DNA of 37,739 nt from Pseudomonadales bacterium (GTDB lineage: Bacteria; Pseudomonadota; Gammaproteobacteria; Pseudomonadales; UBA5518). This document shows positions 1 through 37,739 of this stretch, piece by piece. How positions within the stretch are numbered: position 1 is the first letter of the stretch; each line of letters starts with the position of its first letter. The stretch lies in assembly GCA_018057015.1 (NCBI GenBank), contig JAGPES010000002.1, positions 1 through 37,739 on the forward strand, read 5' to 3'. A model generated the notes under the pieces. It made no database searches. It was not told the DNA's origin and saw only the letters and a list, made by a program, of their open reading frames with translations. The translations under genes and the position numbers were made by a program.

Positions 1-24
1 GGCGTTTGGTAGGCTTAAATGTTC

Positions 25-50
25 CCGGGCGGTGGTGCCGCCCGGAGGTT
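25..50 (+). terminator. GC-rich stem-loop upstream of tRNA-Asn (weakly terminator-like, belongs to the upstream host unit)
   Basis: CCGGGCGG (25-32) pairs perfectly with CCGCCCGG (38-45) around a 5-nt loop TGGTG, followed by aGGTTTCT. The T-tract is short. Confidence 0.3.
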
Positions 51-55
51 TCTGG

Positions 56-127
56 TCCCCGATAGCTCAATGGTAGAGCACCCGGCTGTTAACCGGGTTG
101 TTGTAGGTTCGAGTCCTACTCGGGGAG
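56..127 (+). tRNA. tRNA-Asn (anticodon GTT)
   Basis: Manual cloverleaf. Acceptor TCCCCGA/TCGGGGA (56-62/120-126). D arm GCTC-AATGGTA-GAGC. Anticodon arm CCCGG-CTGTTAA-CCGGG with GTT at 88-90. Variable loop TTGTT. T arm GTAGG-TTCGAGT-CCTAC. Discriminator G127. CCA is not encoded. Confidence 0.9.
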
Positions 128-1624
128 CTTTTTGTGCCAGTCCTCGAACCGTCGCGCGTTCGGTAACGCGTACCAGACCTCGACGGTTCGGCGGTCGTGG
201 ATGAGCACCTTCTTCACCAGCCGGTGGAGGAGGTGCTTCTTTTGTGGGACCGGGGCCTCCGCCAGGACCTCCTCGAAGTTGTCCACCAGGGCGGCGAGCA
301 TGTCCCGGTCGATCGCGGGTAGTTCCAGCCGCTCCCTCCGGACCTCCAGGTCCCGCCGTTCCGTTTCCAACGCCTCCATCCGCCCCTGGAGGTCGGCGAC
401 CTTCTGGTTGCAGAGCTCGGCCTTCAACGTGCCGGCCTCGAACGCCTCGAAGTAGCGCTCGACCGACGCCCGGACCTTGGCGGCCTCCGCCTCCACGCGG
501 GCGATCTCCTTTTCCAGGTCGGGTTTCTCAGCGCCCAATCGTCGGTTGGCCTCTTCCCAAACGCGGGCCATGAAATCCTCGTCGCGGAACATCGCCTTGA
601 TGTCCTGGACGATCGCCGACTCGAGCAACTCGGCCCGGACGTAGTCCTGCTTGCACGCGTGGTCGTTGAAGCGCTTCGAGCAGACGTAGTACGGGATGTA
701 GCGCCCGTTCTTCTGTCCGCCGCCGCCGAACATGTGCGAGTTGCACAGGCCGCACTTGATGACGCCGGTGAGCAGGCGTTCGTCGCCGTTGTGCCACTGG
801 CGGCCCTTCAGATCTTCATGCCGGTCGTCAAGGACCTCGCGCGCCTTCTCGAAGAGCACGTCGGAGACGATCGGGTCGTGCTTCCCCTCGTAGAGCACCT
901 CGCGCCAGCGAATCTTCCCGACGTAGGCCGGGTTCTTGAGCATGTAGAGGACGACGCGCCGGCCCCACTTCCGGCCATTGCGGTTCCGTAGGCCGGCGTC
1001 GTTGAGCTTCGTGCAGATCGTGGACGCACCCTCGCGGCCCAGCGCGTACATCGTGAACATCTTGCGGACGATCAGCGCCTCTTCCTCGTGGATCACGAGG
1101 TGCTTGTCGTCGTCGAGCCGGTAGCCGTACGGGACGTTGCCCCCGACGTAATTGCCGGTCTTGGCTTTCCGCTCGAGGCCGACGCGCGTCCGCTCGACGA
1201 TCGTCGCGTGCTCAAACTCGGCGAAGACACCCAGCATCTGGAGCATCATCTTGCCGGCGGCGTTGGACGTGTCGAACGGCTCGGTGATGCTCTTCAGCGT
1301 GACGCCGTTCTTCGTGAGCTCGTCCACCATCAGGGCGAGCTCGCGGACTTTGCGGGACAGGCGGTCGACGCGGAACACCAGGAGCACGTCGAAGGCCCGC
1401 GCTTCGGCGTCGAAGAGCATCTCCTCGAGGCCGGGCCGGTTCATGTGCGTGCCCGATTCGGTGTCGCGGTAGAGCTTGTGGAGCGTCCAGTCGTCGTCGT
1501 ACTGGGCCTTACAGAAGGCCTCCAGGCGGTCCTTCTGCGCGTCCAACGAGTATCTCTGGTGGTCCTCGTCGGTGCTGATCCGGGTGTAGAACGCGACCCG
1601 TGGCACGGTTCGGAGCGCTCCCAT
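116..1624 (-). CDS. Large serine recombinase (prophage integrase)
   Basis: N-terminal resolvase-type catalytic motif VAFYTRISTDEDHQRYSLDAQ. Recombinase domain, zinc ribbon (CGLCNSHMF...YYVCSKRFNDHAC) and C-terminal coiled coil. The track ORF extends to 1729, but the extra 35 codons have visibly lower GC3 and no SD. I prefer the ATG at 1624 (MGALRTVPRVAFYTRIS). The stop at 116-118 overlaps the tRNA 3' end. Confidence 0.9.
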   Translation of the reverse strand: MGALRTVPRVAFYTRISTDEDHQRYSLDAQKDRLEAFCKAQYDDDWTLHKLYRDTESGTHMNRPGLEEMLFDAEARAFDVLLVFRVDRLSRKVRELALMVDELTKNGVTLKSITEPFDTSNAAGKMMLQMLGVFAEFEHATIVERTRVGLERKAKTGNYVGGNVPYGYRLDDDKHLVIHEEEALIVRKMFTMYALGREGASTICTKLNDAGLRNRNGRKWGRRVVLYMLKNPAYVGKIRWREVLYEGKHDPIVSDVLFEKAREVLDDRHEDLKGRQWHNGDERLLTGVIKCGLCNSHMFGGGGQKNGRYIPYYVCSKRFNDHACKQDYVRAELLESAIVQDIKAMFRDEDFMARVWEEANRRLGAEKPDLEKEIARVEAEAAKVRASVERYFEAFEAGTLKAELCNQKVADLQGRMEALETERRDLEVRRERLELPAIDRDMLAALVDNFEEVLAEAPVPQKKHLLHRLVKKVLIHDRRTVEVWYALPNARRFEDWHKKLPE

Positions 1625-1782
1625 CGTATTGCCGCCGCATGTTTTACGCGCGTCGGCACGGACCACACCCTTGCTCGTCTTGCGCCCGGAATCAAGGCCA
1701 TTTGGCGCCGGTTTGGCGGCAGTTTTCATGAATGGGAAAGGCCGGTTCAGACGCGTTGTCGGGGACCGGAATCCGGCCTGTC

Positions 1783-1807
1783 GTACCTAACGATTGTTCG
1801 GTACAAT
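1783..1807 (+). promoter_or_regulatory. Imperfect 22-bp palindrome (Cheo/SOS-box-like core) overlapping a -10-like TACAAT; candidate operator/promoter of the plus-strand cassette
   Basis: GTACCTAACGATTGTTCGGTAC (1783-1804) is self-complementary at 18/22 positions. Its core cTAACgattGTTCg resembles the GAAC-N4-GTTC LexA box at 7/8 half-site positions. TACAAT lies at 1802-1807. The element sits in the divergent gap between the integrase and the 292-aa gene. Confidence 0.35.
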
Positions 1808-1880
1808 GTGGCCTGGCTCGGCGCGGAGGCACGAGTGACGTCGCTGCGGAGCGCGACGGAGCCCGCGTCACGGGCACGCG

Positions 1881-2759
1881 GTGCTGGACAACGGAAGCGT
1901 CCGGCCGGTTGCGGCCACCAGAGTGAAGCACGTGACGACGGAATCTACGAGCTTTCAGCCCGACACACGGGTGCTCGACAAGTTCATCCGCTGGATCGAA
2001 CGATTCGACCAGCACCACGCCCGCGCTTGGGCGCACCGGTACAAGGCTGATCCAGAGGCAGCCACCTGCGAGTCCATGTTCTGGGGCGTTCTCGCCGACT
2101 GCGGGGTCTCGGTCGAGCCCAATACGAATCCGACCGGTCAGAAGAAGGCCCCCGACTTCGTCTGCCGGAAGGGCGACCGTAAATTCTACGTCGAAGTCAC
2201 GTGCATACGCACCGATACCGCGACCGAGCACAGCGCACTCCCGCCCGTCTTCACCGAGGGAGCGCGGAACTACCGCCCGCTCAACGACGCGATCTTCGCG
2301 GAAGTGACCTCGAAGACGCCACAGTGCGCGAACCTCGACGCGCCATGTGTCCTCGCTGTTGGCACGTTTCATTATCACGCTTCCGTCTCCTGCATCCGGA
2401 AGACGTTCGTCGAGTGGCTGCTGACTGGGGAGACCAGCATCTCTTGGTACTTCGACCCGCGCCGCGGTGAGGCGGTCGGCAAACCGTTTCAATCGACAAA
2501 GTTGAAGTCCGCTACATTCCTGAAGCCCAGCCCGCTCGTCGGCGTCGAGCCCGCTCGGAAGCCGATCTCGGCGCTCGTGGTTGCAGGATTCGGCTGCAAA
2601 CCGCCGCACGTGTACGGAGTGCTTCATCCACGCCCGGCGCGCGAGTTTGAGGCGGAGCTTCTCGATCGAATCCCATTCTGCCGCGTGAAGTACGACATCC
2701 GCGCCGCATCAATCACGACCGAATGGACGCAGGACCCCGATCAGGAGACAGCGAAATGA
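1881..2759 (+). CDS. Hypothetical protein with a PD-(D/E)xK-like nuclease signature (non-canonical third residue)
   Basis: High GC3 in this frame, whereas the antisense 311-aa ORF is R/G/A/V-rich shadow. Motif ..EAATCESMF..KKAPDFVCRKGDRKFYVEVTCI fits E...PD...(E)x(T), a restriction-endonuclease-like layout with Thr in place of Lys. The start is uncertain: GTG at 1881, 1923 or 1932, none with a strong SD. Confidence 0.6.
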   Translation: MLDNGSVRPVAATRVKHVTTESTSFQPDTRVLDKFIRWIERFDQHHARAWAHRYKADPEAATCESMFWGVLADCGVSVEPNTNPTGQKKAPDFVCRKGDRKFYVEVTCIRTDTATEHSALPPVFTEGARNYRPLNDAIFAEVTSKTPQCANLDAPCVLAVGTFHYHASVSCIRKTFVEWLLTGETSISWYFDPRRGEAVGKPFQSTKLKSATFLKPSPLVGVEPARKPISALVVAGFGCKPPHVYGVLHPRPAREFEAELLDRIPFCRVKYDIRAASITTEWTQDPDQETAK

Positions 2760-2837
2760 GTATTTGCGATCGAACAGCGGGAGCGACTGCGCTCCACGTC
2801 GCCGGCCGGTCCTCTTACTGAGTGCGGAGGAACAGTG

Positions 2838-3470
2838 ATGCCGCCGCGAAGCATCACGAGCCTGACACCGCGTCAGCGGGAAGTGCTGGAGTGGATTGCT
2901 GGTTTCATCCGCGCGCATGGAATGCCGCCGACGGTGCGGGAAATCGGGACCGCGTTCGGCATCAAGAGCTCAAGCGTTTTCGACGTGCTGAAGGCGCTGG
3001 AAAGGAAAGGCGTGCTTCGGCGAGGTGAACTCGGCGCTCGCTCGCTGATCGTCACTGGCGCTCGCCGCCGAGAGCCTGGCCCCTATGTGGAGGTCCCCCT
3101 CGTCGGCCGCATCGCCGCCGGCCGCCCCATCGAGGCCATTCAGGATGATCACGGAAACCTGACCGTCCGGCGCGACCTGCTGCGGGGCCAACACGGTTAC
3201 GCGCTACAGGTCGTCGGCGACAGCATGATCGACGCGGGGATTCTCGACGGCGACTACATCGTGGTCTGCAAGCAGGAAACTGCGGAGGACGGCGACATCG
3301 TTGTAGCACTCATCGAAAACGAGGCGACGCTGAAGCGGTTCTACCGCGAACCGGACGCCGTGCGACTCGAGCCGGCGAACCCCACCATGCGGTCGATACG
3401 GGTAAGTGCGGGAGATTTTCGAATTCAGGGAACGGTTGTAGCCGTCCAACGGCTGCTTGGGCGTCGGTAG
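2838..3470 (+). CDS. lexA: LexA-family repressor (winged-helix DNA-binding domain + S24 autopeptidase)
   Basis: LexA-type N-terminus LTPRQREVLEWIAGFIRAHGMPPTVREIGTAFGIKSSSVFDVLKALERKGVLRR. Ala-Gly cleavage site in VGRIAAGRPIEA. Catalytic Ser in VGDSMIDAGI and Lys in ATLKRF. GGAGG at 2826-2830 lies 7 nt before the ATG at 2838. Confidence 0.9.
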   Translation: MPPRSITSLTPRQREVLEWIAGFIRAHGMPPTVREIGTAFGIKSSSVFDVLKALERKGVLRRGELGARSLIVTGARRREPGPYVEVPLVGRIAAGRPIEAIQDDHGNLTVRRDLLRGQHGYALQVVGDSMIDAGILDGDYIVVCKQETAEDGDIVVALIENEATLKRFYREPDAVRLEPANPTMRSIRVSAGDFRIQGTVVAVQRLLGRR

Positions 3471-3500
3471 TCGCACGCACGTACGGAGCGAGAGAAGTAC

Positions 3501-6254
3501 ATGAGAATCACGGCACTGGAGGCCTTCGGCATCGATCCGCGTATCCTCGGCCTGTGGCAGCAGGCGGGATTCGCAGAACTCCTTCCGATCCAGCAGCAGG
3601 CCGTGCAAAAGGCCAAGGTTCTGGACGGCGGCAACGCAGTCATCTTCTCACCGACATCGTCGGGGAAGACGTTCGTTGGCGAGATGGCCGCGGTCAGAAC
3701 TGCTCGAAAGAGCCGACGCGTGATCTACCTCGTACCGCAGAAGTCGCTGGCTGAGGAGAAGTTCCACGAATTCCGATCGCGCTACGGCTCGCTGGGCGTG
3801 CGCGTGGTCATCTCGACCCGGGACCGCAGGGAAGATGACCCGCACATCCGACGCGGCCGGTTTCACATCGCCGTGATCGTCTTCGAGAAGATGCACGCAT
3901 TGATGGTGAACTGCCCGACGATCCTGCGCAACGTGGGCCTCGTCGTAATCGACGAGCTGCAGATGCTCGGGGATGAAACGCGTGGCCCCGCGCTTGAGAT
4001 TCTCCTGACGAAGGTACTGCTCGCGGCGGACAAGCCCCAGATCATCTGCCTCTCGGCGGTACTCGGCAACGCGAAAGACCTGGCAGCTTGGCTGGATGCC
4101 ACGCTTTGTGAAGATCACCGACGTCCTGTCGAACTGCGGCGCGGGGTGCTTTACCAGGGCCTCTTCAGCTACATGGAGCACAACGAGAAAAGGGAGGGTT
4201 CTGAGCCGCTGGCCGGATCGGATGGCGAGGCGAATCGGCTCGCCATTCTCGTGGAGCAGGTTAAGTCGCTGGCGGCGCGCGGTGAGCAGAGCTTGGTCTT
4301 CTGCCGGAGTAAGAAGGAGTGCATGGACACGGCATGGCCGATCGCTGGGGCGCTCGACCTCGGCCACGCGGACAGCGCGCTCGCGGAGTTGCGGGACCTT
4401 GAGGACTCGGAAGGGAAGGACTATCTGGCGAAGCTCCTTCAACGCCGCGTGGCGTTCCACAACGCCGATCTGGATTGGCACCAGCGCGAAGTGATTGAGC
4501 GCGCGTTCCGCCGCGGCGAAATCCTCGTGGTTTGTTCCACGACGACCCTCGCGATGGGGTTGAATCTACCGGCGCGCAACGTCTTCATCGACACGGAACG
4601 CTGGGACCGTGATCGCGCTGGGCGCTGGACGACCGTTCCCATCAGCCAGGCGGAATACGAGAACATCAGCGGTCGTGCCGGCCGCCTGGGACTGGAGAAG
4701 AACTTTGGCCGCGCGATCGTCATCGCGGAAAGCGAGTTCGATCAGGACAGGCTGTTTGAGACCTACGTCCGGGGGGAACTGGGTGACCTCGAGCCCGCGC
4801 TTGCGAAGGTCCCGCTCTCGCAGCACGTGCTGAACCTGGTCGCGTCGCGCATGTGCCATTCCGAAGCGGAGATCCGCGAGATTCTGCTGGCTTCGTACAC
4901 GGGCTCAGTACATTGGCGCGGCGACGGCCGGGAGTCGGAGTTCACGGACAAGCTGCATGAGGCGATTCATCACTGCGTCGATGGCGGGTTGATCGTTCGC
5001 GGCAAGAAGGGGCTGGAGGCGACTGAGATCGGCAAGCTGGCCGCCGCCAAAGGCGTCGCCGTCGACAGCGCGATTGAGATGCACGCCTTCTTGCGGGATG
5101 GTGCTGACCGGGCGAGCGAAATCGGCACATTCGAGCTCGTCTGGCACCTGACGGGCACGGCCGATGGCCGGCGCATCCACTTCAACCTCTCGAAGAATGA
5201 ATGGCAGTCTGGCGAGTACGCGGCCATCCTGGTGAAGGAACTGGCCCCACTCGCTTCGCAGGTCCGCCGGCAGCTCCGCGCTGAGATCGGGAGCCTGGAG
5301 GTCAACTACGAGTTGACGCAGCGGGCGAAGAAGGCGCTCCTGCTGTGCGACTGGGTGCGCGGCCTGCCCACGAGGCAAATCGAGGCGCGCTTCCACTGTT
5401 TCGCAGGGAGCATCTCCGGGCTGGGGAGCGAGTTCGCGTGGCTGGCCGAAACGCTGGCGGGCATGGCCAAAGTCATCGGCTGGCCGGACGAATCCACTGC
5501 GCGGCTCGAGTCCCTCTCAGGACAGCTCGTCCACGGCGTTGAATCGGCGGGCCTGCCTCTCACTGCCATCCGCCTTCGCGGGTTTAGCCGCGGCCGAATC
5601 ATGGCGCTCGTTGCCAAGGGCTGGCACGCGCTGGAGAAGCTGATCGCCGCCCCGCTCGAGGAGTTGCGCAAGCTGGTTACGAAGCCGGTCGCTGAAGCTC
5701 TCCGCGACCAAGTCGCCCGACTGCTGGAGCGAAAAGCGGCGCAGGCGGACGAGGCATCTCAGGCGGCTGGTGTCCCGACGCCCGGCCCGGATGAGTCGGG
5801 TGAGCCGCGAGACTGGGAACCGACGTTTTCGCCCGCTGATGACCTCGGCGCACGGTACCAGAGTGATGCGATGATCCATCTGGACGGGCAGGCGAACAAG
5901 AAGCGCCACCTCATCCGGATCAACGACCAGGAGGTCTACGTCACGCAGCAGTCGTTCGAGACGGCTCTTCGGCTTGCCGTTCGAGCGAAGACGACTGATT
6001 TGGGGTGGGTCTCCGGCCCAGACATTTGCCCGGACAGCTACCACCAAATCTTCCGCCGGCTGCGAGCAGACCTCGGTTCAGCAGGCCTCGACCCCGAGCA
6101 ACTTGTCGAGGGCAACGGCTGCAAGGCCTACCGGCTCTCCGTTCCGCGGGACCACATCACGTGGGACGAACCGCGAATCCGCGCTCATGCTCCGGACTGC
6201 GCGCACGTCCTCGATGCGCTGCCCCGGCCAACTGCAGGAACAAAAGCCACGTAA
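3501..6254 (+). CDS. Hel308/Ski2-like SF2 helicase with a C-terminal OmpR/PhoB-like winged-helix extension
   Basis: Q-motif LLPIQQQAV. Walker A SPTSSGKT. DExx box VVIDELQMLGDETRGPALE. LSAVLGN, RPVEL and motif VI SGRAGR. Helix-hairpin-helix-like segment GFSRGRIMALVAKGWHALEKLIAAPLEELRKL. After a P/E/A-rich linker comes HLIRINDQEVYVTQQSFETALRLAV...YHQIFRRLRADLG...GCKAYRLSV, which matches the OmpR-type Trans_reg_C pattern. The start is only 30 nt after the lexA stop. Confidence 0.9.
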   Translation: MRITALEAFGIDPRILGLWQQAGFAELLPIQQQAVQKAKVLDGGNAVIFSPTSSGKTFVGEMAAVRTARKSRRVIYLVPQKSLAEEKFHEFRSRYGSLGVRVVISTRDRREDDPHIRRGRFHIAVIVFEKMHALMVNCPTILRNVGLVVIDELQMLGDETRGPALEILLTKVLLAADKPQIICLSAVLGNAKDLAAWLDATLCEDHRRPVELRRGVLYQGLFSYMEHNEKREGSEPLAGSDGEANRLAILVEQVKSLAARGEQSLVFCRSKKECMDTAWPIAGALDLGHADSALAELRDLEDSEGKDYLAKLLQRRVAFHNADLDWHQREVIERAFRRGEILVVCSTTTLAMGLNLPARNVFIDTERWDRDRAGRWTTVPISQAEYENISGRAGRLGLEKNFGRAIVIAESEFDQDRLFETYVRGELGDLEPALAKVPLSQHVLNLVASRMCHSEAEIREILLASYTGSVHWRGDGRESEFTDKLHEAIHHCVDGGLIVRGKKGLEATEIGKLAAAKGVAVDSAIEMHAFLRDGADRASEIGTFELVWHLTGTADGRRIHFNLSKNEWQSGEYAAILVKELAPLASQVRRQLRAEIGSLEVNYELTQRAKKALLLCDWVRGLPTRQIEARFHCFAGSISGLGSEFAWLAETLAGMAKVIGWPDESTARLESLSGQLVHGVESAGLPLTAIRLRGFSRGRIMALVAKGWHALEKLIAAPLEELRKLVTKPVAEALRDQVARLLERKAAQADEASQAAGVPTPGPDESGEPRDWEPTFSPADDLGARYQSDAMIHLDGQANKKRHLIRINDQEVYVTQQSFETALRLAVRAKTTDLGWVSGPDICPDSYHQIFRRLRADLGSAGLDPEQLVEGNGCKAYRLSVPRDHITWDEPRIRAHAPDCAHVLDALPRPTAGTKAT

Positions 6255-6271
6255 TCACAAGGCGTTACGGC

Positions 6272-6383
6272 CTGACGTCAGTCCTGACGGCGCACTGACG
6301 CCGGCCTGACTTTCGTTACCCGCCATCACCGCCAACCGCACGCCCATCGGCAGCGCAGACCCCGCGCGTCAGTCACGAGTCAG
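6272..6383. repeat. Helically phased CTGAC repeat array (4 direct + 2 inverted copies); candidate regulator-binding region
   Basis: CTGAC occurs at 6272, 6284, 6295 and 6306 (spacing 12, 11, 11 bp), mostly as CCTGACG. The first copy is part of the palindrome TGACGTCA. Two tandem GTCAGTCAC copies (the reverse orientation) start at 6368 and 6379, spacing 11. The array sits between the helicase stop and the com-like gene. Confidence 0.6.
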
Positions 6384-6477
6384 TCACTACCTCGTCATTT
6401 CGATTGCCGCGCGATCACGGCATCGTAGCTCGCAGTGACGCGCGCGGTGCGCGCCACGATTTGCTCGGAGGTGCGGT

Positions 6478-6696
6478 TTGACCTCGCAACGCGAATGGCG
6501 CTGCTCACGCTGCGGAAAGCTCCTCGGGCTGCTCGACAGCTCGCGACTCCACATCAGCTTCGCCCGTGGACACGAGTACCTCGTCGGGTTCCCGGCGACC
6601 GCCGTGTGCCGCGGATGTCGCACTCTCAACGAGTTGGGGGAGCCGCGCAGCGCTGCGCCGTGCGAGGACGATGGAGGCTCACGAACCGAGCACTGA
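6478..6696 (+). CDS. Mu Com-like zinc-finger protein
   Basis: WRCSRCGKLLGLL....VCRGCRTLNEL gives two CxxC knuckles with the Com-family RCxxCGKLL / CxxCxTLN pattern. TTG start at 6478 lies 5 nt after GGAGG (6468-6472). Confidence 0.6.
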   Translation: MTSQREWRCSRCGKLLGLLDSSRLHISFARGHEYLVGFPATAVCRGCRTLNELGEPRSAAPCEDDGGSRTEH

Positions 6697-6787
6697 GCTG
6701 TACTTGATCTCTGTAACCGAGAGGCGCGCGACGCCCTGAAACCGGCCATGACGAGGCGCCTGACGCCCGGCCGCAAGGCAGGGCGTC

Positions 6788-7546
6788 ATGTCGAGCGTCG
6801 CGCGCGACGCGGATCGTCGGCAGCTCGAGCGAGAGTTGCAGGACGATGGATACAGCAAGCTACTCAACGTGCTGCGGCAGGGACATCCGTTCTTCCGGCG
6901 CTTCCCGAGTTGGAATGAGGTAGTGGGGTTCATGCGTCAGGGAGTGTTTCGCGCCTCGGAGAAGGACCAGGTACTGCTTCCGATCCTCCAGGCCCACGCC
7001 GAGGACGGCGACCCGCGCTGGCGGACGATCCTGCTCGTGATCTTCTGGCCCGGCTTGGAGGGGATCTGGCGACGGAAGTGGCACTGGGACCGCGACCCGG
7101 ACGCGCTATGGGCAAACATCGGCTGGGCATTTCTGCGCGCCGTCTGTCGCCTCGATCCATCGACACGGGCGAGCCGGCTGGCGCAGAAGATCGTCAACGA
7201 CGTCTTCCACGGTCTGCATGACGATTACCGGCGGGAATGGCGCCGGGCCGCGCGGGAGGTCGCTACCGATCCCGACGAGTTGGCCGACCGCGACGTCGAG
7301 GACCAGCGCGATGCGGCGGCCGCGGCGCTCCACATGGAGCAACAGGCGCGCATCGAGGTCCTGAGGGCGCACCGCGCAGCCGGGCGAATCAACGACACGG
7401 ACTTCCTTCTGCTTCTCGGGACGCAGGTCTACGGCCGGCCGCTCGCCGACTGCGCGCGTGAGTCAGGGCTGACGTACGAAGCTGCGAAGAAGCGCCAGCA
7501 ACGGGCCATCCGCGCGATCGGCGGTTTCCCGCAAGACGAATCCTGA
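6788..7546 (+). CDS. Divergent sigma-70/ECF-like transcription factor (putative)
   Basis: Region-2-like segment (LWANIGWAFLRAVCRLDPSTRASRLAQKIVNDVFHGLHDDYRREWRR). C-terminal region-4-like HTH (GRPLADCARESGLTYEAAKKRQQRAIRAI). High GC3. Confidence 0.5.
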   Translation: MSSVARDADRRQLERELQDDGYSKLLNVLRQGHPFFRRFPSWNEVVGFMRQGVFRASEKDQVLLPILQAHAEDGDPRWRTILLVIFWPGLEGIWRRKWHWDRDPDALWANIGWAFLRAVCRLDPSTRASRLAQKIVNDVFHGLHDDYRREWRRAAREVATDPDELADRDVEDQRDAAAAALHMEQQARIEVLRAHRAAGRINDTDFLLLLGTQVYGRPLADCARESGLTYEAAKKRQQRAIRAIGGFPQDES

Positions 7547-7614
7547 GAATCCTCGGCGTCCCGTGTCCCCGCCCCGCGGCCACATACCCCCTTTGCCCCG
7601 TAGAGGTGACTCCC

Positions 7615-7908
7615 ATGACCGGCAGCGCGGTGGAAACGGGCGTGATCAGCAAGGCGGAGGCGCGGCGGATGATCGCTGACGTTTTTGAAGAGGCGGCCCT
7701 TGTGCTCGGCGGCTTGCTCGCGGTTCATCGCGCCGAGGACGACTTCGTCTGGCGGCTCGTCAAGAGTCTTGACGTGATCCGCTGCAAGGCGGTCCGCCGC
7801 ATCGATGAGTGCGATGCGGGTCCGGGCGCTGAAGCGAGCCGCCCGGAATCCCATCTGCGCCCCCATCCGGCCATCGAGGACTTCCTTCTCAAAGTTCGGA
7901 GGTCCTAA
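7615..7908 (+). CDS. Hypothetical protein
   Basis: ORF with high GC3. GAGG lies about 7 nt before the ATG at 7615; the track start GTG at 7606 is also possible. Confidence 0.5.
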   Translation: MTGSAVETGVISKAEARRMIADVFEEAALVLGGLLAVHRAEDDFVWRLVKSLDVIRCKAVRRIDECDAGPGAEASRPESHLRPHPAIEDFLLKVRRS

Positions 7909-7911
7909 TCC

Positions 7912-8139
7912 GTGTCACGTGTTCCATGCATCGAGCTGAAACGCCACTGCGGCGAGCTCTCCGCGGCGCACGCGACCGAGGTCGCTGACATCGTCGCGGA
8001 CCTGATCGTGAACTTCATCAAGGCGCGCACGGGCCACAGCAGTTCCGCCCAACCAAAGGTCCGCTCTGAAACGAGGCAAGCCAGCGGCCCGGGTGTGGGT
8101 GACGGTTCTGCCCGCAACCTGAAGGGGCGGATTCGATGA
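7912..8139 (+). CDS. Hypothetical protein
   Basis: GTG-initiated ORF with high GC3. Its stop overlaps the next start as ATGA (8136), suggesting translational coupling. Confidence 0.45.
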   Translation: MSRVPCIELKRHCGELSAAHATEVADIVADLIVNFIKARTGHSSSAQPKVRSETRQASGPGVGDGSARNLKGRIR

Positions 8140-8528
8140 CCGCGAAATGCGACGTTCGTCGTGGCCATCTTCCCCGCGCGAACCAACGTGTGCCCGTCGT
8201 CTCGATCGGGCAGGGCGACTTCCGACGCGACTACTACGCCGAGGACCTGGGCGTGAACCCCGTGAATGACAGACCCGTGCAGTCGAAGCCGGACATCAAG
8301 CTGCTCGAGGCGGAAGCCCTCGGCGCGGCGCTGCGCTACGTCGCCGTCGCTGATTGGTTCGAGCAGCTCCCCTTCTCGCGCCACGACCCGGACCGCGAGC
8401 GGCGCGCGATGGATACGTTCAACCGCGTCGAAGTCGAGCTTCGTCAGGCCGGCGGGCACCTGCTGCGCCGGCTGGGGCATCGGGAACTCGTGCTCAAGCG
8501 CGCGCTGGAGGAGGTCGCCGAATCATGA
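8136..8528 (+). CDS. Hypothetical protein
   Basis: ORF coupled by ATGA overlaps at both ends (8136 and 8525). No recognisable motif. Confidence 0.55.
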   Translation: MTAKCDVRRGHLPRANQRVPVVSIGQGDFRRDYYAEDLGVNPVNDRPVQSKPDIKLLEAEALGAALRYVAVADWFEQLPFSRHDPDRERRAMDTFNRVEVELRQAGGHLLRRLGHRELVLKRALEEVAES

Positions 8529-9586
8529 CGCCCACGCTCGATCAGCCGAACGCATCGCAGGTTGCCGCGCAGCCCAGCGCCGGCGCGGCCCGTGACCTAC
8601 TCACATCAACGCGCCTGGCGACGCTGCGCCGGTGCCAGAGGCAGCACTACTACCGCTACGAGCTCGGGCTGTCGCGCGTGCGGACGGGCGATGCATTGCG
8701 TCTCGGTGCGGCGTTTCACCGCGGGCTGGAGCTGCACAACCGCGGCGCCGATCCGGCAGATGCGATCGCCGAAGCCGTCGCGGGGTACCAGCAGATACCC
8801 GAGTGGGCGGACAGCTATGAGTGGAAGGTCGAGCGCGAGGTGGCACAGCAGCTCTTGGCTGGTCACTTCTGGCGCTACGAGAACGACGATATCGAGGTCG
8901 TTGCTGTCGAGCGCATCTTCAGACGGCCACTCGTCAATCCGTTTACGGGACGATGGAGCCGCGCGTTCATTCTGGGGGGCAAGATCGACGCGATCGTCCG
9001 CCTGGCCGACGGGCGGCACGCCGTGCTGGAGTACAAGACCGCCGGCGAGGACATCGGCCCGGACAGCGACTACTGGCTTCGCCTGCGCTGCGACCCGCAA
9101 ATCTCGCAGTACGTGATCGCGGCCCGCGCGCTGGGCTATGACGTGGCCACGGTTCTGTACGACGTGACGCGCAAGCCGACAATCGCGCCGCTGCGGGCCA
9201 CGCCTCCCGAGAAGCGCAAATACACGAAGGACGGGCGCCTCTACGCCACGCAGCGCGAATGCGATGAGACGCCGGAGGAGTTCGGCGGCCGGCTCAACGC
9301 CGACATCGGCGAGCGGCCGGACTACTACTTTCAGCGCCGTGAGGTCCCGCGTCTCGAGGACGAGCTGGCCGAATTTCAGGCCGAGCTCTGGCAACAGGCC
9401 AAGCAGCTTCTCGACGCACGCCGGCACGGCCGCTGGTTCCGCAACATCCACTGCTTCACGTGCGGCACTTGCGAATTCGCCGATCTCTGCCTGAACGGCG
9501 TGCGGGTCGTGCCCGGTACCGCGCCCTCAGGCTTCCAGATTCTCACCGACGTTCACCCCGAACTTTCAGCAGGAGACGATCAATGA
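8525..9586 (+). CDS. Cas4/RecB-like PD-(D/E)xK exonuclease with Fe-S cysteine cluster
   Basis: N-terminal Cys (LRRCQRQHYYRYELG). D motif GGKIDAIVRL. ExK motif AVLEYKTAG. QxxxY-like QISQYVIAA. C-terminal CFTCGTCEFADLC. I prefer the internal ATG at 8525 (ATGA overlap) because the upstream 57 codons are Arg/Ala/Pro-rich junk. Confidence 0.85.
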   Translation: MTPTLDQPNASQVAAQPSAGAARDLLTSTRLATLRRCQRQHYYRYELGLSRVRTGDALRLGAAFHRGLELHNRGADPADAIAEAVAGYQQIPEWADSYEWKVEREVAQQLLAGHFWRYENDDIEVVAVERIFRRPLVNPFTGRWSRAFILGGKIDAIVRLADGRHAVLEYKTAGEDIGPDSDYWLRLRCDPQISQYVIAARALGYDVATVLYDVTRKPTIAPLRATPPEKRKYTKDGRLYATQRECDETPEEFGGRLNADIGERPDYYFQRREVPRLEDELAEFQAELWQQAKQLLDARRHGRWFRNIHCFTCGTCEFADLCLNGVRVVPGTAPSGFQILTDVHPELSAGDDQ

Positions 9587-10482
9587 CCTCAGCACCGACG
9601 AGGCCCGCGCTCCCGCCGCGCAGTCGGCCAGCGCCCGGCGACGCGCCGGCCCGCAACGGCAATCCGGCGCCGCAATCAGCGCGGCAGACGGGCGAGCCCG
9701 CGCCGCAGACACGCGTGGCGTTTGGCAAGATCGCCGACGGCAGCGGGCACCGCGTGGTTCTCTACGGGCCGGGCGGGATCGGCAAGACCACGCTCGCTGC
9801 GACGGCGCCCGGGCCGGTCGCGTTCTTCGACCTGGACGACTCGCTGCCGCGCCTGCGGGCATCGTTCGCCGATGGCGGCCTGAACCTCGACGTCCGCCCG
9901 ATCGACGGCGTCGCGACCTGGCAGGACATTCGCGACGCGCTGCACGCCTCGGGCTGGAACGGCGTGAAGACCATCGTGCTCGACTCGGCCACGCGCGCCG
10001 AGGAGCTGGCCGTCGCGCACACCATCGCGACGGTTCCGCACGACAAGCGCGAGATCGTCATCCGCCGACTCGAGGACTACGGGTACGGCAAGGGCTACCA
10101 GCACGTCTACGACACGTTCCTGACGCTGCTCGGTGATCTCGATCAGCACACCCGCGCCGGCCGGCACGTGATCCTCATCTGCCACGACTGCACCAACACC
10201 GTGCCCAACCCGCACGGCGACGACTGGCTGCGTTACGAGCCGCGCTTGCAGTGCCCGTCCAGCGGCAAGGCCGCGATCCGGCTCCGAGTGCGGGAGTGGG
10301 CCGATCACGTGCTGTTCCTGGGCTACGACGTGGACGTGCGCGACGGCAAGGGAACCGGCTCGGGCACGCGGACGATCTACCCGTGCGAGTTGCCGCACTG
10401 CATGGCCAAGAGCCGCACGATCGCCGACCCGCTGGCGCTGACGAAGTTCGACACGTCCCTGTGGACCCAACTGCTCAAGTAG
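9583..10482 (+). CDS. AAA_24/Sak4-like phage ATPase (RecA-fold recombination/replication ATPase)
   Basis: Walker A VVLYGPGGIGKTTLAA. Walker B KTIVLDSATRAEE / HVILICHD. ATGA overlap with the upstream nuclease. Typical position next to the Cas4-like nuclease. Confidence 0.85.
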   Translation: MTSAPTRPALPPRSRPAPGDAPARNGNPAPQSARQTGEPAPQTRVAFGKIADGSGHRVVLYGPGGIGKTTLAATAPGPVAFFDLDDSLPRLRASFADGGLNLDVRPIDGVATWQDIRDALHASGWNGVKTIVLDSATRAEELAVAHTIATVPHDKREIVIRRLEDYGYGKGYQHVYDTFLTLLGDLDQHTRAGRHVILICHDCTNTVPNPHGDDWLRYEPRLQCPSSGKAAIRLRVREWADHVLFLGYDVDVRDGKGTGSGTRTIYPCELPHCMAKSRTIADPLALTKFDTSLWTQLLK

Positions 10483-10494
10483 GAGACCGACCGC

Positions 10495-11268
10495 ATGCTT
10501 CCGAACCGCGAAGGGCGCTTCAAGGCCACGCTCCTCGAGCACGGCGTGGCCGAGACCGGGCCGAACAAGCTGGCCACGTTCGTCTGCCGCTTCCAGCTCA
10601 CGCAGGAACTGATCAACGGCGAGTGGGAGCCGGTCGAGGAAGACCTCGATATCACGGGCTACTTCTACCTGGAGAAGCGCGACGGCACGCTGAACACCGT
10701 CACGATCGACCACCTGAAGTCCGCGTTCGGCTGGGATGGGCGCGACCCGTTCTGGCTCCAGGACGCCGACTTCAGCCAGCTCGTGGTGCAGGTGAAGCTG
10801 GCGTTCGAGACGTACGACAACAAGACGCGCCTGAAGGTGCAGTACGTCGACGCCGAGGACGCCACGCCGTCGGGCGTGCCGCAGGCGGACGACTCGGCGC
10901 GCCGCTCCATCGCCACGCGACTCGGCGCGAAGTTTCGCGCGAATGCCGGCGGGACGCCGGCGCCGGCGCCCAAGCCCAGTCGCCCGCCACCGCCGAAACC
11001 GAAACCAGCCACGACGCCGTCCACATCGCGCCCCGCGCCCGCGGCAGCCGGGCAGGGCCTCACGTTGCAGCAGGCCTGGGAGTCATTCACGAAGGCCTGC
11101 CCCGAGGGCCACACGCCCGAGCAAGTCGAAAGCGAGTGGTTCCGTCGACTGGGCGAGATGTTCCCCGGCAAGCAGGCCGAGCAGCTCACGCCGCAAGAGT
11201 GGTCGCGCTTCGCCGCCGAGGGCCGCAAGTTCGTCGCCGAAACTCCGGCAGATGAAGTCCCCTTCTGA
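10495..11268 (+). CDS. DUF669-like protein (putative ssDNA-binding) with a Pro-rich linker
   Basis: Assigned from its position in the conserved nuclease/AAA_24/DUF669/helicase/VRR-NUC/primase synteny. It has an N-terminal beta-rich domain and a PAPAPKPSRPPPPKPKP linker. The family call is from memory of synteny, not from a motif. Confidence 0.5.
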   Translation: MLPNREGRFKATLLEHGVAETGPNKLATFVCRFQLTQELINGEWEPVEEDLDITGYFYLEKRDGTLNTVTIDHLKSAFGWDGRDPFWLQDADFSQLVVQVKLAFETYDNKTRLKVQYVDAEDATPSGVPQADDSARRSIATRLGAKFRANAGGTPAPAPKPSRPPPPKPKPATTPSTSRPAPAAAGQGLTLQQAWESFTKACPEGHTPEQVESEWFRRLGEMFPGKQAEQLTPQEWSRFAAEGRKFVAETPADEVPF

Positions 11269-11335
11269 CCCGGTGAAAGGGCCTTTGGTCTGTGGTGCGA
11301 AGTCAGTTTCGCTGTTGTGAAAGGGAGCCACACCA

Positions 11336-11689
11336 ATGATCGATGGCGCGGACAAGTTCTGTCGCGTGCAGATCTCCGGGCCAAAGTTCAGCGTGACATA
11401 CGAAGAGCGCCCAGAGACCGAAGAAGAAGCCGCATGCGACGTCGAGTTGGCCTCGCTCGCAATCACTGGCGCCCTTGCGATGGCGTCATACGACCTGCCG
11501 CGTCTGACCCAGGTCCTGGCCCATGTCGTCAGCGATCTTGTTTCTCGCGAGCGCGAGCGTGTTCCCCGCGAGGCGTGCGACATGAAGGCGGTGCGTCAGG
11601 CCGAAGACGCCTTCCATCACGCGGCGGACAGGCTGAGGTTTGAGTGGGGGAAACATGACGCGCAGCGGTACAAGGAGCGCGCCACGTGA
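11336..11689 (+). CDS. Hypothetical protein
   Basis: ATG follows GGGAG. The stop overlaps the helicase start at 11686. No motif recognised. Confidence 0.55.
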   Translation: MIDGADKFCRVQISGPKFSVTYEERPETEEEAACDVELASLAITGALAMASYDLPRLTQVLAHVVSDLVSRERERVPREACDMKAVRQAEDAFHHAADRLRFEWGKHDAQRYKERAT

Positions 11690-13221
11690 TCCTCCGCGAC
11701 TACCAGCAGCGCGCCGTACAGAACGTGATCGCCGCCTTGGGCCGGCGCCCGATCCTCGTTGCGCCGACCGGTAGCGGCAAGACGGTGATGGCCACGGCGC
11801 TGGTCGAGCAGCTCGGCGTGCAGGCGCTGTGGCTGGCCCACCGCCAGGAGCTGATTGACCAAGCCGCAAAGAACCTCGAGGCCCACGGACTTGTGTGCGG
11901 CATCATCATGGCCGGCTACGCGCCGATGCCGCTCGCGCAGGTACAGGTCGCGTCGGTGCAGACGCTGATCCGGCGCGACAAGCCGCCCGCGGACCTGATC
12001 GTCATTGACGAATGCCATCACGCGACCGCGGACAGCTACCAGTCGGTCCTCGACGCGTACCCGCAGGCGCGTGTCGTTGGCTTGACCGCGACGCCGTTCC
12101 GGCTCGACGGCCACGGCCTGGGTGACCTGTTCGGCGAGCTGGTCATCGCGGCGTACCCGCACGAGCTCTGCGAAAACGGCGTGCTGCACCAACCGAAGGT
12201 CTGGGCTTCCAAGTCGCCGGACCTGCGCGGCGTCAAGGTGATCGCCGGCGATTATAGCATCGGCGCGCTGGCCCAACGCACAAACACGGCCGAACTCAAC
12301 GCCGACATCGTGGCAACCTGGCAGAAACGTGCCGCAGGCAGGCGTACCGTCGCGTTCGCGGTGGACGTGGCGCACTCAAAGGCCATCGCCGCGGCCTTCG
12401 TGGCCTCCGGCGTGTCGGCTGAGCACATCGACGGCCGCACGTATGAGCGCGACACCGTCCTGGCGCGACTGGCGCGGGGCGAAACACTGGTCGTGAGCAA
12501 CTGCATGGTTCTGACGGAGGGGTGGGACTTGCCCGCGCTCGAATGCGCGATCATCGCCCGGCCCACCGCGTCGTTGAACCTGCACCTGCAGATGATCGGC
12601 CGCGTGATGCGCGCCGCCGATGGCAAGGACGGCGCGATCGTCCTGGACCACGCCGGCAACCATCACGTCCACGGGCTGGTCACGCGTCGGCTGAATTACT
12701 CGCTGAACGGCGAGAAGGTCGGTCACAGCGAACCGCTGGGACTGCGGCGCTGCCAGGAGTGCGGGCTGCTCTTCGAGCTCCACGAGCCGGCCTGCCCAGA
12801 GTGTGGGTGGGCGCCCGCGCCCGAGGAACGGCGCCGCGATCGGCCCGATATACATGGCACCGGCGAGCTGGCCGAGTTCGACGACTCCAGCTTCGAGTAC
12901 CGACGGCAGATCTGGAACCTGATCGAGGCCGAGCGCGAGGCGATGGGCTATCGCGAGGGGTGGAGCTACTACCGTTTCGAGGAGCGCTTCGGCACGAAGC
13001 CGGTCGTCGCCGGCGGCGAGCTGATCGACCCTGTCAACGCAACGCTGGAGCAGAAGCGCGCTGTTTTCGAGCATCTGACGCAGATCGCCGAGCAGCGCGG
13101 CTACAAGCCTGGCTGGGCCTCGTACCGCTTCCGGGACATGTTCGGCTGCTGGCCACGCGGGTTCGTCTCCGACGTGCGCCGCGCACGAATGCGCGAGCGC
13201 TTCGTGGGGGCCAGCACATGA
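11686..13221 (+). CDS. SF2 DEAD/DEAH-box (ResIII-type) phage DNA helicase
   Basis: LRDYQQRAV. Walker A VAPTGSGKT. DEAH box VIDECHH. GLTATP. Helicase-C motifs (VLTEGWDLP, QMIGRVMR). Zinc ribbon CQECG..CPECG. The C-terminus carries a duplicated GY(R/K)xGW(S/A)YYRF..FG motif. Confidence 0.9.
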   Translation: MILRDYQQRAVQNVIAALGRRPILVAPTGSGKTVMATALVEQLGVQALWLAHRQELIDQAAKNLEAHGLVCGIIMAGYAPMPLAQVQVASVQTLIRRDKPPADLIVIDECHHATADSYQSVLDAYPQARVVGLTATPFRLDGHGLGDLFGELVIAAYPHELCENGVLHQPKVWASKSPDLRGVKVIAGDYSIGALAQRTNTAELNADIVATWQKRAAGRRTVAFAVDVAHSKAIAAAFVASGVSAEHIDGRTYERDTVLARLARGETLVVSNCMVLTEGWDLPALECAIIARPTASLNLHLQMIGRVMRAADGKDGAIVLDHAGNHHVHGLVTRRLNYSLNGEKVGHSEPLGLRRCQECGLLFELHEPACPECGWAPAPEERRRDRPDIHGTGELAEFDDSSFEYRRQIWNLIEAEREAMGYREGWSYYRFEERFGTKPVVAGGELIDPVNATLEQKRAVFEHLTQIAEQRGYKPGWASYRFRDMFGCWPRGFVSDVRRARMRERFVGAST

Positions 13222-14129
13222 GCGAGGCGGCGATTACCTTCAATCCTTATCGAGCGGTCTGGGAGCTGCTCGACCGTGATCAACGTGCAGCCTATGGCAG
13301 CAGCACCACCTTCTACGATCTGCGTGCGAACAGCGTGGATGCGGGAGCCGACACGGAGGCGGTCTCCGAACACAAATGGCTCAGGAGCGGAAAACCCTAC
13401 TACAAGCTATGGCCGGCATACGCGCTGATGCTGTCGAGAACGTCGCTGGACATCCCCGCGGATTTGTTCCACGTGCCGCACGACGCCTTCGCGATCTGCC
13501 TACCGGTCGCGCCGCAGCTCTTCCAGCAGGTCTGGCGCGGGGAGTCGATGGCGATTCGGTCGATCCTGGTGTCGGTCGCCGGTCACGCAAAGCGACCGAA
13601 TCCCTGCTTGGCGATGGTGATCGACACGGGCACGGAATGGCGCATCGGCGGACACATCGAGCTCGTGCCCGGGCGATCGATCGAATCGAGCATGCGTGAC
13701 GCCCCCGGCTCGGGCGACGTCCCGCTCGAGATGATCGCGACCGGCCTGCGACTGGCCATCGCAGTGTCGCTACTCGCCGTCTCCGTACATCGCTGCATCG
13801 AGCACGACGTGATCGCGGCGCTGCGCGAGCGCTACGACCGCGCGACGACGACCGAGGAGCGTGAGCATCTGGCGGAAAAGTCGCGCCGGCGCGGCGTGAA
13901 TGGCTGGCGCATCGGCCGTGGCCGCTGCCTTTCGCTCGTCACCCGCTGCGCCGATGACGATTCTCTGCCGACCGGGCGGGAACTCACGTACCAGCACATC
14001 CGCGGCGGGCACTTCCACACCGTGCGGCACGGACCGGGCAAGTCCAAGGCCAGGGTGATGTTCTACGAGCCGACCGTCGTGCGGCCCGACCTTCCGCCTC
14101 CACCGCTCGAAGTCGCGAGGGCTGGATGA
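13218..14129 (+). CDS. Hypothetical protein (303 aa) embedded in the replication module
   Basis: ATG at 13218 overlaps the helicase stop as ATGA. The upstream part of the 535-aa track ORF is out-of-frame shadow over the helicase. No motif recognised. Confidence 0.6.
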   Translation: MSEAAITFNPYRAVWELLDRDQRAAYGSSTTFYDLRANSVDAGADTEAVSEHKWLRSGKPYYKLWPAYALMLSRTSLDIPADLFHVPHDAFAICLPVAPQLFQQVWRGESMAIRSILVSVAGHAKRPNPCLAMVIDTGTEWRIGGHIELVPGRSIESSMRDAPGSGDVPLEMIATGLRLAIAVSLLAVSVHRCIEHDVIAALRERYDRATTTEEREHLAEKSRRRGVNGWRIGRGRCLSLVTRCADDDSLPTGRELTYQHIRGGHFHTVRHGPGKSKARVMFYEPTVVRPDLPPPPLEVARAG

Positions 14130-14467
14130 AGGAAAAGGCCGTCCAGAACGCGATCCTGCGCGAGTTCGGCACACGGCGCGATATGCGCTTGTGGCGGGCG
14201 AACGTGGGCGTCGCGCGCATCGGCGACTCTCGCAGAGCCGGCGGGCGCATCGTGCGCTTCGGCCTACCTGGCCAGGCCGACCTCACCGGCATCCTACCGA
14301 ACGGCGTGCGCCTGGAGATCGAAGTGAAGGGCCCCGACGGCCAGCAGACGGAGGAACAGCGCGCCTACCAGCGGATGGTCGAACGCTTCGGCGGCGTCTA
14401 TGTGCTGGCGCGGTCGGTGCAGGACGTGTGGCAGGCGATCGGGAGTTACCTGCGTGATCAGGGATGA
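14126..14467 (+). CDS. VRR-NUC domain nuclease
   Basis: PD-(D/E)xK core GLPGQADLTGIL...RLEIEVKG...QRAYQ. Small size and its position before the primase are typical of this family. Confidence 0.85.
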   Translation: MKEKAVQNAILREFGTRRDMRLWRANVGVARIGDSRRAGGRIVRFGLPGQADLTGILPNGVRLEIEVKGPDGQQTEEQRAYQRMVERFGGVYVLARSVQDVWQAIGSYLRDQG

Positions 14468-16805
14468 TCCGCTCCAGAACGTGCTCAGACGCTTGGCCGG
14501 CGTCCGCAAGTGCGGCGACGGCCACGAAGCGCGCTGCCCCGCCCACGACGATCAGCACGCCAGCCTGAGCGTCGCCCTGGGCAACGACGGGCGCGTGCTG
14601 CTGCACTGCCACGCCGGGTGCGCGCCCGTCGCGGTGTGCAAGGCGATGGGCCTGCGCTTGGGTGACCTGTTCCCGCCCAGCAACAACGGCGACGGGCACG
14701 CGCGCATCGAAGCCACGTACGACTACTGCAATGCCGCCGGCGAATTGGTCTTCCAGGTCGTGCGCCACGAGGGGAAGCAGTTCAAGCAGCGCCGCCCGGA
14801 CGGCAACGGCGGCTGGTCGTGGAAGCTCGGCCGCACGCCGCGCGTGCTGTACCGCTTGCCCGAGTTGCTCGCGGCCAGCCCCGACGAGCGGGTGTTTGTC
14901 GCGGAAGGCGAAAAGGACATCGACCGGCTCGCGTCAGTCGGGCTGATCGCTACGTGCAACCCGGGCGGTGCCGGCAAGTGGAAAAGGCTGTCGGACGACT
15001 CGGCGTTGCACGGCCGCCGCGTCGTGATCATCGCCGACAAGGACACCGCCGGACGCGAGCACGCCGCCGACGTCGCGATGCGGCTACAGAACCGCGCCGC
15101 GGAAGTCCGCGTGCTCGAGCTGCCCGGTCCCGGCAAGGACGCCAGCGACTGGTTCGACGCCGGCGGGACGGTCGATGAACTGCTCCGCCTGGTGGAAGCG
15201 GCGCGGGATGCACCGCCGCTGGCAGCGCGCGCCCCCGGCCCTCGCGGCCAGGCGCGCCCAAACGTGTTCATCGACACCGAGGAGCACCGCGTCGTCCGCG
15301 AGACGATCGCGGCGCTGAGCGCCGACCAGGACCTCTACCAGCGCGGCGGCATTCTCGTGCGCGTGATCCGCGATCGCCAGCCCAGCGACGGCATCCTGCG
15401 TTGCGACGGCTCGGCCACGATCCAGGCGATGCCGGCGGCGAACCTGCGCGAACGCATGACGCGCGTCGCCACGTTCACCAAGCTGAACCGCAAGGGCGAG
15501 GAGGTCGCGGCGCACCCCGCGCCGTGGCTGGTCAGCGCCGTCGAGGCCCGCGCCGAGTGGGACGGCATCCGTCACCTGATGGGCGTCTCCGACACGCCGA
15601 TCCTGCGGCCCGATGGGTCGATCTGGCAGTCGGGCGGTTACGACGAACGCACTGGCGTCCTGTTCGAGCCGTCGTCCGCGGCGACGTTCCCGCCGATCCA
15701 CCCCGAAGTCAACATCGACGACGCTGACGTGGCACTGACCACGCTGTTCGAGGTCGTCTGCGACTTCCCGTTCGAGTCCGAGGATCACAAGGCGGCCTGG
15801 CTGGCGGCGCTACTCACACCGCTGGCACGCTTCGCGTTCACCGGACCGTCACCTTTGTTCCTGATCGACGCCAACGTCCGCGGCGCGGGTAAGGGCCTGC
15901 TGGCCCAAACGATCGGCCGCATCGTGCTCGGCCGCGAGATGCCCGTCAGCAGCTACGCGCACGACAGCGAGGAGATGCGCAAGAAGATCACCGCCATCGC
16001 CATCGCCGGCGACCGGATGATCCTCTTCGACAATCTCGAAGGCAGTTTCGGCAACGACGCGCTCGACCGGGCACTGACCAGCACGCGCTGGAAGGACCGC
16101 ATCCTCGGCAAGAGTGAGGAGGTCGAGCTGCCGCTGATCCCGGCCTGGTACGCGACCGGCAACAACGTCCAAGTCGCGGCCGATACGCTGCGGCGGATAA
16201 TCCACGTCCGCCTGGACGTGCTCGACGAGCATCCCGAGGACCGGTCGGGGTTCAAGCACGACAACCTACTCGCTTGGATCGAGCGAAATCGCGGGCGGCT
16301 GCTGTCGGCTGCGCTGACGATCCTCTCGGCCTACCTGCGCTCCGGTCGGCCGGCGCAAGACCTCAGACCCTTCGGCAGTTTCGAAGGCTGGTCGAACGTC
16401 GTCCGAGAGGCGGTCATATGGGTGGGCCTGCCCGACCCGTGTCTGACGCGCACACGTCTTGCTGAATCAGCGGACACAACCGGCGACGCCCTCGGCCAAC
16501 TCATCGTCGCATGGCGGCAGTACGACTGGTCGGGTCAAGGCGTGGTTGTATCCGACATGCTCCGGCAGTTGTACCCGTCCGGCGGCCCACCGCCGAACGA
16601 CGATGCATCCATCGCGATGCGGGCGGCTCTGGAGAACGTCGTCGGGTGCCCGGCTGGGAAAGCCCCGGCCACACGCCAGGTTAGCAACAGGTTGCGGCAT
16701 TTCCGGCGTCGGGTCGTCGGGGGCGTGTACCTGGACTTCCACCCCAATGAGTACCACCGCGGCGGGATGGTCTGGAGGCTTCGAAATGTCGAGCCGGGCA
16801 TCTGA
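14454..16805 (+). CDS. Bifunctional phage primase/helicase (zinc-binding N-terminus, Toprim domain, C-terminal P-loop NTPase)
   Basis: CPAHDDQHASLSV...LLHCHAGC zinc motif. Toprim motifs VFVAEGEKDIDRL and VVIIADKDTAGREHA...GKDASDW. Walker A NVRGAGKGLL. Start is either GTG 14454 (overlapping the VRR-NUC end) or ATG 14400. Confidence 0.85.
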   Translation: MIRDDPLQNVLRRLAGVRKCGDGHEARCPAHDDQHASLSVALGNDGRVLLHCHAGCAPVAVCKAMGLRLGDLFPPSNNGDGHARIEATYDYCNAAGELVFQVVRHEGKQFKQRRPDGNGGWSWKLGRTPRVLYRLPELLAASPDERVFVAEGEKDIDRLASVGLIATCNPGGAGKWKRLSDDSALHGRRVVIIADKDTAGREHAADVAMRLQNRAAEVRVLELPGPGKDASDWFDAGGTVDELLRLVEAARDAPPLAARAPGPRGQARPNVFIDTEEHRVVRETIAALSADQDLYQRGGILVRVIRDRQPSDGILRCDGSATIQAMPAANLRERMTRVATFTKLNRKGEEVAAHPAPWLVSAVEARAEWDGIRHLMGVSDTPILRPDGSIWQSGGYDERTGVLFEPSSAATFPPIHPEVNIDDADVALTTLFEVVCDFPFESEDHKAAWLAALLTPLARFAFTGPSPLFLIDANVRGAGKGLLAQTIGRIVLGREMPVSSYAHDSEEMRKKITAIAIAGDRMILFDNLEGSFGNDALDRALTSTRWKDRILGKSEEVELPLIPAWYATGNNVQVAADTLRRIIHVRLDVLDEHPEDRSGFKHDNLLAWIERNRGRLLSAALTILSAYLRSGRPAQDLRPFGSFEGWSNVVREAVIWVGLPDPCLTRTRLAESADTTGDALGQLIVAWRQYDWSGQGVVVSDMLRQLYPSGGPPPNDDASIAMRAALENVVGCPAGKAPATRQVSNRLRHFRRRVVGGVYLDFHPNEYHRGGMVWRLRNVEPGI

Positions 16806-16807
16806 CT

Positions 16808-16930
16808 TGCGAAACTGCGAATCTGCGAATCATCTTCGCCCCCCTTCGCGCGCGAACTTCAAGGGTCTGCGGAATACAAGAATCACTCTGTATACGGGCG
16901 GAAACAGATTCGCAGAGTCGCAGGTTCGCA
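16808..16930. repeat. Inverted pair of 3 x 8-bp tandem iterons (TGCGAAnC) flanking a perfect palindrome; ori-like element
   Basis: Left arm TGCGAAAC TGCGAATC TGCGAATC at 16808-16831. Right arm GATTCGCA GAGTCGCA GGTTCGCA at 16907-16930. The right arm is the reverse complement of the left at 22/24 positions. The perfect 12-bp palindrome TTCGCGCGCGAA lies between them at 16845-16856. The element starts 3 bp after the primase stop. Confidence 0.6.
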
Positions 16931-17092
16931 ACGGCCTCGCTGCCGGAAGGTCCGAGGAGCGCGTCAGGTCCGCGTGCGCCGCAGGCCGCCTCGGGCCCGC
17001 CCGGCATGGTTCCTTCCGGGCCATGCGTTTTCCTGAGGTCCGCGGGAACACCTCGCAACCGCGACAGAGTTTCTTTCGCCTGTCCGACTTGG

Positions 17093-17180
17093 ACCACCCG
17101 GGCGGCCCCGTTCGCGTTTGGGGCCAACGTCGGCGACCCGGAAGGGCCAGGCGTACCGGCGTACCACCCGGGCGGCCCGT
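17093..17180 (+). repeat. Direct repeat ACCACCCGGGCGGCCC(C)GT x2
   Basis: Copies at 17093-17111 and 17163-17180 are identical apart from one extra C. They lie about 70 bp apart in the non-coding gap after the primase. Confidence 0.45.
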
Positions 17181-17237
17181 GCGCCGCGGGCGCCCATTGG
17201 GGGACGACGGCCAGTGGATGGCCGAACTGCGGATCGA

Positions 17238-17573
17238 TCAGCCTGTGCCCGGTTGGTTCGGAGGTGAAGGATGGAGCGACGAGAAGATGGGGCCAAGTTC
17301 ATGATCAACTTTGAGACAGAGGCTGGCGTCTTTCGAGCCGCATTCCGGACAGAAATGGAAGTGTTTCCCAACGTCCTCGCCGTCTCGCCATGTGCGCACT
17401 TGATACTCCAGCGTGCACATCTGGCACTTGAACCAAAGCACGCGATGTCCATCAACATGGCTCTTCGTAGCGAGCTGACGAGCGGTAGTGTCATCCCAGG
17501 GGCACAACGGCGGGAGCGGCGGCACCTTGAGTTCTTCCACTTTCATCCGTTTGCGTTCGTATCGCTTCGCCAT
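17238..17573 (-). CDS. Small basic zinc-ribbon protein (hypothetical), antisense to its neighbours
   Basis: KCQMC...(x23)...CPECG zinc ribbon. Lys/Arg-rich N-terminus MAKRYERKRMK. AAGGG lies about 7 nt before the ATG at 17573. The region has lower GC than the flanks, and GC3 is only moderate, so the coding call is tentative. Confidence 0.5.
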   Translation of the reverse strand: MAKRYERKRMKVEELKVPPLPPLCPWDDTTARQLATKSHVDGHRVLWFKCQMCTLEYQVRTWRDGEDVGKHFHFCPECGSKDASLCLKVDHELGPIFSSLHPSPPNQPGTG

Positions 17574-17700
17574 GATCCAGCCCTTCGTTTATTCGCGTGG
17601 GACAGATGCGACTCATTATCCGCACAAGCCATGGGCTCGGTCCAGCGAGATTCTGTACCCGCTGTGACTGTGAGATCAACGACATGGAGGTCATGGGAAA

Positions 17701-19119
17701 ATGAACCTTGAGTTGCGGCCGCTGGCCGAGATCAAACCGTATCACAGGAACCCGCGCGACAACGATGCGGCGGTGGACGCGGTAGCCGAGTCGATCCGGC
17801 GGTTTGGATTTCGCCAGCCGATCGTGGTCGACGCGGACGGCGTCATCGTCTGCGGGCACACGCGCTGGAAGGCAGCGCAGAAGCTCGGGCTCGAGCAGGT
17901 GCCGGTGCATGTCGCCCGCGACCTGACGCCCGAGCAAATTCGCGCGTACAGGATTGCCGACAACAAGACCGCCGAGCTGGCCGAGTGGAACCTGGAGCTG
18001 CTGCCGATCGAACTGGCGGAACTCCAGGGCGCCGGCATCGATTGGTCGCTGCTTGGGTTCGACGCCGACGAGCTGGCGAAACTGCTCGACCCGGGCGTGA
18101 AGGAAGGTCTGACCGACCCGGATGACATTCCCGAGCCGCCGGACGAGGCCATCACGAAACCCGGCGATCTGATCGTCCTCGGCGATCACCGGCTGCTCTG
18201 CGGCGACAGCGGCTCGGCGGCTGATGTGGACCGACTGATCGATGGTCAGCCAATCCACCTGGTCAACACCGATCCGCCGTACAACGTGAAAGTCGAGCCG
18301 CGCAGCAACAACGCGATCGCCGCGGGACTGTCGTCATTCGCTGGGACGCACAAAGGCGTGAAGGCGCTGGACGCGCAGGGCCTGCACCACAGCGGCTTCG
18401 ACGTGGCCCGCGGCAAGACTGGCATCAAGCACCATCAGAAGCTCGACCTGGAGCGGCACCCGGAGAAGGCGAAGGCCACGCATCGGAAGATGCGCGCCAA
18501 GGACCGTCCGCTGGCGAACGACTTCGTGTCGGACGAGGAGTTCGACCGGCTGCTGCGCGCCTGGTTCGGCAACATCGCCCGCGTGCTGCTGCCCGGACGA
18601 GCGCTGTACTGCTGGGGCGGCTACGCGAACTGCGCGAACTACCCGCCCGTGCTGAAGGTTTGCGGGCTGTACTTTTCGCAGGCGATCATCTGGGTCAAGG
18701 AGCATCCGGTCCTCACGCGCAAAGACTTCATGGGCAACCATGAATGGTGTTTCTACTGCTGGCGCGAAGGCGCGGCGCACGTCTACCTCGGGCCAAATAA
18801 CGCGACCGATGTGTGGTCCGTCAAGAAGGTCAATCCACAGAGCATGGTGCATTTGACGGAAAAGCCCGTCGAGCTGGCGGTGCGCGCCATGCAGTACTCG
18901 TCGCGCGCGGGTGAGAACGTGTTAGACCTGTTCGGCGGCAGCGGCTCGACGCTGATCGCGGCGGAGCAGACCGGCCGGCGCGCGTTTCTGATGGAACTCG
19001 ACCCGCTCTACTGCGATGTCATCGTCCAGCGGTGGGAGAAGTTCACAGGGCTGAAGGCGGAGCGGATCACGGACCGTGAGAACGCCCCGGTTGTGGCCGA
19101 GGCGTCCGTGGAGGGCTGA
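17701..19119 (+). CDS. ParB-like N-terminal domain fused to a beta-class DNA methyltransferase (probably N6-adenine)
   Basis: ParB/Srx-type N-terminus (IKPYHRNPRDNDAAVDAVAESIRRFGFRQPIVVD...VCGHTRWKAA). Motif IV NTDPPYN lies upstream of motif I LDLFGGSGSTLIAAEQTGRRAFLMELDPLY. GGAGG lies before the ATG at 17701. Confidence 0.9.
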   Translation: MNLELRPLAEIKPYHRNPRDNDAAVDAVAESIRRFGFRQPIVVDADGVIVCGHTRWKAAQKLGLEQVPVHVARDLTPEQIRAYRIADNKTAELAEWNLELLPIELAELQGAGIDWSLLGFDADELAKLLDPGVKEGLTDPDDIPEPPDEAITKPGDLIVLGDHRLLCGDSGSAADVDRLIDGQPIHLVNTDPPYNVKVEPRSNNAIAAGLSSFAGTHKGVKALDAQGLHHSGFDVARGKTGIKHHQKLDLERHPEKAKATHRKMRAKDRPLANDFVSDEEFDRLLRAWFGNIARVLLPGRALYCWGGYANCANYPPVLKVCGLYFSQAIIWVKEHPVLTRKDFMGNHEWCFYCWREGAAHVYLGPNNATDVWSVKKVNPQSMVHLTEKPVELAVRAMQYSSRAGENVLDLFGGSGSTLIAAEQTGRRAFLMELDPLYCDVIVQRWEKFTGLKAERITDRENAPVVAEASVEG

Positions 19120-19137
19120 GATGCGTCGTAGGCAGCG

Positions 19138-19377
19138 CTATGACAGGTCGGGCTGCGACTCCTCGGCGGGCAGGTCGGGTACGACCAGGATCGTGACGGG
19201 GTACTCGATGGGCTGGTCCCATTCGTTCACCCCGATCAGCGCGCGGGCCTTGATCACCGGCCCGATGGCCTGCGTGTCGACCACGCGCGGCTCGCGGAAG
19301 GTCAGGTCGCCCATCATGGTCTGCGACAGCATCGTGTGCAGGCCGTCCAGGATGTGGGAGTGTACTTCAGTCGTCAT
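19138..19377 (-). CDS. Hypothetical protein (79 aa), last gene of the antisense operon
   Basis: GGAG lies 7 nt before the ATG at 19377, which overlaps the upstream stop by 11 nt. High GC3. The stop is only 18 bp from the convergent methylase stop. Confidence 0.6.
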   Translation of the reverse strand: MTTEVHSHILDGLHTMLSQTMMGDLTFREPRVVDTQAIGPVIKARALIGVNEWDQPIEYPVTILVVPDLPAEESQPDLS

Positions 19378-19765
19378 CGCGGTTCTCCTTTGCGGAAACG
19401 TGGTTGGCTCCGGCTTCCTCGGCCAGAGCGAAAAACTCTGTCATCGCGTCCAGGTGGACGCTGCACGTGGCGGCGTAGTTCCGCCGGTAGCGGACGTCGA
19501 GGATGCTGCGCTCGCGCAGAAATGCGAGCGCGACCGCGACGTTCGTGAACGTGACGTCGCGGCCGGCGTTGCGCTCGTAGGTGACGAGCGCCTCCAGCGT
19601 GAAGCCGGTTTCGCCGAGCTCGTCGGCCGCATGGGCGATCTGCTCGAACGCGGCCCGCGGGCAGCGGTGCTCGTACGGCTGCCCGCGGACCGGCACGACC
19701 TTGCGGACCAGGTGGTGGCCCAGGACCTCGAAGGTCTCCTCGCGCTGGGAGATGGTCGCGGCCAC
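19367..19765 (-). CDS. Hypothetical protein (132 aa)
   Basis: GTG start at 19765 lies 8 nt after GGAGG. Natural amino-acid composition. No motif recognised. Confidence 0.6.
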   Translation of the reverse strand: MAATISQREETFEVLGHHLVRKVVPVRGQPYEHRCPRAAFEQIAHAADELGETGFTLEALVTYERNAGRDVTFTNVAVALAFLRERSILDVRYRRNYAATCSVHLDAMTEFFALAEEAGANHVSAKENRDDD

Positions 19766-19768
19766 GAG

Positions 19769-20377
19769 CTACACCTCCACCGCGACGGCGGCGCTGGCGA
19801 ACTGCCCGCGCTCGACTTTGCGGAACCGGGCCGCGTCGCCCTTCGTGGCCATCTCGCGGATGATCGCGGCGTACAGCGTGGCCTCGGGCGTCTTGCCGCC
19901 GGGGCTCGACCACAACCCACGCTCGGCCATCGCGTCGATCATCTCCTTGGCCCGCATCGGCTGGCCAGCATCGGCCAGGACCTGGGCCGCGGCGTCCAGC
20001 GCGCTGACCCGCTTGGGCTTCGGTTCGGCGGCGGGCTTGCGCGTGCGGGTCTTCTTCTCGGGCACCGGCTGGCCGGTGATGACCTCGACGTTCGGGTTGA
20101 CCTCGGGCTCCGCGGCCTCCGCGCGAGCGGCGGTGATGCCCTGATCGGCGGGCGTGACCTCCGCGCTGGCCTTCTTCGAGCGCCGGTTCGCCGGCGCCTC
20201 GTCGCCCACCGCCCGCCGCAGGCGCTGGGCGCTCTTGATGCGGATGCGCTTGCCCGTGGCGGTGTTCGTCGCGTTCCACCCTCCATGCGTGTTGGTGCTG
20301 TCGATCCGCACCGTCACGATGCGGTCGCTCACTTTGGCGCTGTACGCGTGTCCGATCTTGATCTCGTCCTTCTTCAT
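19769..20377 (-). CDS. HARE-HTH domain protein with an N-terminal small beta domain and a Lys/Pro/Ala-rich linker
   Basis: The C-terminus VSALDAAAQVLADAGQPMRAKEMIDAMAERGLWSSPGGKTPEATLYAAIIREM...RFRKVERGQFA matches the HARE-HTH (RpoE-delta/ASXL/restriction-enzyme N-terminal) pattern from memory. AAGGAG lies 6 nt before the ATG at 20377. Confidence 0.65.
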   Translation of the reverse strand: MKKDEIKIGHAYSAKVSDRIVTVRIDSTNTHGGWNATNTATGKRIRIKSAQRLRRAVGDEAPANRRSKKASAEVTPADQGITAARAEAAEPEVNPNVEVITGQPVPEKKTRTRKPAAEPKPKRVSALDAAAQVLADAGQPMRAKEMIDAMAERGLWSSPGGKTPEATLYAAIIREMATKGDAARFRKVERGQFASAAVAVEV

Positions 20378-20458
20378 GGCCGTCTCCTTATGTGTTTGGC
20401 CTCGTCAGGCCCGGGTCTCCAGCGCCCGGGCGACCCGCCGGAGCGGGTTTCGGCGGCT

Positions 20459-20788
20459 TCAGGCGAGCAGGTCGTCATACGCCTCGAGCTTGGTCAGCGC
20501 GGCCTGGACGTCGTCCCACAGGCTGGTGCGCAGCCAGACCAGCGCCATGTGGGCGTCCTTCGTGTTCTCCGCGCTCTCGATCCGGCCGATGGCCTCGCTG
20601 AGCTTGTCGCGGAGCCAGGTCATGTCCTCGTGGGCCTTCAGCGCGATGTACGCGGCCTTGACCGCGAGGTCCGCCTTGCGGCCGTCGTCGGTCGCTTCGC
20701 CGACGTTGCCGGCCTGGTGCGCGGCGATGCGGTTGGCGAGTGCTCGCTCGACGATCGGCAGCGTCTTTTCGTTCTTTTTCGCTGGCAT
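20459..20788 (-). CDS. Hypothetical helical protein (109 aa)
   Basis: GGAGGAG lies 6 nt before the ATG at 20788. High GC3. Confidence 0.6.
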   Translation of the reverse strand: MPAKKNEKTLPIVERALANRIAAHQAGNVGEATDDGRKADLAVKAAYIALKAHEDMTWLRDKLSEAIGRIESAENTKDAHMALVWLRTSLWDDVQAALTKLEAYDDLLA

Positions 20789-20803
20789 GGTGCTCTCCTC
20801 CGG

Positions 20804-21028
20804 TTAGTTGACGGGAACCGTGATGATGCGGTGCGTACCGTCCGGCATCTCGTGGTCGCACACGTACGCGAACTCGACGCCCGCGGCGGCCAGGCGGTCG
20901 ATCTCAGCCTGCTCGGCGACGTAGTTCTTGCCGCCAAGCAGAATCGCCTCGCCCTTGCCGCTGGCGTGCGTCCACTGGATGGCCTCGTGGGCCGTCGGGA
21001 ACTCGATTGCCTTGAACTCGATGCTCAT
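20804..21028 (-). CDS. Hypothetical protein (74 aa)
   Basis: AGAGG lies 7 nt before the ATG at 21028. The gaps to both neighbours are 15 bp. Confidence 0.6.
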   Translation of the reverse strand: MSIEFKAIEFPTAHEAIQWTHASGKGEAILLGGKNYVAEQAEIDRLAAAGVEFAYVCDHEMPDGTHRIITVPVN

Positions 21029-21043
21029 TGGTGTGCCTCTGCG

Positions 21044-21385
21044 CTACTTGGCGTAAATGGTCTCGGCCAGGCCGGCCGCCAGGACGTCGACGATCGCGGC
21101 GGCCAGCGGCGTGGTCGGACGGATGTCCCAGCCGCGGTCGAAATTCGCGGCCGTCGTTTGCGTGTCGAGCTGCTTGAGCCAGAGCTTCGAGATGCGGCTG
21201 TCGCCCAACTCGAAATCCGGCGACTCGGCGTGCTCGGGGAAGACCAGGGCGTCGAAGCGGTGCCCGGCGATCGTGCCGACCACCCAGGACCCGCCGCAGC
21301 TCGTGCGGCGCTGAACCTTCGTGATCCGCAGCGTTTCCAGGATCTCGCTGGCGTCCGGCGTCTGGTTCGTGTCGTTCGTCGTCAT
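21044..21385 (-). CDS. Hypothetical protein (113 aa)
   Basis: AAGGAG lies 8 nt before the ATG at 21385. High GC3. Confidence 0.6.
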   Translation of the reverse strand: MTTNDTNQTPDASEILETLRITKVQRRTSCGGSWVVGTIAGHRFDALVFPEHAESPDFELGDSRISKLWLKQLDTQTTAANFDRGWDIRPTTPLAAAIVDVLAAGLAETIYAK

Positions 21386-21412
21386 CGGCGTTGCTCCTTT
21401 GCGTTGCGACAG

Positions 21413-21778
21413 TCACATCAGTTCGCTGCTTTTCGCCGGGAATCCACTCGGGTGGCCGGAATTCTGCGATTTCTCAGCAGAATCTGCGGCAGGTCCGAGT
21501 GCGCTCTCGGGCGCGGCGGGAACCCGCCTTTCGCCCGCGCTGAGCATGGCGACCAGCGCGTCCAGCCCGGCACCGCGGTCGTGGGCGCCGTCCTGGTAGC
21601 CCTGCGTGTAGGCCTGCAGGAGCGCGCGGCGGACCTGCGGCCCGTAGACCTCGTGGAAATCGAGCCGGTCCAGGCCGCGGCGCTCGAGCGTTTCGATCCC
21701 CAGGCGGCCGTGGGCGATGCCGGCCAGCAGCGCCTCGATCCGGGCGGGCGTGGTCGTCTTTGTCTTGCGCTTCGACAT
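21413..21778 (-). CDS. Hypothetical protein (121 aa) with a GIETLERRGLDRLDFHEV motif
   Basis: GGAGG lies 7 nt before the ATG at 21778. The TLExRxxDxLDFHEV-type motif resembles a small domain I recall from plasmid/ICE/phage accessory genes; this is unverified. Confidence 0.6.
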   Translation of the reverse strand: MSKRKTKTTTPARIEALLAGIAHGRLGIETLERRGLDRLDFHEVYGPQVRRALLQAYTQGYQDGAHDRGAGLDALVAMLSAGERRVPAAPESALGPAADSAEKSQNSGHPSGFPAKSSELM

Positions 21779-21808
21779 GGTCCTACCTCCGTTGGGTGTG
21801 CGGGGCGC

Positions 21809-22042
21809 TCACCAGCCCTCGATCTCCCGGATCACCCGGCCCGTGAGCAGCGGAATGGACCGGCCGTCGGGCGTGATGGCGTACAGGCTGGCCCCCGTAC
21901 GAGCCGCCGCGCGCCAGGCGGCGTTGAACGCGGTGCTGTGGCTGCGGAAGGTCCGCGTGTCGCCCGTGATGCGGTAGCCCCCCTCGATCTTTCGGATGCT
22001 GATCCGTGTGGTCCGCTTCGTCATGTTGCGTTTCGTGGTCAT
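21809..22042 (-). CDS. Hypothetical basic protein (77 aa)
   Basis: GAGGAG lies 8 nt before the ATG at 22042. The track start at 22060 lacks an SD. Confidence 0.55.
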   Translation of the reverse strand: MTTKRNMTKRTTRISIRKIEGGYRITGDTRTFRSHSTAFNAAWRAAARTGASLYAITPDGRSIPLLTGRVIREIEGW

Positions 22043-22072
22043 CGGAATTGCTCCTCGCATTGGTTTGGGGGG

Positions 22073-22273
22073 TTACGCCGGCGTGGGGACGAACAGTTCG
22101 CCGACCTCCCAGATCTCACGCCCGTAGGCGGTGTCGACCAGGTACGACCAGGCGTCGACGCCGTTGCGGCGGAAGGTGCAGACTCGGACGATCTGGCCGG
22201 GCTCGCCGTCTTCGCGGCTGACCACCAGGGTCCCGGGCGTCAGGCGGCGGTTGGTTTTCGTGGTCGCGTTCAT
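22073..22273 (-). CDS. Hypothetical protein (66 aa), first gene of the antisense operon
   Basis: GGAG lies 8 nt before the ATG at 22273 (MNATTKTNRR...). The longer track ORF, which runs to 22342, lacks an SD. Confidence 0.55.
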   Translation of the reverse strand: MNATTKTNRRLTPGTLVVSREDGEPGQIVRVCTFRRNGVDAWSYLVDTAYGREIWEVGELFVPTPA

Positions 22274-22417
22274 CGTCGTTTCTCCATCGCGTACGCCCCA
22301 TGCGTACAGACACATGAGTCGCTCGTTTTCCGGGGAAAGCAAGGCGATCGGGCGAGGAATTCGAGATATTCTTGCATGTCTTGGCGCCAGGTCCGAGTCG
22401 GCGGCCCGCCGGGCGCT

Positions 22418-22429
22418 GAGAGCGCTCTC
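22418..22429. promoter_or_regulatory. Perfect 12-bp palindrome GAGAGCGCTCTC in the divergent gap (operator or cos-related candidate)
   Basis: Read directly from the sequence. It lies in the roughly 250-bp gap between the antisense operon start (22273) and the small terminase start (22528). An 8-bp-stem hairpin GGCCGCCC/GGGCGGCC (22481-22508) follows it. Confidence 0.4.
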
Positions 22430-22527
22430 GCCCGCATCCGGGCGGCCTGGACCCGATACTCGTTACATACGCCGCCCCGGGGCCGCCCTGTCGGACCCGG
22501 GGGCGGCCGTGGGCGGGAGGCGGCGTG

Positions 22528-22737
22528 ATGGCCGGCGCCGAGGCCAAGCTGAACCCCACGGCGCTCCCCGTGGCGGAGGCGGCCCGGCTGCTCTCCGCCG
22601 TGGGCGGGCAGGCCGTCACGGTCGAGATGCTGGAGGCCGACGTCGCGGCTGGCGCGCCGACCAACGCCGATGGCACGCTCAACTTGGTCCACTACGCGGC
22701 GTGGCTCGTACGGGAGATGGCTTCCGGTGCCGATTGA
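22528..22737 (+). CDS. Nu1-like winged-HTH small terminase / packaging DNA-recognition protein
   Basis: LPVAEAARLLS...VTVEMLEADVAAGAPTNADGTLNLVHYAAWLVRE parallels the N-terminal pattern of lambda Nu1 (HTH ... GMPV...G...YD.AAVIKWY). GGGAGG lies 8 nt before the ATG at 22528. It sits immediately upstream of the large terminase. Confidence 0.55.
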   Translation: MAGAEAKLNPTALPVAEAARLLSAVGGQAVTVEMLEADVAAGAPTNADGTLNLVHYAAWLVREMASGAD

Positions 22738-25030
22738 CCCGCGCAAACTGAAGCCAACGGAACTGGTCCGGCTGCTCAACAGCACGCCGCTCGGTGAGGT
22801 CATCTCCGAGCGGCAGTTGCACCGGCACCGCGCGCGGGCGGGTTTTCGCATCGGTGACGGCCGCACCCTCGACCTGCTGCGCTACGTGGCATGGCTGACG
22901 ATCGAACGCCACCGGCCGCGGCCCGAGGCGGACGGACTTACCGGCTACGAGGCGCACAAGGAGCGCGCCGCGCAGCGCAACCGCGAGATGGCGCTGCTGG
23001 GCCGAGACATCGCCACGGGTGAGTGGGTCCACGCGCCGCGGAACCCGGAGCAGCGCATCCGGGCCGAACGCAACTTCCGCCACTTCTGCGAGGTGTATTT
23101 TCCGCAGACCTTTCACCTGCCGTGGTCGCCTGACCACCTGAAGGTGATCGCGAAGATCGAGCAGGCTGTTCTGGAAGGCGGGCTGTTCGCGATGGCGATG
23201 CCGCGCGGGTCGGGAAAGACCAGCCTCTGTGAAGTCGCCTGCCTGTGGGCGCTGGTGTATGGGCACCGGGAGTTTGTCGCGCTGATCGGCAGCGACGAGG
23301 AGCACGCCGCCGGCATGCTCGACAGTATCAAGGTCGAGCTGGAATCGAACGACCTACTCGAGGACGACTTCTCGGAGGTGGTCGGCCCCGTACGGGCGCT
23401 GGAGGGCATCCATCAGCGGGCAGCCGGGCAGATCTACCGCGGCAAGCAGACGCACATCGGCTGGACGGCGCGCGAGATCGTGCTGCCCACGTTGCCGCCG
23501 CTGGAATGGCTGGGGAACCACTCGCCGCGGTCCAACGGCGCAATCGTCTGCGTGGCCGGCATCACGGGGCGTATCCGCGGCATGAAGCACAAGCGCGCGG
23601 ACGGGAGCAGCGTCCGGCCGTCGCTCGTGCTGATCGACGATCCGCAGACGGACGAGTCCGCACGGTCGCCGTCGCAGTGCATGACGCGCGAACGCATCCT
23701 GGCCGGCGCGATTCTGGGGCTGGCGGGCCCGGGACGTAAGATCGCTGGCCTGATGACGCTGACGGTCGTGCGCCCGGACGACCTGGCCGACCGCATCCTG
23801 GATCGCGAGAAGCACCCCCAATGGCAGGGCGAACGGACAAAGATGGTCTATGCCTGGCCCACGGACGAAGCGCTGTGGGCCCGCTACGCCGAATTGTGGC
23901 GACTGGGTATGCAGGCCGACCGCGGGATCGCTGAGGCGACCGAGTTCTACCGCGCCAATCGGGAGGCGATGGACGCCGGCGCTCTCATCGCCTGGCCGGA
24001 ACGGCATCATCCCGATGAGCTTTCCGCCATCCAGCACGCGATGAACCTCAAGCTCGACCGGGGCGAGGCGGCGTTCTGGGCGGAGTACCAGAACGAGCCG
24101 CTGCCTGAGGAGCAGGTCGATGACGAGCTGCTCACGGTCGACCAGATTCTGGCGAAGCTCAACGGTCAGCGCCGGGGCGAAGTGCCGCTGGCGGCCACGC
24201 ACGTGACCATGTTCGTCGACGTGCAGGCGAAAGCCCTCTTCTGGCTCGTCGCCGCGTGGGAGAACGACTTCAGCGGCTACGTCCTCGACTACGGGACCGA
24301 GCCGGATCAGAAGGCGGAGTATTTCACGCTGCGTGACATTCGGCGCACGCTGGGAGCCGCCGCACCGCGGGCCGGGATCGAGGGGGCGATCTACGCGGGG
24401 CTGGAGCGGTTGACGGAGCGCACGCTCGCGCGCGAGTGGCAACGCGACGACGGGGCGCAGGTGCGGATCGACCGCTGTCTGATCGACGCGAACTGGGGCC
24501 AGTCGTCGGACGTCGTGTACCAGTTCTGCAGACAGAGCAAGTTCGCTGGCGTCGTGCTGCCCAGCCACGGCCGCTATGTCGGCGCGTCGTCCATCCCGTT
24601 CAGCGAGTACAAGCGGAAACGCGGCGACCGCGTGGGGCTGAACTGGCGCATCCCGGTGGTCACCGGCCGGCGCACTGTCCGCCACGTCGTGTTCGACACG
24701 AACTACTGGAAGTCGTTCATCCAGGCCCGCCTGGCGGTGCCGATGGGTGATCCGGGCTGCCTGTCCCTGTTTGGTCGGCAACCAGAACGCCATCGCCTGC
24801 TCGCGGAGCACCTGACCAGCGAGTACCGCGTCAAGACCGAGGGGCGAGGCCGCACGGTCGATGAGTGGAAGCTGCGGGTCGACGGCCTCGACAACCACTG
24901 GCTGGACTGCCTGGTCGGCTGTGCCGTCGCGGCGTCGATGGGTGGTGCGGCGCCACCGGGACTGGTCGGTGAGGTGTCTAGGCCGCGGCAGGTGGTGCGG
25001 CTATCGGAGTTGCGGAGGGCCCGACAGTGA
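22727..25030 (+). CDS. Terminase large subunit with an N-terminal Nu1-like DNA-binding extension
   Basis: Walker A AMPRGSGKTSL. Walker B LVLIDDPQTDESA. C-terminal nuclease-like region (FVDVQ..., DNHWLDC). The N-terminus LKPTELVRLLNS...GRTLDLLRYVAWLTIE repeats the motif of the preceding gene. GTG 22727 is the preferred start; the track ATG at 22670 is also possible. Confidence 0.85.
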   Translation: MPIDPRKLKPTELVRLLNSTPLGEVISERQLHRHRARAGFRIGDGRTLDLLRYVAWLTIERHRPRPEADGLTGYEAHKERAAQRNREMALLGRDIATGEWVHAPRNPEQRIRAERNFRHFCEVYFPQTFHLPWSPDHLKVIAKIEQAVLEGGLFAMAMPRGSGKTSLCEVACLWALVYGHREFVALIGSDEEHAAGMLDSIKVELESNDLLEDDFSEVVGPVRALEGIHQRAAGQIYRGKQTHIGWTAREIVLPTLPPLEWLGNHSPRSNGAIVCVAGITGRIRGMKHKRADGSSVRPSLVLIDDPQTDESARSPSQCMTRERILAGAILGLAGPGRKIAGLMTLTVVRPDDLADRILDREKHPQWQGERTKMVYAWPTDEALWARYAELWRLGMQADRGIAEATEFYRANREAMDAGALIAWPERHHPDELSAIQHAMNLKLDRGEAAFWAEYQNEPLPEEQVDDELLTVDQILAKLNGQRRGEVPLAATHVTMFVDVQAKALFWLVAAWENDFSGYVLDYGTEPDQKAEYFTLRDIRRTLGAAAPRAGIEGAIYAGLERLTERTLAREWQRDDGAQVRIDRCLIDANWGQSSDVVYQFCRQSKFAGVVLPSHGRYVGASSIPFSEYKRKRGDRVGLNWRIPVVTGRRTVRHVVFDTNYWKSFIQARLAVPMGDPGCLSLFGRQPERHRLLAEHLTSEYRVKTEGRGRTVDEWKLRVDGLDNHWLDCLVGCAVAASMGGAAPPGLVGEVSRPRQVVRLSELRRARQ

Positions 25031-25209
25031 TCGTCACGGCCCCCGGAGACGCCAGTCGTGAGCGCCGCGGCATCGAGTGTCCGCGCTGCGGTTGCCGGCA
25101 TTTTCGCGTGATCTACACGCGCGCGGCCTGGGGGAACCGGATTATCCGACGGCGCGAGTGCCGGCATTGTGGGAAGCGGATCACAACCTACGAGCGTGCG
25201 GGTTCGTGA
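25027..25209 (+). CDS. Stand-alone zinc-ribbon protein resembling the NrdR N-terminal / Ogr-Delta zinc ribbon
   Basis: ECPRCGCRHFRVIYTR....IIRRRECRHCGKRITTYE parallels the NrdR zinc-ribbon consensus CPxC....V.DSR....IRRRRxCxxCxxRFTTxE. The GTG start overlaps the terminase stop as GTGA. Confidence 0.6.
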   Translation: MIVTAPGDASRERRGIECPRCGCRHFRVIYTRAAWGNRIIRRRECRHCGKRITTYERAGS

Positions 25210-25384
25210 CTACGTGCCGGCGGTGGGCTGTGAGGTCTATATGCGTAACGATGTTGGCATCCGCTGGGGTTTGGCGTTGCACGTCAAAGCTGCATGGCGT
25301 AAGTAACGGGTAGACAACCAAGCCGGGGAATCCCGGAGGCGAGCGGTCGGCGGCTGATCCCCGCTGGCTCTCACGCGAGCAAAC

Positions 25385-25424
25385 AGGCCGTATGGGGCCA
25401 TACCCCCGTGCGGCCTTTCTGTTT
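25385..25424 (+). terminator. Terminator-like hairpin with a T-rich tail
   Basis: AGGCCG (25385-25390) pairs with CGGCCT (25411-25416). An inner GGGG-CCATA-CCCC hairpin is also possible. The stem is followed by TTCTGTTT. The loop is long, so this is tentative. Confidence 0.4.
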
Positions 25425-25448
25425 GGCCTCGCCTCACCCGGCCGGTCT

Positions 25449-25519
25449 GGCGGGATGGTGTAACGGCAACATGCCGGCTTCATGCGCCGGCGCTGCGGGT
25501 TCAAGTCCCGCTCCCGCAA
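25449..25519 (+). tRNA. Phage-encoded tRNA with CAT anticodon (Met, or Ile2 if lysidine-modified)
   Basis: Manual cloverleaf. Acceptor GGCGGGA/TCCCGCA (6 bp plus a G1.A72 mismatch). T8 and G9 present. D arm GTGT-AACGGCA-ACAT. Anticodon arm CCGGC-TTCATGC-GCCGG with CAT at 25481-25483. Variable loop CGCT. T arm GCGGG-TTCAAGT-CCCGC. Discriminator A. Confidence 0.7.
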
Positions 25520-25531
25520 GTGGAGCACGCG

Positions 25532-25726
25532 ATGCCTGAGGAAATCACGAGCGCGATCCACGAGGCGGCTCAGCAGCCGGCCGAGGTGTCGGTCGACGGC
25601 CAGACGGTCAAGCAGCAGCAGCTGCGCGACCAGATCGAGGCGGATCGCTACCTCGCCAGCAAGGACGCGGCGAAGCAAGGCCTCGGCGTGCGGATGACGA
25701 AGGTCGTGCCTCCGGGAGCGGTGTGA
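25532..25726 (+). CDS. gpW-like head-tail joining protein
   Basis: About 64 aa, located between the terminase and the portal as in lambda. VSVDGQTVKQQQLRDQIEADRYL resembles the lambda gpW segment VQKDGRRVEFT..SDLKKYIAELE. Its stop overlaps the portal start. Confidence 0.55.
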   Translation: MPEEITSAIHEAAQQPAEVSVDGQTVKQQQLRDQIEADRYLASKDAAKQGLGVRMTKVVPPGAV

Positions 25727-27222
25727 CGGTGTTTCAGTGGCTGCGACAGCTCGGCGCGCGCAAGAACCGCAGCGCGACTGCCCCGCGCGGTCGGCTGCTG
25801 GTTGTGCGCGGCAAGTACGACGCCGCCCAGACCACGCATGAAAACCGCCGCCACTGGGCGAATGCGGACCACCTCTCTGCCGACGCCGCCATGGGTGCCG
25901 ATGTGCGGCGAGTGCTGCGCAGCCGGGCCCGCTACGAGGTCGCCAACAACAGCTACGCCAAGGGCATTGTCCTGACGCTGGCGAACTACGTCGTCGGCAC
26001 CGGTCCGCGGCTGCAGATGCTCACCGACGATTCGGAAGCCAACCGCCTCATCGAGCAGGAGTTTATGCGTTGGGCCAGGGCGGTCGGTCTGGCTCACAAG
26101 CTCCGCACGATGCGCATCGCGCAGTGCGAAAGCGGCGAGTGCTTCGGCCTGCTGACCAGCAACCCGCGCATCACCGCGCCGGTGCAGCTCGACCTGCGGC
26201 TGATCGAGGCCGACCAGGTCTCGACGCCGTTCGGCGTGCTGCCGCCGGAAGAGCGGGCCGTTGACGGCATCGTCTTCGACGGCTTCGGCAACCCGATCGC
26301 GTACTACGTGCTGCGGCGCCATCCCGGCGAGCAGCGCGCCTGGCGCGCCGGCCCTGACGACTACAACCTCATGCCCGTGGAATCGGTTGTGCATCTGTTC
26401 CGGGCGGAGCGCCCGGCGCAGAGCCGCGGCATCCCCGAGGTTACCAGCGCGTTGTCGCTGTTCGCGACGCTGCGGCGCTACACGCTGGCCGTGCTGGGCG
26501 CGGCGGAGCAGGCCGCGCTGCCGTCGGGCGTGATTTACACGGACGCGCCTGCCGACGCCGAATCGGCCGCGGTCGAGCCGATGGATACGGTCGAGATGGA
26601 CCGCGGCACGTGGATGACGATGCCGTACGGCTGGAAGATCGGCCAGGTCAAAGCCGAGCAGCCCACCACAGTGTACGGTGACTTCAAACACGAGGTGATC
26701 AACGAGATCGCCCGCTGCCTGAACATGCCGTTCAACATCGCCGCCGGCAATTCGTCGGGCTACAACTACGCCTCGGGGCGGCTCGACCATCAGGCCTTCT
26801 TCAAGGCGATTCGCGTCGATCAGAACTTCCTCGGCGATATGGTCCTCGACCGGCTGCTCAAGGCGTGGCTGGACGAGGCTGTGCTCATCGAGGGCTACCT
26901 GCCGCAGTGGCTCCGGCAGCTGGGGGTCGACCTGCCGCACCAGTGGTTCTGGGACGGGTTCGAGCATGTCGATCCGCAGAAGGAAGCCGGCGCTCAGGCC
27001 ACGCGGCTGCAGAGCAACACCACGACGCTCGCGGCGGAGTACGCCAAGGCCGGGCTCGACTGGGAATCCGAGCTCCGCCAGCGCGCCCGCGAGTTGGCGC
27101 TGATGCGTGAGCTGGGGCTCACCGCGCAGACGCCGACTTCGCCAGCCGCCCCCACCGAAACCGACAGTCAGGAGAACGAGGACGATGTCACGGAAGACGT
27201 TGACGCCCGCGCGCTCGCGTGA
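25723..27222 (+). CDS. Portal protein (lambda gpB family)
   Basis: N-terminal pattern KYDAAQTTHENRRHWANADHLSADAA...RSRARYEVANNSYAKGIVLTLANYVVGTGPRLQ is typical of lambda-family portals. About 499 aa, located after the terminase and gpW. Confidence 0.9.
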   Translation: MTVFQWLRQLGARKNRSATAPRGRLLVVRGKYDAAQTTHENRRHWANADHLSADAAMGADVRRVLRSRARYEVANNSYAKGIVLTLANYVVGTGPRLQMLTDDSEANRLIEQEFMRWARAVGLAHKLRTMRIAQCESGECFGLLTSNPRITAPVQLDLRLIEADQVSTPFGVLPPEERAVDGIVFDGFGNPIAYYVLRRHPGEQRAWRAGPDDYNLMPVESVVHLFRAERPAQSRGIPEVTSALSLFATLRRYTLAVLGAAEQAALPSGVIYTDAPADAESAAVEPMDTVEMDRGTWMTMPYGWKIGQVKAEQPTTVYGDFKHEVINEIARCLNMPFNIAAGNSSGYNYASGRLDHQAFFKAIRVDQNFLGDMVLDRLLKAWLDEAVLIEGYLPQWLRQLGVDLPHQWFWDGFEHVDPQKEAGAQATRLQSNTTTLAAEYAKAGLDWESELRQRARELALMRELGLTAQTPTSPAAPTETDSQENEDDVTEDVDARALA

Positions 27223-29236
27223 GGCGCATGAACAGGTGCCCGATCGAATCGAGCTGCGCTGTCAGCCCGGGCGGATCACGCTCGAGGCCCTGGCCGTCGA
27301 GGGTGAGGCCGAGGTCATTCCGCGCTTCACGATGGTGGCGTACACGGGTGAGCCGCTGCGAGTGGAAGGCTGGCGGTTCCCGGTCGTGGTCGACCTCGAG
27401 GGGTTGTCCATCCCGTCGCAGCGTCGGCCGGTGCGATTCGGCCACAGCATGTACGCGGGGGTCGGGCACACCGAGCGTATCGCCGTGGAGGCGGGCCGGC
27501 TGATCGCCGAGGGCATCGTGTCGCGCGACACGGGCGCCGCGCGCGAGGTCGTCGCCAGCGGCAAGCGCGGTTTTCCCTGGCAGGCGTCGATCGGAGCGCA
27601 GGTTGCCCAGGCCGAATTCATCCGCGCCGGCAAGAGCGTCACCGTGAACAGCCGCACGTTCGAGGGGCCGCTGTATGTGGCTCGGCGGACGGTGTTGGGC
27701 GAGATCAGCTTCGTGGACCTGGGGGCGGACGGGAATACCACCGCGACGATCGCGGCGCAGCAACAGGAGAACGAACTCATGGATGAGACCAAGGACACGG
27801 AGGTCCTCGACAACGTGGCGCCCGAGGCGCCGCAGGACGACGTCGCGCGTGACGAGGCGACGGGCGCCGGCACGGAGGCCGGCCCCGCCGCCGGCGCGAC
27901 GCCGGCACCAGTCGTCAACCCGGTCGCGGACATTCGCGCGCAGGCGCTGGCAGAGACCAAGCGCATCGCCGCGATCCGTTCAATCCTCGGTGGGCGGCTG
28001 CCCGAGATCGAGGCGCGGGCGATCGCCGAGGGCTGGACCCCGGACCGCACGGAACTGGAGAAGCTCCGTGTGACGCGCCCCAAGGCGCCGGCTGTGCACG
28101 TCACCGAGACGGCCGTCACCGGCCAGGTGCTCGAGGCTGCGTGCCTGCAGGCCGCGCGGGTCGAGAAACTCGAGCGGTACTTCGAGGCGCCGGTCCTCGA
28201 CGAAGCGGATCGGCAGTTCGACGGTCGCCTCGGCCTGGCCGAGCTGATCGTCGAAGCGGCCCGGGCCAACGGGTACGTCGGCCGCGAGCGGCGCGTGACG
28301 CCGGAGATGCTGCGCTACGCCTTCGGCCGGGAAATCCGCGCCGCGGCGTCGACGATCGACATCGGCGGAATCCTCAGCAACGTCGCGAACAAGTTCCTGC
28401 TCGAAGGCTTCTTCTCGGTCGAGCGGACCTGGCGGAACATCTGCGCCGTTCGCAACGTGTCCGACTTCAAGACCGTCACGAGCTACCGGCTGATCGGCAA
28501 GGACCAGTACGAGCAGGTCGCACCGGGCGGCGAGCTGAAGCACGGCACACTGGGCGAGCAGGCCTACACGAACAAGGCCGACACCTACGGCTTGCTGCTG
28601 GCGATCGACCGCCGGGACATCATCAACGACGATCTCGGGGCGATCACGACCGTGCCGCGCAAGCTGGGGCGGGGCTCCGGCCTGAAGATCAACGACATCT
28701 TCTGGTCGATCTTCATGAACAACGCCGCGTTCTTCAGCGCCGGCAACACCAACTATCTGACGGGCGCCGACACGGCGCTGTCGATCGAGGGCATGTCCAA
28801 GGCGGAGAAGGCGTTCCTGGATCAGACCGATCCGGACGGCAAGCCGCTGGGCGCCATGCCGGCGGTGGTGCTGGTGCCCACGGCGCTGAGCGCCATGGCC
28901 ACGGTGCTCTACAAGTCGCTGGAGATCCGCGACACGACCGCCAGCACGCGGTACCCGGTCGCCAACCCGCACACGGGCAAGTTCCGGGCGGAGGTCAGCC
29001 GCTATCTGAGCAACGCGCAGTACACGGGCTACTCGGAGAAGGCCTGGTACCTGCTGGCCGATCCCATCGACCTGCCGGTCATCGAGGTCGCGTTCCTGAA
29101 TGGTCAGGAGGCGCCCACGATCGAAACCGCCGACGCCGACTTCAACGTGCTCGGCGTGCAGATGCGCGGCTACCACGATTTCGGCGTCGCGCTGCAGGAA
29201 CCGCGCGGCGGGATCAAGAGCAAGGGCGAGGTGTAG
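27185..29236 (+). CDS. Prohead protease / scaffold-like linker / major capsid protein fusion
   Basis: The N-terminal ~200 aa are protease-like (FGHSMYAGVGHTERI...FPWQASIG...SFVDLGADGNT). An acidic A/E/P-rich and helical linker follows. The C-terminal ~380 aa resemble Mu gpT-type capsid proteins (TWRNICAVRNVSDFKTVTSYRL...GELKHGTLGEQAYTNKADTYG...RDIINDDLG). AGGAG lies before the ATG at 27185. No separate capsid gene is present. Confidence 0.8.
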   Translation: MSRKTLTPARSREAHEQVPDRIELRCQPGRITLEALAVEGEAEVIPRFTMVAYTGEPLRVEGWRFPVVVDLEGLSIPSQRRPVRFGHSMYAGVGHTERIAVEAGRLIAEGIVSRDTGAAREVVASGKRGFPWQASIGAQVAQAEFIRAGKSVTVNSRTFEGPLYVARRTVLGEISFVDLGADGNTTATIAAQQQENELMDETKDTEVLDNVAPEAPQDDVARDEATGAGTEAGPAAGATPAPVVNPVADIRAQALAETKRIAAIRSILGGRLPEIEARAIAEGWTPDRTELEKLRVTRPKAPAVHVTETAVTGQVLEAACLQAARVEKLERYFEAPVLDEADRQFDGRLGLAELIVEAARANGYVGRERRVTPEMLRYAFGREIRAAASTIDIGGILSNVANKFLLEGFFSVERTWRNICAVRNVSDFKTVTSYRLIGKDQYEQVAPGGELKHGTLGEQAYTNKADTYGLLLAIDRRDIINDDLGAITTVPRKLGRGSGLKINDIFWSIFMNNAAFFSAGNTNYLTGADTALSIEGMSKAEKAFLDQTDPDGKPLGAMPAVVLVPTALSAMATVLYKSLEIRDTTASTRYPVANPHTGKFRAEVSRYLSNAQYTGYSEKAWYLLADPIDLPVIEVAFLNGQEAPTIETADADFNVLGVQMRGYHDFGVALQEPRGGIKSKGEV

Positions 29237-29270
29237 CGGATTGGGCCAAACCACGAAGGAGTGACAAAGG

Positions 29271-29606
29271 ATGGCACAGGCAACATTCGTGCATGACGGC
29301 AGCGCGGTCGACTACACGCCCGGCTCCGCGGTGGCCGCGGGCGATGTCATCGTCCAGGGCGAACTCGTCGGAGTTGCGCGCACGCCGATCGCAGCGAACG
29401 CGCTCGGGTCGCTGGCGGTGGACGGCGTGTTCGACTTCGCCAAGACGACGGGCGGCGGCACCGCGATCACCGCGGGCGCCAACGTGTATTGGGACGACAC
29501 GAACAACGTCGCCACAACTACCGCGAGCGGCAACAAGCTGCTCGGCAAGTGCGTCAAGGCGGCCGCGGACGCCGCGGCCACGGTACGCGTGCGGCTGATG
29601 CAGTAG
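29271..29606 (+). CDS. DUF2190-family head protein (decoration/cement-like)
   Basis: GDVIVQGELVGVARTPIAANALGSLAVDGVFDFAK...ITAGANVYWD matches the DUF2190 pattern. AAGGAG lies upstream. It is located directly after the capsid gene. Confidence 0.75.
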   Translation: MAQATFVHDGSAVDYTPGSAVAAGDVIVQGELVGVARTPIAANALGSLAVDGVFDFAKTTGGGTAITAGANVYWDDTNNVATTTASGNKLLGKCVKAAADAAATVRVRLMQ

Positions 29607-29616
29607 GAGCGCCGGC

Positions 29617-29997
29617 GTGACCGACCTGCTCGAACAAGGCGCCGCGTGGCTGCAGGAGCAGCGCACGCGTCACCTGTCGCGGACGGTCACCTACCTCCGC
29701 GGCGGCGACAGCGTGGACCTGCCGGCCACGATCGGGAGCACCACCTTCGAGCAGGCCGACGAGTACGGCGTACTCCACCGCACGGAATCGCGGGACTACT
29801 TGATCACGGCGGCGGACCTCGTCCTGGCGGGCAAGCAGGACCTGCCCCGGGCGGGCGACCGCATCCGGGAGACGGACGGCGACCAGATCTTCCTCTACGA
29901 GGTGATGGCGCCGGGCGGCGAGCCGCCATGGCGCTACAGCGACGCGTACCGCCGCACGCTGCGCATCCACACGAAACACGTAGGCATGGAGCGTTGA
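29617..29997 (+). CDS. Putative head-tail connector/adaptor protein
   Basis: GTG-initiated ORF with high GC3. The assignment rests on position only. Confidence 0.5.
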   Translation: MTDLLEQGAAWLQEQRTRHLSRTVTYLRGGDSVDLPATIGSTTFEQADEYGVLHRTESRDYLITAADLVLAGKQDLPRAGDRIRETDGDQIFLYEVMAPGGEPPWRYSDAYRRTLRIHTKHVGMER

Positions 29998-30002
29998 AAC
30001 CC

Positions 30003-30245
30003 ATGAGCGATGGCAAGCCGGAAGTGTGCCAGTTCCAGCCGACGTGCCTGAAGGACCTGGGCGAGATTCGCTCGGCGGTCTTCGGCAACAACCACCCGGA
30101 GAAATCCCTCCTGGTGCGCATGGAGCGCGTTGAATCCCGGCTCGCGGCGATTCAGAAGCTCTCCTTCGCCACGCTCTGCGGCGTGGGCACGCTGCTGCTG
30201 AAGTTCATCGGCACCTGGCTGGAAGGCCTGATGCGAGGTTCGTGA
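30003..30245 (+). CDS. Small protein (80 aa) with a C-terminal hydrophobic helix
   Basis: ATG at 30003 with GGAG about 10 nt upstream. High GC3. C-terminus LSFATLCGVGTLLLKFIGTWL. Its stop overlaps the next start. Confidence 0.5.
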   Translation: MSDGKPEVCQFQPTCLKDLGEIRSAVFGNNHPEKSLLVRMERVESRLAAIQKLSFATLCGVGTLLLKFIGTWLEGLMRGS

Positions 30246-30679
30246 TGCCGGACAGCACACTCATCACTCTGGCTGATGCGGTCGTTGCCAGCCTCAACGC
30301 CGGCACGTTCAGCCTCTCGTTCCAGGCGGAGCGCGGCTACCGCCCCGTGGCGGAGCTGCCCGCGCTGCAGGCGGTAATGGTCACAGTCATCCCCAAGAGC
30401 CTCGCGATCAGCGCGGCGTCGCGCGCGGACGGTTTCTATGACTGCGCGATCGACATCGGCGTGCAGCGCAAGGTCGACGTTGACGATCCGGCGGCGCTGG
30501 ACGCGCTGATGAAGCTGGTCGAGGAGATCGGCGATTACCTGCGCTACCGCAAACTCGATGGATTCGCCGTGGCGGCCTGGCTGGCGCTCGAGAACGAGCC
30601 GGTCTTCGCGCCGGAGCACCTGGAGCAGTACCGGCAGTTCACCAGTGTGCTGACGGTCACATACCGGGTGCGGAGGTGA
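30242..30679 (+). CDS. Putative neck/tail-completion protein
   Basis: ORF coupled to its upstream neighbour (GTGATG at 30242-30247). Assigned by position and by a size typical of head-tail joining proteins. Confidence 0.55.
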   Translation: MMPDSTLITLADAVVASLNAGTFSLSFQAERGYRPVAELPALQAVMVTVIPKSLAISAASRADGFYDCAIDIGVQRKVDVDDPAALDALMKLVEEIGDYLRYRKLDGFAVAAWLALENEPVFAPEHLEQYRQFTSVLTVTYRVRR

Positions 30680-30685
30680 TCGGCC

Positions 30686-31396
30686 ATGCCGCTGCAGTGG
30701 TTCGCGGGCTTCGAGGCGTCCGACCTCGCGGAGATGGTGAGCTTCACGGCCGCGACGGTGGGCACGGCGTACAAGCGCAGCGGCTCGTACGGCTGCCGAC
30801 TCACGGTTCCGACCGGTACGACCCTCGTGAACATCGCCGTGGCCAACGGCTACGACGCCAACGGGAACCCGACCACGGTCAGCCGGACAGCGTACACGAT
30901 CGGATTCGGCCTGCGCGTAATCGCGCTGCCGCAAACGGCGGGTCAATGGGAGCACCTGGTCTTCATTGGATCGGGCGTCACGCACCGGGCGTCACTGCGC
31001 CTGGGCCAGGATGGTACGCTGCGCCTGCACATCGGCGCGGTGGGCTCACCGCACCTGGGGAGCTTCGGGCCCGTCCAGCTGAACCGCTGGTACTACTGCG
31101 AGCTGGCGGTGCTGTTCGACCGGTACGTCTGGCGCATGGATGGAAACGTCGTGGCGCAGGGTCTCGGCGGCCCGGGCGGGTCGATGAACGTGGCGTATCT
31201 CGGGAAGCGCTTCAACCTCGCCTCGCAGGGCTATACGGTCGAGGTGGACGACATCTACACGTGCGACGACGCGATGTTCTTCGGGCCGACGGTGCGTGTG
31301 GCGCGCCTCAACGCGAACGTGAACGGCTCGCAGTTCGGTTGGTACCCGTACCCTCCGGACGAGCCGCCGCCCGAGGCCGAGCCCAAGGGAGGCTGA
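30686..31396 (+). CDS. Hypothetical virion protein (beta-rich, jelly-roll/LamG-like by composition)
   Basis: ATG at 30686. High GC3. No defining motif. Confidence 0.55.
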   Translation: MPLQWFAGFEASDLAEMVSFTAATVGTAYKRSGSYGCRLTVPTGTTLVNIAVANGYDANGNPTTVSRTAYTIGFGLRVIALPQTAGQWEHLVFIGSGVTHRASLRLGQDGTLRLHIGAVGSPHLGSFGPVQLNRWYYCELAVLFDRYVWRMDGNVVAQGLGGPGGSMNVAYLGKRFNLASQGYTVEVDDIYTCDDAMFFGPTVRVARLNANVNGSQFGWYPYPPDEPPPEAEPKGG

Positions 31397-31397
31397 C

Positions 31398-32072
31398 GTG
31401 GATTACTGGGAATACGTCAGCCAGGTTCCGCAGGACGGGGACGGCACGTACCTCGACGGCAGCTACCCCGGGGCGGCGTTCAACGTCGGCGTCGCCGATG
31501 TGGCGCTCGCGCCCGGCGAGCGCGTTGTCGCGGCGGCCGCGGCCGTGTGCTGGCGGAACAACAGTGGCGGCAACGGGCGCGTCACGCTGCGGGTCGGCGC
31601 CAGCGAACAGGCCACTGCCAACTTCAACCCGAGCGGTGCCTACGACACGGTCTTCGTTTTCGCCCGCAACTCGCCGGCCACGGCCAAGCCGTGGACGCGG
31701 GCCGAGGTCAATGCCGCGCTGGTCGGGGCGGTCGTCAACACCGGCTATGGCCTGCGGGCCACACAGGCCGGGCTGCACGTGCTGCTGTACACGCCGCCCG
31801 TCGTGCCCCTCAAACCGAAGGAGTGGCCCATGAACTTCAAGGCGCTCGATTCGCTCACCGCGACGGGATCGGACCAGGCCGTTGAGGTGCCGCGCGGCGC
31901 CACGCTGATCGTGCGGCCGCTGGCGGCGAATGTGGAGGTCCGGGACGTGTCCGGTGCGGCCGCGAAGCTGACGATCCCGGCCGACTCGATGGTGATGCTC
32001 GGCCCGTCCTACGGCCAGACGGTGTACCTGCGCGCGACGGCCGGCACGGTGATCGAGCTCGGGCTCACGTAG
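31398..32072 (+). CDS. Hypothetical virion protein with an internal SD + ATG at 31830
   Basis: GTG start lies 1 nt after the upstream stop. In-frame AAGGAG-N7-ATG at 31830 marks the start of the last 80 codons. Confidence 0.55.
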   Translation: MDYWEYVSQVPQDGDGTYLDGSYPGAAFNVGVADVALAPGERVVAAAAAVCWRNNSGGNGRVTLRVGASEQATANFNPSGAYDTVFVFARNSPATAKPWTRAEVNAALVGAVVNTGYGLRATQAGLHVLLYTPPVVPLKPKEWPMNFKALDSLTATGSDQAVEVPRGATLIVRPLAANVEVRDVSGAAAKLTIPADSMVMLGPSYGQTVYLRATAGTVIELGLT

Positions 32073-32101
32073 TGCGTCCGGCAGTCATGGAGGACTGAAA
32101 C

Positions 32102-32518
32102 ATGGCCAACTTCGTACTGGGGATGAACGCCAAGCTGTACCACGGCGCGGCCGGAGGTCCCGCATCTACCGAAATGACCAACGTCCGCAACGTCACGCTC
32201 AACCTGGAAGCGGGTGAGGCGGATGTCACCACGCGGGCCAATCAGGGCTGGCGGGCGACGGCGCCCACGCTGCGCGAGTGCTCGGTCGAGTTCGAGATGG
32301 TCTGGGACCCCGCCGATGCGGGGTTCACCGCCATCAAGAACGCCTACCTCACCGCCGGCCTGATCGCGCTGAAGGTGCTGGACAAGGAAGGCGGCCAGGG
32401 GCCGGACGGCGACTTCTCGATCATCTCCTTCAGCCGCAGCGAGGAGCTGGAGGAGGCGATCACGGTCAGCGTGACCGCCAAGCTCGCGGTGTACCGCACC
32501 TGGGTCACGGGGAGCTGA
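32102..32518 (+). CDS. Major tail protein (TP901-1/phi13-like family)
   Basis: 138 aa. GMNAKLYHG...VRNVTLNLEAGEADVTTRANQGWRAT...ECSVEFEMVWD...ISFSRSEELEEAITVSVTAKL is the typical siphovirus major-tail pattern. GGAGGA lies 7 nt before the ATG. It precedes the chaperone and tape-measure genes. Confidence 0.8.
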   Translation: MANFVLGMNAKLYHGAAGGPASTEMTNVRNVTLNLEAGEADVTTRANQGWRATAPTLRECSVEFEMVWDPADAGFTAIKNAYLTAGLIALKVLDKEGGQGPDGDFSIISFSRSEELEEAITVSVTAKLAVYRTWVTGS

Positions 32519-32523
32519 CGGCG

Positions 32524-33009
32524 ATGAAGACATTTGCCGACAACGCCGGGCGAACATGGACGATCGCCATCAACGTCGACGTGCTCAAGCGCGTGCGCGG
32601 CTTGGTCGACGTGAACCTGCTCGACATCATCGACGGGAAGCTCATCGAGCGGCTGTACCGCGATCCGGTGCTCCTGTGCGACGTCGTATACGCCGTGTGC
32701 AAGCCCGAGGCGGACGCCCGGAACGTGAGCGATGAGGACTTCGGGCGCGCGATGGCGGGCGACGCGATCGAGCAGGCGACAAAGGTGCTCCTGGAGGAAC
32801 TGGTGCTTTTTTCCCCGAGCCCGAGAGATCGGGCGAACCTGCAGCGCGTGCTCGAGACCACCTGGCGGGTGATGGACAAGGCGCGGGACCTCGTGGAGGC
32901 CCGGCTGGCGACGGTCGACGCGGAGCAGATCGTCGTCCAAGCGCTCGCGACGTCTGGGACCTCATCTGGCAGTGCGCCGGGATTGCCGGCGTCGATCCCG
33001 GACGGCTGA
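32524..33009 (+). CDS. Tail assembly chaperone (gpG-like)
   Basis: Located between the major tail protein and the tape measure. Acidic helical protein. The ATG at 32524 is preferred over the 32278 track start, which overlaps the major tail gene. Confidence 0.7.
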   Translation: MKTFADNAGRTWTIAINVDVLKRVRGLVDVNLLDIIDGKLIERLYRDPVLLCDVVYAVCKPEADARNVSDEDFGRAMAGDAIEQATKVLLEELVLFSPSPRDRANLQRVLETTWRVMDKARDLVEARLATVDAEQIVVQALATSGTSSGSAPGLPASIPDG

Positions 33010-33248
33010 CGCTGCGCGAACTGCTCGCGCTGGCCGAGGCGCGCGCCAAGGACGAATGGGCACGGATGAGCGCGCTACTGGCGCTGCTCGCGAACTGCCA
33101 TCGCGACCCGAAGAAGACGCGGGTCTTCCGCCCCGCGGATTTCGACCCGTTTGCACGGCGGACCGCGCCGGTGGAGGTCGGAATGGAAGCGATCAAGGAG
33201 TTCTTTACCACAGGCAAACTCCCGGGCACGGATGCTCGGGTGCAGTGA
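32940..33248 (+). CDS. Probable -1 frameshift extension of the tail chaperone (gpT-like part); 5' limit approximate
   Basis: The -1 frame is open from before 32800 to the stop at 33248. It reads like protein from about 32952 (VWDLIWQCAGIAGVDPGRLTLRELLALAEARAKDEWARMSALLALLANCHRDPKKT...) with no plausible start codon of its own before M33066. Confidence 0.5.
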   Translation, partial: SARDVWDLIWQCAGIAGVDPGRLTLRELLALAEARAKDEWARMSALLALLANCHRDPKKTRVFRPADFDPFARRTAPVEVGMEAIKEFFTTGKLPGTDARVQ

Positions 33249-33276
33249 TGTGAGGCACAGCGTAAGGAGAATGCAC

Positions 33277-33630
33277 ATGCCTCTTCCGGAAGAAGTCGTG
33301 ACGAGCGTGTCGTCCACCAACTTCAAGTCGCTGGGCGACGGTCCGTCGTTCTACCACAACCTGGCGATGAGCAACGCGGTCAACCAGCAGAACCTGGCGG
33401 CGCAGAATGCCATTGCGCAGCAGCAGGCGCTGGGCACCGTGCTGACCGCCGCCGTCGGCAAGATCGTCAAGGCCCTGACCGAGGCGGACGCCGAGGAGGC
33501 GGTGTCGCTCAGCAAGGTCATGAGCGGCGACGATGTGGCCCAGAAGATCGCCAGCCTGATCGGGGCGCTGGGCTTCGGCCAGATCGGGGCCAAGACGGCC
33601 CAGACCACGCCGCCGCCGACCGGCACGTAG
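33277..33630 (+). CDS. RebB/killing-trait (R-body) family-like protein
   Basis: VVTSVSSTNFKSLGDGPSFYHNLAMSNAV..NLAAQNAIAQQQALGTVLTAAVGKIV...DDVAQKIASLIGAL parallels the RebB consensus as I remember it (ITDsVTQtNVKvlgeaPAmA...qNAv.aQQq.n.l.qAat.qgv). AAGGAGA lies 7 nt before the ATG at 33277. A strong terminator follows the gene. Confidence 0.6.
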   Translation: MPLPEEVVTSVSSTNFKSLGDGPSFYHNLAMSNAVNQQNLAAQNAIAQQQALGTVLTAAVGKIVKALTEADAEEAVSLSKVMSGDDVAQKIASLIGALGFGQIGAKTAQTTPPPTGT

Positions 33631-33646
33631 TCGGCTCCAGTGATGG

Positions 33647-33686
33647 CGCCCGCGGAGTGGCCGATGCGGCGCTCCGCGGGCGTTTT
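33647..33686 (+). terminator. Strong intrinsic terminator inside the tail operon
   Basis: An 11-bp perfect GC-rich stem, CGCCCGCGGAG (33647-33657) / CTCCGCGGGCG (33672-33682), with a 14-nt loop, followed by TTTT (33683-33686). Confidence 0.7.
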
Positions 33687-33712
33687 CCTGTGCCGGAGAC
33701 GAGGTGTGCGGC

Positions 33713-34150
33713 ATGATCACGATGCAGATCAAGACCCTATTCTTCGACAAGCAGACCGTGCTGCGCGCCGTGGACAAGGCCAAGCGCGCCGTGCTGTCGA
33801 AGGCGGGCGCGTTCATCCGCACCACCGCCAAACACAGCATCCGCACGAAGAAGGGCAGCGCGCCGGCGGGCCAGCCGCCGCACTCGCACGAGGGCTCGCT
33901 GCGCCGGCTGATCTACTTCGGGTACGACCCGGCCAGCGATTCCGTCGTGGTTGGACCGGTGGGTTTCAAGCGCAGCACCGCTCCCAACGTGCTCGAGTTC
34001 GGCGGCAAGACCGAGGTCAGGCGCCAGCGGCGCGGCCAGGTTGTCCGCACCCGTGTGACGATCGACCAGCGGCCGTTCATGGGCCCCGCGCTGGAGAAGG
34101 AGCGGCCGCAGCTCCCGAAGCGTTGGGGCGGCAGCGTGCGTGGAGGGTAG
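33713..34150 (+). CDS. Hypothetical tail/neck protein (HK97 gp10-like?)
   Basis: GAGG lies 8 nt before the ATG at 33713. The motif SAPAGQPPHSHEGSLRRLIYFGYD resembles a morphogenesis-protein motif I recall only loosely. It lies immediately upstream of the tape measure. Confidence 0.5.
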   Translation: MITMQIKTLFFDKQTVLRAVDKAKRAVLSKAGAFIRTTAKHSIRTKKGSAPAGQPPHSHEGSLRRLIYFGYDPASDSVVVGPVGFKRSTAPNVLEFGGKTEVRRQRRGQVVRTRVTIDQRPFMGPALEKERPQLPKRWGGSVRGG

Positions 34151-34153
34151 TCC

Positions 34154-36142
34154 GTGGCGAACACGAAGGGCATCCGCGCCGGTCGGGCGTTCGTCGAGCT
34201 CGGCGTGGACGACAAGATCGCCAAGGGGCTGCAGAAGGCCGAGCAGCGGCTGAAGGCCTTCGGGGAGGGTGTCCGCTCGGTGGGCCTGAAGCTCGGGGCG
34301 CTCGGTTCGGCGGCGCTGACGTTCCTGGGCGGCACGGTGAAGGCCTTCGTCGACACCGGCGATGCGCTCGACGAGATGTCGGCCCGCACCGGCGTGAGTG
34401 TCGAGACGCTTTCGGAGCTCGGCTGGGCGGCCGACCTGGCCGGCGCCGACCTGGAGACCCTCGAAACCGGCCTGCGCAAGATGCAGAAGGTGGTCACAGA
34501 GGCGGCGACGGGTTCAGCCTCTGCGACCGAGGCTCTGGCGCGGCTGGGGCTGAGCGTCACGGACCTGGTCAATCTCAACCCGGAGCAGCAGTTCAAGCTG
34601 ATCGCCGATCGACTCTCGAAGGTGCAGGACCCGACGTTGCGGGCCGCGCTGGCGATGGAGGTCTTCGGCAAAAGCGGGACGCGCTTGTTGCCGCTCTTGG
34701 CAGATGGGGCCAAGGGACTCGAGGAGTACCAGCGCAGGGCCCGCGAGCTCGGGCTCACCGTTTCCAGCGAAACCGCCAAGGACGCCGCCGCTCTGGCGGA
34801 CACGCTCGACACGCTCTGGCGCGTCTTGAAACAGTCGGCATTCACCATCGGAGCGGCGCTGGCACCAACCATCAAGGATCTGGGCGATGCGGTTACGCGC
34901 GCGGTGGTGCGCGTCACGGAGTGGCTGAAGCAGAACAAAGCGCTGATCGTCACGGCGCTGCAGGTTGCAGCGGTGGTCACCGCTGTGGGGGTCGGCCTGA
35001 TCGTGGCGGGGACGCTGATCTCGGGCATCGGCGCCGTGTTCGGTTGGCTGGCCACGGTCGTGACGGGGATCGGCGCGGCGTTCGCTGCGATCGGCACGGC
35101 GCTGGCGGCCATCGTCTCGCCGATCGGGTTGGTGATCACTGCGGCCGTGGCGCTGGGCACCACGTTATTGGTCGTCACGGGCGCCGGGAGCGAGGCGCTG
35201 ACCTGGCTGGGCGAGCAGTTCGGCCGGCTGCGCGGCACTGTATATAAGGTAATGGGTGGGATCGCGGACGCGTTGGCGGCAGGCGACATCAATCTGGCCG
35301 CGCAGATCCTCTGGCTCAGCCTGAAGTTAGCGTGGCAGCAGGGTGTGGCGGCGCTGAACCGGGCGTGGCTGGAGGCCAAGCGCTTCTTCCTGAGCATCGC
35401 GTACGGCATGTGGTATGGGGCCCTCGCGGCGGCCGAGATCGGCTTCCACGCCCTCGAGGTCGCCTGGATCGAGACGACGTCCTTCCTGTCGCAGACCTGG
35501 ACCAGCTTCACGGCGGGCTTCCAGAAGGCCTGGAACACGGCGATCAACTGGACCACCAAACGTCTGCTCGAGCTGTGGGGCCTGTTCGACGAAACGCTTG
35601 ACGTCGAGGCCGCCAAGAAGATGGCTGACGAGGATCTTTCGTCGGTGAACGCGGAAATCGACCGGCAGCGCGATGCGGCGCTGCAGGCCCGCGAAGCGCA
35701 GCGGCAGGCCGAGCGCGAGCGCGCCAAGAGCACCCACGAAGGCGCGCTGGAGGAGATCGGCCGTCAGGACCAGGACGCGCAGCGGCAGCTCGATCAGGAA
35801 ACCGACGCCCGCGTCAAAGCCACCCAACAGCAACTCGACGAAGCCCGCAAGGCGCTGGACGACGCCGTGGCGGAAGCGCGGCGCAAGCGCGAGGCCGCCG
35901 ATGCCGAAGGCGCTGCGCCGAAGCGTCCCCCGATTGATCCCCTGGCCGGCCTGGACGATCAGCTCGCCGGGCTCGGCAGCCTGCTCGCGCAGAAGATCAG
36001 CGTGATCGGCACCTTCAACCCGCTAGGCGCGGCGGGGCTGGGCGGCGGCAGCGCCGCCGAACGGACGGCCCGCGCCACCGAGGAGACCGCCAAGCACACG
36101 AAGCGTCTGGCCGAATCCGCCGGACGGTTGACGTTCGCGTAG
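34154..36142 (+). CDS. Tail tape measure protein
   Basis: TP901-type TMP core (FVDTGDALDEMSARTGVSVETLSELGWAADLAGADLETLETGLRKMQKVV..., LKLIADRLSKVQDPTLRAALAMEVFGKSG). Central hydrophobic/Gly-Ala segment. C-terminal coiled coil. GGAGGG lies before the GTG at 34154. Confidence 0.9.
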   Translation: MANTKGIRAGRAFVELGVDDKIAKGLQKAEQRLKAFGEGVRSVGLKLGALGSAALTFLGGTVKAFVDTGDALDEMSARTGVSVETLSELGWAADLAGADLETLETGLRKMQKVVTEAATGSASATEALARLGLSVTDLVNLNPEQQFKLIADRLSKVQDPTLRAALAMEVFGKSGTRLLPLLADGAKGLEEYQRRARELGLTVSSETAKDAAALADTLDTLWRVLKQSAFTIGAALAPTIKDLGDAVTRAVVRVTEWLKQNKALIVTALQVAAVVTAVGVGLIVAGTLISGIGAVFGWLATVVTGIGAAFAAIGTALAAIVSPIGLVITAAVALGTTLLVVTGAGSEALTWLGEQFGRLRGTVYKVMGGIADALAAGDINLAAQILWLSLKLAWQQGVAALNRAWLEAKRFFLSIAYGMWYGALAAAEIGFHALEVAWIETTSFLSQTWTSFTAGFQKAWNTAINWTTKRLLELWGLFDETLDVEAAKKMADEDLSSVNAEIDRQRDAALQAREAQRQAERERAKSTHEGALEEIGRQDQDAQRQLDQETDARVKATQQQLDEARKALDDAVAEARRKREAADAEGAAPKRPPIDPLAGLDDQLAGLGSLLAQKISVIGTFNPLGAAGLGGGSAAERTARATEETAKHTKRLAESAGRLTFA

Positions 36143-36152
36143 GAGACCCGCG

Positions 36153-36956
36153 TTGCCCGTCGAGGTCGTCGAAAAGTTCGAGAGCCGGCTAGTCACCACC
36201 GGCACGAGCCCTTCGGTCGAGCTGCGGTTTACCATCCGCGGCACGAACGACGACGTCGCAGCGCGCAATGCCCTGGTCGCGGGCAGCCCAGCCACGTACG
36301 ACCCCTGGGGCAGCGGGTGGTTCTTCCTGCCGCGGGACACGGTCAGCGTTCAGCCAATCGGCGAGGAACTGTGGGAGGGGATCGTTCGGTACGGCCCGTT
36401 CACGCCGACGAACGAGTCGACCTTCGCCTTCGACACCGGCGGCGGCACACAGCACGTCACGCAGAGCAAGCAGACGATCGCGAAGTACCCGGCCGGCACG
36501 GCGCCGGACTTCAAGGGCGCCATCGGCGTCACGAATGACAGCGTCGAAGGCGTCGATATCACCGTCCCGGTCTACCAGTTCGCCGAGACGCACTACCTGC
36601 CCGACACGACGGTCACGCCGGCCTACCGCATGACGCTCTTTCAACTCACCGGCCGCGTGAACAGCGGTGCGTTCAAGGGCTTTGCTGCCGGCGAAGTGCT
36701 GTTCCTCGGCGCCTCGGGCTCGCGGCGCGGGTACGGCGACTGGGAGATCACGTTCCGCTTCGCGGCCAGCCCCAACGTCACGAACCTCACGATCGGCGAC
36801 ATCACGGGCATCAACAAAAAGGGCTGGGAGTACCTGTGGGTGCGCTACGCCGACAGCGAGGACACGGCGGCCAAGGCCCTCGTGAAGAAGCCGATCGCGG
36901 TCTACATCGAGCGGGTTTACGACGACGGCAATCTGAGCCTGCTGGGGATCGGGTGA
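36153..36956 (+). CDS. Putative distal tail protein
   Basis: TTG start lies 7 nt after GGAG. Located immediately after the tape measure. High GC3. No defining motif. Confidence 0.55.
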   Translation: MPVEVVEKFESRLVTTGTSPSVELRFTIRGTNDDVAARNALVAGSPATYDPWGSGWFFLPRDTVSVQPIGEELWEGIVRYGPFTPTNESTFAFDTGGGTQHVTQSKQTIAKYPAGTAPDFKGAIGVTNDSVEGVDITVPVYQFAETHYLPDTTVTPAYRMTLFQLTGRVNSGAFKGFAAGEVLFLGASGSRRGYGDWEITFRFAASPNVTNLTIGDITGINKKGWEYLWVRYADSEDTAAKALVKKPIAVYIERVYDDGNLSLLGIG

Positions 36957-36959
36957 GCG

Positions 36960-37739
36960 ATGGGCACGACGCTGAAAAAGGTGCGCAGCGGCGACCCGCT
37001 CGTCATCCCGGCGGCGACGTTCAACGCCTTCGTGGACGTCGCGCGCGACTACCAGGAGCGCCAGCGCAGCGCGACGCGTGACGGCCTGCCCGATTGGCGG
37101 CAGACGGGGATTGTGCTGGTCCGCAATGACAGCGGCGCCGATCGCGGTCGCTTTGACGTCCTTGGTGTGTCCGGCACCGTCATCAAGCCGACGGACAATG
37201 GCGACGCGTTCAAGGAGCGTGTCGCGCTGAAGGGCGTCGCGCCGACGGCGGCGCACGCGGGCCGGTTCGTGATTTTGCTCGAGCCCGTGAAGAACGGCCT
37301 GTTCGGCCGCGGGTGTGTGGACGGCGTCTGTGTTGCGCGCGTGAAGATGAACGACGAGGGCCACGTTTTCGCCGAGGCAAAGGGCGGCCAGGCCGACAAG
37401 CTGGACAGCGGCGCGGCGGGTTCAGCCTGCCTGCTGTGGATACAGCCGCCCAGCGAACGCGACCCCGACCCGACGGTTGCGTGGGTCGTGGCAAAGATCG
37501 GCCTGCCGACCGGCGCGGCGTCGATGGCGGCGGCGTTCGCCATGATCACGTCGAAGTCGGGCACCGCGCCTCCGTACCGCTATGCCGCGGCGCAGGCCAC
37601 GATGGACGAGGTCGGGGCGTGGACGCAGGTCGGCGGCGGGCTGGCGTACAACAACGTGTTCAATCTGGAGGAGCAGGGCGCCGGCGGGCAGTGGGTCAAC
37701 CCGCTGGTTGTGGGCGATGTGGTCCTAATCTTCGCAGCG
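36960..37739 (+). CDS. Tail/baseplate-associated protein, 5' partial (open to the window end; absent from the ORF track)
   Basis: I translated manually from the ATG at 36960 (MGTTLKKVRSGDPLVIPAATFNAFVDVARDY...). There are 260 codons without a stop up to 37739. High GC3. Follows the distal tail gene. Confidence 0.65.
   Translation, partial: MGTTLKKVRSGDPLVIPAATFNAFVDVARDYQERQRSATRDGLPDWRQTGIVLVRNDSGADRGRFDVLGVSGTVIKPTDNGDAFKERVALKGVAPTAAHAGRFVILLEPVKNGLFGRGCVDGVCVARVKMNDEGHVFAEAKGGQADKLDSGAAGSACLLWIQPPSERDPDPTVAWVVAKIGLPTGAASMAAAFAMITSKSGTAPPYRYAAAQATMDEVGAWTQVGGGLAYNNVFNLEEQGAGGQWVNPLVVGDVVLIFAA

What the first reader, a model, noticed from the sequence alone, without database searches (positions are those of the whole stretch)
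1881..6254. Integrase-proximal three-gene cassette: PD-(D/E)xK-like protein + LexA-type autopeptidase + Hel308-like helicase (Hachiman-like, but with a built-in regulator)
Seen: three co-directional genes lie between the integrase and the phage early genes. The gaps between them are 75 nt and 30 nt.
- The first is a 292-aa protein with an E...PDF...YVEVT restriction-endonuclease-like signature.
- The second is a complete LexA protein, with winged helix, Ala-Gly cleavage site and Ser/Lys dyad.
- The third is a 917-aa helicase with Hel308/Ski2 hallmarks (SGKT, DELQ..RGP.LE, RPVEL, HhH-like domain).
The phage has its own separate replication helicases at 11686 and 14454, so this helicase is not needed for replication.
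Established: the prophage arm next to the integrase is a typical location for accessory 'moron' or defence genes. The Hachiman defence system pairs a PD-(D/E)xK-type effector (HamA) with a Hel308/Ski2-like helicase (HamB).
Inference: this may be a Hachiman-related or entirely new nuclease-helicase module. The inserted RecA*-cleavable LexA paralogue would give it a DNA-damage input. Alternatively it could be a new kind of lysogeny switch in which the repressor is co-expressed with a DNA-sensing helicase. I do not know of a described system with this gene trio.
Basis: partly seen in the sequence, partly recalled or inferred. Interest (0 to 1): 0.8.

Follow-up and report, generated by a model that had tools for sequence, protein, structure and literature searches.

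The report
SOS-controlled prophage helicase operon with inserted nuclease
The three genes are real but are not one defence system: a damage-responsive LexA repressor and an unusual Hel308-type helicase form a module conserved in several related prophages, and in this prophage alone an unrelated nuclease-like gene typical of defence islands has been inserted behind the module's promoter.

Summary
In detail: three co-directional genes lie at 1881-6254, with gaps of 75 and 30 nt and the stated motifs. The Hachiman-like trio reading fails.

- The 292-aa gene is a ~1-kb insertion. The closest relatives (L093, helicase 93% identical; L094/L095) have integrase | promoter-operator | lexA | helicase without it.
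- Its homologues sit alone inside BREX, next to RM and CBASS, and elsewhere. None of the nine other places examined has this LexA or helicase.
- It has a weakly supported PD-(D/E)xK-like fold and weakly resembles PD-T7-1, not HamA.
- The helicase aligns over its full length with Hel308, not HamB. It also has a C-terminal OmpR/SARP-type winged helix.

What is conserved is lexA-helicase. LexA lies directly upstream in 16 of 90 helicase loci across phyla. In all eight loci checked plus L093-L095, a palindromic operator (CTAAC-N4-GTTAG type) lies between the -35 and -10 hexamers. In the window this operator now precedes the inserted gene, so all three genes are probably SOS-inducible.

New lead: 11-bp-phased repeats (CTGAC x4 here) follow the helicase gene and precede a Com-like and ECF-sigma-like operon. 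They are about 13-fold enriched across loci, and their motif tracks the winged-helix recognition helix. The helicase may therefore be a LexA-gated activator or initiator of the lytic programme (inference).

The parts
56..128 (+). tRNA-Asn flanking the prophage; its 3' end is overlapped by the end of the integrase gene
   Evidence: ARAGORN and Rfam. The same tRNA-Asn | integrase junction occurs in the related prophage L017.
116..1729 (-). Large serine recombinase (prophage integrase), divergent from the cassette
   Evidence: Resolvase + Recombinase + Zn_ribbon_recom domains. It is 67-74% identical to the integrases of L013, L017 and L177, which also abut the helicase module.
1779..1807 (+). Promoter with an embedded LexA-type operator. 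The parts are a -35-like TGTCGT (1779-1784), the imperfect palindrome TACCTAAC-GATT-GTTCGGTA (1784-1803, core CTAACGATTGTTCG 1787-1800) and the -10 TACAAT (1802-1807).
   Evidence: It is homologous to the promoter-operator lying about 40 nt upstream of lexA in L093/L094/L095 (GCTGTCGTATCTAACGCGCGTTAGATACAATG). The same layout (-35 / palindrome / -10) precedes lexA in all 8 other LexA-helicase loci examined. It is the only match with 0 or 1 mismatches in the 37.7-kb window.
1824..2820 (+). Approximately 1-kb insertion relative to sister prophages, carrying only the 292-aa gene
   Evidence: Alignment of both flanks with L093/L094. Homology runs through the promoter-operator to about 1823 and resumes at the lexA ribosome-binding site near 2821.
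1881..2759 (+). 292-aa gene (a start at GTG 1932, giving 275 aa, fits the homologues better). The product has an N-terminal PD-(D/E)xK-like domain and a C-terminal beta-rich domain. It belongs to a Planctomycetota-restricted family associated with defence islands.
   Evidence: There are 85 homologues, all without Pfam domains. The AlphaFold model has pLDDT 91. Foldseek top hits are all PD-(D/E)xK nucleases but are not significant. 16 of 38 members hit the PADLOC PD-T7-1 model weakly. Contexts include BREX, RM and CBASS.
2838..3470 (+). LexA-type autocleavable repressor (210 aa from ATG 2838; the longest ORF starts at GTG 2835)
   Evidence: TIGR00498 198 bits against a cut-off of 111. Ala-Gly, Ser and Lys are invariant. 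LexA lies directly upstream of the helicase in 16 of 90 helicase loci.
3501..6254 (+). 917-aa Hel308-like superfamily-2 helicase (DELQ box) with a C-terminal extension
   Evidence: Full-length match to Hel308 profiles and structures. The family has more than 1,600 members of about 900 aa. Motifs are invariant.
5868..6215 (+). C-terminal OmpR/SARP-type winged-helix DNA-binding domain of the helicase (residues ~790-905)
   Evidence: AlphaFold pLDDT is about 95 over this domain. Foldseek best hits are EmbR (prob 1.0, 110 columns, rmsd 3.2) and BaeR. PF00486 is precomputed for many family members.
6272..6383 (+). Phased repeats: CTGAC at 6272, 6284, 6295 and 6306 (11-12-bp spacing), then inverted GTCAG at 6368 and 6379
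   Evidence: The same architecture occurs in L093, L094, L013, L017, L016, L019, L177 and L014. Phased arrays are about 13-fold enriched in the 500 bp after the helicase stop across 75 loci.
6478..6696 (+). Small Cys4 zinc-ribbon protein. The resemblance to phage Mu Com is by eye only.
   Evidence: CxxC...CxxC is read from the sequence. It is conserved next to the helicase in 7 loci. No Pfam family matches.
6788..7546 (+). Divergent ECF-type sigma factor (252 aa), first large gene of the early region
   Evidence: The family profile hits the ECF sigma factors CnrH (E 1e-4) and RpoE (6e-4) in the PDB. Members hit Sigma70_r4_2 and r2. It is found near the helicase in 26 of 90 loci.

Best explanation
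The cassette is two unrelated units sharing one promoter.

Unit 1 is conserved: an operon of lexA plus a Hel308-like helicase with a C-terminal OmpR/SARP-type winged helix. It is carried at the integrase-proximal end of a family of Planctomycetota (and more distant) prophages. Its promoter carries a palindromic LexA operator between the -35 and -10 hexamers. LexA should therefore hold the operon low in a healthy lysogen. RecA-stimulated self-cleavage (Ala-Gly, Ser and Lys are intact) should release it after DNA damage. The operator, the operon structure and the conservation are shown. Repression and cleavage are inferred from what is established for LexA.

Unit 2 is cargo. In this prophage only, a one-gene insertion of about 1 kb landed between that promoter-operator and lexA. 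It encodes a PD-(D/E)xK-like protein of a family that otherwise roams defence islands. The cargo gene is therefore now probably co-transcribed and SOS-inducible (inferred).

Most likely role of the helicase (inferred): it is the output of the switch. Through its winged helix it would bind the 11-bp-phased CTGAC repeats that lie just after its gene. These repeats lie in front of the operon for the Com-like protein and the ECF-type sigma factor. There it would activate early transcription or open DNA for replication. This would link DNA damage to the lytic programme.
For: Insertion:
- L093 (helicase 93% identical) and L094/L095 (72%) have integrase | promoter-operator | lexA | helicase | the same early genes, with no 292-aa gene.
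- Flank alignments place the insert at about 1824-2820.

Independence of the 292-aa gene:
- Its homologues lie between pglX and pglZ of BREX in two separate loci.
- Others lie in a type I RM-like island, beside CBASS, behind an ImmA-like peptidase and next to a tyrosine integrase.
- None of these places has this LexA or helicase.

lexA-helicase unit:
- LexA is immediately upstream on the same strand, with overlap or a gap of at most about 100 nt, in 16 of 90 helicase loci.
- These loci span Planctomycetota, Myxococcota and viral contigs.
- LexA and helicase identities fall in parallel, from 57/54% to 42/40%.
- None of 80 ordinary LexA loci has the helicase.

Operator:
- A perfect or near-perfect palindrome flanked by -35 and -10 hexamers precedes lexA in all 8 loci examined and in L093-L095.
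- The homologous site in the window is at 1784-1803 and is unique there.

Helicase:
- It is a full-length Hel308 relative with a SARP/OmpR-type winged helix.
- Other family members sit behind recA (L056) or beside WYL-WCX regulators (L026, L034), which also points to DNA-damage control.

Repeats:
- 17 phased arrays were observed in the 500 bp after the helicase stop, against 1.3 expected.
- One of the 17 (L058) lies in a repetitive coding region and is a false positive, and several of the loci are close relatives.
- The repeat motif differs between clades and tracks the predicted recognition helix: YHQxIRRL with CTGAC/CTAAC, RY[KR] with xCGAC, and other helices with AACAT, CCGTTA and TAACA.
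- An ECF-sigma-like gene follows in 26 of 90 loci.
Against: - No expression, binding or cleavage data exist. Co-transcription of the inserted gene with lexA is inferred from the lack of a second operator or promoter-like element in the 75-nt gap.
- The promoter does not pass a generic sigma-70 scan.
- L013 and L017 keep the helicase, repeats and sigma gene without any LexA gene or operator. LexA gating is therefore optional for the module.
- The repeats keep their orientation relative to the early genes when lexA-helicase is inverted (L014/L015/L018). They could be the sites of another protein.
- Loci used for the enrichment test are partly related to each other, and the background is mostly coding DNA.
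- Many chromosomal family members (Binatia, next to mutS2) show no arrays.
- The nuclease fold of the 292-aa protein is not statistically significant (best Foldseek E 0.05 against the PDB and 0.01 against the viral library). The canonical Lys of the ExK motif is replaced by Thr.
Confidence: 0.6

Rival explanations
1. The three genes form one Hachiman-like or new defence system, in which a PD-(D/E)xK effector is controlled by a helicase sensor and LexA supplies a DNA-damage input.
For: The three genes share one promoter-operator in this prophage. The helicase core hits HamB and PDC-M23B models in PADLOC at about 1e-40. The 292-aa protein has a nuclease-like fold and defence-island relatives.
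Against: The trio is seen only in identical copies of this prophage. Sister prophages lack the 292-aa gene. None of the 292-aa homologues examined is next to this helicase or LexA. No HamA/DUF1837 hit was found. The helicase starts at residue ~20 like Hel308 and lacks the HamB N-terminal region. The PDB HamB match covers only the first RecA domain.
Confidence: 0.04
2. LexA is simply the prophage's CI-like master repressor of lysogeny, and the helicase is a passenger replication or recombination gene in the same transcript.
For: It is the only recognisable repressor between the integrase and the early genes. The self-cleavage residues are intact. In L014/L015/L018 it is divergent from the early genes, like cI and cro. 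Phage-encoded LexA homologues with regulatory roles are known (GIL01, PMC6182141).
Against: Only one operator exists in 37.7 kb, and none is near the early genes at 6255-6790. L013 and L017 have the same integrase, helicase and early genes but no LexA. Lysogeny in this phage family therefore cannot depend on it in general.
Confidence: 0.2
3. lexA-helicase is a self-contained SOS repair cassette. After damage, a Hel308-type helicase is made to rescue stalled or broken replication forks of phage or host, and it has no sequence-specific or regulatory role.
For: It shows full-length Hel308 homology, including a motif IVa-like AFHNADL. Family members lie behind recA, beside WYL regulators and next to mutS2. 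It is analogous to the LexA-regulated imuA-imuB-dnaE2 cassette (own knowledge).
Against: It does not explain the conserved SARP/OmpR-type winged helix. It also does not explain the phased repeats right after the gene, whose motif changes with the recognition helix. The recurrent pairing with an ECF-sigma-like gene in mobile elements is likewise unexplained.
Confidence: 0.3

Closest known systems
Hachiman (HamA nuclease + HamB helicase; PMC12278908)
   Same: A Ski2/Hel308-related superfamily-2 helicase lies near a PD-(D/E)xK-like protein, with a link to DNA damage.
   Different: There is no HamA (DUF1837). The helicase has Hel308 architecture without the HamB N-terminal region. The two genes are not co-inherited. 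A LexA gene and a winged-helix domain are present.
LexA-regulated gene cassettes on mobile DNA, such as lexA2-imuA-imuB-dnaE2, and LexA-controlled phage induction genes such as coliphage 186 tum (own knowledge); the GIL01 phage LexA homologue gp6 (PMC6182141)
   Same: A lexA copy or LexA operator travels with the gene it controls. SOS derepression couples DNA damage to a repair or induction function.
   Different: The controlled gene here is a Hel308-type helicase fused to a DNA-binding domain. The LexA is a complete, cleavable LexA encoded by the prophage itself.
Archaeal Hel308/Hjm and metazoan HELQ (PDB 2p6r, 2zj2; PMC13623763)
   Same: It has the five-domain helicase core, the conserved motifs and a full-length alignment.
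   Different: It is bacterial and prophage-borne. It has a DELQ rather than a DExH box. It has about 170 extra C-terminal residues forming a winged helix. Scores are far below the NCBIfam equivalog cut-offs.
SARP/OmpR-family activators (EmbR, AfsR, PhoB) and origin-binding helicases such as phage P4 alpha (own knowledge)
   Same: A winged helix is paired with direct repeats spaced one helical turn apart. A helicase gene lies next to its presumed binding sites.
   Different: No known SARP is fused to a Hel308 helicase. P4 alpha is a primase fused to a helicase of a different family. Binding here is untested.
PD-T7-1, a single-gene E. coli anti-phage system (PMC9519451)
   Same: It shows weak profile similarity over the nuclease-like core (16 of 38 family members). 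It is a single gene found in prophages and defence islands.
   Different: Only about 105 of 452 profile positions match, at E from 7e-4 to 5e-6. The protein is about 40% shorter and the family is restricted to Planctomycetota. No phenotype is known.

Membership tests
Hachiman | HamA (DUF1837) effector encoded next to the helicase | tested here: not met
   No DUF1837 or HamA hit for the 292-aa protein or for any of 38 homologues in Pfam or PADLOC. HamA is not among the Foldseek hits.
Hachiman | HamB-type helicase (N-terminal region plus helicase core; full-length match to HamB models) | tested here: not met
   PADLOC HamB hits cover only the helicase core, and the core begins at profile positions 160-300. 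PDB HamB 8vx9 matches residues 25-199 only, at 78 bits, against 207-211 bits full-length for Hel308.
Hachiman | The two genes are co-inherited | tested here: not met
   The closest prophages lack the 292-aa gene. 292-aa homologues occur without the helicase.
LexA (TIGR00498) | LexA DNA-binding winged helix plus S24 peptidase domain, scoring above the family cut-off | tested here: met
   198 bits against a cut-off of 111. PF01726 and PF00717 both match.
LexA (TIGR00498) | Ala-Gly cleavage site and Ser/Lys catalytic dyad | tested here: met
   A94-G95, S129 and K166 are invariant in 10 helicase-linked LexAs.
LexA (TIGR00498) | Palindromic operator in its own promoter (autoregulation) | tested here: met
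   A palindrome lies between the -35 and -10 hexamers upstream of lexA in 8 loci plus L093-L095. The homologous site in the window is at 1784-1803. Binding itself was not tested.
LexA (TIGR00498) | RecA*-stimulated self-cleavage | not testable with these tools
   Needs biochemistry.
Hel308/Hjm | Full-length five-domain architecture (two RecA domains, winged helix, ratchet, helix-hairpin-helix) | tested here: met
   Residues 1-750 align with the full length of 2zj2, 2p6r and 9b15 at E about 1e-60. PF21280 (archaeal helicase domain 4) matches. NF002654 matches positions 9-717 of 739.
Hel308/Hjm | Score above the curated equivalog cut-off | tested here: not met
   372 bits against 887 (NF002654) and 272 against 1200 (NF040935). 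It is a distinct bacterial/viral subfamily with an added C-terminal domain.
PD-(D/E)xK nuclease superfamily | Restriction-endonuclease-like core fold with E / PD / (D/E)xK residues | tested here: inconclusive
   The model is confident (pLDDT 91). The top Foldseek hits in both libraries are PD-(D/E)xK nucleases (Hjc, Bax1, EcoRV, VRR-NUC), but E is at least 0.01. E64, PD91-92 and E105 are invariant, but ExK reads E-V-T; an invariant K145 lies elsewhere.
PD-T7-1 | Match to the PADLOC PD-T7-1 profile over most of its length | tested here: not met
   The match covers residues 85-180 against profile positions 184-289 of 452, at E 7e-4. 16 of 38 homologues match, the best at 4.7e-6. This is remote similarity only.
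OmpR/SARP winged-helix DNA-binding domain (PF00486) | Beta-sheet, three helices and a wing hairpin | tested here: met
   Foldseek hits EmbR at prob 1.0 and BaeR at 0.92. PF00486 is recorded for many family members. Pfam does not detect it in the window protein itself.

The most novel reading that the evidence does not exclude
The Hel308-type helicase is a new kind of sequence-targeted motor. Its SARP/OmpR-like winged helix would dock on the 11-bp-phased repeats in front of the phage ECF-sigma operon. The helicase would then switch on early transcription or fire a replication origin. The prophage's own cleavable LexA would gate its synthesis, giving the cascade DNA damage, LexA cleavage, helicase, phage sigma factor, lytic cycle. 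The same helicase-repeats-sigma module would then be a widespread but undescribed control unit of mobile elements in several phyla.
Probability: 0.35. Interest if true: 0.8.

Novelty: new variant of a known kind. Interest (0 to 1): 0.6.

Why it matters
Hel308/HELQ helicases have been studied as archaeal and metazoan repair enzymes, and I found no characterised bacterial or phage member. Here a family of more than 1,600 proteins carries an added DNA-binding domain. It is repeatedly wired to DNA-damage regulators (LexA, WYL regulators, recA) and to a phage sigma factor.

If the helicase is the output of a LexA-gated switch, this would be a new route from the SOS response to prophage induction, and a new use of a helicase as a site-directed activator or initiator.

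The inserted gene shows how a defence-island gene can be captured into a damage-inducible prophage operon. It also flags an uncharacterised accessory gene of Planctomycetota BREX systems.

The result also corrects an attractive but wrong defence-system call.

Tried and rejected
- Hachiman/HamA membership was rejected: Pfam, PADLOC and Foldseek give no HamA signal.
- A direct peptide-pattern scan of genomes with the single helicase sequence found nothing. The alignment-based scan worked.
- A search for more LexA operators in the window found only chance-level matches apart from 1787-1800.
- The generic promoter/terminator scan found no sigma-70 promoter and no terminator after the helicase. It is uninformative in this GC-rich, non-model host.
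- The RNA fold of 6240-6480 is not exceptional (z = -1.6). Rfam finds nothing in the cassette.
- The host LexA box could not be established. A Phycisphaerales lexA locus (L152) shows no comparable palindrome, and the literature only says that the Planctomycetes motif differs from that of E. coli (PMC3108266).
- Cultured phages (INPHARED) contain no close helicase homologue, only archaeal lipothrixvirus Hjm-like genes at 22-24% identity.
- No Pfam hit was obtained for the helicase C-terminus or for the 252-aa protein as single sequences. Structure and profile searches were needed.
- One "array" (L058, Binatia) lies in a repetitive coding region and is a false positive.

Full report
**1. Observation**

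The window carries tRNA-Asn (56-128) and a large serine recombinase on the minus strand (116-1729). Three plus-strand ORFs follow at 1881-2759 (292 aa), 2835-3470 (LexA) and 3501-6254 (917-aa helicase). They are separated by 75 and 30 nt.

The element is a real prophage:
- Late genes: terminase, portal, protease/capsid and tape measure.
- Early genes: a PDDEXK_1 nuclease, an AAA_24 ATPase, a ResIII/SNF2 helicase and a protein with a weak Toprim (primase-type) domain.

**2. The 292-aa gene is independent cargo**

It has 85 homologues, all of about 270 aa, all from Planctomycetota and none with a Pfam domain. I examined nine other genomic places:
- Two independent BREX loci carry it between pglX and pglZ.
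- One copy is in a type I RM-like island with DUF1016 and DUF2513 genes.
- One is about 2 kb upstream of a CBASS operon.
- One follows an ImmA-like peptidase.
- One is divergent from UvrD-like helicase genes.
- One is beside a tyrosine integrase.
- Two copies of one locus lie in an ordinary-looking neighbourhood.

None of these places has this LexA or this helicase. The exact trio is found only on identical copies of the same prophage.

The closest relatives are decisive. L093 (helicase 93% identical) and L094/L095 (72%) have integrase, lexA, helicase and the same early genes, but no 292-aa gene. Flank alignments show that homology runs through the promoter to about 1823 and resumes at the lexA ribosome-binding site near 2821. 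The gene is therefore a one-gene insertion of about 1 kb.

Its AlphaFold model is confident (pLDDT 91). Foldseek gives no significant hit, but the top matches in both libraries are PD-(D/E)xK nucleases: Hjc, Bax1, EcoRV, the DdmD nuclease domain and VRR-NUC. Sixteen of 38 family members weakly hit the PADLOC model of the single-gene system PD-T7-1 (PMC9519451). There is no HamA signal.

**3. The helicase is Hel308-like, not HamB-like**

Residues 1-750 align with the full length of solved Hel308/Hjm structures at E about 1e-60, and with NF002654 at 372 bits. HamB matches only the first RecA domain.

The family is large. More than 1,600 proteins of about 900 aa were found, conserved end to end down to 37% identity. 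The extra C-terminal region (residues ~790-905) folds confidently. It matches the winged-helix DNA-binding domains of EmbR (a SARP-family regulator, prob 1.0) and BaeR. PF00486 is recorded for many homologues.

No cultured bacteriophage has a close relative. The reviews I found treat Hel308 as archaeal and metazoan (PMC13623763).

**4. lexA-helicase is the conserved unit**

Across 90 helicase loci (80 genomic, 5 viral, the sister contigs and the window), a LexA gene lies directly upstream on the same strand in 16. These loci come from Planctomycetota, Brocadiaceae, Myxococcota, unclassified bacteria and two IMG/VR contigs. LexA and helicase identities to the window proteins fall together, which suggests that they are inherited as a pair.

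Conversely, none of 80 ordinary LexA loci from many phyla has the helicase.

In every linked locus examined, a perfect or near-perfect palindrome sits between a TTGAxx -35 hexamer and a TAxxAT -10 hexamer, just upstream of lexA. The palindromes include CTAAC-N4-GTTAG, GAAC-N4-GTTC, AAAC-N4-GTTT and related forms. This is the xAAC-N4-GTTx class known from Gram-positive LexA boxes (own knowledge).

L093-L095 read GCTGTCGTATCTAACGCGCGTTAGATACAATG about 40 nt before the lexA start. The window has the homologous CCTGTCGTACCTAACGATTGTTCGGTACAATG at 1777-1808. That is upstream of the inserted gene, and it is the only such site in 37.7 kb.

It follows, by inference, that all three genes are read from one LexA-controlled promoter and that the cargo nuclease gene has become SOS-inducible.

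**5. What the helicase may do**

Related prophages show that the helicase always sits beside the early region. In L013 and L017 it follows the integrase directly, with no LexA. In L014, L015 and L018 lexA-helicase is inverted and divergent from the early genes.

In the window, four CTGAC repeats lie just after the helicase stop at 6272, 6284, 6295 and 6306. Two inverted GTCAG copies follow at 6368 and 6379. Next come a small Cys4 zinc-ribbon gene (6478-6696) and a 252-aa gene (6788-7546). The profile of the 252-aa family hits ECF sigma factors (CnrH at 1e-4, RpoE at 6e-4).

Across 75 loci, arrays of three or more 5-mers spaced 10-12 bp apart occur at 0.46 per kb in the 500 bp after the helicase stop. 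Elsewhere the rate is 0.035 per kb. That is 17 observed against 1.3 expected.

The repeat motif differs by clade and follows the predicted recognition helix of the winged helix:
- YHQxIRRL goes with CTGAC(A) in Planctomycetota phages and with CTAACA in a Myxococcia locus.
- RY[KR] goes with GACGAC, GCGACC and TCGAC in three unrelated loci.
- Other helices go with AACAT, CCGTTA, CTACCA and TAACA.

An ECF-sigma-like gene is near the helicase in 26 of 90 loci. Other family members sit behind recA or beside WYL-WCX regulators.

Tandem repeats one helical turn apart are the classic target layout of OmpR/SARP winged helices (own knowledge). I therefore infer that the helicase is recruited to these repeats and acts on the sigma-factor operon or on an adjacent origin, with LexA as an optional SOS gate.

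Caveats:
- The loci are partly related to each other.
- The background for the enrichment test is mostly coding DNA.
- One of the 17 arrays (L058) is a false positive in a repetitive coding region.
- The repeats keep the orientation of the early genes when the helicase is inverted, so another protein could bind them.
- Nothing has been tested experimentally.

**6. Verdict**

The Hachiman-like trio is not supported.

The finding is best described as two things. The first is a conserved, operator-controlled lexA-Hel308(winged helix) prophage module. The second is a recently captured nuclease-like gene of a defence-island family.

The module is a new variant of SOS-controlled prophage and mobile-element cassettes. 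The helicase-repeats-sigma link is a new and testable lead.

Noticed in passing
window 20394-20455 (-): Rfam type II hammerhead ribozyme hit (41.4 bits, gathering score 37). It is antisense to the long ORF 19076-22528 (1150 aa, no PHROG match), in a stretch with extreme AT skew (-0.42 at 20001-21000).
   Followed up: no
window 25448-25520 (+): A tRNA-Met gene lies inside the prophage, between the terminase and portal genes.
   Followed up: no
window 56-128 / 116-1729; L017 2676-2748 / 2736-4247: The 3' end of a large serine recombinase gene overlaps the 3' end of tRNA-Asn by about 13 nt in two different genomes. The family therefore appears to integrate at tRNA-Asn, which I believe is less usual for serine than for tyrosine integrases (own knowledge).
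   Followed up: partly
L001 8001-8813; L259 6280-7092: Homologues of the 292-aa protein occupy a fixed slot between pglX and pglZ in two independent Planctomycetota type 1 BREX loci. This suggests an undescribed BREX accessory gene.
   Followed up: partly
L056 394-1575 and 1572-4379; L026 461-1582; L034 3242-4267: Other members of the helicase family are fused into an operon with recA (overlapping stop and start), or sit divergent from HTH-WYL-WCX regulators. These are further links to DNA-damage signalling.
   Followed up: partly
L022 4304-7447 and 7983-10721: Two superfamily-2 helicase genes of this broad family lie about 0.5 kb apart. They are followed by CCGTTA phased repeats, a sigma-54-type AAA+ activator and a serine recombinase.
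   Followed up: no
window 17701-19119 (+): A ParB-like nuclease domain fused to a DNA methyltransferase (phrog_498, 1e-125) lies between the replication and packaging genes.
   Followed up: no
L093 12111-13022; L094 10334-11272 (the equivalent window position, just after the helicase at 11686-13221, was not checked): The gene after the SNF2-type helicase in the sister prophages carries an AcrVA2-like Pfam domain. This is a possible anti-CRISPR-related gene in this phage family.
   Followed up: no
L014 6740-7060: The intergenic region between the early genes and lexA holds at least five separate CTGAC/GTCAG arrays (17 copies, 37 per kb). This is far more than in the other prophages.
   Followed up: no

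Follow-up and report, generated by a model that had tools for sequence, protein, structure and literature searches.

Organization of the Block

The window, i.e., the whole 37,739-nt stretch of DNA analyzed here, opens with a tRNA-Asn and a serine recombinase and contains phage genes for replication, a ParB-methyltransferase (MTase), terminase, portal, and capsid. Between the MTase and the terminase genes, nine small genes (g1–g9) are packed on the minus strand, and the question is what this block is for. The initial annotation took it for a multi-gene anti-defense or exclusion locus. The features to which the text refers are as follows.

116–1729, minus strand, integrase
17238–17573, minus strand, possible 111-aa ORF
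17701–19119, plus strand, fusion of a ParB N-terminal domain and an N6/N4 DNA methyltransferase (PF02195 and PF01555), convergent with the block
19138–19377, minus strand, g1, 79 aa, rare cassette, GC3 0.93, Shine-Dalgarno (SD) sequence AAGGAG
19367–19765, minus strand, g2, 132 aa, GTG start
19769–20377, minus strand, g3, 202 aa, HARE-HTH protein, conserved core gene
20390–20456, minus strand, type II hammerhead ribozyme (Rfam and own model), sense to the operon, upstream of g3
20459–20788, minus strand, g4, 109 aa, variable cassette, GC3 0.93
20804–21028, minus strand, g5, 74 aa, variable cassette, GC3 0.91
21044–21385, minus strand, g6, 113 aa, DUF7678 protein, conserved core gene
21413–21778, minus strand, g7, 121 aa, DUF6900 domain and low-complexity tail
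21809–22042, minus strand, g8, 77 aa, very basic, variable cassette
22073–22273, minus strand, g9, 66 aa, variable cassette, GC3 0.91, SD GGAG
22274–22524, control region common to the block and the divergent terminase operon, with conserved blocks in an alignment of eight relatives
22525–22737, plus strand, 70-aa ORF, putative small terminase subunit (by position only), divergent from the block
22670–25030, plus strand, gpA-type large terminase (PF20454, GpA_nuclease), divergent from the block, with synteny in relatives

The nine ORFs of 66–202 aa at 19138–22273 were confirmed at the coordinates given. In the 5′ to 3′ direction of the operon the genes are separated by 30, 30, 27, 15, 15, 81, and 3 bp, and the last pair, g2 and g1, overlaps by 11 bp. 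The start of g8 was moved from the one first given to the second ATG at 22042, behind GAGGAG; its homologues are 77 aa long. GGAG-type SD sequences are found ahead of every start but that of g5, which has the weak site AGAGG, so the canonical SD ascribed to each gene holds for eight of them. The GC3, described as high in all nine, was measured at 0.84–0.95. All nine genes have homologues in related loci, and in all nine third-codon-position changes are over-represented, accounting for 50–73% of the differences from the relatives. The 1150-aa ORF on the plus strand over the block has a GC1 (0.84) exceeding its GC3 (0.68) and is therefore a shadow, as had been assumed. The nine minus-strand genes are genuine.

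Between the block and the terminase operon, the divergent gap, given as about 250 bp, measures 251 bp. At the opposite end of the block, 18 bp separate g1 from the methylase stop; as before, a simple scan found no terminator-like site there. Two further points needed correction. The block is not alone on the minus strand, as the integrase and the possible 111-aa ORF are there too, and the 81-bp gap is not mere spacing, as it holds the hammerhead ribozyme. The control region contains the inverted repeat GTACGC-N5-GCGTAC (22291–22307), which occurs only once in the window, and the palindrome GAGAGCGCTCTC (22418–22429). The elements TCATGTGTCTGTACGCA and GACTCGGAC are invariant in the alignment of eight relatives, including locus L085 despite its different first gene. 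A consensus scan found no sigma-70-like site in this region, and the 70-aa ORF behind it had no Pfam or other family match. Apart from the neighboring methyltransferase itself, the window has no DNA-hypermodification enzyme there.

Predicted Gene Products

Pfam matches were obtained for three products, g3, g6, and g7, whereas only one recognizable domain had been reported. In the g3 protein, which is basic (pI 10.1), a charged linker joins a small domain at the N-terminus to a C-terminal HARE-HTH domain (PF05066, E 7e-12, residues 127–194). The g6 protein matches DUF7678 (PF24726, E 1.3e-16), a family of 808 cluster representatives that are short without exception. Its AF2 model (pLDDT 90) has a beta-sheet and a C-terminal helix; no fold match was found among PDB structures, and the sole BFVD match was gp67 of Bacillus phage G (TM 0.65). 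The DUF6900 domain of g7 was matched by PF21841 (E 2.7e-14) and phrog_2555 (E 1.9e-12). In some loci g7 sits downstream of g6, and a DUF6900-DUF7678 fusion protein (P0329) links the two.

The g2 product is probably a winged-helix DNA-binding protein, whose model (AF2, pLDDT 88) has a three-stranded sheet at the N-terminus and a long helix at the C-terminus. Its best Foldseek matches were winged-helix regulators of the MarR/PadR/MepR/Sso10a kind with a probability of 0.9–0.99 and an E-value of only 0.05–0.3; none of its 362 homologues is named. For g8, the pI computed on an 83-aa form is about 12. No family match was found for g5 or g9 in Pfam, PHROG, PADLOC, or NCBIfam, and none of g1–g9 matched PADLOC or NCBIfam models, solved structures, or a protein with an assigned function. 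All nine products lack a clear membrane segment or signal-like region; the C-terminal helix of g6 is borderline as a membrane segment.

Conserved Core and Exchangeable Cassettes

The closest relatives of the prophage were without exception contigs of Planctomycetota MAGs, and in related prophages, too, the ParB-methyltransferase lies at the far end of the block. Judged from these sequences, the block is best explained as part of a temperate phage of Planctomycetota, placed at the ParB-methyltransferase/terminase junction. With g6 as the query, 143 loci were collected, of which 67 contain g3, 24 g5, 18 g7, 17 g9, 13 g2, eight g4, seven g8, and two (L085 and L106) g1. Thus, the nine genes do not travel together: among about 80 related prophage loci, g6 and g3 alone recur, and the other seven genes come and go, each in 2–24 of the 143. 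The minimal block is g6–hammerhead–g3, and the interval from MTase to terminase ranges from 1.2 kb, with g6 and g3 only (L014, L024), up to 5 kb.

DNA identity with the relatives has breakpoints at 19418, 19785, 20389–20397, 20455, 20796–20808, 21031, 21403, 21780, 22077–22086, and 22270. All but two fall in short spacers, i.e., at gene boundaries, the exceptions being 19418, about 40 bp past the g1/g2 overlap, and 19785, 16 bp within the 3′ end of g3. Contigs from public runs that skip 20344–20825 lack precisely g4. At the same place, relatives carry Fic, Amidoligase_2 plus a class II GATase (glutamine amidotransferase), and HTH_17. The block content is therefore mosaic, with single-gene cassettes shuffled around a conserved two-gene core.

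DUF7678 also lies between the ParB-methylase and TerL in a lineage of Firmicutes phages, but there it is co-directional with them; more than 50 loci show the order TerS–ParB-MTase–small genes–DUF7678–TerL on one strand, so the antisense orientation is not intrinsic to the core. This order, together with a position that in about 60 Planctomycete prophages is always between ParB-MTase and terminase, is what one would expect if the core genes (DUF7678, HARE-HTH, with DUF6900) were functional parts of Iyer and Aravind's ParB-methyltransferase/terminase module, serving the lytic program by modifying, recognizing, or packaging phage DNA or by switching on late genes. HARE-HTH has indeed been tied to modified DNA, as its proposed reader (PMC4738411), ParB partners guide phage DNA-modifying enzymes (PMC13229309, PMC8256090), and amidoligase/GATase genes occur within the same interval in relatives. 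We nevertheless consider this explanation unlikely: Pfam and PHROG show an enzymatic or terminase-related domain in none of the block proteins, and the block is here on the opposite strand. Moreover, tblastn with g3 of the window detected no HARE-HTH in the Firmicutes loci, and Pfam none in L033, the single such locus scanned, and in Faecalibacterium phage Roos DUF7678 adjoins the integrase, as the last of four small genes, far from the annotated packaging genes.

What stands of the proposed anti-defense or exclusion locus is a separately oriented operon of co-directional genes for small cytoplasmic proteins at a variable spot of a prophage; a nine-gene system does not, and no match to a known function supports it. 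An accessory-gene, possibly anti-defense, locus would fit the mosaic content and the Fic and amidoligase/GATase genes in relatives. The stricter version, a dedicated anti-defense or superinfection-exclusion system whose expression from the prophage does not depend on the lytic program, draws on the counter-orientation of the block to the lytic genes, its own conserved control region, its small, fast-exchanging genes beside a methyltransferase, and the genes that occupy the same site in relatives. The layout, in which conserved HTH genes come after variable small ones, also resembles that of acr-aca operons. In other bacteria, ardA lies directly downstream of hammerheads (PMC3088659). However, the block genes do not travel together, no known defense or anti-defense family was matched (PADLOC, NCBIfam, Pfam, PHROG), and in Firmicutes phages g6, a core gene, reads in the same direction as the packaging genes. 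Apart from the borderline helix of g6, the products also differ from many exclusion proteins in having no clear membrane or signal-like segment, and a dedicated system of this kind seems to us rather improbable.

A Hammerhead Ribozyme Upstream of g3

The ribozyme matched Rfam RF02276 at 20455–20394, scoring 41.4 bits where the gathering score is 37 (E 2.9e-5). The cores CGAAA, CUGACGA, and GUC are directly legible, and the MFE fold is a three-way junction, with a thermodynamic z-score of only −1.37 in this GC-rich sequence. Cleavage is predicted after C20432 (between the GUC and G20431), which places the cut 54 nt ahead of the start codon of g3. In the relatives, three further RF02276 matches exceeded the gathering score, and our own model R1 gave 42 matches (E < 1e-6), all with the catalytic core kept and all on the sense strand of the operon. 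In the R1 alignment 84% of the cells are paired, compared to 25–46% when the partners are slid, and compensatory (double) changes occur in 11 of the 16 stem pairs. This large alignment had been fitted to R1; an unfitted MAFFT alignment showed double changes in four of six stem III pairs.

The next ORF after the hammerhead is g3 in 39 of 44 matches and another gene in five, and the hammerhead stays with g3 where the gene upstream differs. The ribozyme motif is thus present, with covariation, and tightly coupled to g3. We found no earlier report of a hammerhead/HARE-HTH association in the open-access literature. About half of the 35 distinct g3 upstream regions read have no hammerhead, indicating that cleavage is not indispensable for g3, and several have a CU-rich leader in its place. 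Public metagenome and metatranscriptome contigs covered the block and the structural genes alike, and those from RNA runs were uninformative on the ribozyme.

Long shadow ORFs do arise in GC-rich DNA, the Rfam score is only 4 bits over the gathering score, and the fold z-score is weak. One might therefore ask if chance produced the ORFs or the ribozyme, the real gene being the 1150-aa ORF and the hammerhead match spurious. This is extremely improbable and is contradicted by the data: the codon-position GC pattern of the plus-strand ORF is wrong, the minus-strand frames match Pfam families, have homologues in the hundreds, diverge with a third-position bias, and coincide at their ends with cassette boundaries, and 42 relatives retain the ribozyme core, invariably in sense orientation and at one position, with stems I and III showing compensatory changes.

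Proposed Working of the Operon

The reading we favor, and hold to be somewhat more likely than not, is that of one polycistronic operon at the ParB-methyltransferase/terminase junction of a temperate phage of Planctomycetota, with a conserved, hammerhead-containing core and exchangeable cassettes. A single transcript of genes for small cytoplasmic proteins would be read from the control region divergent with the terminase operon. The core layer would comprise g6, often with g7, the hammerhead, and g3, here followed by the winged-helix-like g2; the second layer would be the single-gene cassettes g9, g8, g5, g4, and g1, and partly g7 and g2, swapped at gene boundaries.

Cleavage after C20432 would divide the RNA into a g9–g4 piece, ending in the stem III hairpin with a 2′,3′-cyclic phosphate, and a g3-g2-g1 piece, starting with a 5′-OH and the stem I hairpin. 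As a consequence, g3 would have a constant 54-nt leader whatever the upstream cargo, and expression of the DNA-binding genes may be insulated from that cargo, by analogy with engineered ribozyme insulators. Stability and translation might likewise be different for the two RNA halves. Purely by conjecture, g3, and perhaps g2, might bind phage DNA and regulate the operon, candidate targets being the inverted repeat of its own control region or DNA marked by the neighboring methyltransferase. Equally speculatively, the cassettes might be host-interaction cargo, possibly including anti-defense genes.

Comparison with Known Systems

Hammerhead-bearing accessory operons of prophages are a known kind. 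Type II hammerheads (RF02276) flank genes in prophages, and it has been proposed that they cut long transcripts of the phage into shorter mRNAs (Perreault et al. 2011, PMC3088659). The present ribozyme shares with them the permuted architecture, with stem II open and stems I and III capped, the core CUGANGA and GAAA, cleavage at a GUC, a 3′ tail that could pair with loop I, and a place between prophage genes of no known function. In contrast to them, there is one ribozyme per operon instead of a gene-flanking pair, it lies at the ParB-methylase/terminase junction, and it is coupled to a single downstream family, HARE-HTH, in dozens of Planctomycetota prophages.

The locus also resembles the ParB-Tls loci of Iyer, Zhang, and Aravind (PMC4738411, PMC8256090, PMC13229309), in which a ParB protein is fused or adjacent to a DNA methyltransferase near the terminase with variable genes in between, and amidoligase and GATase are there in this window's relatives. 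However, the intervening genes here are small, non-enzymatic, and on the opposite strand, with no hypermodification enzyme beyond the methyltransferase.

As in acr-aca operons, short, fast-exchanging genes stand behind one promoter and are followed by conserved helix-turn-helix genes, and the inverted repeat of the promoter region is a candidate operator. On the other hand, no homology was found to known Acr, Aca, or other anti-defense proteins (PADLOC, NCBIfam, Pfam, PHROG), one of the conserved genes, DUF7678, is not an HTH, and a ribozyme lies between the cargo and the HTH genes.

In insulators of the RiboJ type, an engineered hammerhead placed before a coding sequence gives a fixed 5′ leader whatever lies upstream. 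The element described here is likewise a self-cleaving hammerhead type immediately before an SD and a start codon, but it is natural, of type II, and with a pseudoknot, and by this analogy it may insulate g3 in a similar manner.

The counter-oriented block of small genes

The initial annotation placed an antisense operon of nine small genes between a methylase and the packaging genes of the prophage, and all nine minus-strand ORFs were found as described there. The block reads from g9 to g1, and its position relative to its flanks is as follows.

17701-19119, plus strand: protein with domain matches to ParB_N and N6_N4_Mtase (ParB-methylase)
19138-22273, minus strand: block of nine small genes, g9 to g1
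22670-25030, plus strand: gpA-type large terminase (TerL), by domain match

The GC content at the third codon position (GC3) of the nine genes is 0.84-0.95, and the first position is more GC-rich than the second, which is the usual pattern, in all genes except the lysine/threonine-rich g8. The codon-position GC pattern of the 1150-aa plus-strand ORF that covers the block is inverted, and the ORF is a shadow frame, as had been stated. In reading order the spacings within the operon are 30, 30, 27, 15, 15, 81, and 3 bp, followed by an 11-bp overlap. A Shine-Dalgarno (SD) sequence had been claimed for each gene; GGAG-type sites are indeed present 5-9 nt ahead of the starts, but that of g5 is weak. 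The start of g8 was reassigned to the second ATG at 22042, which has a GAGGAG site and fits the 77-aa homologues. When the window was compared with its relatives, the third codon position held 50-73% of the nucleotide differences per gene in all nine genes. Taken together, the GC3 values, the SD sites, and the third-position excess show that the genes of the block are real and under purifying selection.

A type II hammerhead motif in the 81-bp gap

The 81-bp gap between g4 and g3, the gene encoding the HARE-HTH protein, had been noted as the one exception to the tight packing. When the DNA upstream of g3 homologues was aligned, a conserved element emerged: it contains the hammerhead cores CGAAA and CUGANGA, and its stems vary in a compensatory manner. 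The window matched the Rfam family RF02276 (hammerhead type II) at full length (1-66 of 66; 20455-20394, minus strand) with 41.4 bits against a gathering score of 37 (E-value 2.9e-5), and three relatives (L001, L005, and L010) also scored above this threshold. The catalytic core could be read directly as CGAAA (20452-20448), GUC (20434-20432), and CUGACGA. Stem II is formed by GCC/GGC, stem III by ACCCGC/GCGGGU, and stem I by GCCCGGG/CCCGGGC, the last followed by CUGACGA. Cleavage is predicted at the GUC triplet, after C20432. The ribozyme starts three bases past the stop codon of g4 and ends about 12 nt before the SD of g3, and its minimum free energy structure shows a three-way junction in which loops close stems I and III and stem II is left open. 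The orientation of the ribozyme is itself evidence for minus-strand transcription through the g4/g3 junction.

A covariance model built from 15 hammerhead copies identified, at E<1e-6, 42 copies in Planctomycete loci, all of them sense to the operon, and none in the sampled Firmicutes loci. The core is intact in 41 of 42 aligned relatives, L007 being the one that deviates; in L135 a U stands just before GAAA. The H of the NUH cleavage triplet is C, A, or U among these relatives. The alignment of all 42 copies was fitted to the model; it showed double changes in 11 of 16 pairs, among them six of the seven pairs of stem I, and 84% of its cells were paired as against 25-46% with slid partners. 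Stem III is 95% paired, with double changes in four of its six pairs in an unfitted MAFFT alignment and in five in the 42-copy alignment. A possible pseudoknot joining loop I to the 3' tail could be drawn by eye (UGG-CCA in the window, GGUU-AACC in the L009 type, and UUG-CAA in L005), with some members not fitting. Rfam ribozymes were not found in ten Firmicutes-type or outlying loci, nor were other ribozyme classes in eleven Planctomycete loci. The window holds one hammerhead copy; a second, weak model match (1859-1924, 18.7 bits) was dismissed, as it lacks the CUGANGA core. Judged by its conserved core and stems, the 81-bp gap carries a bona fide type II hammerhead motif, which the initial annotation had overlooked.

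Coupling of the ribozyme to the HARE-HTH gene

The ORF starting 10-30 nt past the ribozyme was the HARE-HTH gene in 39 of 44 matches, some loci being duplicates of the same phage, while the other five matches preceded a GATase gene (twice), small ORFs (twice), and a 195-aa ORF. The hammerhead accompanies g3 also where the upstream gene differs; among the distinct sequences upstream of g3, about half are without it. These comparisons show that the hammerhead is tied to the HARE-HTH gene.

Before some HARE-HTH genes the hammerhead is replaced by a conserved pyrimidine-rich leader, AACCCCUGUUUYCCUUUUUCC, followed by AAGGAG (L008, L015, L093, L094, L101, L103, L122, and L136). In addition, relatives with amidoligase and GATase cargo in this interval contain an extra type II hammerhead (L008, 6209-6293; L125, 10658-10736; L015, 8319-8394). 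It lies directly past the amidoligase gene in L008 and L015. The gene that comes next is that of the GATase in L008 and L125, and a small ORF in L015.

Gene turnover around a conserved core

The nine products and the flanking proteins were compared by tblastn with 143 related loci, which had been fetched with g6 as the query. The order of methylase, counter-oriented block, and terminase was kept throughout the Planctomycete loci that reach both flanks. Only g6, the query itself, and g3 (67 loci) recurred widely; the remaining genes were found in 24 (g5), 18 (g7), 17 (g9), 13 (g2), eight (g4), seven (g8), and two (g1) of the 143 loci. The interval between the flanks ranges from 1.2 kb with g6 and g3 alone (L014 and L024) to 5 kb (L001), and DNA identity between the window and its relatives breaks almost exactly at gene boundaries. 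Clustering of all ORFs of the interval yielded many singletons, and larger cargo was present in relatives, namely a Fic protein (Fic_N, Fic, and HTH), Amidoligase_2, a class II glutamine amidotransferase, and an HTH_17 protein. Gene turnover, boundary breakpoints, and varied cargo mark the locus as a cassette site built around a conserved core. The turnover contradicts the earlier view of the block as a nine-gene system; the conserved part is a two-gene core plus the RNA element. The operon itself is shown to be real and mosaic around that core.

In three public runs labelled as metatranscriptomes, contigs connect 20344 directly with 20825. They represent a natural variant from which g4 is precisely missing and whose sequence around the ribozyme is also different.

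Predicted properties of the proteins

The g3 product is basic and carries the HARE-HTH domain at its C-terminus; look-up of the exact protein gave no recorded match. HARE-HTH has been proposed, without proof, to read modified DNA (PMC4738411), and doubts have been raised (PMC11037411). The confident model of g2 (pLDDT 88) has MarR/PadR-type winged-helix regulators as its best structural neighbors, with weak E-values. For g6, which belongs to DUF7678, the model, also confident (pLDDT 90), had no relative in the PDB (best E-value 0.15) and only an uncharacterized Bacillus phage G protein in BFVD. At the sequence level, neither the g6 and g2 profiles nor g3 had a significant match in the PDB.

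The DUF7678 family comprises 808 cluster representatives, all short. One of them, the sole fusion found among the 808, joins DUF6900 to DUF7678 in the order of g7 (DUF6900) and g6, which suggests that the two domains work together. For g7, the homologue search yielded 12 close relatives, and none of their architectures was informative.

None of the nine products had a match in PADLOC or NCBIfam, and Pfam identified no enzymatic domain among them. Nor was a clear membrane segment found in any product with a 19-residue Kyte-Doolittle window; the maximum mean was at most 1.12 in eight products and reached 1.68 only in g6, at a C-terminal helix that is packed against the sheet of the predicted model.

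Prophage setting

The window is a complete contig of 37.7 kb. Its gene order starts with a tRNA-Asn (GTT; 56-128, plus strand), the 3' end of which is overlapped by a serine recombinase gene (116-1729, minus strand), and the prophage probably has its attachment side at this end of the contig. A LexA/S24-type repressor-like gene follows, and then helicases, an AAA_24 ATPase, a VRR-NUC gene, a Toprim primase-like gene, the ParB-methylase, and the block. Beyond the block lie a 70-aa ORF in the expected place of the small terminase subunit, TerL, a tRNA-Met (CAT; 25448-25520, plus strand), the lambda-type portal, and capsid and tail genes. Its position between TerL and the portal operon places the tRNA-Met within the phage, and L001, L005, and L088 have tRNA genes at the matching position.

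Between the integrase and the repressor-like gene, a 292-aa ORF (1881-2759, plus strand) without an NCBIfam match may be a prophage accessory gene; its 'DFVC...YVEVT' motif, noticed by eye, is reminiscent of restriction-endonuclease-like folds. A stretch of lower GC content (about 0.62; 16806-17700) separates the primase-like gene from the methylase and holds a 111-aa minus-strand ORF (17238-17573) with CxxC motifs and a promoter-like site (17644-17615). No counterpart of this ORF was present in any of the 143 related loci.

The pairing of ParB-methylase and TerL is also present in relatives. A blastn search of GenBank phages with 17600-25100 gave no close phage, the methylase alone being matched, distantly. 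The closest genomic relatives of g6 were all Planctomycetota MAGs (Phycisphaerae, Pirellulales, and others), and public runs containing the window sequence were wastewater, sludge, and bioreactor metagenomes. A single 7.4-Mb contig (JAXMBJ010000006.1) of the Pirellulales MAG STL-PLA33 carries five copies of this prophage type (L115, L116, L117, L120, and L123), and the g6-g3 core is present in all five.

DUF7678 is also found in more than 50 phage loci of Firmicutes, where the order is HNH, TerS, ParB-methylase, small genes (DUF5049, DUF3310, and others), DUF7678, TerL, and portal, all on one strand. The 'ParB-Tls' loci of Iyer and Aravind (PMC4738411) are of this type. DUF7678 is, however, the last gene of a four-gene cluster of small genes adjoining the integrase in Faecalibacterium phage Roos; thus, the link between DUF7678 and packaging is frequent but not universal.

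Control region and expression

The divergent gap shared with the terminase operon, previously put at about 250 bp, measures 251 bp. It contains sequence blocks that are invariant across relatives, even in L085 with its different first gene. One of them is TCATGTGTCTGTACGCA, in which GTACGC-N5-GCGTAC at 22291-22307 forms an inverted repeat that occurs nowhere else in the window. Another is the palindrome GAGAGCGCTCTC (22418-22429); these blocks are candidate operator or leader elements. Scanning the control region for sigma-70 and terminator consensus sequences gave nothing useful and no sigma-70 consensus. Directly upstream of the first terminase-operon gene, a GC-rich inverted repeat, GCCGCCCCGGGG ... 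CCCGGGGGCGGC (22475-22516, plus strand), may form a hairpin in RNA or serve as a binding site for a protein.

Public RNA runs with window sequence were of the metagenome type only and contained 8-15% of its words. Four metatranscriptome runs gave contigs 88-95% alike and up to 23.8 kb long that span the methylase, the block, and structural genes. Their depth is flat over these three regions, so that lysogenic and lytic expression, or RNA and carried-over DNA, are inseparable there.

Interpretation and comparison with known systems

The most useful new facts are the overlooked ribozyme and the steadiness with which, in Planctomycetota prophages, it is paired with a HARE-HTH gene where ParB-methylase and terminase meet. 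Cleavage would split the operon transcript into g9-g4 and g3-g1 and leave g3 with a constant 54-nt leader bearing a 5'-OH. In this way the DNA-binding genes may be decoupled from the changing cargo. More speculatively, the g3 and g2 products might regulate the operon or read methylated DNA, and the cassettes might be host-interaction genes, with anti-defence functions possibly among them.

The proposal that the block is an anti-defence or exclusion locus, or a new system, has no direct support. No homology to a known anti-defence protein or regulator was detected among the products (Pfam, PHROGs, PADLOC, NCBIfam, and PDB), and gene turnover contradicts a system. What speaks for the proposal is the layout, which resembles that of acr-aca operons, and the cargo genes may include anti-defence functions. 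A bolder version, which we consider unlikely, is that the hammerhead and HARE-HTH gene, with DUF7678/DUF6900, are a conserved marker and control unit of a cassette island of new host-interaction or anti-defence genes in Planctomycetota phages, the ribozyme being a natural insulator and the HARE-HTH protein linking expression to methylation by the ParB-methyltransferase. To our knowledge, almost nothing is known about anti-defence or host-takeover functions in phages of Planctomycetota, and the variable cassettes are the place to look for them.

Why bacterial hammerhead and twister ribozymes accompany particular phage genes has been an open question since 2011 (PMC3088659, PMC6765202). For this question the prophage family is an unusually clean example, with one ribozyme per operon, mostly ahead of the same DNA-binding gene, and with cargo turning over. 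It leads to testable predictions: the RNA should be cleaved, the 5' leader should be constant, the mRNA pieces should differ in stability, and the operon should be autoregulated.

Like the ParB-Tls loci, the window has a ParB-domain protein and a DNA-modifying enzyme beside the large terminase subunit, but its intervening genes are without an enzymatic domain, whereas relatives have amidoligase/GATase there. Superinfection-exclusion and lysogenic-conversion morons differ in that exclusion proteins are commonly membrane or envelope proteins, whereas the products of the block show no clear membrane segment. The likeness to acr-aca operons is one of layout only, with cassettes turning over around a conserved HTH gene, g3, in one operon; the aca genes that mark acr loci are the analogy for the hammerhead and HARE-HTH gene as an island marker. 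Finally, our interpretation agrees with the account of hammerheads in prophages by Perreault et al. (PMC3088659).
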